Source: Nemertoderma westbladi (lineage: Eukaryota; Animalia; Xenacoelomorpha). Taken from it: 64,000 nt of DNA. The notes beneath the pieces are model-generated. The model did not search any database. It was not told the origin of the DNA and saw only the letters and a list, made by a program, of their open reading frames with translations. Positions 1 through 64,000 of this stretch are shown one piece after another. A program made the position numbers and the translations under genes. Position 1 is the stretch's first letter; each line of letters starts with the position of its first letter. Location: assembly GCA_032718475.1 (NCBI GenBank), contig JAUCBJ010006816.1, positions 1 to 64,000 of the forward strand, written 5' to 3'.

Positions 1-1122
1 ACCTATATTTTTTATTATATGATACAATAACTGTTGTTAACAATGGTGGGACTGGGAAGTATGGGGGGGGGGGGGGGGGGGGGGTTAACATCGTGCCCGT
101 GTGTGTCTGAGTCTGTATTCACAGAAATACTCAATATTCAAATCCCTTAACTTTTCCTAGAATTAACATACGTTTTTAGTGACTAAATCTGAAACATTTT
201 GAAATCTTAAACTATATTTGAAAGTTATTTTTTGTGGTACTAATTATCGTCTGGTGTGTTTAAAAATGACCAAACCAAATAATTAAAAAAATAGGCCACA
301 AAATGGCACTCTGCTGTGGCCAAAAGTGCCTTTTTGTGCAAATGGTATTCTGAACAAGTGTCAACATTTCTGAACAAATTTCAAAACATTCCAGCAAAAA
401 TCGGCGGAGAAATAGCCGATTTCATGACAAAATATAATTCTTAGTTAAAGGTGTTTAATATGTCGCTTCATTTCTAAATTTAATATTATGTAGTCTGCGA
501 AAATAACAATATTACGATCCATCGGTATTGTCTTATTTGCTTACATTTCATAATATCGATCTTACGATTTATATTTTCATTAACTTTTTTTATTTTCTGA
601 ATTTATTTACTATTTCTCACTGAAAGTGGACATGGTTATTGAATTTTAATAGCAGCAAAATGGCCTACTTTAGACCATGTACTTAAAAGGCCATTAAAAA
701 GGATATGGCCCCTACAAAACAATGCCCCCTGTCCTAAAGGCCTGTTTACACGTGGCAACTTTTAGAGCAACTTTCTCGGCAACTAGCAATGTGTTTGGAG
801 CAATTTAATTTAATCGCTGTTTAATGTTTACACGTGGCAACTTTACCAGCAACTTCACCAGCAAAGTGGCCGGAAACTTTTATAGCAACTTGGCTATTTT
901 GACTGTAAAATAGTGGGTACTGGTTCAGTATGCATACACCTCTCACCAAATTAAATATTTACTAGCTAGTTTTTGATAATTTACTTATTTTGAAATTTAG
1001 CCATTTTATTTTGAAGAAATTAATGTTCTAGAACAAATATTTTTTAGACAAAGGCCTGGGTAGTATTTAAAAAGAACGGGATGGATATAATACGTATATA
1101 AAATGAATAAAATAACTTTTTA

Positions 1123-2837
1123 GGCCGCGTTCACACTACCGAGTCAAAGTCAAAGTTAACCCTATTAAACCTGGGGGGGGAGGGGGCCAATATGACCCCC
1201 CCCCCGTGGTTTTTTTTATTATAATTCTGAAACAAACGCAGTTGGGAATCTGAAATTTTATGACTTTTCCTAAAAATCTATTGTATTCCTAGTAGTGAAA
1301 ACTGTTTTCAAAAATATTGGGTAGTTTTCGAGTTATAGCACCATTTTTTAACCCTACTTTTGGCACTTTTTTTGAGACGTTTTTTGAAAATTACATTTCA
1401 TTAAATATGAATTGTAACATCTCTTTTTTTTATTTACACCGGTTTTTTGGTCTTAGCAATTGGATGGAATTCATATAAATTGATTTAGAAATTTCAAACT
1501 TGTTTTTTTCGTCGGGTGCCAAATTTTGGTGCCAGCACCAAATTTTGAAATATGTCAATTTTGTAAATTGATTGTTTGAAACTTGTTTTTTACGCAATTG
1601 GGGTTTTTTGAGGTTCTGGTTTCGATGAAATATATACGAGTTGCACCAAGCGTATCAAACTTGTATTTTTTGGGTGCTGTGTGCAAATTTTGGTGCTAGC
1701 ACGAAATTTTGAAAATCCATTCAATAGATAAAATTGCTTGTGACAATTTATTTCTTGCATTTTAGAGTTTTATGGCCGTTCTGAATTCAATGGAATATAT
1801 ATTTATCGAACTAGACATCTCAAACTTGTATTTTTCGGAAGTGGGTGCAAAATGTGGTGCTAGCACCAAATTTTGAAAACCATCAAATATATCTATTGCT
1901 TGTGCCATCTTGTTTCTTGCGTTATACGGGTTTGTTAGGGTTCTGAATTCAATGGAATCGGTAAAAATTTCATAAGAGTTTTCAAACTCGTATTTTTCGC
2001 CGGTGGGTAAAAATTGTTGTGCCAGCACCAAATTTTGGAAAATGAGTAAATTGATCAGTAGATAGTATCATCTTGTTTCTTGCGTTATACGGGTTTATGA
2101 GGGTCCTGAATCCGATGGAATCAATAAAACAGCACTGGACATCGCAAACTTGTACTTTTTGGTGATGGGTACGAAATTTGGTGCTAGCACCAAAATTTGT
2201 CAAATTACGCCGAAAAATACAAGTAGCAATGATCTGGCATATTTGAAATGTATTCCATTAGAATCAGCGCCCTAGAAAATGTGAATTTATAGCATCATAT
2301 AAGTGAATTAAAAATTTTGTGTTCTAACTGAAAAGTGCTGGTTACTTGTTTTTTCATTTTTTTCCTACGCAGAGAGGACTAAACAGCCATTTATGGTAAT
2401 CATATCATTTTTTAATATTTTCCAATGTATTTTGCGCCCCAGAAAACCTATATTGAAAAACAATTAGCCGAAAAATGTAACTTTCAAATTTTGTGAAAAT
2501 TGTGCACTACTTGTAATTTTGGTGCTGCAATATTACCACCCCAGTAAATTCAGACGTTTTCGTTAATATTTGTAGATTTTACAGGGAGGGGTCAATATGA
2601 CCCCCCCCCCCCCCCCCCCCCGGTATTTGTACAGCATTTTATAGCCCGGTACTAATAGGGTTTTAAAAGACAAAAGACAAAATGTAAAACATATCACATG
2701 AAATTAATTTTTTCTAGAATGCCCTCATGTATTATATTAGGCCTATATAATGTATTATTATTTATTATTGCTAGCTAGCTATATTTATTTTCTTTTGAAT
2801 TTGACCTTGACTTTGACTCGGTAGTGTAAACGCGGTC
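1123..2837. mobile_element. PIF/Harbinger-like non-autonomous element (MITE) with a nested insertion
   Basis: Terminal inverted repeats GGCCGCGTTCACACTACCGAGTCAAAGTCAA (from 1123) and TTGACTTTGACTCGGTAGTGTAAACGCGGTC (to 2837). TTA flanks both sides (3-bp TSD). Confidence 0.75.
1160..2660. mobile_element. piggyBac-like non-autonomous element with internal ~180-bp repeats
   Basis: TTAA then CCCTATTA...; ends ...TAATAGGG then TTTTAA. Internal repeated motif GGTGCTAGCACCAAATTTTG. A second partial left end occurs near 16286-16430. Confidence 0.6.
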
Positions 2838-5789
2838 TTAAAATTTTTGAAATTTTTCAATTAAATTATCATGATATCTAGTAAAATTTATGGTAGCTAA
2901 TAAATAATAAAAGCAATGATTAAACTAATTTCAACAAGAAATTTTTTTTTAAATTTTAAATTTTTATTGTTTCACTAGCTAATAAAAAGTATTAGCTAAA
3001 ACAAAATCAAAATTTCTAGCTACAATCTTACTGTCAAAATGTCAAATGTTCTAGAATAAAAACCTCATGATAAAAGCTATTTTTCAAAAGAAAAAATTGG
3101 ACTTCTGGATTTCTCTCACAAAAAAACCGCTTTATCTAATACTGTTTAATTTAATTTGAATATATTTATAAAAACCTTTAAAAAGGATTGTCCCATGCAG
3201 TACAATATTCCATTGGAGCCACTAAAATTCAAAATGACCTCTATTGGACACTGTTCATAAAGGGCCACCAAAAAATGAAATGGCTCTTACAAGACATTGT
3301 CCATTAGAACCACTTAAATATGAATTATATTTCATATATATTACGCAATTTTCCCTTAAAGCCATTCAAATCTGAAATGGCCCATATTGGATAGTGTCGC
3401 TTGGAGCCACTCAACTATAATGTGGCCCGATATTAGCCAATTTTTATCAAACGCCTTTGAAAAGGCAATGGCCCATGCAAGACCATGTTCCATTTGAGCC
3501 AAAAGTTCGAAATGGCCTTAATTAGTCACTGTTCATAAAGGGCCACTAAAAAATATAATGGTTCTTACAAGACAATGTCCCCTTGGAGCCACCCAAATGA
3601 CAAATATTATTTAGATTATCTAAAAATTAAAAAAATAAAATGTTTGTTACAATATATTTTGTTACATTATGTCAACTTAACAGCGTTCTGGTGAATTACT
3701 CATAACGCTGCGAAGTACTACTTTGCAGCGTTGCGGCCTATAGGACGGAACGTTGCAAAGTAATATTATTTATTATCCTGCTTTATTATCCAATTTGCAG
3801 TGACGGGACTAGCTACTGGATGTAAATAATTGTTTAACATGTACTGTAATCCATTATGGCGAAACGTCCAATAGAAGACACTAAATTAACCAAAGAAAGT
3901 GACGACAGTGTTCAGTAAAACTGTACGGACACAGACGGTGAGTAAGTTTGCTTCAGTCGCATATAGTCAGGATGGATTAATGATTTATCACATCCAAGCA
4001 GGAGATAACTTCCAATAAACTTTAATTAGATTTAAATGTATAATTAATACTGTGTACCAGTGTACCTGTTAATAAATTTCACTTATATTCGATATAGTAC
4101 ATGATGATTAAAATGTATAAATGAGCATCCATAAAATCCTTTCTTCATATACCGAACGCTGATAAGTTGAGTTAATGTAACAAAATTACATACATCATTG
4201 CTTGCAAAGGTCACTTTTCAGCGTTAAAGACCCTTGTTTATTTATGTAAACCTCCATCGCTGCGCTCGCTCGGTACATAAATAAACTCGGGTCATAACGC
4301 TGCAAAGTGCTACTTTGCACACAATGATGTAAATAGTTATTAGATTTAATTAATACGGGATAAAATTCACATTATATTTAATAGGCCTATAGATAATTGT
4401 TACATTAGGGTAAGAGGCAAAACGTCTACATTTATGTCTCCAATATATGAATTACTGGTGGGGGATGGAATTCGTAGGGGTCGTAAGATGTATTTAGGCT
4501 AGTCTATAAACTAATCCCCCACCAATGACAAAATGTTAATAATGAAGTGTATAGTACGCGAAATAGTGATAAGTTATCCTTCCTAGAGGTACCGAACGGT
4601 CATACATTATTTCTTAAAAAAGCACAAATTTTAATCGCTTGTCAGTGAGAATTTATTAAAACCTGTTGTTATTTACAGTATTGTTATTTACAATTTAACA
4701 TATTTTGTTTGCACAAGTTTCGATCTTCAAACGGCTGAGACATCCAAATAGTGGCGCAAATTGACCATTAGTGAAAAGGTATTGTTTATTGTTTTGGGTA
4801 GAAAACACCGCCACTAATGTTTGAAATTTAATAATAATTATCTATAACGAAAGACTTAAAATCGTCTAAAAACTACTTATTGTACAACTCATAATCAGAA
4901 ATTACACAAAAGTGAATTGTATGCGTTATTGTAGATATATATATTTTTTAAAATATCTGCAAAGGCATTTTTGGCTGTAGAATTAAATTGATAATAAATA
5001 CTATTGTTTACCGCTAGGGGTGCAAGTTAAATTCATAAGAACTAAAGGCAATTTCCTTGTAATTGTTTATTTTGGGCCATTATGCCTAGATTGGGCCATT
5101 TTGTTCTAGGTGGGCCATATTTGCCCTAAGAGGACGTGTACCTTTTGGGCCATCGTAGTAGGATTAGGGCCATTGCTCCAAGCCCAAGGCCATATAAGGG
5201 CCATTGGACCTTTAAAAGGTGGCCCTAATAGTGGGAAAGCTTATATATATATATATATATCTATATGTACGTTCGGCCTAAAGGGCCATAGATATGTATC
5301 TTTGAAATGAAGGGTATTATGTACCTATATAACACTGAATGGAAGTAAAAAGGGCCATTAGTATATCTACATATCTCGTGTATATATGTTCCTACATATA
5401 CCATTTTAATATACATACATAAAGATGAAAAAACGAGCGAAAGGGCCAACTTATATATCTATAAAGTGAGATATGTAGGTATAGTGTACCTATATAACTC
5501 AATGGCCCTATCTTATTTCTCTTCATTCTTACAGTTCAGTTTATTTGTAAGATCAATTTGGATGCAAATGGGCCACTGTAAATGATGTATATTTGTGGCC
5601 CTAATGTAAATCATCTCATTCTTTATGATAGTAAAGGTGGCCCTTTTCCCGTTCATTTAATTTAATAAATCAATTTTGAAACAAATGGGCCAGTCAAACT
5701 TTCTCAAAAAATGACATGAATAGTAACATGAATTGTAAGACTTGCAATGTAATTACCACAGTTAAGTAAACTAAAATAATAAAAGTAAA

Positions 5790-6868
5790 AATAATAAGCA
5801 CAAGCTGGCAAGCCTGGAAGGTTCACGGTCCTCCTACTTAATCAGTACAATAATAATACGTTTTCGTTCGGGTAGGCCTATGTTTCCTTTTCACTTGTTC
5901 CCATCGTACAGTCGTAGGCGACCTCATGCTCCTGTGCTCATCCCACCACGACCACGACCACCAGTTACGAGTTGGGTAGGCGTCTACCGGCAACCGGTAA
6001 GTAATTACGCGCCACACGACGTCATCCCGCCATCCGCCAACATTTATACCGGTACGGTAAGCCTACCACCTACCGGCTGGCTACCATCGCACCGTAGGTC
6101 TACCGCCTACGCCTACCGGTCAACCGGTAACGGTAGGCTACCGCGTACCGGTACAGCGGTACTCAAAGTCGTACCGGTATTGTCGTAATTGACAAATGCA
6201 GGATTAAACCGTAACCCGTTCCAGTACCGGTACCATATGCATCTGAACGACTGGACGGTTAATCTCATAGCATAGCTGCATAGGCCTACTGGTAGTCAGT
6301 GCGAAGTCGCCTGCGAACATGGCGAAATATTATATTTACTGCTAGGGCTAGGCTAGGACCTACTGCTGTACTGACCTATGACAGTATGAAGATAGGCAGA
6401 TAGGCCTACAGTGGTCAGGTAGTACCGGTCCGGTATGCCTACTACAGGCAGACAATCAGACAGTACTAGCAGTGCTAATTAATTACCTTAATTAAATCTT
6501 CAATTAGGTCATAATGTAGGTCCAAATTTAAAAATCGGCCTCCGTTAATCGATTTACAAATAATTCAGGTACCTCCATGCCAAATATCAGAATCATTCAT
6601 TGCGTTCCCTATGACAAGATAGCTTTTTCCTAAACCATGCGAAAACACGCAAATATAGCGCTCACATCGCACAAATACCATCTCGACACCCAATTTTTTG
6701 TATGAGCCTTCGCCATCCCTATATCTAACTTTTGTCCAAATTTTGTTTCGATTGATTAATAAATAACTGAGATATCGCTCTGGACACACACACACACACA
6801 CACACACACTAACACACACACACATTACGGTAATAATGGTCACCTATGTCAAGGACCGTGAACCAATT
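5790..6868 (-). mobile_element. Helentron-associated (DINE-1/HINE-like) non-autonomous element
   Basis: 13-bp subterminal inverted repeats GGTTCACGGTCCT (5820-5832) and AGGACCGTGAACC (6852-6864), a (CA)n microsatellite at 6784-6822, and a short terminal hairpin CAGGCT-TGCC-AGCTTG on the minus strand. The segment is absent from the homologous flank at ~12650-12700. Confidence 0.55.
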
Positions 6869-6974
6869 ATTTTTGTTTGAACATAATTTTATGTATGGTT
6901 GATATATTTTCTTGAAATTTGGTAAGAGTGACCTACACCTACAAGCATTGCTTATTTAGAAATTCTAAATTCAG

Positions 6975-8834
6975 ACAGACTTTAAAGTTCCCCTGTCTGC
7001 CGCTAGGGGGGCGTATTGACAGAATCGTAGAAGTAGCTGTGTAATTATAGAACCAACCATCAGATTCCATCTGAAATTTGGTAGGAGTGAACAAGGAGAA
7101 TTGCATAATTATAAATTCTATGCCTAGACGGACTTTTATAGTTCTTATGGTCGTTATTCGTTACTATGTTCTAGCTCTAAAGAGCCTTGTCCATAAATAT
7201 CTCCATGGCGCTACAGTATGGCCCTACCCTAATGCTGTTAAGCTCATTGTATTTCATTCTGGCCCTTTTTCATCTCAGTTTATTGGTAAGATCAATTTGG
7301 ATGCAAAAGGCCACTGTAAAAGATGTATATTTGTGGCCCTAATGTAAATCATCTCATTCTTTATGATTGTAAAGGTGGCCCTTTTCCCGTTCATTTAATT
7401 TATTAAATCAATTTTGAATCAAATGGGCCAGTCAAACTTTCTCAAAAAATGACATGAATAGTAACATGATTTGTAAGACTTGCAATGTAATATTTACCTC
7501 AGTTAAACTAAAACTAAAATAATGTAGATTTTAATAAACATTATTTTTGTTTGAACATATTTTATGTACTGTACGGTTAGACTTTCAAGTTCCCATGTCT
7601 TCATCGGGCAGTTATCGCCGTTGCTTAAGTAGAAATTATACACACAGACAGACTTTAAAGTTCCCCTGTCTGCCGCTAGGCGGGCGGATTGACAGAATCG
7701 TAGAAGTAGCTGTGTAATTATAGAACCAACCATCAGATTCCATCTGAAATTTGGTAGGAGTGAACAAGGAGAATTGCATAATTATAAATTCTATGCCTAG
7801 ACGGACTTTTATAGTTCTTATGGTCGTTATTCGTTACTATGTTCTAGCTCTAAAGAGCCTTGTCCATAAATATCTCCATGGCGCTACAGTATGGCCCTAC
7901 CCTAATGCTGTTAAGCTCATTGTATTTCATTCTGGCCCTTTTTCATCTCAGTTTATTGGTAAGATCAATTTGGATGCAAAAGGCCACTGTAAAAGATGTA
8001 TATTTGTGGCCCTAATGTAAATCATCTCATTCTTTATGATTGTAAAGGTGGCCCTTTTCCCGTTCATTTAATTTATTAAATCAATTTTGAATCAAATGGG
8101 CCAGTCAAACTTTCTCAAAAAATGACATGAATAGTAACATGATTTGTAAGACTTGCAATGTAATATTTACCTCAGTTAAACTAAAACTAAAATAATGTAG
8201 ATTTTAATAAACATTATTTTTGTTTGAACATATTTTATGTACTGTACGGTTAGACTTTCAAGTTCCCATGTCTTCATCGGGCAGTTATCGCCGTTGCTTA
8301 AGTAGAAATTATACACACAGACAGACTTTAAAGTTCCCCTGTCTGCCGCTAGGCGGGCGGATTGACAGAATCGTAGAAGTAGCTGTGTAATTATAGAACC
8401 AACCATCAGATTCCATCTGAAATTTGGTAGGAGTGAACAAGGAGAATTGCATAATTATAAATTCTATGCCTAGACGGACTTTTATAGTTCTTATGGTCGT
8501 TATTCGTTACTATGTTCTAGCTCTAAAGAGCCTTGTCCATAAATATCTCCATGGCGCTACAGTATGGCCCTACCCTAATGCTGTTAAGCTCATTGTATTT
8601 CATTCTGGCCCTTTTTCATCTCAGTTTATTGGTAAGATCAATTTGGATGCAAAAGGCCACTGTAAAAGATGTATATTTGTGGCCCTAATGTAAATCATCT
8701 CATTCTTTATGATAGTAAAGGTGGCCCTTTTCCCGTTCATTTAATTTAATAAATCAATTTTGAATCAAATGGGCCAGTCAAACTTTCTCAAAAAATGACA
8801 TGAATAGTAACATGATTTGTAAGACTTGCAATGT
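6975..8834. repeat. 673-bp tandem repeat (satellite), ~2.8 near-identical copies
   Basis: Identical ORF translations recur at 7078, 7751 and 8424 (period 673). Confidence 0.95.
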
Positions 8835-11338
8835 GGGGCGAGACACGTATGGCGAGCCATCAGCGAACTGATATAATTATACTATGGCCGTTTCTCAAAA
8901 GTCTGTGTGTGACGTGTGTGTGTGTGTGTGTGTCGGTAGCCATAAATGTCGGAAGCCATAATCGAAGTTAATATCTTCAGTTAAATTCTATGGTTGAATC
9001 GAATTATTTCGATTCTTCTATCGGTAATTAATTATTTAGGGGGGTAACATTTATCCCATCTGGTATAAAATTAACATGGGTAGATTCGCCGTGTCCCATT
9101 CTATCAAAGTCTTTACTTTATACTCGAGATTAATGTCAAGTTTTATAGTTATTTATTGATTTACAATTAAAATTGCATTTTTATCAATTAATTCACACGC
9201 AGGCTCTAACCGCCTAATGACAGTCAATACGGAGTAATTCCTTCCCGTGTCTTAGCAACGCTGAGAATGTCCTGGCCTGTTAGAGGCAGACTGCTGCTGG
9301 TTGGGGATGGTAGGATAGCATTAATTCCCTAAACATTCACTCACTCTCCATAGAACTGGCTGACGGGGGTGTGTGTGTGTGTTTAGGTATCAGTTATTCA
9401 ATGACATTAATATTATTACTAATGAAGGAATAGTGCTCCTTCAATACATCTCAACAGACATCAATTCATTGCCTGTGCCTACCAACGCGTGCTCCATAAC
9501 ATAACAACATAATATCCTTGATTTCCATCACCTCTCACCACAATTATTATTAGTAATTAAAAGTTTCAATTCGGTTTGTCGTTCCGTTATCTGGTTATTC
9601 AGTTATTGCATTATTAATAAATAAATGTTTTAAAATATATCTTACAAAATATGGTTAATAATTAAAACTTGTCGCTAACATTCTCACTATGGGGGTTTTA
9701 AGGAGTGCTGATTACATTTCTGATGTCAGTTTTCACGTTTACATAAATCTAGTCTGTCTGTCTGTCGGTCTTTCTGTCAGTCAGTCTGTCAAAACATAAA
9801 AGAGAATTCAAATTAACTAACATTCTCGCTATTGGGGTTTTAAGGGGTGCTGATTTCATTTCTGATGTCAGTTTTCAGGTTTACATAAATATAGTCTGTC
9901 TGTATGTCGGTCTTTCTGTCAGTCAGTCAGTATGTCAAAACTTAAAAAATAATACAAACTAACTAACATTCTCGTTATGGGGGTTTTAATGGGTGCTAAT
10001 TTTATTTCAGATGTCAGTTTTCACGTTTAAAAAAATCTAGTCTGTCTGGCTGTCGGTCTTTCTGTCAGTCAGTCTGTGAAAACTTAAGAAAGTATACTAA
10101 CTAACCAACATTCTCGCTATGGTGGTTTTAAGGGTTGCTGATTTCATTTTTGATGTCAGTTTACACGTTTACATAAATCTAGTCTGTCTGTCTGTCGGTC
10201 TTACTGCCAGTCTGTACTACTGTACTGTGGTTGGCATTACGCCATATACCTAACACTAATAATACAGTCTACAATACAGCCTATCTACAGTACAGAATGG
10301 ATTTTTTGCCACGAAGAGCAATAAATGTCATTAATACTATCCACCAGTATACCTACTCCAAGAGCCTTCCAATAAAACATGTATTCCAGCATGACGTCCA
10401 CTGCACGTCTTCGTGCTGTCCATTGTGACGTGCAGTGGACGTCATAGGCTCTAAGGGGTTAAGCAACACGGTCCCTACTTCGCCCTGTCGACACCCCAGC
10501 CATTTTTCACCAATCCTTTTTTAGAGTTTTTTAATTTTTTTGGTATTGGTGAAAGTTCTACAACATTAGTAGATATGTTTTTTATGATAGCTAGTGTTTT
10601 TTTTCTCGCTAGTATTTTTTGAAATTATAAAAAATGTGAAAGTCCATGATATTTCAGGTTAAACTGTTGAAGAATATATTAATGACCAAAATAATTTCCA
10701 AAAATTACTAGCTAGTAAAAAATACTTGCTATATACCATTAAAAATCTACTAAGGTTCTAGAATATTCACTAGTATAAAAAAAGCACTCAAAATCACAAA
10801 AAATAAAGGTTAAAAAACTCATTCGGGACCCTTTTGCTTAAGGAGTCAAAATTGTAGAACAAATTCCCGAAGTTTGCGACGTTTGCGAAATTCGCGAAGA
10901 ATCCGTCAGTTTCTGTGCCCTAATGGTTTCGTGACGAAACAATCAAATCTTACACACTTAACACACGCGAACTAATTTAATGTGTGTATTAGTATGCATG
11001 AATCATTAAATAGAAATTAAATTAATGAACGCTATTTCAACATGAAATCTACGGAATCAATACACAACACACCCACACTACTGAATTCAAAAATTTATAT
11101 AGATTGCAACTTATATTTGGCTACCTTTTAGGCCTAAATGGGTGACTAATTTAATTATTCACCCATATATATTTGTAGCCTTTTTAATTTGTGCCTCTAA
11201 TTGAATCAAACATTAAACTAAAATATATGTCACAATATTGGTCTGTCGGTAGCTGGTCAATGAATCTCTCATAAATTTGTTAATTAGTCGCTGCTCAGTC
11301 ATTGAACATTTGAACACGTGCTGCTCGAAGACCCCACA
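8832..11338. mobile_element. ~2.5-kb composite insertion interrupting the 673-bp array
   Basis: The array breaks at ...CTTGCAA|TGTGGGG and resumes shortly after CCCCACA. The ends are imperfectly inverted (TGTGGGG...CCCCACA). No clear TSD. Confidence 0.45.
9660..10458. mobile_element. piggyBac-like element right end with ~127-bp tandem repeats
   Basis: About 4 repeats (CTAACATTCTCGCTATGGGGGTTTT...CTGTCTGTCGG), a subterminal palindrome ATGACGTCCACTGCACGTC...GACGTGCAGTGGACGTCAT, and an end ...AGGGG followed by TTAA. Related to the element at 13718-14798. Confidence 0.55.
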
Positions 11339-11351
11339 ACGTGTAATACTG

Positions 11352-12945
11352 TATTTACCTCAGTTAACCTAAAACTAAAATAATGTAGATTTTAATAAAC
11401 ATTATTTTTGTTTGAACATATTTTATGTACTGTACGGTTAGACTTTCAAGTTCCCATGTCTTCATCGGGCAGTTATCGCCGTTGCTTAAGTAGAAATTAT
11501 ACACACAGACAGACTTTAAAGTTCCCCTGTCTGCCGCTAGGCGGGCGAAATGACAGAATCGTAGAAGTAGCTGTGTAATTATGGAACCAACCATCAGATT
11601 CCATCTGAAATTTGGTAGGAGTGAACAAGGAGAATTGCATAATTATAAATTCTATGCCTAGACGGACTTTTATAGTTCTTATGGTCGTTATTCGTTACTA
11701 TGTTCTAGCTCTAAAGAGCCTTGTCCATAAATATCTCCATGGCGCTACAGTATGGCCCTACCCTAGGTAAGATCAATTTGGATGCAAAAGGCCACTGTAA
11801 AAGATGTATATTTGTGGCCCTAATGTAAATCATCTCATTCTTTATGATAGTAAAGGTGGCCCTTTTCCCGTTCATTTAATTTATTAAATCAATTTTGAAT
11901 CAAATGGGCCAGTCAAACTTTCTCAAAAAATGACATGAATAGTAACATGATTTGTAAGACTTGCAATGTAATATTTACCTCAGTTAAACTAAAACTAAAA
12001 TAATGTAGATTTTAATAAACATTATTTTTGTTTGAACATATTTTATGTACTGTACGGTTAGACTTTCAAGTTCCCATGTCTTCATCGGGCAGTTATCGCC
12101 GTTGCTTAAGTAGAAATTATACACACAGACAGACTTTAAAGTTCCCCTGTCTGCCGCTAGGCGGGCGGATTGACAGAATCGTAGAAGTAGCTGTGTAATT
12201 ATAGAACCAACCATCAGATTCCATCTGAAATTTGGTAGGAGTGAACAAGGAGAATTGCATAATTATAAATTCTATGCCTAGACGGACTTTTATAGTTCTT
12301 ATGGTCGTTATTCGTTACTATGTTCTAGCTCTAAAGAGCCTTGTCCATAAATATCTCCATGGCGCTACAGTATGGCCCTACCCTAATGCTGTTAAGCTCA
12401 TTGTATTTCATTCTGGCCCTTTTTCATCTCAGTCATCTCAGATCAATTTGGATGCAAAAGGCCACTGTAAAAGATGTATATTTGTGGCCCTAATGTAAAT
12501 CATCTCATTCTTTATGATAGTAAAGGTGGCCCTTTTCCCGTTCATTTAATTTAATAAATCAATTTTGAAACAAATGGGCCAGTCAAACTTTCTCAAAAAA
12601 TGACATGAATAGTAATATGAATTGTAAGACTTGCAATGTAATTACCACAGTTAACCAAACTAAAATAATAAAAGTTTTAATAATGCATTATTTTTGTTTG
12701 AACATAATTTTATGTATGGTTGATATATCTTCTTGAAATTTGGTAAGAGTGACCTACACCTACAAGCATTGCTTATTTAGAAATTCTAAATTCAGACAGA
12801 CTTTAAAGTTCCCCTGTCTGCCGCTAGGGGGGGGGGCGAATTGACAGAATCGTAAAGGTACTGTAGCTGTGTAATTGTAGAACCAACCATCAGATTCCAT
12901 CTGAAATTTGGTAGGAGTGACCTAGGAGCATTGCATAATTAGAAA
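11352..12945. repeat. Continuation of the 673-bp satellite (~2.3 copies, one with a ~53-bp deletion)
   Basis: Same sequence as 6975-8834. ORFs at 11364, 11984 and 12232 repeat those at 7503 and 7751. Confidence 0.9.
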
Positions 12946-13717
12946 TTATTGGTGAGTTTGTCGCCGAGGCTACTCTACGGGGTCGAAAGAAGTCAACAAA
13001 GCGGGCCATCACAGCTCAGATCCGCGAACGCGAAATAACTACACTTGATCCCGACACAGGGGATGTGAATTGGTGCTACAAAATAATTATTTATTACATG
13101 GTAAAAAAAGTAGAATTTTTTTTCATTATTCTCAAGGCATTTTATTTACCGAGCGCCAGCGAGGTTAATAAAGGGTCGAGAGAATATTGAAAAAAAAATG
13201 TTCTACGTCATTTTCCCCATGTAATACGTAATTGTATTCTTAAATTGGTACTTTTTTGTTGCTTAATTCGTTAATAAAATATAGAGCGATATAGTGCTAC
13301 AAAATAAATTTAACTGTATTATTTTACTATTTTGCTTCCATTGTTACTGCGATTCAAATTATTGTACTCTTCAACTCCTGATGCTGCCTTATTCAATGTT
13401 AAAATGATTTTGTGTTCTCGAATATTTTGTGGAAATATTTCACTGTTGGGTAGCTATTTGTATATTAGTTATATTTATTTATTAGTTATATTTGTATATT
13501 TGTATATTAGTTGTTTTAGCTTTTAGATACTCCGTTTAATATAGTCAGTTGTTTTAGCTTTTAGATACTCTGTTGAAAAGTCAGTTGTTTTAGCTATTAG
13601 ATACTCCGTTTAATATAGTCAGTTGTTCAATACTCCGTTTTATATGCGGGTCTCGGTCTACGGTTAAGCGGTGCGGTTGGTGAATGCTGGGTGAACCTAG
13701 CTTTTGTTAGCTTTTAA

Positions 13718-14798
13718 CCCTTTCAGTACCTAACTGGAAATTATTCAAATCCCCAAGTGCCCAAGTCTAATTCATGAATTTCTGAAGTCTGTCTGTCTTT
13801 CTGTCAGTTTGTCTGTCAAGACTTTAGAAATAGTAAAATCTACTAACATTCTCCCTATAGGGGTTTCCTGCTCAAGGATTTCATTTCCGCTGTCAGTTTT
13901 CACTTTTGACCCTATCCAGACTGTCTGTCAGTCTGTCTGTCGGTCTATCTGTCAGTCTGTCCGTCAAAAATATAAGGAATCGCATTAGCTAATTAAAATT
14001 CTCGCTAAGGGGGTTTTCCTGGTCAAGGATTTCATTTCCGAGGTCAGTTTTAACTTTTCACCCCATCCAGTCTGTCTGTCGGTCTGTCTGTCGGTCAGTC
14101 TGTCCGTCAAAAATATAAGGAATTACATTAGCTAATTAAAATTATCGCTATGGGGGTTTTCCTGGTCAAGGATTTCATTTCCGAGGTCAGTTTTAACTTT
14201 TCACCATATCCAGTCTGTCTGTCGGTCTGTCTGTCGGTCAGTCTGTCCGTCAAAAATATAAGGAATTACATTAGCTAATTAAAATTATCGCTATGGGGGT
14301 TTTCCTGGTCAAGGATTTCATTTCCGCTGTCAGTTTTCACTTTTTACCCTATCCAGACAGTCTGTCGGTCTGTCTGTCGACTGTCTGTCAGTCTGTCCGT
14401 CAAAAATATAAGGAATCACGTTAGCTAATTAAAATTATCGCTATGGGGGTTTTCCTGGTCAAGGATGTCATTTCCGCTGCCAGTTTTCACTTTTGACCCT
14501 ATCCAGACCGTCTGTCGGTCTGGTCTGACGGTCAGTCTGTCAAATTTGAAAACTAACAACAGGGTTTACCTTATTGCTGCAGCCTGGCAGTCTGTAAGCA
14601 GGTCTGCAGTAGGCGTACCGTAGTTAAATTACAGTAGATACAAGCTGAAATGCGCCGCTAACATATAGAAAGAAGCATGTACTTAATGGTCCAGCAACAT
14701 TTTCCCTTCTTAGAAATCGAATAAATGTCACGGAACAGACGTATGTGTCAAGGCGCTCTACCCATGGATCAGACGTATGTGCCATGGTACCGAAAGGG
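13718..14798. mobile_element. piggyBac-like non-autonomous element with ~120-128-bp internal tandem repeats
   Basis: TTAA|CCCTTTCAGTACC ... GGTACCGAAAGGG|TGAA (13-bp TIR, one mismatch). About 6 internal repeats. Confidence 0.75.
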
Positions 14799-17241
14799 TG
14801 AATGCTAACAAGCTAACCTTTGTATCAATAAATTAAATAAATAACTAAATAGAAAATAATATTTACAATAAACAAGAAAGTTCTAAGATTTAGTTCTATA
14901 GAATGAACCACATGACACCCCCCCCCCCCCCCCCCCCCCCAAAGTGCAAAAACAGCAGTTTTGTCACAAATTTATATCTAGACCCTCTTCCTCATTAATC
15001 GTGATGACATTTATAAATCTATAAATATTTATAAAAATATCTTGCCATCGTAAATTGGTGGCCTATTTAGTTCTCTAGCATTGTCCACATGACACCACCA
15101 CCACCACCCCAGTAATAATTAGAACCAGTCATTCGATTCATCTGATATTTGGTAGGAGTGGTAAGTCTCGTGCTGCGCGAATACTCCAGCCCGTATGTGC
15201 AAGATAAGGTTGATATCGACTTCGACTAATACCGCTAATTAATATTTTTTTCAGTTAATTTGATTAGGTACTAATCAATTTGGATTGGAATCGGGCCGTT
15301 TTAATCAATGTATATTTATGGCCCTAATGTTGTTAATCTCATTCTTTATGATAGTAAAAATGGCCCCTTCTTCGGGTCATTTTATTTAATAAATCAATTT
15401 TGAAACAAGTGGGCCACTCAAATTCTCAGCTCAGTTTATTTGTAGGATCAAATTGGATTCAAAAGGGCCACTGTATAATGGCCCTAATGTTATTTATCTC
15501 ATTTTCAGTTCGGCCCGTTTCCTTCTCAACTAATTTGATAAATTTCATATGAAGTCAGATCAAATAGGGCCTGTTATGGCCCTTTCTTTCTTCACTATAT
15601 AGTAAGCTCAGTTCGGGCCAATGATATATTATTCCAGACAGTAAGAGGGCCAATTTTGGCAAATTTTGGCCCTTTTGACTTTTTTGGCCCTAATTCCATT
15701 TTATACATTTTGGTAAGTGGCCCGAAAATTGTGTTTTCATTTAGTAATAAAATGAAGGTGCATAACTTTTTAGAGGAAGGATATACACAAAGGGCCATAG
15801 TTAATAAGGTAGTTCCGTGCCCAGGTCACCGGGGTAAACAAATGTGGTGGGGGAGTTGCGAAGTAGCAGTAGGCCTATCTGTCTGTCAGGCAATTAATAA
15901 TAAATACAACCTATTGCTTATGTGGTAACCATGATGGCGTGCGTGACTTTACAGTTACGCCGTCGGGACATTACATAAATAATAATACACCAATAGAATA
16001 CTAAATGTACAGATCAATACAATACTGTAATGTCCTCTAAAGTTGTAAAGTGCTAAATAACAACTCGCTGTTAATACTAACGGCGTTGAGTAATGTTACA
16101 ATTTTGGACTAAAATAAATAAACAATTTTCTAGAATATCTTGATGTTATGGATTGTATCCATAAGAACATTTAATATAAACCAGAACAAAATATACGATA
16201 TTCTAGAAGATTTTGTTGACATAAATACTATTAAATATAATAATAGGACGTTTGTGGCAAATCTTTGAAAAAATACCATCCTTCACCCTATTAAACCCGG
16301 GGTAGATCAATATGATACCCCCCCCCCCCCCCCCCCCCCCCCCCCGTGGTATTTTGTTAGAAATTTAAACAAACGCAATTGGGAATCTGAAATTTTATGA
16401 CATTTCCAACAAATGTATTGTCTTTCTAAAAGTGACAAACGGATTTACGGATGACTTGTCTTTACCGTTCCTGAGGACAATTTTTTTAAATTGCTAATTA
16501 TTTACACAAAATACTCAATGATACAAGGTGGGCAACAGTCGTATTATTAAATCACAATAAAATTCCCTATCAAAATCACCCCAAACATTTACTACATACT
16601 CCCAGGTAAGGTTCACTGAAAAAAACGGCAAATATCTGCCGGACTCATAGCACAACAACAAAAACTCTAGGATACCATAAAATTGAAATTTCTCAGAAGT
16701 TTAAATGGTTGTTTTAGAGCAATAAACCCCGGTAATAGGTGTTATCATGGTCAAAAACATTGGTCAAAAGTGGGAACACATATCTCAGTAATACGTCTGT
16801 CAATGTGGAAAAACATTGTTAATGATGAAACCCGATCCCCTTCAGAGCTCATCAACAAAGTAAAATATGGTCGGACCAAGATCATCGCATATATACATAT
16901 ATACGATGGCCTTGGTTGAACTGGTTCAAAAGAGGCATCGTTTTATATTATTATTCATAATAACAAATATACAGCAAAATAATAATTAAAATATGTACAA
17001 AAGTTATTATATTTATTGAACGTACAGATCACTTAGATCTGTTATGTTACCTGTAGATCACTTTAATACAATCAATTGTTTGCAGTAAGTCAACAAATAT
17101 GTCTAAAAATTAAATATATTTACGTTAGTTGCGTTCCACAGATACTTTGTGAAGAATTATTCCATCAAATGTTCATACAAGAATACTGGACAGAATTCAT
17201 ACAAGTTTACTGAATTAACAGATCAACTTTTCTTGGATTCT

Positions 17242-19186
17242 CTAAGCAGCCGAATTCGTTCCGAAACGTTGTTGGTGATAACGAATCGAGTAAATAATAT
17301 CCGATGAGAAATAAATGGCGAGTAGATGGATAAACGATATGACGACCAAACCTGAACACAAAGCGACGAGATTCGTTCGGAACCAACGAGCCAAGGCAGT
17401 GAAGCACCCCTGTTGGAAGATGAAATCGGCACCGGTAGTGACACCAAGTTTACGATTCTCAGGCAGTCGGGATTCGCGACCACATTGGGTGTTTATCGCT
17501 TTCTTCACATCCTCATCCTCGCCTTCTTGGGCTAGTGCTAGTCGAGTCGACTCGCAACAGGAGAACGGAACTCCGCACCGTTCCGGATTGCCGTGCTCTT
17601 CCCCGTCGCAGTTGAAGTAAACGTTGGAATCCCAATCGTCCATGCTATCAACGCCGCAACACTCGAAACTTTCCTGAGGAAGAATCGTTTAAACTACCGA
17701 GACGTACAAAAAATGGGTCGTCGCAAATTATGTAACGTTATAAAATTGCCAATTTTGAAAACAAACAAAAAAACGTAAAAACACCTTAATACCAACTAGT
17801 TGACAGTACAGTAGTCGGCATTTAAAACATATTTTACTGTAGTAAGGGTAGGGGTTGGATGTTTACGATGCTCCAAAACTAAACTGTTATTAGCCAATAT
17901 TTCAACTCAAACATGTATTATCAAATATAAGAAGGTTAATTGAAGAGTTATCAAAAAGGAAAGACAGGCATCTAGCTGTTATCTTTGTTGAATTCTTCAA
18001 GGCCTTTGATTCAGTCTCTCGCACACGTATGTTCAGCATACTTTTATTATAAAGGCCATGATACACCACAGGAGCGGCGGGCGGCCGCAGCGAGCGGCCG
18101 ATGTGAGCGCCGACTTTTAGTATGATACACTATAGGAGCGGCGAGCGGCAGCAGCCATTTGTGGTGTATCATCCCCCATAGAAAATAATGTGCAGCCGAA
18201 TCCCCCTCTGTGAACTTTGGGCTACAATTATTATTTTCAAACTTTCATCAAGTTTGTAATTAAACACAGACAAAAAAATTTAATCGCGCCGTTGTTGAAA
18301 TATAGACTTCAAACATTATTGAGACCGAAGGGACAATACCCATTTGAGTTGTAATGCACTGTCTTATATTAATAATAACAGGTAGATTAATAAAAAATTA
18401 GAAAATATATTACAATGCATATTTACTTTCATTTTGACGGCCTAGGTAGTTTAAATGATTCCGTACAATACTGTGGCCTATCTGTGATGACCCATATACT
18501 AATTCTTAAAAGTTAATATCAATATTACTTGGTAATAATATGACAAATATAAAATATTTTATTCAAAAATTAAAACAGTAGTAATGAGTACTCCAGCCAG
18601 TAGACACTAGACAGACAGGCCACAGTAAGTAGAGCCCTCTAGAGGACTGTACCTGCGTCCAATCAATAATGTTCTGTAAGTTTTCGTTGTCTCTGTATTT
18701 CTCGACTGCAGTAAGAAGGGCTTTCTTCAAAGCATCACGCACTTTGTACCGAAAGGCCAAACCCAGAACACCGCACATAAACAATGTGAAGAGAGTGCAC
18801 GAGATAAGAACGCTGTAGACTTTAAGTATAACGATGTTCTCACGCAGAGCACCAATGCACCCGGTAAAACTTATAACGCAACTCAAAAATCCCACAACTA
18901 TGAAATATATGGAAGGTTGAAAAAACGCATCGAAGCTTTTAGTAACTAACTCTTTCCCTTCCGGCCTTTGCTGATGCGCCCAGATTCCCGCGAAAAGAAA
19001 ACAGGCACCAAGCAGCCAAAATATCAAGTTCATAGTGATTAAGGCGTATCTTTGGAACTTGGACCGGTTTTGGAAGGAGTCGGAGTACTTCCGTTTCGGT
19101 GGTTTCGGGCTCTGAGGTGGTCGGTTCATTGTTGTTCGCGAATCGCTTGAATTCAATGTGTCAACACGTATAGAACGAACAGGCAT
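17242..19186 (-). CDS. Tetraspanin, TspanC8 subfamily (TSPAN5/14/17-like); exons 19186-18653 and 17673-17242; ~321 aa
   Basis: Three N-terminal TM helices with GCIGALREN. A phase-0 GT-AG intron joins NIIDWTQ to ESFECCGV. The large loop has 8 Cys (CCG, YFNC, ERCGVPFSCC, NTQCG, GC), followed by TM4. The start could be the downstream MNRPP. Confidence 0.9.
17930..18045 (+). mobile_element. Tiny LINE reverse-transcriptase remnant in the tetraspanin intron
   Basis: Reads AVIFVEFFKAFDSVSRTRMFSIL, matching the RT motif FVDFxKAFDS. Confidence 0.5.
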
Positions 19187-20295
19187 AAGGTCCTAGTTGC
19201 CTGGGTATGATTTCGATATATAATCCAATAATATCTCGAGATAATAAACAGCTATTTTTGGATATTATATAGGATAATATCACACACTATACTAGTCAGT
19301 TTTTGATATAAAATAATGTCCTACATCATGTTTGCTTATTTTTCCCGAACAATCCAGTTTCATTTGCACCGTTTTGCACTAATTACACAATCTCCTTAAT
19401 ACAACAACCATTTTCAGTAAGTCGGAGCCCCCCAACCTCCCTAATATTTTTCAAATTTCAATCATATGCTACGAAATTTGGTATGATGAAAGTTCGACAA
19501 CTTTTCTTACTGCTGACAGAGCCGGATTTTTTAATTTCGGGAACAGTTCCGCTCGTGTCAACATTTTCGTTGTTTTTTTTCAACAAATTTTCAAGAGTAT
19601 ATTGAGTGTTCTAGAACTTTGAAAAAAAGTTATAAAACATTTTAATTATGAAGTTTCGAGAAAATAATCTCTTTAAAAAGGAAATTATTAAAAAAAAATT
19701 TAAATTTTATTATTTGTTATGCTATTTTGCCTGTTTTTTTTCTATTGATAAGAGTTCTAGAATATTTATTAAATGTTCTAGAACATGTACCAAATTAAAA
19801 AAGAAATATACGATGAACGTTCCAGTTGCGACAAATGTAACATAAAAATGTTGACTAGTTAACATAAAAATCACAGCTTTCTGAAAAAATATAACACCAG
19901 ATTATGTAATAAAGCTCTAGCTAGCACGGAATTATTGATACAAAAATAATAATACGGAACAACGTAATACGGTAATACAAAGTAATACGGAACCGTTAAC
20001 ATAATTTGTTGAAAATTTGAGAAATTACAAAAATATATATTAGTTCTAGAACATATTGTATTTTAAATTAATAGCTAACATGACATAGTACAATTCTAAA
20101 CGGTAGCAACAATTATCAGCTTGTATAAAAAAATGGCGGCTGGCACCTTAAAGAAAAAAATGCCGATAATAATTACTGTACTAATTACTTAACGACTTCG
20201 TAATGTTAAAAAAAGGTTTAATTTTAAAAACGTTATCTCAAAACTTTCTCAATCAAAAATGTGTTTCACTGTGAGTTATATGTAGTGTACAGAAT

Positions 20296-20785
20296 ACAGA
20301 TACACTACACCACCAGTAGTGTACAGATACACTACACCACCAGTAGTGTACAGATACACTACACCACCAGTAGTGTACAGATACACTACACCACCAGTAG
20401 TGTACAGATACACTACACCACCAGTAGTGTACAGATACACTACACCACCAGTAGTGTACAGATACACTACACCACCAGTAGTGTACAGATACACTACACC
20501 ACCAGTAGTGTACAGATACACTACACCACCAGTAGTGTACAGATACACTACACCACCAGTAGTGTACAGATACACTACACCACCAGTAGTGTACAGATAC
20601 ACTACACCACCAGTAGTGTACAGATACACTACACCACCAGTAGTGTACAGATACACTACACCACCAGTAGTGTACAGATACACTACACCACCAGTAGTGT
20701 ACAGATACACTACACCACCAGTAGTGTACAGATACACTACACCACCAGTAGTGTACAGATACACTACACCACCAGTAGTGTACAG
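20296..20785. repeat. 27-bp minisatellite (TACAGATACACTACACCACCAGTAGTG), ~18 perfect copies
   Basis: Read directly. The ORF track shows 9-aa periodic ORFs in several frames. Confidence 0.97.
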
Positions 20786-20864
20786 CAAAATAACATTTTT
20801 TTGTAATTCTTAAAATATGTTTAATAACTATGGTTTTTATTCTAGAACATTTTAATACATCATT

Positions 20865-21135
20865 TAGTACAATCATGTCTGATGAATGGTCTGCTTATTG
20901 CGGCCAAGAGTCGGAATTACCAACAAGCGAGACCCATGGAAATGCCACGATGGGAGTGGTAATTACAAACATTTGTTGGTAAACCACAGTAAAAAAGGAA
21001 AAAGGCGCTTTGTTAACAAAGATTGAGGGGCAAACACCCAAAGAATTGAGTGCATCTGGGCGCATACAAAGTTAAATATAATGCGAACAAAGAAAGGCAC
21101 AACTGAAAAGCTACTGAAGTTCCGATGGAGGGGTC
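20865..21135 (+). pseudogene. Merlin (ISXO2/IS1016-like DDE) transposase remnant
   Basis: Translates, with disruptions, as STIMSDEWSAY ... VNHS ... FVNKD*GANTQRIECIWAHTK. These match the SDxWxAY, VNHS and GxxTQxIExxW motifs of ISXO2-like transposases. Confidence 0.7.
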
Positions 21136-21589
21136 TTAATAAACATAATCCATTTCATGGATTAATTAATACAACTAATCAAGAACAATTACTAGACTTA
21201 ATTAACTTATTTTAATTTATGCTAATATTGTAATATGAAATCATAATAATAATATAAAATTCTGTACGAATAAATACGAGTAACCAAAAACTGATGGCAG
21301 TTTAGAATTAAATGCCAGTAAACAAGGTACCGGTACTAGTATAACGTAGTATATAATAGTATGTGTAAACAATTCACTATTCCAGAAAATTGTTATAATA
21401 TTGTCATGGAGACAATGAGACTGTATTATTTAGTACGCCATAATTTACCGCACCGGCCCACATGTGAAGAATACCAGAGTGTTACGCACCATGGTAAATA
21501 TGGACTTTTACTTTAACTGGTACTTTTAATTGGTAATTTATAATAATTTTTTTTTAACATATTTAGTATATTTAATCAATTATTATTTG

Positions 21590-22370
21590 AGAAGTAATGT
21601 TCAAGATATTTTACTCTCAACTCTGAGTAAGCAATGAAACTCATCTTCTATACTATTGTTATTATTATTGCAATTTGACAAAATCGGTTAGAGCGTTCTA
21701 CATTGTACCAACGACCACGCTCAACTTCTAACTGATGAGATGAACACCGAATCTGTGAGATGCGTTTGCGCAGTATTATGTGATTACGGAATGTATCAAG
21801 GTACGGTATTGCACCAAAATGTGAAACAAAATAAAGGTTACCCTTCGAGCTATTACCAATTTCACTCCACCACAATTGTTTGTATTGGTCCTGTAGCGGC
21901 AATTTGATTTTCGAAATAAAATGTCTTGCCGGCACATCAACTGATTGCTGATCCCAAACATAGTTGTAACCAGTGGTGTATAAAATATCACGAATATTTG
22001 ACACCCAATTTTTAACTAGATTGTTGATTGACAGGTCATTGTACAAAACAGTGTATGCAACTTTCGGTAATCTATCGCTATTCATATTCAGTACCTTTTA
22101 CCATTCTTAATTTTCTGTCAATAGATAATGGAAACGAACCGGTCTCGCCGTAAACTGCAAAATTTGGAGTAGACATTTTTACACCAAGAAAATTTTTCAA
22201 AAACTTTAGTTGAGTGCGTTCCACTTCTACTGCAGTGTGGTGTCCCCACACTTCAGCAGCGTACATTAGAATGGGTTTAATTAAAGTATCAAATAAAAAA
22301 CGACACGTAGAATAAGGAAGGTTGGGAAAATAACGACGCAGTGAGAAGAAGGCTTTGCTTGCCTTGTCGG
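21590..22370 (-). mobile_element. LINE ORF2 C-terminal fragment (degenerate)
   Basis: YAAEVWG...ERTQLKFLK..LGV..STPNFAVYGETG..PL and RCSSHQLEVERGRW...RFC, typical of the non-LTR post-RT region. Frameshifted. Confidence 0.75.
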
Positions 22371-22453
22371 CTAGTAGTGACTGGGCAGCATTAATAATAA
22401 TTGGTAATTTAATATAACTGGTACTTTTACTTTAAGCTTGATTTCCAAAACTG

Positions 22454-22622
22454 GCCCATGTGAAGAATACCAGACCAGGTTTTCACTAAAAACACAGGTT
22501 ATAGAAAGGCTGAATCTACCCAAAACAATAAACGAATTAGTATGTACAGTACAGGTTATAAGACATAAAATTCCAATAAAAAGTCGACCGAAAAGTGAAA
22601 TCCTGGTATTCTTCACATGGGC
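22454..22622. mobile_element. Small MITE with 20-bp perfect TIRs
   Basis: GCCCATGTGAAGAATACCAG (22454-22473) and CTGGTATTCTTCACATGGGC (22603-22622). A related end occurs near 21455-21480. Confidence 0.65.
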
Positions 22623-22638
22623 GACCTTACCAACTCAC

Positions 22639-23689
22639 CTCTCTCAGACCCACTAGCGACTTCATTCCTCAGTAAATCCCCGCTAGAGATGTGATTGAAT
22701 CCGAACTTTTCAGCCAACCTCTCACACTGGGTGCCTTTGCCTGACCCGGGACCTCCAACTATGAATATGACCTTGGTAGACCACAGACTCGACTGGCTGA
22801 CACCCTGCGATTCGCCAATAAAAAATATCTAGGTTAGGTAATTAATTGGAAGATTTATTTAAAATTCCCACCACATCCCAATAACTATAGCATTAATTGC
22901 CGTAATGTCTGTTGTTGTAAAAATAAAAAATGTCACTAACCTGGGAATCATTGTCAAGTTTGCCATCGTATTTACCTAAAAATAAACAGATATATATTAA
23001 ATTATATATATTATCCATATTATTCCATATTATGGAATAATCAAACACTCAAAGTTAAATTATCAATCAGGGGAAAGGAGCAGGTTACAGTAGCATTATA
23101 TTCTAACCAAAACAATAAAGTAAAGTTAATAGAACCGGTTACAATAATAATTTTGGGAATAATCAGCTGTTATTTGCGACGATTTTCCCCAGGAGAGGGG
23201 TGAATTTTGATTGCGCCGAAAGTTCTCTTCCACCCTACCTGACCAATGACGCACACGAAATCGGTAACAGTAAAAATCAGCCATGTGACAATCGGGCTGA
23301 TTAGCGTTTATCAAAATGAATTTTCAATAGAATCAACTCGATGGGATATTCGCAAAATTTCATACAGACAAACTTTAGTACAATGACTATTAAATAGACT
23401 GAATTCTTTATATAATGAACAATTTAGTTTCCAGAGCAACTGATTGTTTATAATAGAGCACTTTATAGCGTTACGGCACGAGTGATGTTGGGCATGAGAG
23501 ACTGCGAGGTATATAAAAAAACTAAGGCCGTAAAAGTTTTATTTATTGGCGGGGAATTATTTGAAATTATTATGATTGTATACAAAGCAACGGGGACAAT
23601 TTGCATAGCTACGGCTGCCACGTATAACGTAGCGCTTTGAAATTACATCTGATCGGATTATTAGATGTAACTAGTTAGTTAACTGATGG

Positions 23690-23722
<33 letters not shown>

Positions 23723-26700
23723 GAAAAACGAAAAAAAAGAAGAAAATGACTTCAAAGTTAGCAACCTCGACAAAGTCCATAGCAACGGCCCTTTCGATGG
23801 TTACTGCACGTTGCAATCGAAGTTTAGACCCACTACGAGTGTGCAACAATGTGCACATATTTCATTTAGAGTTTTTCATAGCAACACGTCAAATTTGCAT
23901 GGTAACGGGGTTCAAATCGGGCAACATTCAACCATCGCCTTCCATCATTGTCTACTATAAATACTAACTGTGTGCTGCACAGCAGCCGACTAAAAATAGT
24001 TGGCCGTTATTACTTGTAAAGCGGTGGTTATTATTAGGCCTATAACTACTGGCAATCAAATCTAAATACTGCTTAGCAAGATCTCTGCTATTTCTCGAGG
24101 TGTGACTGTCAGTCGTTCTGTCTTCTGTCAAAACATAGAAATTAAATAAATTGGAGATGAGCTGTTGCAACTGTAATTAATGATGAAATGTAAATGGTTT
24201 TGTTCAGAAGTGGAAAAAATTAGAACCGGGGGTTGAACCAGCGCTATACGTACGTTTCGGCCTACCAGGCCTCATCAGTAGCGCTAACCAGCTCAGCCAC
24301 TAATTAATATCATTAATTAGTGTAAATAATTTGATTGTGTAGTGTAGTGGCAGCAATACTCGAGCTGAATATTTATTTATTTATTTGTACTTCCCTCCTG
24401 TTTCACTCTAACATACTTGAGGCCGGTAGGTCCGCTGTTAGAGATAGAATATATACAACTTAAGACTGCCTGTTCGCGCTTTCAGACCTTTAGCAGTTTA
24501 ACCTGCCAAATTTAGGTGTCTTCTAGATTATAAATCGACTTTAGCCTATGACGAGTATTTGATACACTACATTAGCCGAAGCCAGTCTATGCGCGACCAT
24601 TCACCCGCTGGATATACCCGGGAGACTGGATTCGCAAGCTCTGACCTTATTGCGGTGTAGGCCTACTGTATTATTCGACTGATCGTTAATATATAATCTC
24701 TGACAAATATTATTCACTTTCGGGAAATATTAACAGTTCCTTTAGGACGTGGCGCTCTAAATATGTAAACAGAGTTATGACTTACACTAGACACAACGGG
24801 ATGGCTATTGATTCACGTATAAAGCGCATTCTTTAGGAGATGCTTTGTTATCTGTCACAATCATGCACACTACCGCACAATGCTGCACACCGATCTGCCG
24901 ACCTTCACTAATTTTAGTCACATATAAAGAGAACAGCAACCGACACATGTAGTGCCTATGAAATAGCATTAGATTCACTCCAAAACCAATATAATGTAAG
25001 TCGCAATTGCTATATGTAACCTGTCTCTTACCTTCAGTATATCAAGAAGATTGGGGGTTTTATGATTATTTATTGATATTATCCAAATATAATAATATTC
25101 CATCAACTGATATAATTAATAACCGACAGTAAATAGCAGTAAAAAGGCGGTGTTTGTAGGTGACAATATGTTTTGTAACAATATGAATTGCGTTGAGATA
25201 TGATTAGATAACAGTTATACGTTTCTATGATCAAGCCTACTAATGTTTGGCTAAAGCCTGAAACACAGAAATTCCAAAGCCGGTGTTCTGGCATCAGGAA
25301 AAATACACACACTGACTGAATTGCGTGAGTTTCTGTATACAATCTCCAACACAGAGTGAAAACCGCTCTGATTGGTCGACCGAACAAAGAACGAACAAAG
25401 AACAAAGAAAAAGTTACACGTGGACACAGCTGATAGATGTCGTCATCTGAGTTCCGATGTTTAGAGTATTTGGCTTATTTCGACATAAAATCGCTAGTTA
25501 TGTCCGCTAAAGTACACATACAGAAGAAATGGCTTTTTATGTCCACTAAAACACCGGTACAGTAAGGAAACGGCTTTTTATGTCCGTTAAAACAACTACA
25601 GAGTACTTTGCGGGGAAAATAACCAGCTAATTCCGCAAAAGCCTTTACACCGCTCCCAGAAAATGGGATTTAATTCTACAAAATATAAAAATCACAGTTT
25701 CTAAAATATAAAAATACTCTAAACAGTTAGTCTTTCTTACGCGGACGGCGTTTACGCAGTTTTTTGAGGCTAGCAAGAGTCCTTTTCTCTTTGGGGCGAG
25801 CCACTTTAATAGGAGGGCTATAACTCCTGGGTGAAGGGTGCAATACAATTGCATCGGAAGGTTTAGGATTACGGTCGGTGTATCCGCCGGTCGAGGTACC
25901 TGGTTGATCGATATCAACCTCAGTGGAACGAGGTCGAACAACCTTGAGAGCGCTTTTTAAGACAGCAGCTCTTACTGGTCCCTGACGGGTCGTTTGCACG
26001 AAAGCGGTAGGTGGACCGTGTGTAGTGAGAAATTTCCTCGGTTTGATGATTCTTTTCAACTCGCGTTCTCGGGCTCTATAGGAATCGATATGCTTCTCCT
26101 CGAGCTGATTTTCCTCCGCTTGTCGTTGAAAGCATTCGTCTAAAACTATTTTAGAAAGTAGGGTCACCCAAGTTCGATATCTTCTTAGATTCTGGATTTC
26201 CTGATCGAACTGAGATAAAGCTAATTCGTTTACCGCTTGGACTTGCTGCGGCAATTTACGTTTCTCTAAACAATTGTAGGTTCCTTTTCTGATCTTTTGA
26301 CGAATAGTGCCCAACGCGTTTCGTACAACTCTCTCCTCCACCTCGGTGACAGGTTGTATCGGGTTAAACAGGGACGATGATACGGTTGAATGACGATATT
26401 AGATGTCCGTGTCCCAATCCGGCTAGGTAAGATGGGCGAATATTTAGGGAGCCCACAACCGGAGTGCCACCGACTAACTGTTTGGGTAACACTAGATCTT
26501 TGAACAGTGAGTACAGTTCGGGAGGATCCGTGATACTATTAGGATCAAGAGTCTGAGGTCTAACTAGGGAATGAGGAGGTCTGACCGAGTATTCCGGAAC
26601 TCTGATCATAGGTTTATTTAAGGATCGTTTGAGTCGAGCGAGCGTCGGTGATACATCGAACAAGTTTCACTCGAAACTCCCGTAAATATAACGAGTAAAA

Positions 26701-29700
26701 CCGTGTTTAAAGCAACGTCTCCGCGGATGTTTATGTCTTTCCGTTTGTTGGTTGGGTCTTGGGCATTCATCGCAATAATACCAAAGACGCACGTCTTGTA
26801 GGAGAAACGCGGGTGATATTTATTCGGTGTTACAATGTTTCTCTCAAGAATTCCAAATATACGTTGGAGTTACCGCGTTTATCCGGTTCTTTAACGTCTT
26901 CTCTTTCGATTCGATTTCGAATAGAATTTTCGCATTCGATTTTCAGTTTATTGTTCCGACTCCGCTGGGTAGGATATTTAAATATTACCATTTCCCTTTC
27001 GGTGTCGACATAGTCCATATCGTGTAAATCGATAGGATGGCCAGTAGTTAAGAAGTCCATATGCGTACCATTACGATGCGTATAGCGAGCAGTGAATTTT
27101 CGATAGTCCAATTCACGCGTAAGTTGCTCCTGGGACATCGGCGGTTCGATATAACGACCATCGTCCTCCGTAGTAGTTGGACTAGCGTCGCTGCGTATCA
27201 ATCTATCAACAAATGCTTGCAACGGTAGATTATATTTCTCCCTGATACCAAGATCATCTTCTATCAACTCAGTCATAGCTGCTATATGAGTTTATCAATA
27301 TTATAATTAGTTATAATTAGGCTAGCGGGCGTCGCTGCCTACCCCTCTCGGCCCCTGGACAGCGCAAGATCCTCAGCTCCTAACAGGACCTAACAGACCT
27401 AACAGGTTGACACATTGTTACAGGGGGTGGTGGTATACCCTTATGTGTATTTACTAATTTATCGCGTTCTAACGCGATACTCTGCTGCACTTCTTGCAAC
27501 TCTAACCTACTTTCCCTTACTGTTCCTTTAAACTAATGAACAGTCTCCTGCATCTGCCCAAGCAGGAGATTCATCCCCCGCCGCCCCTCATTCACCCACT
27601 CGACCGCCGAAGCGGGAGCCGCCAACATAGTAGCGGGCAGACGAGGGACAACGGGCGACAAATCATTGATATTTCGCTCGGAGTCCAGGGCATGAACTGT
27701 CTCAGGGGTTGTTCTGTGGGGCACAGGTAGTTTAGTGCTGTGCAAAGGGAATTTAGAGGTAGGTTCTGGGAGTACAGGTGTCTCTATCACCGAAGGGGTG
27801 GCTTCGAGAACAGGCCTAATTATTTCAGGCTCATCTACTATAGTAGGGAGTCTTTCTATTTTAATTATTTGGTCTGTGGGTTCTGTACTACCTAAGTCTG
27901 TGTTAGTTAGTTGCCTTCTAACAGCTGGGGGCAAATCAGGCAATTTCTGACGGTGGGACATTCTTCTACGTCTGCTTAGACGAGATCTATTTCCTCCGCC
28001 TTCAGGATCGGTGGTATCGCCTTCATCAGATGATGTATATCCCTGTCTTTTGGGAGTAGATCGATTCATCATCTGCATATGACTAGCTGTTAACTGTTTA
28101 TTTATGCAGTCTTGATTCTCTTGAATATTTTCCAACTCTAGTTGGGTGGTCTCTTCAGATGCTCTTCGTTCTGCTTCTACCACTGCTCGCTTTCTTTCCG
28201 CTTCTGCCGCTTTTCTTTCCGCTTCTGCCGCTGCCGCTTTTCTTTCCGCTTCTACTGCTGCAGCTGCCGCTTTTGCCTCTGCCGCTGCCTCTGCCGCTTT
28301 TCTTTCCACTTCTGCCACTTTTCTTTCTGCTTCTGCCGCTGCCACTGCCGCTGCTGCTGTCTTTCTGTCTTCTATACGTTTTTTTCTTGACTTGTTCTTC
28401 TTGGACCCTAGCGATGCGGAGTCTTTCATCAAATTTAGCTTGGTTCGCAGCTATCATTTCCGCATCGATTGCGTCCAACACAAGCTTGGTTCCTTCACTA
28501 TTAGGGCAAAGTCCAGACAGCCGTCTCCTCAACTCTTCGTCACCTAGAAATCGTTGATAGTCTGACAGATAGATGTCAATAGCATCCCTCTTATGCGGTT
28601 TTTCTGCTGTCACTTCACTTTCCACTTGGGAAAAGGTAGCGTCTGTTGATTCTCCATGGGTTGAGCGCTCAGCCAGCTGAGATTTCCACTGGGCAGTTCC
28701 TTGAATTTGGAGACTCACCCGCTGAAACCAAGTCTTTACGGCAACTTGCAACGACGTGTCTTGTCTTCTTTTCGAAGCCTCCTCAAAGGCCGATAAGATT
28801 AGTCTGATTCTTAGAATTCTTTCTCTAACTTGATAAAGCAGCTCTCCCTGCTCTTGAGGTCCTTGGGGTTGTCGAAACAGTTGTTCCTCTAATCGCTCCA
28901 TAGAGCTGAAGAATCCCTGTACGTATCCTGCTGCTGACCTCTTCCACACAGCTGGATCGCTGGTTTCTTTTGTCACTCCCATCCTGTGTATGTCTTCCGA
29001 GGCAGCTTCCGATAAGTCAAACAGGATTCCGGGTCCAGGGAAGTTCCATTGCGACTCGACAATAGACTTCAGTTCTTCCCTTGTGTATCCCGCATAACTA
29101 TCCTTGGTCGATCGCTTACTTCTCGCCCAATCAATCTGGTGTTCCTCCACCGCAATCAATACCCTAGTGAGTACGGCTGCAGGAAGGATGAGAAGGGGAT
29201 CCGAATAAACCGCATCTGCCATCTTTGCTCCGTGCTCGGGTGTTAGCTCTACAGTATCCGCACTACTGGAGCTGTCGGGCCGCTGAGAAATAAGTTCTCG
29301 GCTCGAGTGTTGCTGCTGTTCTGCTGCTTCTTGGTCCCACTTGACCTGAGCTCGAGTGCCTATGATAGACCTACGGTGTTGGACTAGCCTAGGGTCTGAT
29401 ACTACTACTGGAGGGATGATCTTTATTACAGTAGGAGGCGAATTGAACTTCGGTCTCACACGTTCCACACTCCTGTCTGGGTCACAGATGGTTGTATCTA
29501 GGAGACTGTCTGACAGGTTTTGCTTTGTGTCAGACATGTTTGTTGGTACAGTTGAATGCCTACTGCTATATTACAGTTAAAGCAAGTCAAGTAATTCAGT
29601 ATCACCGTTAGCCTAGTAATTAATTACCGATATCGTTACTCTATGTAACGTGATATATATACAATATATTAGAATACCGGTATACACTTATAGTATATAT

Positions 29701-32700
29701 ATAAGTATTATTACAGACTAGGTTTGTCACAGAATACCGGTATATAATTTCAGCGCAAATATATAAATATATAATAAGCCTATCGTGAATACCGGTATAC
29801 AGCTTACACTTATAGTATATATAAGTATAATTACAGACTAGAATTAATTACAGAATACCGGTATATAATTTCAGCGCAAATATATAAATATATAATAAGC
29901 CTATCGTGAATACCGGTATATCAATTATTTTAGAATAATTGAATTTCTGAATTTTAGGGGTTACTTGGTTACTTTACTTTACCTTATTACCGTTATTTAA
30001 GCAGTAGTCCAACTGATATTAAGACCTAATTGTTGTATGACAGGCCTACTATTTTATAAATCGGTTTGAGTTGATTTATAATATATATATACCCGTTTAA
30101 TGGGTTTTGTCAATATTTGAAATAAATGTTATTATTTCTGGGAAGGAGTCACTGCACAGAAGCTGTACGCTCTCAGTGAAGTGCTACTTGTTGGACACTA
30201 AAACAAATAATTCTAATTTGCCTAAGTTACTTAATACTACAAATTACGTACAATTCGGGGTGAGATTACAATCTCTAAATAAACACAAAAATTACACGTA
30301 CGAATTTTTAGGGTAATTTTACAAGAAGTCTACAAACCAGCCTAACAAAGGGTTAGAATATCTGGTTATTACAAACAGACAGGATTCTACGGTATTTGAA
30401 AATAACAAAGCAGTAGTAAATATACTGCGTTGTCCAGATAGGAAAAATACCACCGTCTGACGACTTATAGCCGTATCGCTATAAGTACTACATTATGTAT
30501 CACGGAGTGTTCCTACCTAGAAGTTAATTACCGCGGCCTACCAGAGCCAACGTGCCTATTAACCACTTTACAACACAAATATACTGCCTACACACTAATT
30601 TCCTTCGGAAAGCACTGTACACTAAACCCTAAATTAGGTACAAGCACTTATACAACAAATAACCAGCAGTTAGAAATACTTGTACAGCTAAAGGAACCAC
30701 GGTATCTGCCGGAGTGACTGGAGCATAAAATCACCAGTCTTTACCTACGCCAAACAGCCCTGATGTAGTACCGGGGTTAATTTAACTATAACGGTATGTA
30801 TAACAAGCACAATTACTGTAGGAATAAACTTGGGGGTATGAATGTTGCGCATAATCGCATAAACTCTGAATAATAAATATTACGCTACACGTACAGACTA
30901 CTCAAACAAAATACAGACCAAACGCTGGCAGACTACTATCAAGCCCAAACAAACTACAGTATATGCAGACTCCGAAATGGTTAGTTAGTATGCGTTCTAA
31001 CCGAGTAGTACGACTTATTCTTTCAGGGGGATTTACCTTACAGCACTGGATGCCACCCACTTTCCTAACTAGTACTTTATCGGACATACACTCTACACAC
31101 ACCGCAATCTCTTCAGACCTAACAACAGCCAGGCAACAATCCAGCCTACAAATTATCTAAATAAGAAATATTACGCTACCCGTACAGAATACACAAACAA
31201 AATACAGACCAAACGCTGGCAGACTACTATCAAGCCTAAACAAACTACAGTATATGCAGACTCCGAAATGGTTAGTTAGTATGCGTTCTAACCGAGTAGT
31301 ACGACTTATTCTTTCGGGGGGATTTACCTCACAGCACTGGAAGCCCCTACGTTCCTAACTAGTACTTTATCGGACATACACTCTACATACACTGCAATCT
31401 CTTCAGACTTAACAACAGTCAGACAACAGTCCAGCCTACAAATTATCTGTACAATCTGAGCAGGCTTACACGTCTTCTGCTCAATATTAACCTACAAATA
31501 AATAAAACTGACAGAAATAAGTAAACCATACAAAGGAATAAGGGGTGATCAATCCCTAATCCCCTAACAGCCTACAATATATCACAATCGAAATAATACT
31601 GGTACCTGTACTGCAGTAAGTACCGGTTCGGGTGGTTAGGTAGTCAGGCCTACTGGTTACCGGTTGACCAGTACTTCAGCTTTATTGCCTACATTGCAAT
31701 ACAGAAGCAATAACTGTTATTGTTCGCGCTTTCAGACCTTTAGCAGTTTAACCTGCCAAATTTAGGTGTCTTCTAGATTATAAATCGACTTTAGCCTATG
31801 ACGAGTATTTGATACACTACATTAGCCGAAGCCAGTCTATGCGCGACCATTCACCCGCTGGATATACTCGGGAGACTGGATTCGGAAGCTCTGACCTTAT
31901 TGCGGTGTAGGCCTACTGTATTATTCGACTGATCGTTAATATGTAATCTCTGACAAATATTATTCACTTTCGGGAAATATTAACAGTTCCTTTAGGACGT
32001 GGCGCTCTAAATAATGTAAACAGAGTTATGACTTACACTAGACACAACGGGATGGCTATTGATTCACGTATAAAGCGCATTCTTTAGGAGATGCTTTGTT
32101 ATCTGTCACAATCATGCACACTACCGCACAATGCTGCACACCGATCTGCCGACCTTCACTAATTTTAGTCACATATAAAGAGAACAGCAACCGACACATG
32201 TAGTGCCTATGAAATAGCCTTAGATTCACTCCAAAACCAATATAATGTAAGTCGCAATTGCTATATGTAACCTGTCTCTTACCTTCAGTATATCAAGAAG
32301 ATTGGGGGTTTTATGATTATTTATCGATATTATCCAAATATAATAATATTCCATCAACTGATATAATTAATAACCGACAGTAAATAGCAGTAAAAATGCG
32401 GTGTTTGTAGGTGACAATATGTTTTGTAACAATATGAATTGCGTTGAGATATGATTAGATAACAGTTATACGTTTCTATGATCAAGCCTACTAATGTTTG
32501 GCTAAAGCCTGAAACACAGAAATTCCAAAGCCGGTGTTCTGGCATCAGGAAAAATACACACACTGACTGAATTGCGTGAGTTTCTGTATACAATCTCCAA
32601 CTATACAATCTCTACAGCTCTGATTGGTCGACCGAACAAAGAACGAACAAAGAACAAAGAAAAAGTTACACGTGGACACAGCTGATAGATGTCGTCATCT

Positions 32701-35700
32701 GAGTTCCGATGTTTAGAGTATTTGGCTTATTGCGACATAAAATCGCTAGTTATGTCCGCTAAAGTACACATACAGAAGAAATGGCTTTTTATGTCCACTA
32801 AAACACCGGTACAGTAAGGAAACGGCTTTTTATGTCCGTTAAAACAACTACAGAGTACTTTGCGGGGAAAATAACCAGCTAATTCCGCAAAAGCCTTTAC
32901 ACTGCCCGTTCAATAGAAGTGGATTAGGTGGGAGTGTGAGTGTCAGGGGCTAGTGGCTGAACTGGTTAGCGCTACTGATGAGGCCTGTTAGGCCGAAACG
33001 TACGCATAGCGCTGGTTCAACCGCCGGTGACGCGCTTTATCATTTTCTCCACTTCTGAACAAAAAACCATTTACATTAAAACATAAAAAACACATTAGCT
33101 GCAACAATTCCTACAGGCTGGAGTTTCTCTATTAGTCCTTTCATTTCCGACGTAAGTTTTCAAATTCGGCTGCATTTTTCTGGTTAACGAAGTTGAGGTT
33201 TTAGCTGAAGGCGGAACAGTGCCGACTTGAGGACAAAGTTAAAATAAGAAATTAAACTCACCTAAATCGACCCCTTCGAGACTTGAACCCTCTATAAGAC
33301 CTGAGAGGTCTACATGGGCCTCGTCGTCTTCCCCAGCATCGCTGCCTGCAGGTCTAAGACCCCGACCGGAGATCTTTAGATTAGTCTGCGATGTCGGTGG
33401 GTACAGATCGTTGGGACCGAGTCCAGTGGCACCTCCAAACTCCTCTATATCCCTTCCGCTCCCAGACACGCCTAGAGGAGCTCCTGTATAAATAATTAAA
33501 AAAATAAAAAGTTAAAAAAAATAAATTACTTTTTGTTAATTTTAAGATTTCTAATGTTGCATATCATTTGAAAGAACATAATATTTGAAATTGTTATCAT
33601 TAAAGAAAGGTCGTTTAAAGGAGACAGTAAAGTAAATTTCAAAATAGGCCTACTTGCTGCACTAGGATAAATTGTATTGGTGCAAGTCCTCAAAATAATT
33701 TACTTCAAATAAACAAGAAAGTCAATAAAGTTTATTTACCTAACTCATCTCCTTCTTGTATCGAGTCGCCTTGAACAGGTGTTTTACCTCTAATTGCAGG
33801 TAAAGGAGGCGGTCGTTTATAAGGTGTACCTAAATGATATAAGTAAAATAGTTTAAACCCACCGATCGGTATAAACCCACCGATCAACCCGCCAATAAAC
33901 ATACAATAACACAGTTTTGCATTATATCAATGTACGGCGTTGTTTAAGGAATGACAATGGCTGAGAACCCCGATTCCTCTGGCTAGCAGGTTACCATAGA
34001 ACAACATCATTCAAGGGCTGATCAGTTCTACGTTGCCGTAGTTTCTGAAGGGTGATACTGGGTTTTAGAATTGTGTGTACTCGAAGAGGTTCACTGTACC
34101 ATTGTCTATTTGTCTATGAGCAATTGTACTGTACGTATTCCATGATCCCCCTTTGTAGCATTCTGGGTATTAATCATCAATGGATCATTTCTGGTGACTC
34201 GAGTAATAATAATAGTATAACGTCTATTAATAAGCAGGGTGACGTCTGCAGTAAAGGTCCAGCAGGGGCCTTCGGGGAAGGTGGGTTCGTGTGACTTCCC
34301 ACAATAGAATAACAGCGTAACTCGACTATGTAGTATAAACACGTTCGTGTGGCCTTCGTGCAGCACGAGACTCAGTCAACCTGAGAAGCTGTAATCCAAG
34401 TACTTTGTTTGTATTTACAATACGACGCTATGAAACTTCTGAATCTTTTTAAACCTTTGACCGGCATGTTTACCAGGTTTGGTTTAATTTCATCAGTGAT
34501 TGACCGACTTATTTCGGTTTTTATCAAAAGTCTGAAACTACCGGTACCTACTGACACACTGTTTTTACCAATCTTCAGATTCTTTCTAAAATTTTGACGG
34601 ATTATATACTTTGTTTCTTTGATTACCTATTTGATCTAATACAAGACCAAAGTATGTACAAAGTCTAATTTCATCAAGGAATTCCCGAATTATTAGCGAT
34701 TAAAAATTGGACAACAACAGACAACTCGTTCATGGTACCCCTACGCCAAGGCTTCGCTAACTTCGTGGCTCGCCCCCCATCTAACCTGGTCTTTAAATAT
34801 GAGTTAATAGTGCATATCAGTTTGACTACAGTACCAATATCTCACCTGGTCTATCGGTATCTCACCTGGTTTATCGGTATCTCACCTGGTCTAACGGTAT
34901 CTCACCTGGTCTATCGGTATCTCACCTGGTCTATCGGTATCTCACCTGGTTTATCGGTATCTCACCTGGTCTATCGGTATCTCACCTGGTCTATCGGTAT
35001 CTCACCTGGTCTATCGGTATCTCACCTGGTCTATCGGTATCTCACCTGGTCTATCGGTATCTCACCTGGTCTATCGGTATCTCACCTGGTCTATCGGTAT
35101 CTCACCTGGTCTATCGGTATCTCACCTGGTCTATCGGTATCTCACCTGGTTTATCGGTATCTCACCTGGTCTATCGGTATCTCACCTGGTCTATCGGTAT
35201 CTCACCTGGTCTATCGGTATCTCACCTGGTCTATCGGTATCTCACCTGGTCTATCGGTATCTCACCTGGTCTATCGGTATCTCACCTGGTCTATCGGTAT
35301 CTCACCTGGTCTATCGGTATCTCACCTGGTCTATCGGTATCTCACCTGGTTTATCGGTATCTCACCTGGTCTATCGGTATCTCACCTGGTTTATCGGTAT
35401 CTCACCTGGTCTATCGGTATCTCACCTGGTCTATCGGTATCTCACCTGGTCTATCGGTATCTCACCTGGTTTATCGGTATCTCACCTGGTCTATCGGTAT
35501 ATCACCTGGTCTATCGGTATCTCACCTGGTCTATCGGTATCTCACCTGGTCTATCGGTATCTCACCTGGTCTATCGGTATCTCACCTGGTCTATCGGTAT
35601 CTCACCTGGTCTATCTGTAATAAACAGTTCCTCGTCAATGAGTGTAGCAACATCGTAGAATATCTCATCTTCGTCTCTATCACCCTCGATTCTACGCACT

Positions 35701-38700
35701 AGTCCCCGCAGTTCATACTGCGTAACAACTTCCGACAAATGTAACTTACTATCCTAAATAAACCGAAAACGCGGGGAAATATAGAAGTATATAAACACAA
35801 TATACACTATAAAATGTAAATGTAAAATTTTAAGTACTACTACTAGGTCGAGCGAACTCGGACAGTGGAAATTGAGATCCTTCCAGGCTTCCCGATTCTC
35901 CATAGTTGTCGCAATTTCGTTTCTCCCAAGTTCAGTATCCCTTTCAAGTTGATCTATATATGTTATGGCAGGTCGTCCACGACTACGCTTTCCATGAGTT
36001 GGTGGTTGCCAGCGAAGTAGATCTGGTATGACCTCGTCTTTACTTCGCCAGCAAATCTTAATCTGCGTTCACGGAGGGTGGTTGATACAGGTGGTTTAGT
36101 ACCATAAAGCTCGGCGTTTGTCATGTGCTGTCTCCAGCTGATGTTTAGGGCTGCCCTTAGTAGTCTTGTGTAGCAACCATCAATTCGTTGTTTAAGTGAT
36201 TTAGTCAGTGTCCAGGTCTCACCCCCGTATAAAAATACACTTTCCACTGTGGCTCGAAAGAACTTAGTCTTCAGGTGCCTGGAGAGATCTGATTTCCAGA
36301 TGGTATCCATTTTTGATAGAGCTACCCAAGCCTTTGCTTTCCTAACTTCTTATGTACTTTTTGCTACTCTCTATCCATGATCCAAGGTACTGGAAGTCAT
36401 CGACCTTCCTTAGTTGATTATTATCAATGGTTGTCAAGTTTCCATCAACATTAAAGGTCATGAATTCGGTCTTGCGTAGCATTTATATGCAAAAAAAATC
36501 AAAATTAAAATTTTAAGTAGTTAATTTTAAATTATGATATTGTGATTTTCCAACTGATCTCTCTATTCCAAAGTACAATTTATTAGTACAGTTTACAGAC
36601 TCTGTCTAGTTTTAGTATGAAAACTCTGAAACTTTGAGGCTGGAGGTTTGTCAAGCCGCCTCTCAGTAAAATAATCCGCAATTTAATTTTTCAGGTAACA
36701 CGCATGGCAGTTATCAGCAAACTTGACACAGACTTTGATGTGATATTGATATCCATTCGACATTAACTTTAATTTACATTAAATCGGACGTACGAACTAA
36801 ACTTTATGCTATTGGCTCTCCTCTTAAAGATGTGATGTTGTCTGCCCACATTTCGTATTTATCTGATCTGTACAATTAGATCTGCTACATTCAGCAATTA
36901 ATAGTTATCTATAGGGGTGTGCCGGATATCCGGGCGGGCCGGAATTCCGGCCGGATTTAAAATCCGGTTCCGGCTCCGGCCGGATTTCAATTTTTGGCCG
37001 GATTTCAATTTCAGGGAATTGTTGACAAAATTTACAATTAATGTAAATTAAAAAAAAACATCAAAATTAATTTTCTTTTAAATTCAAACAAATTTAAACA
37101 TAAGCAAATACAATTATTTTTTTTATAAAAAACAATTATTTTCATAGTATGACTATCTACATGCTGAGCTGACTGACTACTTTTTACCAAGAATATTTGT
37201 ATTTGGTTGGGATCAGCCTCACTAACACTTAATATATAATAAATAATACATGTATATCCATATACTAATTATAACTAGTCAATAACTATTATATTGAACC
37301 AGCTCGCAAGCGTTTTTTGTTATGTCTAGGTAGGTTTGTTATAAATTGATATTAAGCTTACAACCGTGATTGACCAGGTTATATATTCGACAGGCAATTT
37401 AGAAACTCTTAGTAAATCCAATTTAATTCAGAGAGTTTAAAAAAAACTACAGCTACTGTATTACTTCGTTCTATTTTTCTATTTGCAATTTAGTTATCAA
37501 ATCAATCCATTATATTAAATTATCAAATCGTCGTAGGTTATGGTACAAAAATATTAGTTTATCTTCGCGATCCGGAAGTAGACGAGAGCGGTTCTTATCA
37601 AATACATTACCAGCCTCTACAAATATTCGCTCGGAATAAATTGGACGGTGGTGATACTAAATATACGTGTACAAGAATTTGTAAAAAATTAGGAAATGAT
37701 CCCTTATTTGCAGCCAACCAACGCATAACACTCTTCTCGTCCCGGGATAATTGACATACTTATCTACTTCTGAATTCATAATATTAATTAATTTTTTTTA
37801 CAAATCCCGCTCCGGCTCCGGCCTGGCCGGTTTGAAAATAGTCAATCCGGCACATCCCTAGTTATCTATCAGTAATAGGTACCCATCTTTCTGTCAGAAT
37901 GTTACCAAAGTAACTACATGTATTCACTTGTAACTATGTTGGTCCGTTAAACACCAACCTGTATAAGTGACTGTATTTCTGCGTCTGACAGCCCATGTCG
38001 TTGCTTTAACCGCTGCTCTTGGCGGCTTTCTGTGGTGTCCAAGCAAATGACCATGTCCACGTCCCCAATCTGTTCTTCGAATTCCTGGCATTGTTCTAAC
38101 GATCGGGGAAAACCTGAGAAATAAGAAAACAATTAAGTCTAATTAACAGTAATTAACAATTAAGTACTAAGAGTGTTATATATGATATATTTGATATTTA
38201 TTTATACTAGTGGAGAGATACTTTAGTTTATTGTTTTGGTTGAAATAACTGTGTCACTGTAACCTGCTCCTTTCCCTTAATTCAACATTGAATTCGTCGA
38301 GATGGGATTTGCGTCACGCCACCCACCCTCCCCCCCCCCCCCCCCCCCCTGTTAACATTTTCAATACATTTCCCATGAAAAGTTTAATCTTAGCGACAAA
38401 CAGGCTGAGACCGCATGCTGATTTATTAACCGGTTACAAATCTAAAGCGTTGTTTGGGGTAGTGGGGGCATTGCGTCATCCAAAATCCGTGACAACACTC
38501 TACCACAGTAAATAAAAACAGTGGGGCGTTGTCAAAAATGGCAACAAACAACGTGATATCAGATGATTACAGTTATATATTCAAATTACTACCAAAGTTT
38601 GGCTCCGCATATCACAAGTCGCATGAAAGAATCAATCATTTGGGGACAACGCACAAAATATCGGGAAAACACTCAAAATGTCGGGAAAACACTTAAGTAA

Positions 38701-41700
38701 TGTAATTCAGTATTCTGCAATTACTATTCACCAGTTAGCTAACGGTAGAGCTACATAGTTTGTGGTTCTATAGTTAAAGGATCTCCGCATACGGGTACCG
38801 CTGTTACGGTTTATGGGTGTTATCACAAACTAGGGACAGGTGTCCCTTGATGGCCTAACTCTCGTAACTGTCAATAATAATAATAATAATAATACATATT
38901 TATTTATATAGCGCCTTTCTAGGCATATTTCAAGGCGCTTATTGAATAAAATTAACAATACGGTAAAAAAACAGTAAAAACATGTTGACATAAAAACATA
39001 TATACAATGATTTAAAATGAGTTAAAAAGGCGCATCATGGTACTCGCGTTGAAATAAAACAGTTTTCAGTTTCGATTTAAAAATTGTCAATGTAGTGGCT
39101 GATCGCACGTCGTAAGGTAGTGAGTTCCTAACACGTGGCCCGGCAATGGAGAAGGCGCGCCTACCATAGTTCTCTAGCGAGTACCGAGGGGTTACCAAAA
39201 GATTACCCGCGCTCGAACGTAAATTTCTACCGGGTGTGTATGGCGTCAATAAGTCGCTGAGATAATGCGGCGCCAAGCCATTCACACTCTTATAGCACAA
39301 CATTGCCTGTTTGAATTCCACCTGTCTAATAATAGGGAGCCAATGAAGTCGTTTTAGAACGGGAGTTATGTGTTCTCGCTTCTTGACACTTCCTAATAGT
39401 CGCGCGGCAGAGTTTTGTACATATTGCAACTTTTTCATATATTTGGCAGGCAATCCATAATAAAGAGAATTATTATTATCCAATTTACTTGTAATAAAAG
39501 CATGTATTAAGATTTCCAAGTCGGGTTTGCAGAGATATCGCTTGATTTTTGAGAGGTTCCGAAGATGGTAGAACGAGTCTCGCACAACATTGGAGATTTG
39601 TTTTTTAAAGGTAAGGTGCGAGTACATGATGAAACCTATATTGCGCGCGTGATCACGTGATCACACACGTGATCACTGTTAGATATAAAATCATTTCCAA
39701 TATTAACTTTGATGAGGACAACTTGCTCACCAAATCGAGACTGCAGTAAAAGTACCTCGGTTTTATCTGAATTCATTTTTATAAAATGGTCCTTCATCCA
39801 AATTCTTACATCTCTGAGACAATTTTCGGTTATACTTACAGCATCCACATAATTAATAGGTTTGAATGATTATGTACAACGGCGTGTCGTCAGCATACAA
39901 ATGGAGAGAAAGGCCGTATTTTCTGATTACCTGTGATAGTGAACGAGTATATATCGAAAAAAGTAGTGGACCAAGCACTGATCCTTGGGGTAATCCAAAC
40001 TTAATATCTTTGTGCTTGGAATAAGACTCCCCAATCCTGACTCCTTGTGTTCGTCCATGGAGATATTATTTGAACCAATTCAATGCCGTCCCACGAACCC
40101 CGATATAATTATCCATGATATATATTAGTTTATTGTGATCGACAGTGTCAAATGCGGCACTTAGATCTAATAATATCAGCAGCACTGTTGAGCCACCATC
40201 AATTTCACGCAATATATCGTTGTTGACCTTCAATAAAGCAGTTTCTGTGCCATGGAACTGCCGGTAGGCACTCTGCATTGTTACGATTACTGATATTACT
40301 ACTATTATTACTATTACTGTCACATAAATCTAATGAATACGATACGAACCCGAGATAACGAATCCAGCGGCAGTGCTGCATTGCGATTCGATGGTTTCCC
40401 TGAGTAAACCGACCAATTGGGGCTCGAGCGGGCGTGTGGAGTCTACCACGGTGTCGTACTGAGGGTAATGAGACCTAGCCTCAGTGGTGACGTCAGAGAC
40501 AGAATTAAACAATAAATGCTGCACCGGAAGATGTATGTAACCGTACCTAGTGAAATAAAGTAAACATGAAATAAAGTAAATAGCGATAAGAGGTAAAGAT
40601 AGAGGTAGATGGAGGATGGAGGATGTAGATAGAGAGATAGAGGTAAAGAGCGATTATAACAATGTAGTGAAATAAAGTAAAGATCGATTATAACAATGTA
40701 GTGAAATAAAGAAATAGAGGGAATATAACAATTAGTGAAATAAAGTAATGAGCTATTATAACAATGTAGTGAAATAAAGTAAATAGCGATTATAACAATG
40801 TAGTGAAATAAAGGGCATATTCTCACTGGTGAAAGAAAATACGATATTGAAGTAAAGTTTAGACTTCACTGAACGTAGCATCACTCTGCAGAAACAACCT
40901 GACACATTTTTACAGAGCGTTGCTGCATCGACTACACATTATTTCCCTCAACACGCTACTTTATAACTTCGACTACAAATTACTTCTCTACCTTGCTACT
41001 TTATTACCTCTTCTACACATTATTTCCTTCAACATGCTACTTTATTAGGCACTTGTGTCAAATAGGGGACCCTCATAACCTGCTAATCCTGAAATCACAT
41101 AAACTTCGGTTAGTAAAGGAGCAGGTTACAAAGACGAGATGAAAGGAACCAAAACAATAAACGAGAGTTAGGAATATTGTTATCACCTGCTAAATATCAG
41201 GATTAGCAGGTGATTTCAGTTAGCAGATAGGAGGGTCCCCTATTTAACACCAGTGCCCTTTATTACCTCCACTACACATTATTTCCCTGTTCTCTGAACA
41301 TTATTTCCCTTACCTCTCTGCGATTTTCTCCGCTTGACGGTCTTTCCCGGATCCTGGACTCCCGACGAGGAAGACAATCCTGTAACTCCTTTGCGGCGCC
41401 GCGTTACTAGACCAGATCCCCGGTAACGGGGTCCCTCCAACGCCCTCCGGCGGTTCGGTAACGTAACGCGGGGGCGGCCCTTCCTCCTCGGTCTGGACGC
41501 CGTTGTCGTCCCGTTCCGGGACGATCGGAGGCAGCGGCTCCGACGCGAACGTCGACCACCGGATGCCGTCCGGTCCGGCGTTCCGGGCAGTCCGGAGGCA
41601 CTGCTCCAGGTAGGCTACCGGGTCCGACGGACGGTTGTACATGACCCCCGCCATTAAACTCTCGAACAGCTGCGGAATCTCTTTAACCGCTACGTAGTCT

Positions 41701-41756
41701 TTCGCTTGCTCACGGTAGGTAACCCGTGGTGGTTTTAACTCAGCGTCATCAGACAT
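22639..41756 (-). CDS. AK5: Adenylate kinase 5-like gene (N-terminal dimerization/docking domain plus two AK domains); exons 41756-41314, 40546-40350, 38113-37959, 35753-35606, 33829-33740, 33483-33262, 22975-22941, 22828-22639; 3' end not located
   Basis: All introns are GT-AG with compatible phases. Motifs: AKDYVAVKEIPQLFESLMAGVMYNRPSDPVAYLEQCL (AK5 N-terminus), GSPGSGK, RYGYIHL, GFVISGFPR, DRDEDEIFYD, and a second domain [35 protein letters not shown]. The linker exons rest only on phase and splice signals. Confidence 0.85.
24187..24302 (-). ncRNA. tRNA-like Pol III element containing a type I hammerhead ribozyme (copy 1, canonical GUA cleavage triplet)
   Basis: Minus strand: A box TGGCTGAGCTGG; stem I AGCGCTA; CTGATGA; stem II GGCCT-GGT-AGGCC; GAAA; CGTACG-TA; TAGCGCT; B box GGTTCAACC. 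Confidence 0.8.
24471..25649 (-). repeat. 3' LTR of the non-autonomous element
   Basis: Direct repeat of 31721-32901. Confidence 0.95.
25727..27276 (-). pseudogene. Internally deleted, fragmented copy of the element's extra (ORF3-like) gene
   Basis: The N-terminus MTELIEDDLGIRE.. matches the 48092 ORF, and the C-terminus ..KKLRKRRPRKKD matches the end at 44309. The exonuclease/Zn-knuckle middle is missing (junction EKHIDS|YRARERE, ~26085). Contains stops and frameshifts. Confidence 0.85.
27533..29537 (-). CDS. Gag-position ORF of the non-autonomous element (~670 aa if a one-base shift at the A7 run 28379-28385 is corrected); helical/coiled-coil AEAERK repeats
   Basis: First ORF after the 5' LTR and leader. 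The 460-aa and 299-aa ORFs join at a homopolymer. Gag identity is inferred from position only; no zinc knuckle is seen. Confidence 0.55.
30875..31448. repeat. ~290-bp tandem duplication in the element's 5' leader (a ~120-bp duplication also lies at ~29670-29920)
   Basis: TACGCTAC...CAAATTATCT occurs twice, period ~290. Confidence 0.85.
31721..32901 (-). repeat. 5' LTR of the non-autonomous element
   Basis: Direct repeat of 24471-25649. The sense strand has CCAATCAGAG, TATA-like TATACAGA and Inr-like TCAGTC. Confidence 0.95.
32951..33077 (+). ncRNA. tRNA-like Pol III element containing a type I hammerhead ribozyme (copy 2, GCA at the cleavage triplet, probably impaired)
   Basis: A box TGGCTGAACTGG; AGCGCTA (32968-32974); CTGATGA (32975-32981); GGCCT-GTT-AGGCC; GAAA (32995-32998); CGTACG-CA; TAGCGCT (33007-33013); GGTTCAACC. 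Confidence 0.75.
34839..35615. repeat. 20-bp minisatellite (CTCACCTGGTCTATCGGTAT), ~39 copies, spanning the AK5 exon 4 donor
   Basis: Read directly. The minus-strand unit is GATAGACCAG|GTGAGATACC. Confidence 0.97.
35860..36480 (-). mobile_element. RTE-type LINE 3' fragment
   Basis: FFRATVESVFLYGGETWTLTK..RIDGCYTRLLRAALNISWRQHMTN, with VDDFQYLGSW upstream. Confidence 0.8.
36912..37860. mobile_element. hAT-like MITE
   Basis: TIR TAGGGGTGTGCCGGAT / ATCCGGCACATCCCTA, 8-bp TSD GTTATCTA, and subterminal CCGG-rich repeats. Confidence 0.85.
38873..40290 (-). mobile_element. L2/CR1-group LINE, 5'-truncated and degenerate, in AK5 intron 2
   Basis: QSAYRQFHGTETALLKV, LLDLSAAFDTVDH, PQGSVLGPLLF, HLYADDT, HITPVLKRLHWLP, and a (TTA)n tail at ~38873-38893. 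Confidence 0.9.
41048..41257. mobile_element. MITE, possibly Merlin-type
   Basis: ~27-bp TIRs GGCACTTGTGTCAAATAGGGGACCCTC / GAGGGTCCCCTATTTAACACCAGTGCC, an 8-bp TSD CTTTATTA, and GG termini. Confidence 0.7.
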
Positions 41757-43041
41757 TTTGCTTGTCAAGAATCCTACCTTTCACGTACAAAATTCTTCCT
41801 AGAGAATCGTAAAGTTTATTGTGGTTGATTCGCGTTTAATTAATGTTGCTTAATAGACCCCAAAATCAGAAAATAATTTGCAAATTTGTTACTTATTCAA
41901 TCGCACTCAGAATAAAAAATCTAAATTTACCTACTGGTAGCGTAGCGCGTAACAGTAGTAGCAGTCCAGTCAGTACTGAAGTAGGCCTACTGCTCTCATA
42001 GATTACAGTATCATATTTATTTGTAGCCTACATGGACGCCTATATTAATTAGCTGACTCCCAGCTGCCAGCAGACACTCTGATATACAGTCATCAGGATC
42101 ACCGCAGCCATTGCCGTAACGGCAAATAATAAGCTAAGTATTATTTGTAGGAAGGCCAGGACACCTACGGTAGGTCGTAGGCTTATAAACACACTGACAG
42201 TCCCGAATCTAACTTATAAGTTATTGTTTACAGTGTAGCTAGGCAACACATATGAGTGGGAATTTGAAATCATATTGTTAAGTATTCTCATTAAAGTACA
42301 ATAGCAAACAAAGCAAAATTGAAATGCTTTTAAGAGTATTATTATCTGACGGGTTGTTAATTGTTGAAAAAGTTATTTAGTTGCTGAAAGCGTGAAGAAA
42401 ATAACAATTAATTGAAGGCAATGGTCGCTCTGTTATCCTAGAAATTACTTTACTCACGCCGTTGCCGCGGGCCAGCCAGCATAGGGGATACTTTTTGGTA
42501 ACCATCTGGAACTTTTATTTTTGGGTAGACCTATGTTTTGGCCATTCATTTTGAAATGATAACAAATCTGAATCAGTAGCTGACTTGGTGTTATCAGCGG
42601 TTGTCATGGAAATGGCAAAATAACAAACATGCTGTAGTAGTCTAAGAACTCAATATAAATTCTTCGCATCTTCTGAAAAAGATAGCTTACAAAAGAGTCT
42701 TACAATTCTAAATGTGTCATAAAATTCTGGAGTATAATTATTGTTGCCATGGGAGCGCTGCTAAATTAAAACTGACATGTTTTAGAAAATTGGCTACCAT
42801 TCTAGAACAATATCATTATTTTAAAAACAAATTGTTAAATATTAGTTTTGGAAAACTTTGGTATACTGAGAGCGAAACTTTTTTGTTATAACGGTTATAT
42901 ATATGGTACAAAAGTTATACCCATGTCTGAAATATTTTTCTTTATCAATATTTTAATCTCATTCCACTCTGTTCCAAAATTATGACAAAATATTTAGGTC
43001 AATGAAAAGCAATCAATCATAATATAACTACAGTACAATGC

Positions 43042-44230
43042 TGTTTGCGCTTTTGAAGACCTTTGACAGTTTAACCTGCCAAAATTAGAATGTCTTTTGG
43101 ATGATAGATAGTCTTTAGCCTATGACGAGTATTTGGTACACTACATTAGCCGAAGCCAGTCTATGCGCAATCATTCACCCGTTGGATATACCCGGGAGAC
43201 TGAGTTCGGAGCTTAATGATTGATGGTGTAAGCCTACTGTATAATTCGACTGATCGTAATATATAATCTCTGACAAATATTATTCACTTTCGGGAAATAT
43301 TAACAGTTCCTTTAGGACGTGGCGTTCTAAATATGTAAACAGAGTTATGACTTAAACTAGTCACAACGAAAAGGCTATAGATTAACGTATATGGCGCATT
43401 CTTTAGGAGATGCTTTGTTATCAGTTACAATCATACACAATGCTGCACAATACTGCACACTAATCTGCCGACCTTCACTAAGTTTGGTCATGTATAAAGA
43501 GAGCAACAGACAATTTATGTTGGGCATATGAAATAGCATTAGATTCACTTCAAACCACTCAACATATGTCGCAATTGTTTATCTGTAACCGGTCTCTCTA
43601 ACCTTTAGTATATCAAGAAGGTGGGGTGTCTGACTATTGATCAGTATTCCGATATAATATTTCATCAACAAATATAATGAACAACAGACAGCAAAAGCAG
43701 TAAAGTTAATAAGATATAATTAAGTTTGTTGAGTAAGTAAGTAGTTCGTTTGTGTAAATCGTTTGTAGCTCGTTTGATAACAGATATACGTCCTATAATT
43801 AAGCCTACTAATGTAAGACTAAAGACTGAAAACACGGAGGTGCCAAAAGCCGATGTTCTTAGGCTCTGGGCAAAAACATAACACTGAACTACTGAGTTCT
43901 GTATACACCTCCAACACAGAGACAAAAAACGCTCTGATTGGTCAACCGAACAACGAGAGAACAAAGAAACAAAGAAACGTCGACGTGGCAATATCAGCTG
44001 TTAGCCGTCGTCATGGTAGCGACACTGTTTTCAAGAGTATCCAGCTTATCGCGTCACGAGATTGCAGATTATGTCCTCTAAAGTACAAATACAGTACAAA
44101 TACAGAAGAAATGACTTTTATGTCCTCTAAAACACCAGTACAGCAAGGACACGGCCTTTTTATGCCTGGCAAACCAACTACAGAGTACTTTAAGGGAAAA
44201 TAACCGGTTAATGACGCAAAAGCTTTTACA
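43042..44230 (-). repeat. 3' LTR (diverged relative of the 24.5-kb and 31.7-kb LTRs)
   Basis: Colinear similarity over its whole length; TGTTTGCGC...TTTTACA termini. Confidence 0.9.
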
Positions 44231-44308
44231 CCGCTCCCAGAAAATGGGATTTAAGTCTATAAAATATAACAAATCACAGTTTCTAAAATATAAAAATACT
44301 CTAAACAG

Positions 44309-47300
44309 TTAGTCTTTCTTACGCGGACGGCGTTTACGGAGTTTTTTGAGGCTAGTAAGAGTCCTTTTCTCTTTGGGGCGAGCCACTTTACTAGGAGGGC
44401 TGTAACTCCTGGGTGAAGGGTGCAATACAATTGCATCAGAAGGTTTCGGATTGCGATCGGTGTATCCGCCGGTCGAGGTACCTGGTTGATCGATATCAAC
44501 TTCCGTGGAGCGAGGTCTAACAGCCTTTAGGGCGCGCCTCAGGACAGCAGCTCCTACGGGTCCTTGACGGGTTGTCTGGGCTATGGCGGTAGGCGGACCG
44601 TGGGTGGTAAGAAACTTCCTTGGTTTAATAGTTCTTTCCAGCTCGCGTTCTCGGGCTCGATATTCGTAGGGCCGTCGAGATACTTCCTGTAACTCAGGGT
44701 GCGAGTTGATAAATAAATCGCCATACTCAGGGTCTTGACGGATATAATTGATCAAATGGTATGAAGTAATATCGTTAGGATTGACATTCCTAAGGTATCT
44801 TCTAACAAATTTAGTGGAAATACACTCACCAACACGCTTCATTAGCTCGTAACTCGGTACGCGTGTTTTTTGTTCCACAGACGCTAATAAATAAGGATGG
44901 AACGCGTAAACTCCCTCGTAAGAGCGTCCAGGGTAGTATCGATGACAGGACTCACAATGTAAATCCGCGTTCGCTTCCCAAGCTCGAATGTAGCGCAGGG
45001 TAATCATTTCGTCTACACTCTCTAAATCGTGATTAAAGGGGCAATTATAACTGGCATGTCCTTTAAGTTGACAGTGGTGGCATTGAGTCATAAATTGGGG
45101 GCAGACTGCAAAAATATGAGAGTTATTAAGTCTGCAATACGCACAATATATCTCCATCATTGGTTGATCGTGGAAATAGGAACAGGGTACGTCTGAGTCC
45201 ATAGGGGTGAAATGGTCTCTCGATGCGCATAATCGACAACGTTTTCGAGAAACATAGTTAGCGTGTCGATAATCGTATGCGGTGAGACATTGTGGACCTT
45301 GATACCACTCTAAGACGTAGTCGTTATCGCTGCTCCGGGGCGCCGTAGGCTGAATCGCTTCAGCTTCTAAGCATATTGGCTCATCTTCCAATTGCATAGC
45401 TGAGGTAGGTGCGGCTGTCTCCGCAAGCGGACCCACTGTCTGAACTTCGACGACAGAATAACCCGTGGGTATTCGGGGTCTTTGTATAACAGATGAGTGC
45501 AAGTTCTGTATACAAACGTCCTGAAAAAGGGCAAATCCCGCGCTGTTTAGTTTCTCCGCTGCTGAGTCTCTCAGGCTGAGTTTGGTCAGAGCGCGGTCCT
45601 TGAACTGACTATCAACGTTACGGAACGGAGTCAGAAAGCGCCTGAAACATTCAAAGCGGATGAATTTATTGTGTTCATCTAACTTGGCGAGTTTGGTTCC
45701 AAGTATTAAGGGATGGGCGCGTATGGTACGACTGCACACATCGGCTAGCCAACCGGCAAGTGCTGCGTTTTCAAAGATCGTGTATATAGCTAAGGAGGGA
45801 CGAAGTGGAACACTCATAAAGCTATACACGGCGCCAGGTGCGGTCAATGGTCCATCAAAGTATAAACGAGAATAATGATCTCCGTACACTTGTTGGTAAT
45901 TTATAGGATTTCCAACCTTGAAATTCCATCCGTATTCTTGAAAGGCAAGATGTCCGATGGAGGTTCGTTGTACTTTGGTAATTCCGCTGGGTGTATTGGC
46001 ATATGTAGTGCGGAAGAAACCTCGGCCTTCTGCCCAAGGAGCAATCAGCTGAGTATCAACGAAGGGGTATGGAATGTTCTCCATATTCCGAAAGTCGTTC
46101 TGTAGGTCTCCATAAACAGCTGAGCCGATTTTAAGGATTCCTTCGTTAAACAGCATCTCGAGCACGGGTTGGGGTAACATCGATCCATCGATACCCATGG
46201 CCGGCTTGCGCTCGGTGTCGGTGACGTAACGCTGCGCGAGTTCAAATTGTCCATGTCGGAGTTTCTTTTGTATCTCAGTAAGAGTTTCAAAAGAATAATC
46301 AATAACGTCGGAACACGCTCGAGTAAATACGTGGGTAGAACCAGCGAGTCCTCGTATGTGTATCATCCGCGTAGTTCCAAGTTCTCCAACCGGAACGCTA
46401 CCTTCGTTATCGTAAGTGACAACTCCATACATCTCGATAACGTTAAGAGTTTCGTTCCACTCTTTAGTGGCGTTTTCGAGTGTCATTCCCACAGGATGCC
46501 ACAAGGTAGCACATTCGCTAGCATTAGGCAGGTCTTTATACTTTAAACATTGTGTGGTATATGTTTCCACATCTCCATATTGTTGTATTCTTTCCTCCTC
46601 GAATAACACATCAAGATTCCAGTGCACTAAACGAGTTTTGATGAATCCATCAAGATTATACGGAGGTATTGTTTCTTTCTCTATTCTGGAAACATTATAT
46701 GGTTTTCGAAACGAGTTCACTTTAACTAACTGATCGAGATGTTTCTGCAGTTGTTCGAGTTCGACAAGATCGAGAGGATTTATTAACGGTAGAAACTTCA
46801 GACTATGTGTAGGATCTTCCAGTTTTACCATGTAATATTGTTTTAGATTGACGTAATAAGGGTGATCTTTGATCCCATAAAACGAGTCCGGTAAAGGTCT
46901 AGCGCGTATGTTTACATCGTGTACCATGCGACGGACAAGATCCGCTCTATTGTCCGGAGGTTCAACGAGTATACCATCGACACGAGCGGGTTCGATGGGC
47001 GGACGCTGCAACAGAGGAGCGTCGGCGATAAGATCGCGAGATCTTAGATTGATATCAACCGGTTGGGGTTGTGCCGTCGCAAAAAGTTTGTCTCCGAAAT
47101 GGGGAACCATCGAGGGATGAAGAATGGTTTTAGAGTAGAGATCCGTCATAAGGATTTGCGCTTCTGGTTGAGCTAAAGCCGCTTCTTCTCTCTCATCCAG
47201 TTCTATATGTCTCTCCTCGAGCTGATTCTCCTCCGCTTGTTGTTGTAGACGCTCACCTAGAAACTCTTGCAAAGAGTAGGTTCGTCCACGTTCGATGTCC

Positions 47301-48092
47301 TCCTCGCTTGAAACTGTTTCGCTCGAAACTTCCGTAAGTATATCGTGTAAAACTGTGTTTAGCGCAACGTCTCCGCGGATGTTTATGTCTTTCCGTTTGC
47401 TGGTTGGGTCTAGGGCATTCGTCACAGTAATACCAAAGACGCATGTCCTGCAGAGGAAACGCGGGTGATCGTTCTCCAGTTTTACAATATTCCTCCATCT
47501 GTTCGAAGCTATCTGGGACAACAGGTAGCGGTCGATCGGCGGTAAGATACATCATAGTGAAATAGAGTCGTTTGAGTTCTATCATAGGATCATGATGTAT
47601 ACCTTGAGGATATCGAGTTTCGAGATTTTGTTGACTGGCAATATTGAGGTATGTTTCTCTCAAGAATTCCAGATAATCGTTGAAGTCGTTGCGTTTATCC
47701 GGTTCTTCAACGTCTTCTCTTTCGAGTCGGTTTCGAATAGAGTTCTCGTGTTCTATTCTTGGCTTATCGTTCCGATTCCGTTGGGTATGGTATTTAAATA
47801 AAACCATTTCCCTTTCGGTATCCACATCGTCCGTATCGTGTAAATCGATAGGGTGGCCAGTGGTTAAGAAGTCCATATACGTACCATTACGATGCGTATA
47901 GCGAGCGGTGAACTTTCTATAGTCCAATTCACGCGTAAGTTGCTCCGGGGACATCGGCGGTTCGATATAACGACCATCATCCTCCGTAGTAGTTGGACCA
48001 GCGTCGCCGCGTATCAAGCTATCGACAAACGCTTGTAAAGGTAGAGTATATCGCTCTCTGATGCCAAGATCATCTTCTATCAACTCAGTCAT
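44309..48092 (-). CDS. Extra retrotransposon ORF: N-terminal Cys/His motif, DEDDy (WRN/EXD2/MUT-7-like) 3'-5' exonuclease-like domain, Zn knuckles, basic C-terminal NLS; split by a single-base frameshift near 47270
   Basis: ExoI VVTYDNEG (~46400-46420), ExoII LPQPVLEMLFNEGILKIGSAVYGD, FVDTQ, SIGHLA, ExoIII-like PLRPSLAIYTIFENA. Knuckles CRLCASRDH, CAYCRLNNSHIFAVC and CHHCQLKGHASYNC. Tail KKLRKRRPRKKD. Confidence 0.75.
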
Positions 48093-49733
48093 ATCTGCTA
48101 TGAGTTTATCAATATTATAATGAGTCTATATAGATTAGGCTAGCGGGCGTCGCTGCCTACCCCTCTTTTGCCCCCGGACAGTGTAAGATCCTCAGCGCCG
48201 ATGTACCGTCGTCGCTGTGCTTTCGCCAACGATGTAGCTACACAACGACAACGATAACCGGCACAAGTCACTTAACTGTCCGTCCCAAAGGCTTAGATGT
48301 ACTGCAGGTTCTTCTTGGAGAGTTAGGGTTACTTTCACAATTGCGACTCGCTACTGTAAACACACCTTAGTAGTAACATTCACCTACAAACGCACAAATT
48401 CAACACAACTGCAACAAACTGCACACATTCGGGCCATTTGTCCGTTAGTCAGTACCTTCCAGAATGTCACTGTATTTATTATGTATCCTTGGATACTAGC
48501 AGTGCGCTATTTATTCCCTATGCTATTCAATGGGGCATGCTTTCTATTGTTCTTTTAACTCACTTCTAATTCTAGCGTGGTAGTTGCCATGGTGACATTA
48601 TGGAAAGCTAGCGGTAGAATTAGGGTAATTCTCATGCATACAGATCTGGGATGCTATTTAATAGTAATTCTTTAATGGTCAATATCCCCTTTATACATGA
48701 TTCTATGAATTTTATCGGCTATTGACTATGCATTGGAGATTCTCGCACACAAATACACTTAATAAAGTGAATCTCCGCTCCCATGATCTATTAATTAATG
48801 GAATTTTGGGAATGTTATAAATTGTACAAAATGACAATTTATTAAATTCATTTAAAGTATGAATTTAAATTTATTCCCGTGAATTTTATTATTTGATGTT
48901 AAATAGACACAATTTTATTCCAGAACGTGTCTGGGGACTGGGATCCTTGATTCTAGGAATTTTGTCCTTTTAAGAATATCGGTAAGTGCTACGATATCTT
49001 AATCGACTAGAATTTTAAAGGATCTGATATTTGACAGATTTTTGCAAATATTAATAATTAATATTTAGGATGGGCACCAGTTTATTCCAGAACTTGTCTG
49101 GGGACGTTAACCATTGATTCTAGAAATTTGTCTTTCAAGTATATCGGTGGGTGCCGCGATATCTTAATCGACTAGAATTACAGATGGTCAAAGGGTTTAA
49201 CAGATTTATTTTGCATTATACGCTACTGTTAAAGGGACATCACGCTACTATATGTATTATTTAATATACGGTATGAGAGCAATATCGCACGAAGCAATGT
49301 CAGTGTGAAGAGGCAAGTCGTTTCCAAGGTCTACCCAGAGCTTGGCTTAGCCGAGACACGAGGATCTGAACTTTGCATTCCTAATACTCTGCCTACCAAT
49401 AATACTTAAATATAGTAGTGGCTTTATTGTACTTTAATAAGTACGGACATTTCATCTTACTGTAGTCGCGTATTTATAATATAATACGGGCAGTAAGGAA
49501 AGAGAAAAAGAATTATTTCTCGCCGTCGCACTAAATATATAATATACGTAATTAAATAATAAACGCGAATATATATTGCACTAATCTACTAAATAATCTC
49601 TAAAATACCATACTACTAAATAAAATTAAATAAAACGATTAAAATAAAATTACATAATAATACATACATAAATATAAAAATAAAACAAATACAAATATAA
49701 AATAATATGGTCACACACCCACTCCAGCCGTTT

Positions 49734-52700
49734 TTAAGTTGGGGAGTCCCTAGATGTTTGTTGGATTAGGGAGGTGGTCGTGGGAAGAGTATCTTGTCTC
49801 CCATAGTTTCCGGAGAGTTCTCTGTCTCTTTCCAGTAAACATAAACGACCCACCGGGCGATTGAGCTGCTGCGTCTCGAAGACGATTCCCGGTTTCTTGA
49901 AGTTACGTCGCATGACGACGAGTTCTACCGATCGCACCAAACCGTCCTCCGAGATATGCGTCTCGATTATACGACCTGTCTGCCACCGCTTACGGGGAAG
50001 ATCCACATCCACAATAAGCACCATGTCTCCAGCGCTAACGTTTTCTTGCTGCGCAAACCACTTAGTTCGAAGTTGTAGCGTGGGCAGATAATGTTTTTCG
50101 AAATGGTCAGCGAAACGACGGGATAACAACTGCATGAGTTGCCAAGTTTGTCGGCAGTATTCGTCTCCGTCTGTGATTTCCGATTGTGGGAGCATGGCTA
50201 CAGGTTTCTTCAGTAGGAAGTGCGTGGGTGTTAGCGCTTCCAGGGAATCGGGACTCGATGAGACTGGCATAAGCGGTCTCTCGTTGAGATAGGCGGTGAT
50301 TTCTTCCATTAACGTCCGCAAAAGTTCGTCGGTGAGATAAGCGCGGCAAGGCACTATAAAATGAAATGCTGTCTTCACGCTTCTTATTAATCTCTCCCAA
50401 CTTCCTCCCCACCAAGGGGCGTCGGCGGCGTTGAAGGTCCAACTAGATGCTGTTACTCGTAGTTGGTCGTCCACCTGTCTTTGGTTCCAGTCTTTGACGT
50501 AAGCTTTGATTTCATTGTTGGCACCAATGAAGTTTGTTCCCTTATCAGATCTCATCGTGTTACTAGTGCCAAAGCGAGCGATCTGTCGTCGTAAGCTTAA
50601 TAGAAAGCTGTTGGTAGATAAATCGTTCACCATATCGAGATGGATGGCTCTACAAGTCATACAAACAAAGATTACACACCATCTCTTGACTATAGTCCTA
50701 GCACGATATACTTCAATAGGGCCAAATAAATCCACACCGGTATTAGTGAAGGGTGGTTCATAAAAACCTTACTCGTTCCCTAGGTAATTCTGCCTCTCGC
50801 TGTGTTAAAGGCCTACTGAATGCTTTCCTACAGGGTATACAGTTCCTAAGAACTTGGTTCAGAGCTCTACGGGGTTTATAAAAATAATAGCGAGTTCGAA
50901 TTTCGCTAAGAACTCGTTCTCTACCAGCATGATAAAGTTTGCTGTGAACATCTACAATCATCTTGACTTGTATTTCAAGATTTCTAATGAGTATGGGGAA
51001 CTTAGTATCAAAGGATAATGGTGCATTCGTTAACCTTCCTCCAACACGTATCAACCCATCTATCATTGTGCTAGAGAAACGATCCCTTAAGCGCATCTGT
51101 GGATTTCTCAACAACAGGAAATACTTATCGGAATCTTCATAGCATTGTAAGAGTCTCAGCATCTGTTTGTTGGTTTCTTCATGCTACTGATAACTGATCT
51201 TCTCCTTCAGAAACTTGTCGGGTACCTTATATTTAGGGAGGTCTTTAATAACATGGACCTGCACTGATGTGATTGGAGCGGTATCACCATTTGTTTTCAT
51301 CCCAGAGTAGTGATGGTGAAAACATCTCTTTAAATATGTAACGGCCTTACAAAGCCGATTCCAAGAACTGTAGTGATGTATCGCTCTCTGCAGAAGGGGT
51401 GAGAGTCCTTGCGAGACGTCTGGTATGCCAGATTTCCAATCCTTATCACGGATTTCCACAACGAGTTTATTTGTGGCTGTGGGTTTCTGATCCAAAGCTT
51501 CGTCTCCGGAAGTATGTAATACAGACAGATCTACTGTGGGTTTGAATAACTTCGATTTACTCGCCTGAGTTTTAGGTTTGACTTTCTCCGCTCCCTTGGC
51601 CTGTCTAATTTCTGCTGTAGTAAGATGAGGAGGCCATTCTTCTTCTTCTTTGTAGAGGAAGTCGGGTCCACCTAACCAGTCTGGAGTATCTACCAGTTCT
51701 TGTGGAGTTGCTCCCCTGGAAGCGATGTCTGCTGGATTAATCGTTCCGGGGCAATGTCTCCATTGATCCATCGTCGTGCGACTGAGTATAATAGCTACTC
51801 TGTTGGTAACGAAGACGCTGAACTGACAGACTTCATTGGTTATATACTCCAACACGAGTAAAGCGTCGGTCCAATAGACAGTTTTCTCCAGGGTATAGTC
51901 GATCTGTTCTGTTACATTCCGGCCGATGGCTGTAGCGTATAGAGCCGCTTTTAACTCCGCTCGAGGAACTTTCAACTTGTTGTTTATTAATGCATTAGAG
52001 GTAACCAAGGCGACTTTAATTCCGTCCGGAGTTTCTACCCTTAGGTAGGCTACTATACCGATTCCCATATCGCTGGCGTCTCCAAACACATGGAGTTGAT
52101 ATGAATACGTAGGGAGAACATGACCAAAATATGAACGGGAAATTATGAAGTTTTCGATGGCTGGTAGAGAATCTTCCCATTTCATCCACTTCTTTAATAA
52201 TTCTCCCTTAAGTGGATCGTCCCATGAGTGGTTTTCAAGCCACATTTGTTGTACTAAACTCCGAGCAATTAATATAACTGGGCTAATAAATCCCAATGGA
52301 TCGAAATAAGTGCTCAGGATACTTAAACATATCCGTTTAGTCCGAACTGGATTATCTCGCTGTTTTAGTTGGAAAAACAGGATATCTCTTTCTGTGTCCC
52401 ATTTCAAACCAAGGGTCTTAGTTTCTGGGAGATCATCCTTTATTAGATCTAGGTCTTTTGTTCCTCGATCTTCTACCGGGATCGACTCCAGAAACTCACG
52501 GGAGTTGCTGGTGAATTTAGTTAATCGAAATCCACCTTTCTTTAAGCATTCTACCGTTCCCTTTGCGACCTCAATGGCTTCTTCGACTGATGGAAGGGAC
52601 TTCAGATTATCGTCCATGTAGATGTCTCGTTTAATATTGTCGATCACTTCTTTAGAGAAGGCGTCTCGGTTGTCATCTGCAGTGGTGCGTACCACGGAAC

Positions 52701-54596
52701 AGGCGTTTGAAGGGCTCGAGATTATCCCAAAAGCTTGGATGGTCATCCAGTACTCCACCGGTTTCTTATTGAGGTCTCCTTCAGGCCACCACAAAAATCG
52801 TAGACTATCTCGATCCCTATCCAGCGCTTTGACTTGTAAGAACATGCCTTCTATATCTGAGGCGAAAGCAATGGAGTATTGTCTTAACCTTAATAATATT
52901 CCCAACAAGGATTGGAGTAAGTTGGGTCCGGGTAACAATTCAGAATTAAGGGATTGGCCCATATAGAGGGCGGAACCGTCAAACACCACTCGTACTTCAT
53001 GGGGTTTACCGGGTTTGGGAACGTAATGGTGAGTTAAGTAATACGTTCTCTCAGTTATAGGAGTTTCTTCCGGTACTAGCTCCGCATATCCCTTGCTAAT
53101 AAACTTCTTCAACTGCGTTTTATACATTTCTTTAGCTGAAGAATTTGCCGTAAGGCGTCGATGTAGTTGAGCAATTCTTTTCTCTGCCAAAGGTCTGTTG
53201 TTAATGAACTTTGGTTCTCGCTTTCGGAAAGGAAGACCGATCTCATATCTACCTTGATCTTTAAGAAAACGAGTAGTTGTCGCTTGGATCTGCTTGGCTC
53301 TTTCTTCCTCCACCGATAGGGCCTTATCGTAGGAGTTGGGCTCTACGACCTCTTGAGTAAAGAATCTCACGGCATGTTCATCCCGAGTCTTGGCATTATA
53401 ACGTTCAATGACGTCATTAAGCTCGTCGTTATAGTCGTCTCGCTCAGATGGGTGAAGGAGTTGACATAAGTTCACTTGATTTTGCCAAGTCTCGCTTTCC
53501 TTAAGGAGATCGATGGCATTCTCCTCATCAAAGAGTTGATGTATATCGTCGTTGTCTGAGGAGTATGGAGTTCCCTCAGTTGGATCGTCGAACTCACTGT
53601 TCTCAACTTCCCATTCTCGTGCTTGATATACTTGGTCTTTCGGTAATCTTTCCATTAGAGTTCTACGGGAAGGGCCAGTAAAGTACCAACCTACTCTAGT
53701 TCTTCCCGCATAAACTTGTAGAGGTTGCGGTTGAGCAGGTCGTTTCTCTAATGTCTCGAGCGCTTCATGCGCATTTTGACCGATGAGTATTTGCACTCCA
53801 GGATAATCTGTCTGGAATCGAGGTATCTTAAGATGTTGGATGCTCTTATCCTCGTCCCAATTATAAAGGTCTGCTTGAGTAGTAGCGAAGTTCTTTATAG
53901 CCACCATTTTCACTGACCTTATGCTATGTTCTCCTAGTTCGTCCTGTGGGGTGGACAATGCACCTACATAATAATCCGCGGTTACTGTGGATTTCCAAAC
54001 TTGCATAATTCCTGACATGTTTAGCTTAGTTCGGAACTTGGGTTGTCCATCAAATATGTCTTCGGCTAGCTCTTTATCGATGAATGTTCCTGTACTACCG
54101 GAGTCGAGGAGGACGTTCACTACATAACTCCTTTTCGGTTCGTGGACCCTTACCTGTACCACAGGAAATTCTCTAATCCCTACATTGGAAGTTGGCGCTT
54201 TCCAAAATGGTTGTCGATCAGAAGTGGTTAGAGCGAGGTCAATGTCTGTATCTTTTTCATAGATGAGTGCTCGATACACTGTGGTATTTATCATGTAACA
54301 GGATTCGTTTTCGTCGGAGAACTCGTCCGTATAGAATCCTTCCATCTCAGATTGATCAGTGTCGTTCACATCACTGAATTGGACATGTAGTTCGGAATCA
54401 CTTACCTGACTCGGACTATTTCGCTCGAATTCAGTGTGCAACAAGATATGATGTTTCGCACCGCACTTGGCACATCTTGTGTCAGAGTAACAGGTTCGCC
54501 GTTGGTGTCCTTGTCTGAGGCAATTATAGCACAACCGCTTGTCCCACATGACTTCACGTCTCTCCGTTAATGATTTCTTTAGAAATTCATCACACA
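49734..54596 (-). CDS. BEL/Pao gag(C-terminal)-pol: Zn knuckles, protease, RT, RNase H, integrase (one in-frame stop at 51184, one frameshift near 50765)
   Basis: CYNCLRQGHQRRTC..CAKCGAKHHILLH, LLDSGS, YMDD, HVFGDAS, H..HAG..C..C, GVDLFGP, RSDKGTNF, WERLI. Confidence 0.95.
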
Positions 54597-55165
54597 TGTT
54601 AGCTTATTCAATCCCGCTAACACCCCATAAAGTTATAAGCCGATAAGCAATATTGGGAGCCACGAGATTGGGCAATTAACCAACTCGTGCCATCCCAATA
54701 AGAGTGGGAAGGAAGCACACAATAGAGGGTCAGGGGCCAAACCCCTAACCCAGAGAGAACAGGTGGAGTGAACGGGAACACTCCACGGGGCGCCAACAAG
54801 GGTAACAACCAATCAGAGGGGGGGCAAGGCATCGATTGAGTAGCAATAAGGCCACCGTGCAATATAACCAATAACCTATTAATCAGTGATTCAGTTATCT
54901 CAGTGCAGCAGTGCTAGCGTAGGTTGGTATTGTACTTTAGTTTAGTTAGGGGATCACGGGACTTTAGTTACCGTATCCCGCCTTGTACACATTATATCTA
55001 TATCTATATCCTATGCCCTATTATTATTATACACCGAACTTCAGAACTCAGTTACTTTATTTCATCCTTATACACGGCGGGGACGCGTGGACTAAATTAC
55101 CACACCGGATAAATCGGGATCCCTCCTGGATCCCGTCACAGTAACTAAACCCGGTGCCCTGAACA
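54597..55165 (+). repeat. Putative 5' LTR of the nested element (right end uncertain: 55140, 55165 or 55226)
   Basis: TGTT start; CCAATCAGAG, TATAA and TCAGT promoter-like motifs; candidate ends ...GAACA. The partner LTR is outside the window. Confidence 0.5.
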
Positions 55166-55272
55166 GTAACTAAAACCCAAACCACCTACTAGTAACTAAA
55201 TCCGAGGAAGAAGCCCCAGTTGAACATCAAAAACTGCAGCCTAGCTAGCCGAACCATCAGCCACCAGACGAG

Positions 55273-58200
55273 ATGAGTGAAACGGGCGACACACCGACGC
55301 GGACCCCGGACGAAGATCAAACGATCCGCGAGGCCGTGACCAAGCGATACAGGCCCACGACGCCGGAGCCATCGATAACGGGCGAACCGGAAGTCCAGAA
55401 CGAGCCAAGAGAAAGCGAGAGCGGGACGGAGGGAGATGGAGACGAGTCGATACGAGATGGAGAACGGCGCGCCGATGTCGCCGGCCAGCTACCGGCCGAA
55501 GGCGACGAGCGGCCCACCGAAACGGCGACGGTGGGGCCGACGGTGCGACGCCGGACGCGAAGAGACAGAGGAGAGATCGGTACCGATGTCGCCGGCCAGC
55601 TACAGGCCGAGGGCGACGGACGGCCCACCGGAACGGCGACGGTGGGGCAGCCGGTACGACGCCAAACCCGGAGGGACGGAGGAGAGGTCGGCGACGAGGA
55701 CGTCGGGGTTTCAGAACGACTTCGACGGGCCTACAACGCGACCCGGAAGCTGATGAAGGACGCCAAGAAGGAAGGAGCGAAGGTAGACGAGGTGAGACTG
55801 AGAAAGCGACTAGGTGAGTCGGATAGACACTTTAATTACCTGATACGTTTTGGGCAGAGAGAACTAGCCGGGGAGAGAGCAAAAGGGGTTGCGGGCGAAC
55901 TGTTTGAACTATGGGAGTGCGGGAGTATGGAACCTAGCGTAGCGCCAGTGTACATAGGGCCATACTTGGTCGATGCCCGGGGAGCAAAATTAGTGGGTTG
56001 GAGGGAACCCGAGGGGGGCGGATCCGAGGTTAACCCCGAGGATTCGGCCTCGTCGGTCGGAGAGAGTTCGGGGAAGCGGGGGAAAGTTAGTAGGTCGGGA
56101 AGGCGGAGGGGGTCCGTTGTAACCGATAAGTCTGCTACATCCTCCACGAAAGAAAGAGTGGTGAGAGAGATAGGTGCCGCATACCGTCTCAGCATGGTAG
56201 AACAAGGTCAGAGGGAAATGGAGGAACGGTTAGAGGAGGGGAGAGTGCGGTTAGCGAGGGAAGAAGCATTGATTAGAGAAACCGGAGAGAGGGCAGAGAG
56301 GGCTTTGAGAAATCTTAGGGAGTGTGAGGAAATAGAGGAAAAGGAGTGTAGGGAGCGTGAGGAGAGGGAGGATAGGGAACGTAAAGAGCGTGAGGAGAGG
56401 GAGGATAGGGAACGCAAAGAGCGTGAGGCGAGAAGGGAAAAGGAACGTAAGGAGCGCGAGGCGAGACGAAGGGAGAGTATTAGGTGTGTAGCGGAGTCGG
56501 CCGCCCGGGACACCCAGGAGTGTGAGAAGAGAAAGGCAGAGGCTGAACGAGAGCAGAAAGAAATAAGGAAACGCCAGAATGTGCTTGCGGGAGATAAGAT
56601 TAGACGGGCGCACGAGCTGCAACTGGTGCGAGCGTCGCCGTCTGAAAGCGGGGCCGGCTCGAGTATTTTTAGGGAGCCGGGGGCCGTAGATACATTTATT
56701 AATACCCCACTGACAGGGACCGCACGACAGACTCGAGACTGGTGCGACCGTGCGGGCGGGGGGGGGGGGGTAATAATAATAATGGTACAGTAGACGTTGT
56801 TAATATTGATAATACCGTATGGGACGACACTAATCAAACCTTTATTACAGGAAATACTTTGCCTAGTGGTAGTAATTTAAATTTAAATCAGAACAATCCC
56901 AATATTAATGTAGGAAATAATTCTAATATTGATGTAGTTACGCAAAATAATTCAAATAATCAAAATAATAACCCAAATTCGAACCTACAAAATAATTTAA
57001 ATAACGCAGTTACGCAAAATAATTCGAATAATTTAAATAATGACCTATGCCCGAATTTACGAAATAATTCAGATAACGTAGTCGCGCAGAATAATACAAA
57101 TGATTTTGTTTCAAACGAGCAAATTAATTCCGTTTCCAATATGGGTGCTATTAATGTAAACACGTCGGGCCTACATAACCAGGCGGAAGAGGGCCTGGTA
57201 GGTCACATAGTCGGTAGCCAGACGGATGAGGGCCTGGTAGGCCACGTAGTTAGTAGACAGGGAATAGAGGGCCTGGTAGGCCACGTAGTTAGTAGACAGG
57301 GAGCAGAGGGCCTGGTAGGCCATGTAGTTGGTAGGCAGGGAGTAGAGGGCCTGGAAGGCCACGTAATAGCAGGGGAAAAGGCGGGGGTGAATAGACCCGA
57401 CCGCAGTAGGGTTGATGTGTCGACTAGAGAGGTATATAATAGCGGGGAGAGAGGTAGCGAAGTTAGATGTAGCGAGTGGGGGGGGGCTACGAGGACCCCA
57501 CAACAGAGAGTTAGCGGCGAGAGGGGGGGGGGGCAGGGAGTGTCCCACAGCCGTCAGCGGATAATGCGAGGGCCGAAATAGGTAAACCGCAACGACCGGC
57601 GACGGAAAGTAATAGGGGGATCGCGAGTATCCCCAGCGGCGTGCGACCGAGCAGAGAGGGACAGGTTGACGTCGCGAGAGGGTGGACGAAGCGTCGAGCC
57701 CGATCAGAGGAGGGAAGAAGAACAGTGGGGTTTAACCGGGAGGTCGACGAGAGATCTCGCGAGCGGGAATATTCCACTGATAGGAGAAGAAAGGAAGACA
57801 GTAGTAGAAGTATCGCCACAAACGATAGAAGAGCGAGGACGGATAGCGAGCCGTCGATAGTCGAGATGAGAACGGAGAGTCAGTGGGGTCGGACTCCGGG
57901 AGATTGCCGTCGCCCCGGAGGGACGCGACCCGGCGAGGCGCACTACGCGCCGAGAGAGGGGTACGCGATGTACCGGTACGAAGATGAGAACAGTAGAGAG
58001 GGGGGTCGAAGAGAAACTTTCCGATGGGATATACCTACCGAACGAGAATACGGTAGCCGCGGGGAGGATTAGGCCTATTCGAGAAGAATAAACTTCGATC
58101 CCGAACAACACATGCAGACTGTAGGACATACTGTAGGCCTTACTGCACATACCATAGGCCATACTGAGAGAGGCTGTATAGGCGATAGGATAGCGCGGAC

Positions 58201-61200
58201 GACGGAATTAAACCCGGAAGTCGCGGAATACGTACCGGCGAGTAGGCCAGAAGCTGATAGGCCTATACCGGTACCAGCACAGCAGTATGACTACAACATG
58301 CAGGGACATAACATATACCCAGGGGAGGGGGGAATTATTGCGGATAGGTGCATGGGCCCCAACATATTAACATCAACCCCATTGCCAAACATACCGGTGG
58401 GGGGGGACAGGGTGACATTCCCCCATCACAATATCAACAATATACCCCGATGGTAGCAAGAACAACGAGACCCCTGGACGAAAACAGATCGTATGACACA
58501 GATATATGGAGGGGGCCGCTACCCCCAATGACATACCCAAGCCAGGGAAGGTCAAGAAATAGGACAGACGGAACGCACCAGACAGGGGAAACTATACAGC
58601 ACCCGTCGAATCCATTGGAAGCGCAGGCGATAGGGATGGCCACGTTGATCGATGCTTTGAAAACGAGGATCGAGTTACCACCCGTGGAACCATTCAAGTT
58701 CGATGGGAGTAGGCCGGAAGAATACTTACAGTTTCGGCGAATGTATAGTAACGAAATACTAACAAAAAACTTGACGCAGGCGGAGTGCCTAAAGTATCTA
58801 CAAGTGTACACGGGAGGCCCAGCATACGACATCGTGAGGCATTATCAGGGAATAGAGGGCGGCTTCACGACAGCATGGCTGGCACTGGATAGGGAATACG
58901 GGCACCCGGCCAAGATCATCAGGCAGACGCTGAGAGGCATAACATCGGGTGGCCTACAGGATAACCCCGTTAGCATCAAGACGTTTGCTAACAAAGTCGA
59001 AAAGGCGCTAATCGTGTTGAAGACGCTAGACGCGCCGTACGAGCTCAACGCGTCCAATAACATCACCACGATAGCGCAGGCACTACCGAACTGGCTGCGC
59101 AACAAGTGGAGGAAGATCGCCTTCTCCACTCGAGAAAAGAAGGGTGCGGAACCAGGTTTAGAAGAAATGTCAAACTTCTTAAATTACGAGGCTGAACTAA
59201 TAACGGACCCAGTCTATAGCGAAGATAGCCTGGGAAAGGGACCAAAGACAGATCACTACAGGCCGAAACCAGAGCACAATACATCAAACGCATTGCCGAG
59301 GCTCAGGCAATCATTGCCATATGCAGCGACCCAGGGGACTGCAAGTCCACAGGCAAACGAAGATAAGACTACATCATGGAACGGACAGGGGAACAATAAC
59401 AACATGAATAAACATAACCCCAGTACGTCCAGTAGGCCAAATCCAGTCAACAAGAATAGTAGGGACTTTGGTACGAATATAACTGCGATACGCAATGCAT
59501 TGTATAAAGAGGGCTACGACCCAAAGAGCAAATGCCAGTTACACGCAAATGCGCTTCATAAAACCATGAACTGCAGGTACTGGCAGGCGCTACCGAGGCA
59601 AGACCAGATAGATTACGCGTCGAGCAATAAAATCTGCTCGCGATGTGTGAAGAGTGGACACAAGGCCAGGGAGTGCCAAGAGAAGCCGGTCAAGTTTGGC
59701 CAAAGGAGAGGCCAAACGATGGCAACGAGCACGGTAGGGGCGAAGAAGAGAGGCACGGTGTTACTTGGAGTAGTACCGGTGCGAGTGATCGGGGAGGGCA
59801 ATCGATCAGTAACAACACTAATGCTGGTTGATAGTGGAACTGCCTTCACATTAGTCGAGGAATGGGTAGCCGAAGAAATAGGATTGAGAACAAGGCCAAG
59901 CAGAATGGCGGTAACAACCATCTCTAGCAAAGATGAGATCCTAGAGATGAGGACAGGACGGTGCGCAATTGCAGCAGTGGCACCAGGATGCGATTATGGG
60001 GCAACCATCGACCCCATCCAAGTAATAGAGTCAATTAACATCAATGCCAGGCGGCCAACCAACATCGAGGTCAAGCAATACAAATTCCTGGACGACATTG
60101 ACTTCTCGATCCCAGACGTGGACGTTAGGAAGGTATCCATCATAGTAGGAATGGACTGCCCGACGGCCCACGAAAGAATGCAAACGGTCTTCGGCGAAGA
60201 CAAGCAGAGCGACCCGGTGGCCATATTAACACCATTCGGGTGGACGCTGAGTGGTCCAATTAAGAGCAAGATACCATTCAGGATGTCGGAGATATCAGGA
60301 TGCATGTTCGCAGGAACAATGCAGGAAATGGGTGATGAGGGAGCAGAGGAGCAGCTTAAAAGACTGCTCAGACAAGACTTTGAGGGACTGAAAGAGACCG
60401 GGGTCGGGACCTCGGTAGAAGACAAACAGGCTCTACGAAGCGTGGAGGAATCGATGACGTGTGATGAGGGGCGGTATACAATAGGAATGGTATGGAAACT
60501 ACCGAAGATACCGCTACCCGATAATAGAGGGATGGTACTCACGAGACTCCGCAAGCTGAAACAAACACTAAAACGGAGCCCCGAGAAGAACGAGTACATT
60601 CACAAAATGATTAAGAAGTACGTCGAGAAGGGATGGGCCGTGGAGTTACCGGTCGACGAACCGAACACGGACAGGACATACTACCTGCCACTCCACGTAG
60701 CTTTAGACCCAAAGAAAGGTAAACTTAGGATGGTAGTCGATGCATCGGCAAAGACCGACGGAAAGTGCTTAAACGACTACCTACTAGAGGGCCCAAACAT
60801 ATACAATTCGGGCATAGAAGTACTACTTAGATTTAGGAATGGGAAACACGCCTTCACGTGCGACATAGAAGGCATGTTCAACCAAGTCCGTGTAACAGAG
60901 GAAGACAGCGACAGTCAACGCTTCTTATGGTATAACGGCGAGGAAGAACCGCCTATAATACCGGCATATAAGATGGTAGTACAAAACATGGGGGCCAAGT
61001 CGTCCTCATTTACGACGACTATGGCAGTAAGAGACACGGTAAAGGGGAAGGAAGATATATATAGCAGTAGGGCCGTCGATATGATCCGACGCGGCTTCTA
61101 CGTAGACGACGGTATGGAGTCTGGAAATATGGTTGAGGAGATACTGGAAACAGGGCGCGAGGTTCGCGACATCCTGAAAGGATCCGGCTTCAACCTGACC

Positions 61201-63738
61201 AAATTCCAATCCAGTTCAGAAGAATTTATCAAGGCAATAGAGGACAAGAAACCAGAATCGACCATGGACAACCCTACAACAGCCAAAGGACAGGACATGG
61301 CGAATAAGAGAACACAATCGCAGCAAAAGGCATTGGGAATCGTGTGGGATAGAGGAACAGACGAACTGAAGTATCAGCTGAGCCAAGAGGGCGCAGACAC
61401 CCATACGAAGAGGGGTTATGTATCGTATATAGCAAGGATATACGATCCCCTAGGCCTAGCATCCCCATTACTAGTCACGGGGAAACAGATACTCAAGAGA
61501 GTATATAAATTGAAGGATGAGTGGGACGTAGAGGTACCAGAGGACATTAAGAAACAGTGGAGCAAATGGACAGGAGACTTGGAAAGGATGGGAACATACA
61601 ACATGCCGCGAGTGTATTTCCCGGACGGGAACATGACGAATCTGGACCTACATATGTTCTCCGACGCGTCGTTAGAGGCATACGGAGCGGCACTCTATTT
61701 AGTACAACGAGAGGGGGCTCACAAGCCCAGACTAGCCTTTAGTAAAGCTAAGTCAACGCCGCCAGATTCAGCATCTGTTCCCAAGTTAGAATTGACAGCT
61801 GCGAGACTAGGAGTTAGAGCCACAGCCTACCTAGTGGATACAATTCCCAACATAGTGGAGACACACTACTGGACGGACTCCATGGTAGTGCTTGGTTGGC
61901 TACACAACGAAAAGACGAGATACCCAATATTCGTCGCGAATAGAGTGGACGAAATAAGGGCGAGCACAGAACTGGAAAGGTGGCACTACTGCCCAACAGA
62001 CGAGAACCCAGCGGACTTGCTGTCGAGGGGCGTGGAACGCCACACTTTCTTAAAGAAGGAAGTATTGTGGCAACATGGGCCACAATTTCTGAGCGATAAA
62101 GAGGCCTGGCCGCCAATGAGAAAGGTGGAGCCGGGCTCAGAAGTGGTGTCAGAGGGAGAAGAGGGAGACTCGGAGGGAGAAGAGATATACTCCCAGATGG
62201 TGAGGGAGATTAGGGACGTGCAACCAAAGCAAGAACTACGCGATAACCCGACGGACAAACTCCTCAGCTACAGTTCTAGTTGGTACAAGACCAAGAAACT
62301 AGTGGCGTACTGGAGAGCCTTCGGGAATTTCCTCGCGGGAGTTAATAAGGAGAAGAAAACCAGGGAAACCATAGATCTGGAAGGAGCAGCCAAGGCAATA
62401 ATCCGCCATGAACAACGGAAGAACTACGGCGACGAGGTGGAACGTGTCGGCAACCAACAGCACCTCCGACGGGACAGCGAGTTGATTACGCTGTCGCCAC
62501 AACTCAACGAGGATGGGATTCTAGTAATGAATTCTAGGGTGGGATATAACAACAGCATAGTCGTGCCACCGAAACCCATCATCATTCCCACAGGATCGCC
62601 TATAGTCCACCAGATCATATGGGACTCCCACAAATCGATACTGCATGGGGGCACCAACCGAACCCTCACAGAGATAAGGAGGACCTATTGGGTCAAACAA
62701 TTAAGGAAGAAGGTTAAAGCGGTAGTGGGGCAGTGCCAGACCTGCCGACGAGTGAAGAAGGAACGAGCCGTACAGGAGATGGCGCCACTACCGGCGAGTA
62801 GGGTAAGACAGCACGACCCGCCATTTACGCATTGCGGTGTGGACATGTTCGGGCCGATAAAGATCAAGGTGATGCGACACACGGAGAAACGCTACGGTAT
62901 TATCTTCGTATGCAACAATACGCGGGCGGTAGGGATAGAACTCGCCCAAGATGCAACCGCATCAGCATTCATTAACGCCTTAGAAAGGTTTAGGGACCGC
63001 AAAGGTGGGACGATCGCAGTGATATACAGCGACAACGGCACCAACTTTGTGGGCGCAGAGAGTGAGATGGCAGAAGCCTTGGACATCTTAGAAGGAGAAG
63101 AAGTCAGGGCGGCCATGAGAAGACGACAAGTAAAGTGGGAGAGAAGGACGCCGTATGCACCACATACACTAGGATGCTTCGAGAGACTGGTGGGCAGTTC
63201 AAAGCGTCTAATGACGAAGTTAATGAACACCCACATGGTCACTGAAGACGTCTTACGGACAGTACTTGCGAAGTGCGAGGGGATCATTAATAGCAGACCG
63301 CTATACCCGGAGAATGATGACCCTGAGTCATTAGACGTGTTGACGCCTAGCCATTTTCTGATGGAAAGGCCAGCGACCATCGATATGCGGGGTGTAGACC
63401 CAGATGATATACATTCCCGCCAGAGTTGGAAAGTCGCTAAAGCAATAAGCGCAGAGTATTGGAGGAGGTGGGTAGAAGAATACCTACCCACGCTCCATAA
63501 GCGAAGCAAGTGGAGGAAACCGAACAGGGAGTTAAAAGAGGGAGATCTCGTAATCGTCACGGATGATACTATCATCAACAACCAATGGCGGTTGGCGAGA
63601 GTTGTAGGCACCTACTCCGACGAGGACGGAAGAGTCCGATCGGTAGAAGTGCGAATAGGTGGAAAGATAGGTGCGAAGGACAGAAAAACTTACAGGAGAG
63701 CTGTAGGGAAATGCTGTCTTCTAGAAGGGGCACCTTAG
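55273..63738 (+). CDS. BEL/Pao gag-pol polyprotein (~2800 aa if joined; three shifts at G-runs near 56765, 57530 and 58400, and one in-frame TAG at 58070)
   Basis: FKFDGSRPEEY gag motif, CQLH..H...C and CSRCVKSGHKAREC, LVDSGT protease, FYVDD RT, MFSDAS RNase H, integrase GVDMFGP / SDNGTNF / FERLV, and WVEEYLPTL. Confidence 0.93.
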
Positions 63739-63846
63739 AAGTGGAGTTAGTGCGTAGTTTAGTCGTCCAAGTTTTGGACTGAGGGGGGTGGGATTGAGGG
63801 CGAGACGCCCTTCCCACACAAATAAAATAAAAATAAAATAAAAAAT

Positions 63847-64000
63847 AGTTAGTTAGTTAGTAGGTACGTAGTACCTAGAGTTAGTTAGTTAGTAGGTACG
63901 TAGTACCTAGAGTTAGTTAGTTAGTAGGTACGTAGTGCCTAGAGTTAGAGAGTTAGTAGGTACGTAGTACCTAGAGTTAGAGAGTTAGTAGGTACGTAGT
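63847..64000. repeat. ~33-bp tandem repeat in the 3' UTR of the nested element
   Basis: AGTTAGTTAGTAGGTACGTAGTACCTAGAG repeated. Confidence 0.85.

Follow-up and report, generated by a model that had tools for sequence, protein, structure and literature searches.

Within the window, i.e., the whole 64,000-nt stretch of Nemertoderma westbladi DNA analysed, lie two minus-strand copies, A and B, of a high-copy BEL/Pao retrotransposon family whose third gene (ORF3) is frameshifted in copy A. Following the sense of the element, copy A comprises the end of gag and a BEL/Pao pol (49734..54603, delineated from Pfam matches and ORF layout), truncated at its 5' end by a nested element, then an AT-rich spacer of 1641 nt from pol to ORF3 (48093..49733), ORF3 itself (48092-44309, between the pol stop at 49734 and the polypurine tract), a short polypurine tract (PPT; 44231..44238) and, abutting it, the 3' LTR (43042..44230; about 1190 bp, TG..CA ends), all on the minus strand and amounting to 11.6 kb inside the window. 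The Pfam matches of Pol follow the Pao-type order, namely Asp_protease_2 (weak), RVT_1 (weak), Peptidase_A17 (E 3.8e-35), Integrase_H2C2 (E 3.4e-8) and DUF5641 (E 1.5e-20). The LTR features of BEL/Pao elements (0.2-1.2 kb, TG..CA ends, short target duplication) are found in the 3' LTR of copy A and in the LTR pair and 5-bp duplication of copy B, and the PPT preceding their 3' LTR, some 10 nt long, corresponds to an identical purine-rich 8-mer in both copies. As for the 18-nt tRNA primer-binding site, copy B is without a TGG-type site and the 5' end of copy A lies outside the window. The pol of copy A is broken by a premature stop (51184-51186) and a frameshift near 50760-50770, on which the preliminary description of the locus is silent. 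A loose contig ends at 54595, i.e., at the nested-element cut of copy A; as none of the contig pieces listed extends from pol into ORF3, the linkage of the two genes is seen in copy A alone.

Copy B (24471..32901) is a pol-less derivative with two LTRs identical at 1165 of 1181 positions, to which the 3' LTR of copy A is 84% identical (952/1138 aligned), and a 5-bp target duplication. The linkage of ORF3 to the LTR family in another copy, set as a test in the preliminary description, is found here, ORF3 lying between the LTRs without the exonuclease and knuckles. Since copy B transposed recently despite lacking the nuclease, the latter is not needed in cis. Both ORF3 copies within the window are broken, A by frameshift and B by deletion of the nuclease; contig depth drops across the nuclease relative to its flanks, depth not being equivalent to copy number.

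Frame and expression of ORF3

The region 48092-44309 (3784 nt, not divisible by three) had been described as a single gene of about 1260 aa on the sense strand between pol and the PPT/3' LTR; position and strand hold, but not the single frame, as ORF3 is covered by two overlapping frames, namely 48125-47253 (290 aa) and 47551-44309 (1080 aa). The break lies approximately at 47260..47290 (minus strand), where the frame best matching copy B switches. Upstream, the N-terminal part (47290..48092, minus strand) is orphan, with no Pfam match. The first ~95 residues of the 1080-aa frame were rejected as real protein, the other frame being conserved there. A further Cys/His cluster, overlooked previously, is located in this N-terminal part (47426-47357). 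Downstream (44309..47260, minus strand) the frame is open, and an internal ATG at 47149, of putative use, would yield 946 aa to the stop. Near 47310, copy B has about 480 nt vs about 14 nt in copy A, so that intact family members may, by estimate, be nearer 1400 aa. Just before the ORF3 ATG, a candidate splice acceptor (48093..48145, minus strand), consisting of a branch-like CTAAT then TAGCAG, is kept in both copies.

The predicted exonuclease domain

A DnaQ/RNase D-like 3'-5' exonuclease domain is predicted at 45716..46504 (minus strand; residues 350-612 of the 1080-aa frame), with D381, E383, D482, Y590 and E594 at its catalytic positions, from NCBIfam, BLASTP, profile and shuffle tests, alignments and a distant homologue, P0001. 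Every motif reported earlier is located in this frame, namely YDNEG (380-384; 46414), LPQPVLEMLFNEGILKIG (459-476), VYGD (479-482), DTQ (499), SIGHLA (531) and PL-x6-Y-x3-E (582-594), and the usual ExoIII Asp is indeed replaced by Glu (Y590-x3-E594). General libraries gave little: two RNase D models were the only NCBIfam matches (E 0.014-0.05, below cut-off), a PHROG exonuclease family matched the ExoI region (E 0.13), the Pfam search of the window protein returned no exonuclease and no library match passed its curated cut-off. A PDB sequence search with the single domain matched no nuclease, and with a two-sequence profile it placed RNase D third of 4 (E 2.1, not significant). In BLASTP against E. 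coli RNase D, D482 and DTQ align (pairwise E 0.002), and with a 25-sequence RNase D profile the ORF3 frame came top among the 69 frames of the window (E 4.4e-5, the runner-up having E 1.2), the domain outscoring 2000/2000 shuffles over a match of only 46 residues (ExoII to DTQ). Four profiles were tried in all, two being clear, one marginal (3/2000 shuffles as high) and one negative (210/2000). An ordered five-motif scan terminates on E594 with a score reached by 1/500 shuffles. Considered singly, the ExoI D-x-E following a hydrophobic strand falls in the D/E columns in 36/40 alignments (D381/E383; motif-scan rank 3 of 1063) and the ExoII Asp in 38/40 (D482; rank 1 of 1056), with all five catalytic positions jointly in register in only 17/40 alignment settings. 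In a 43-sequence alignment, D381, E383, K474, D482, K545, L583 and Y590 are invariant and E594 occupies the ExoIII Asp column.

ExoI D-x-E, ExoII Asp, DTQ and the PL-x6-Y spacing, in the same order, are common to RNase D/Rrp6 and WRN/EXD2/Nibbler (MUT-7). ORF3 differs from these by the ExoIII Glu in place of the strict DEDDy Y-x3-D, for which reason it is classed as DEDDy-derived rather than as a strict member, by K-I-G-S where RNase D has K-F-L-H, thus lacking the K-x-x-H His of the Rrp6/RNase D ExoII region, by the absence of any Pfam HRDC match after the nuclease at E up to 1 (a remote HRDC being possible), and by two insertions of about 30 residues and the fusion to knuckles; identity to bacterial members is 13-24%. 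A single-sequence, unguided AlphaFold model had a pLDDT of 33 and a best Z of 4.6, with no nuclease among the matches listed, whereas a model guided by 41 bacterial exonucleases reached pLDDT 65 and superposed on RNase D (Z 15.2, rmsd 2.9, 167 aligned), a result that is circular. The WRN/RNase D-type assignment is as such moderately supported, by weak library matches, the targeted profile and one distant homologue; the profile or structure check proposed for it came out only weakly positive, the window protein having no Pfam exonuclease match and the unguided model having failed. Taken as a whole, a DnaQ-like ancestry is strongly inferred and very probable.

The distant homologue, P0001, was the only one among 1.84 billion proteins (E 1.5e-6; 30% identical across the domain). 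It retains D-x-E, ExoII Asp, DTQ and PL-x6-Y-x3-E-N, followed as in ORF3 by three knuckles; it differs in being of 648 aa (about half of ORF3), without the long N-terminal part, and is a singleton from an ENA assembly known from the protein alone. ExoI of the window protein is in register with that of P0001 but not significantly so (1552/2000 shuffles as high), and a two-sequence MAFFT alignment of both proteins misplaced it. Word-indexed searches returned no relative among proteins of 594-1890, 182-580 or 30-181 residues, scans of metagenome contigs with the exonuclease domain or with P0001 gave 55 and 182 pattern matches, none confirmed; of 468 pattern matches obtained when viral contigs were scanned with the alignment of both sequences, again none was confirmed, and a scan of phage records found no relative.

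As P0001 also has Glu for Asp, the ExoIII Glu looks like a family trait. By analogy with Klenow, Glu in place of the ExoIII Asp may lower or abolish activity. This Glu in both known members, together with the insertions in the domain, would fit a pseudonuclease, i.e., an RNA-binding adaptor of exonuclease fold that, instead of cleaving, would associate with element RNA or act as a decoy for piRNA factors. EXD1 and Maelstrom are described as inactive DEDD derivatives with a part in piRNA biogenesis (PMC5408684), and Egalitarian is an RNA adaptor. Yet an acidic residue is retained at each of the four acidic positions, and an aromatic one at the Tyr, in two proteins with only 26-30% identity, which suggests that metal binding is kept. 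A non-cutting adaptor resembling EXD1 or Egalitarian seems unlikely, and the domain would probably be catalytically active with its Glu.

Cys/His clusters, basic tail and selection

Of the three Cys/His knuckles announced, three clusters are present (45041..45238, minus strand; residues 772-837 of the 1080-aa frame, from a pattern search), but the canonical CCHC spacing occurs in the third alone (CX2CX4HX4C), the others being CX2CX4HX9C and CX2CX5HX4C; Pfam zf-CCHC_3 matches them below cut-off (E 0.0025). The second and third align with knuckles of P0001 (0/2000 shuffles as high), whose three knuckles match HIV-1 nucleocapsid (E 1e-4), and the clusters are predicted to bind RNA. ORF3 ends with a basic tail and stop (44309..44380, minus strand; 45% K/R in the last 31 residues), near-identical in copy B; the basic character claimed earlier is therefore borne out, its role as a nuclear localisation signal being likely. 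Expression from a spliced subgenomic RNA with subsequent nuclear import is somewhat favoured. An unusual envelope protein would suit the location of ORF3 in the env position and its probably spliced, env-like message, but a 19-residue hydropathy scan found no signal peptide or membrane anchor in either ORF3 frame, the maximum being 1.19 in the downstream frame (within the ExoIII helix) and 0.46 in the N-terminal frame, with a hydrophilic N-terminus. Lacking a membrane segment, as the preliminary description had recognised, and bearing a basic tail with nuclease and knuckle motifs, ORF3 is not env, and that reading is extremely improbable.

ORF3 is under purifying selection. Between copies A and B, dN/dS in the parts flanking the deleted nuclease is 0.21, 0.15 and 0.09, the first two in the 290-aa frame of the N-terminal part. 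In the nuclease region, 32 of 40 contig variants (40 of 171, picked by support) are synonymous vs 11.6 expected (p 3.5e-11), and none of these 40 changes D381, E383, D482, Y590 or E594. The motifs might have been chance look-alikes, or ORF3 a decayed passenger host gene of no role in the element, considering that library E-values are all weak, the unguided fold failed and neither copy in the window is intact. The strong purifying selection seen between copies, ordered motifs common to P0001, the shuffle tests and the position of ORF3 between LTRs in an independent insertion (copy B) largely refute this and leave it very improbable.

Candidate function and comparison with known systems

How animal retrotransposons withstand silencing by small RNAs is still unsettled, and reports of counter-defence enzymes encoded by the elements themselves are few. 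Judging from its sequence features, ORF3 may be a metal-dependent 3'-5' exoribonuclease with knuckles acting in trans in the nucleus against host silencing RNAs, a proposal put forward tentatively and at just short of even probability. ORF3 would be expressed from a spliced subgenomic RNA and its protein imported into the nucleus to act in trans, where the knuckles would bind RNA and the RNase D/WRN-descended domain trim it 3'-5' in a metal-dependent manner, host silencing RNAs or their precursors being chewed back. The least supported step is the substrate: given activity, silencing RNA rather than the element's own RNA or cDNA is plausible but somewhat doubtful. The same catalytic-residue evidence (P0001, 43-sequence alignment) would also suit an active nuclease serving replication by trimming the 3' end of element RNA, primer or cDNA, e.g., should the family prime with its own RNA, by cutting this primer back to its paired end. 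The likeness of P0001 knuckles to nucleocapsid knuckles agrees with it, as do proposals that the ORF3s of rotifers (PMC5408684) and the exonucleases of Dada (PMC3706591) process 3' ends. Copy B, in addition, has 11 nt directly following its 5' LTR that are perfectly complementary to the LTR, no tRNA-type site being evident. Against this reading, the 11-mer is nearly palindromic and has been observed in a single copy, and the majority of BEL/Pao elements manage replication with no gene of this kind (ICTV profile). Reverse transcription is also presumed to take place in the cytoplasm (ICTV profile), whereas the basic tail suggests a nuclear protein. A replicative role appears rather unlikely.

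ORF3 can be compared with extra genes of other elements. The LTR retrotransposons Juno and Vesta of bdelloid rotifers, as well as Athena/Terminon elements, carry a DEDDy exonuclease ORF3 (PMC5408684), the preliminary description having mentioned such ORFs for bdelloid rotifer Ty3/gypsy elements. In these elements, as here, an RNase D-like sense ORF3 without membrane segment follows pol, has one non-canonical acidic residue and is of putative function. The rotifer elements are gypsy-like and their ORFs are described as DEED (PMC5408684) vs BEL/Pao and D-E-D-E here, and ORF3 here differs further by its >1200 aa, three knuckles, orphan N-terminus and basic tail. No clear link between DEDDy ORF3 and copy number was seen in rotifers (PMC5408684), and literature searches found no DEDDy ORF3 for BEL/Pao. 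The Dada DNA transposon also bears a DEDDy exonuclease, but inside a DDE transposase and with all four DEDD residues canonical (PMC3706591). In env-bearing BEL/Pao elements (Belpaoviridae), too, pol is followed by a third gene ahead of the 3' LTR, whereas ORF3 here is not a membrane glycoprotein and copy A measures 11.6 kb in the window vs a range of 4.2-10 kb (PMC8742986). Non-env enzymatic ORF3s are hereby extended from rotifer gypsy elements to BEL/Pao. That a new exoribonuclease family (D-E-D-E plus triple knuckle) suppresses piRNA/siRNA, BEL/Pao and gypsy having converged on nuclease-plus-knuckle third genes for counter-defence, is speculative and on balance improbable. The ExoIII Glu, if conserved, would probe the limits of variation in the DEDD active site. 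As a selected, high-copy candidate counter-defence enzyme, the ORF3 family can be assayed directly, the nuclease domain being unbroken in copy A.

The extra gene within its LTR family

The BEL/Pao element referred to as copy A lies on the minus strand and comprises the end of gag and pol (54603-49734), an AT-rich spacer of 1641 nt, the extra gene ORF3 (ATG 48092, stop 44309), a purine tract of 8 nt and a 3' LTR with TG..CA ends (44230-43042). The assignment of the host element made in the preliminary description is upheld by Pfam matches in pol to Peptidase_A17 (E 3.8e-35), Integrase_H2C2 and DUF5641; the location of the gene between pol and the purine tract and 3' LTR stands as well. The gene and its motifs are likewise real, but it is not the single gene of ~1260 aa then proposed; in copy A, ORF3 is spread over two overlapping frames, with a switch near 47290-47260 on comparison with copy B, a second insertion of the same family. 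With this break and with one premature stop and one frameshift in pol, copy A counts as dead, fully or in part; translation from a candidate internal start (ATG at 47149) could still yield 946 aa including the nuclease. The 5' side of copy A pol is interrupted near 54600 by a plus-strand BEL/Pao element (about 54598-63738), inserted at the end of gag and exhibiting an unbroken 1796-aa gag-pol frame (58348-63738; 33% identity to copy A pol) with long low-complexity frames upstream; its 3' LTR was not found within the window.

Copy B (32901-24471, minus strand) lacks pol and is delimited by a 5-bp target duplication and two LTRs identical at 1165/1181 bases. Between these LTRs, both ORF3 ends are kept at 76-88% DNA identity to copy A, the nuclease and knuckles being deleted; the extra gene thus belongs to one LTR family in two independent insertions, direct linkage of ORF3 to pol being observed in copy A only. 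The family is abundant in the host: 5/7 listed sequencing runs contain part of the stretch and, in the four runs examined, contigs fill 30/30 bins from LTR to pol (85,111 contigs in the best run), none of the contig pieces listed from these four reaching from LTR through pol. Since other contig joints bypass the nuclease region (window 44443-47201, 44462-47191 and 45337-47718), deletion derivatives resembling copy B apparently arose on more than one occasion. Directly before the ORF3 ATG, both copies carry a branch-like CTAAT and TAGCAG, which fits a putative spliced subgenomic message; an ORF3 is usually expressed in this way (PMC5408684).

In the gag position of copy B, two overlapping frames of 471 and 305 aa (27533-29570, minus) gave no convincing match in a Pfam scan and follow a leader of 2.1 kb that contains a tandem duplication of 291 bp. 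Inverted arms of ~115 bp, 87% alike (24187-24302 and 32951-33077), flank copy B, so the insertion site may be inside a MITE-like element. Directly after its 5' LTR, where no tRNA-type primer site is evident, 11 nt (31720-31710, minus) pair exactly with that same LTR about 433 nt from its start; this 11-mer, a near-palindrome from one copy only, is a possible self-priming signature.

Nuclease identity

A Pfam scan of the ORF3 protein gave no exonuclease match. Of 18,950 NCBIfam models, only two matched, both for RNase D and far short of the cut-off (E 0.014-0.05); PHROG gave two matches, the second-ranked being an exonuclease family over the ExoI region (E 0.13). Because NCBIfam pointed to RNase D, four profiles were built from 70 bacterial PF01612 domains. 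With the RNase D profile, the ORF3 frame ranks first of 69 window frames and beats 2000/2000 shuffles, with the same outcome for the pooled profile; a WRN-like profile (a label assigned in this analysis) was marginal (3/2000 shuffles as high) and the fourth was negative for this frame (210/2000). The significant match spans 46 residues only, from ExoII to DTQ. An ordered five-motif scan, with spacing windows picked after the sequence was seen, ends on E594 and is equalled by 1/500 shuffles, single motifs ranking 3, 1, 1, 19 and 4 of about 1060. The profile or structure support that the preliminary description asked for was thus obtained weakly, from the RNase D profile but neither from Pfam nor from a single-sequence model, which was useless (pLDDT 33). 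A model guided by one in-register alignment including 41 bacterial exonucleases reached pLDDT 65 (80-92 over motif blocks, low over insertions) and matches RNase D (Z 15.2, rmsd 2.9, 167 aligned), WRN, Nibbler and Rrp6; as the alignment itself supplied the fold, it shows no more than compatibility.

When 1.84 billion protein representatives were searched in full with HMMER, a single match emerged (E 1.5e-6), namely P0001, an unnamed singleton of 648 aa on a 9449-bp ENA contig. Both proteins carry the ExoII block, DTQ, a G-H/N-F-K block and PL-x6-Y-x3-E-N (pairwise E 3e-13) and have two knuckles in common; P0001 carries three, which match chains of HIV-1 nucleocapsid and of Air2, and Pfam weakly detects DNA_pol_A_exo1 in it (E 0.2). 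Across 40 settings for aligning both proteins to bacterial sets, the register held for D381/E383 in 36, for D482 in 38 and for the complete set of five catalytic positions in 17, with E594 opposite the P0001 Glu in 31; MAFFT, unaided, put the P0001 Glu where the bacterial set has its ExoIII Asp. The Glu earlier reported in place of the ExoIII Asp (E594) is therefore common to two proteins that are 26-30% identical, which suggests a trait of the family. Judged by strict motif, the window nuclease is DEDDy-derived, not a DEDDy member. Pfam detected no HRDC in the protein, and the His that precedes the ExoII Asp in RNase D is missing.

Selection and candidate function

Among the best-supported 40 of 171 variants in the nuclease region, synonymous changes number 32, whereas the same mutation spectrum would predict 11.6 (p 3.5e-11); D381, E383, D482, Y590 and E594 are left unaltered by all 40. 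Between copies A and B, dN/dS, a check proposed earlier, is 0.21 (146 codons), 0.15 (54) and 0.09 (117) over N- and C-terminal ORF3 parts. ORF3 is therefore functional for the retrotransposon family and not a passenger; chance or decay, for all the broken frames of copy A, is very improbable.

For Belpaoviridae, PMC8742986 lists third genes of the env-like kind only. An env is the least credible reading here, as hydropathy in the ORF3 protein peaks at 1.19 with no hydrophobic segment above, which argues, in line with the preliminary description, that the product is not an env. Exonuclease genes are described elsewhere for Juno, Vesta and Terminons of rotifers (DEDDy ORF3s, motif DEED; PMC5408684) and for Dada transposons, an added case given along with the rotifer one (PMC3706591, PMC6431247, PMC5718144). 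The available main text of PMC3118150 and PMC12440569 does not mention an exonuclease, and a literature search, with Repbase and most subscription papers outside its scope, found no BEL/Pao element with an exonuclease ORF3.

Of the three Cys/His knuckles first described, all three clusters are present after the nuclease, of which only one is canonical; a fourth, in the N-terminal part, is kept in copy B. The basic C-terminal tail stands as described (45% Lys/Arg, conserved) and is a putative NLS. Since the acidic residues are kept, the nuclease is probably catalytically active; an RNA adaptor that does not cut, which the ExoIII Glu would suit, is unlikely beside that conservation. Since copy B moved without the nuclease, the product would act in trans, as a 3'-5' exoribonuclease, probably nuclear, which the knuckles would steer to RNA and which would reduce host silencing RNAs or their precursors. 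Such a nuclear anti-silencing role is suggested by the basic tail, by the fact that most BEL/Pao elements can replicate although they lack such a gene, and by related cellular enzymes, which function in small-RNA pathways. PMC5408684 places some of these enzymes in such pathways. An aid to replication is somewhat unlikely, as most BEL/Pao elements dispense with such a gene. The trans-acting exoribonuclease is accordingly preferred, tentatively and at a little under even chances, its substrate being the weakest step.

Other features of the window

A likely host exon (41310-41780, minus) contains a Dpy-30-like motif and a P-loop with weak Pfam matches, and is presumably adenylate-kinase-like. 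Fragments at 39022-39660, 35963-36349 and 21648-22431 (all minus) resemble by eye the ends of non-LTR retrotransposon ORF2, the one scanned having no Pfam match. Tandem arrays occupy 34658-35700 (20 bp units), 20187-20915 (27 bp) and 5500-15500 (about 670 bp).
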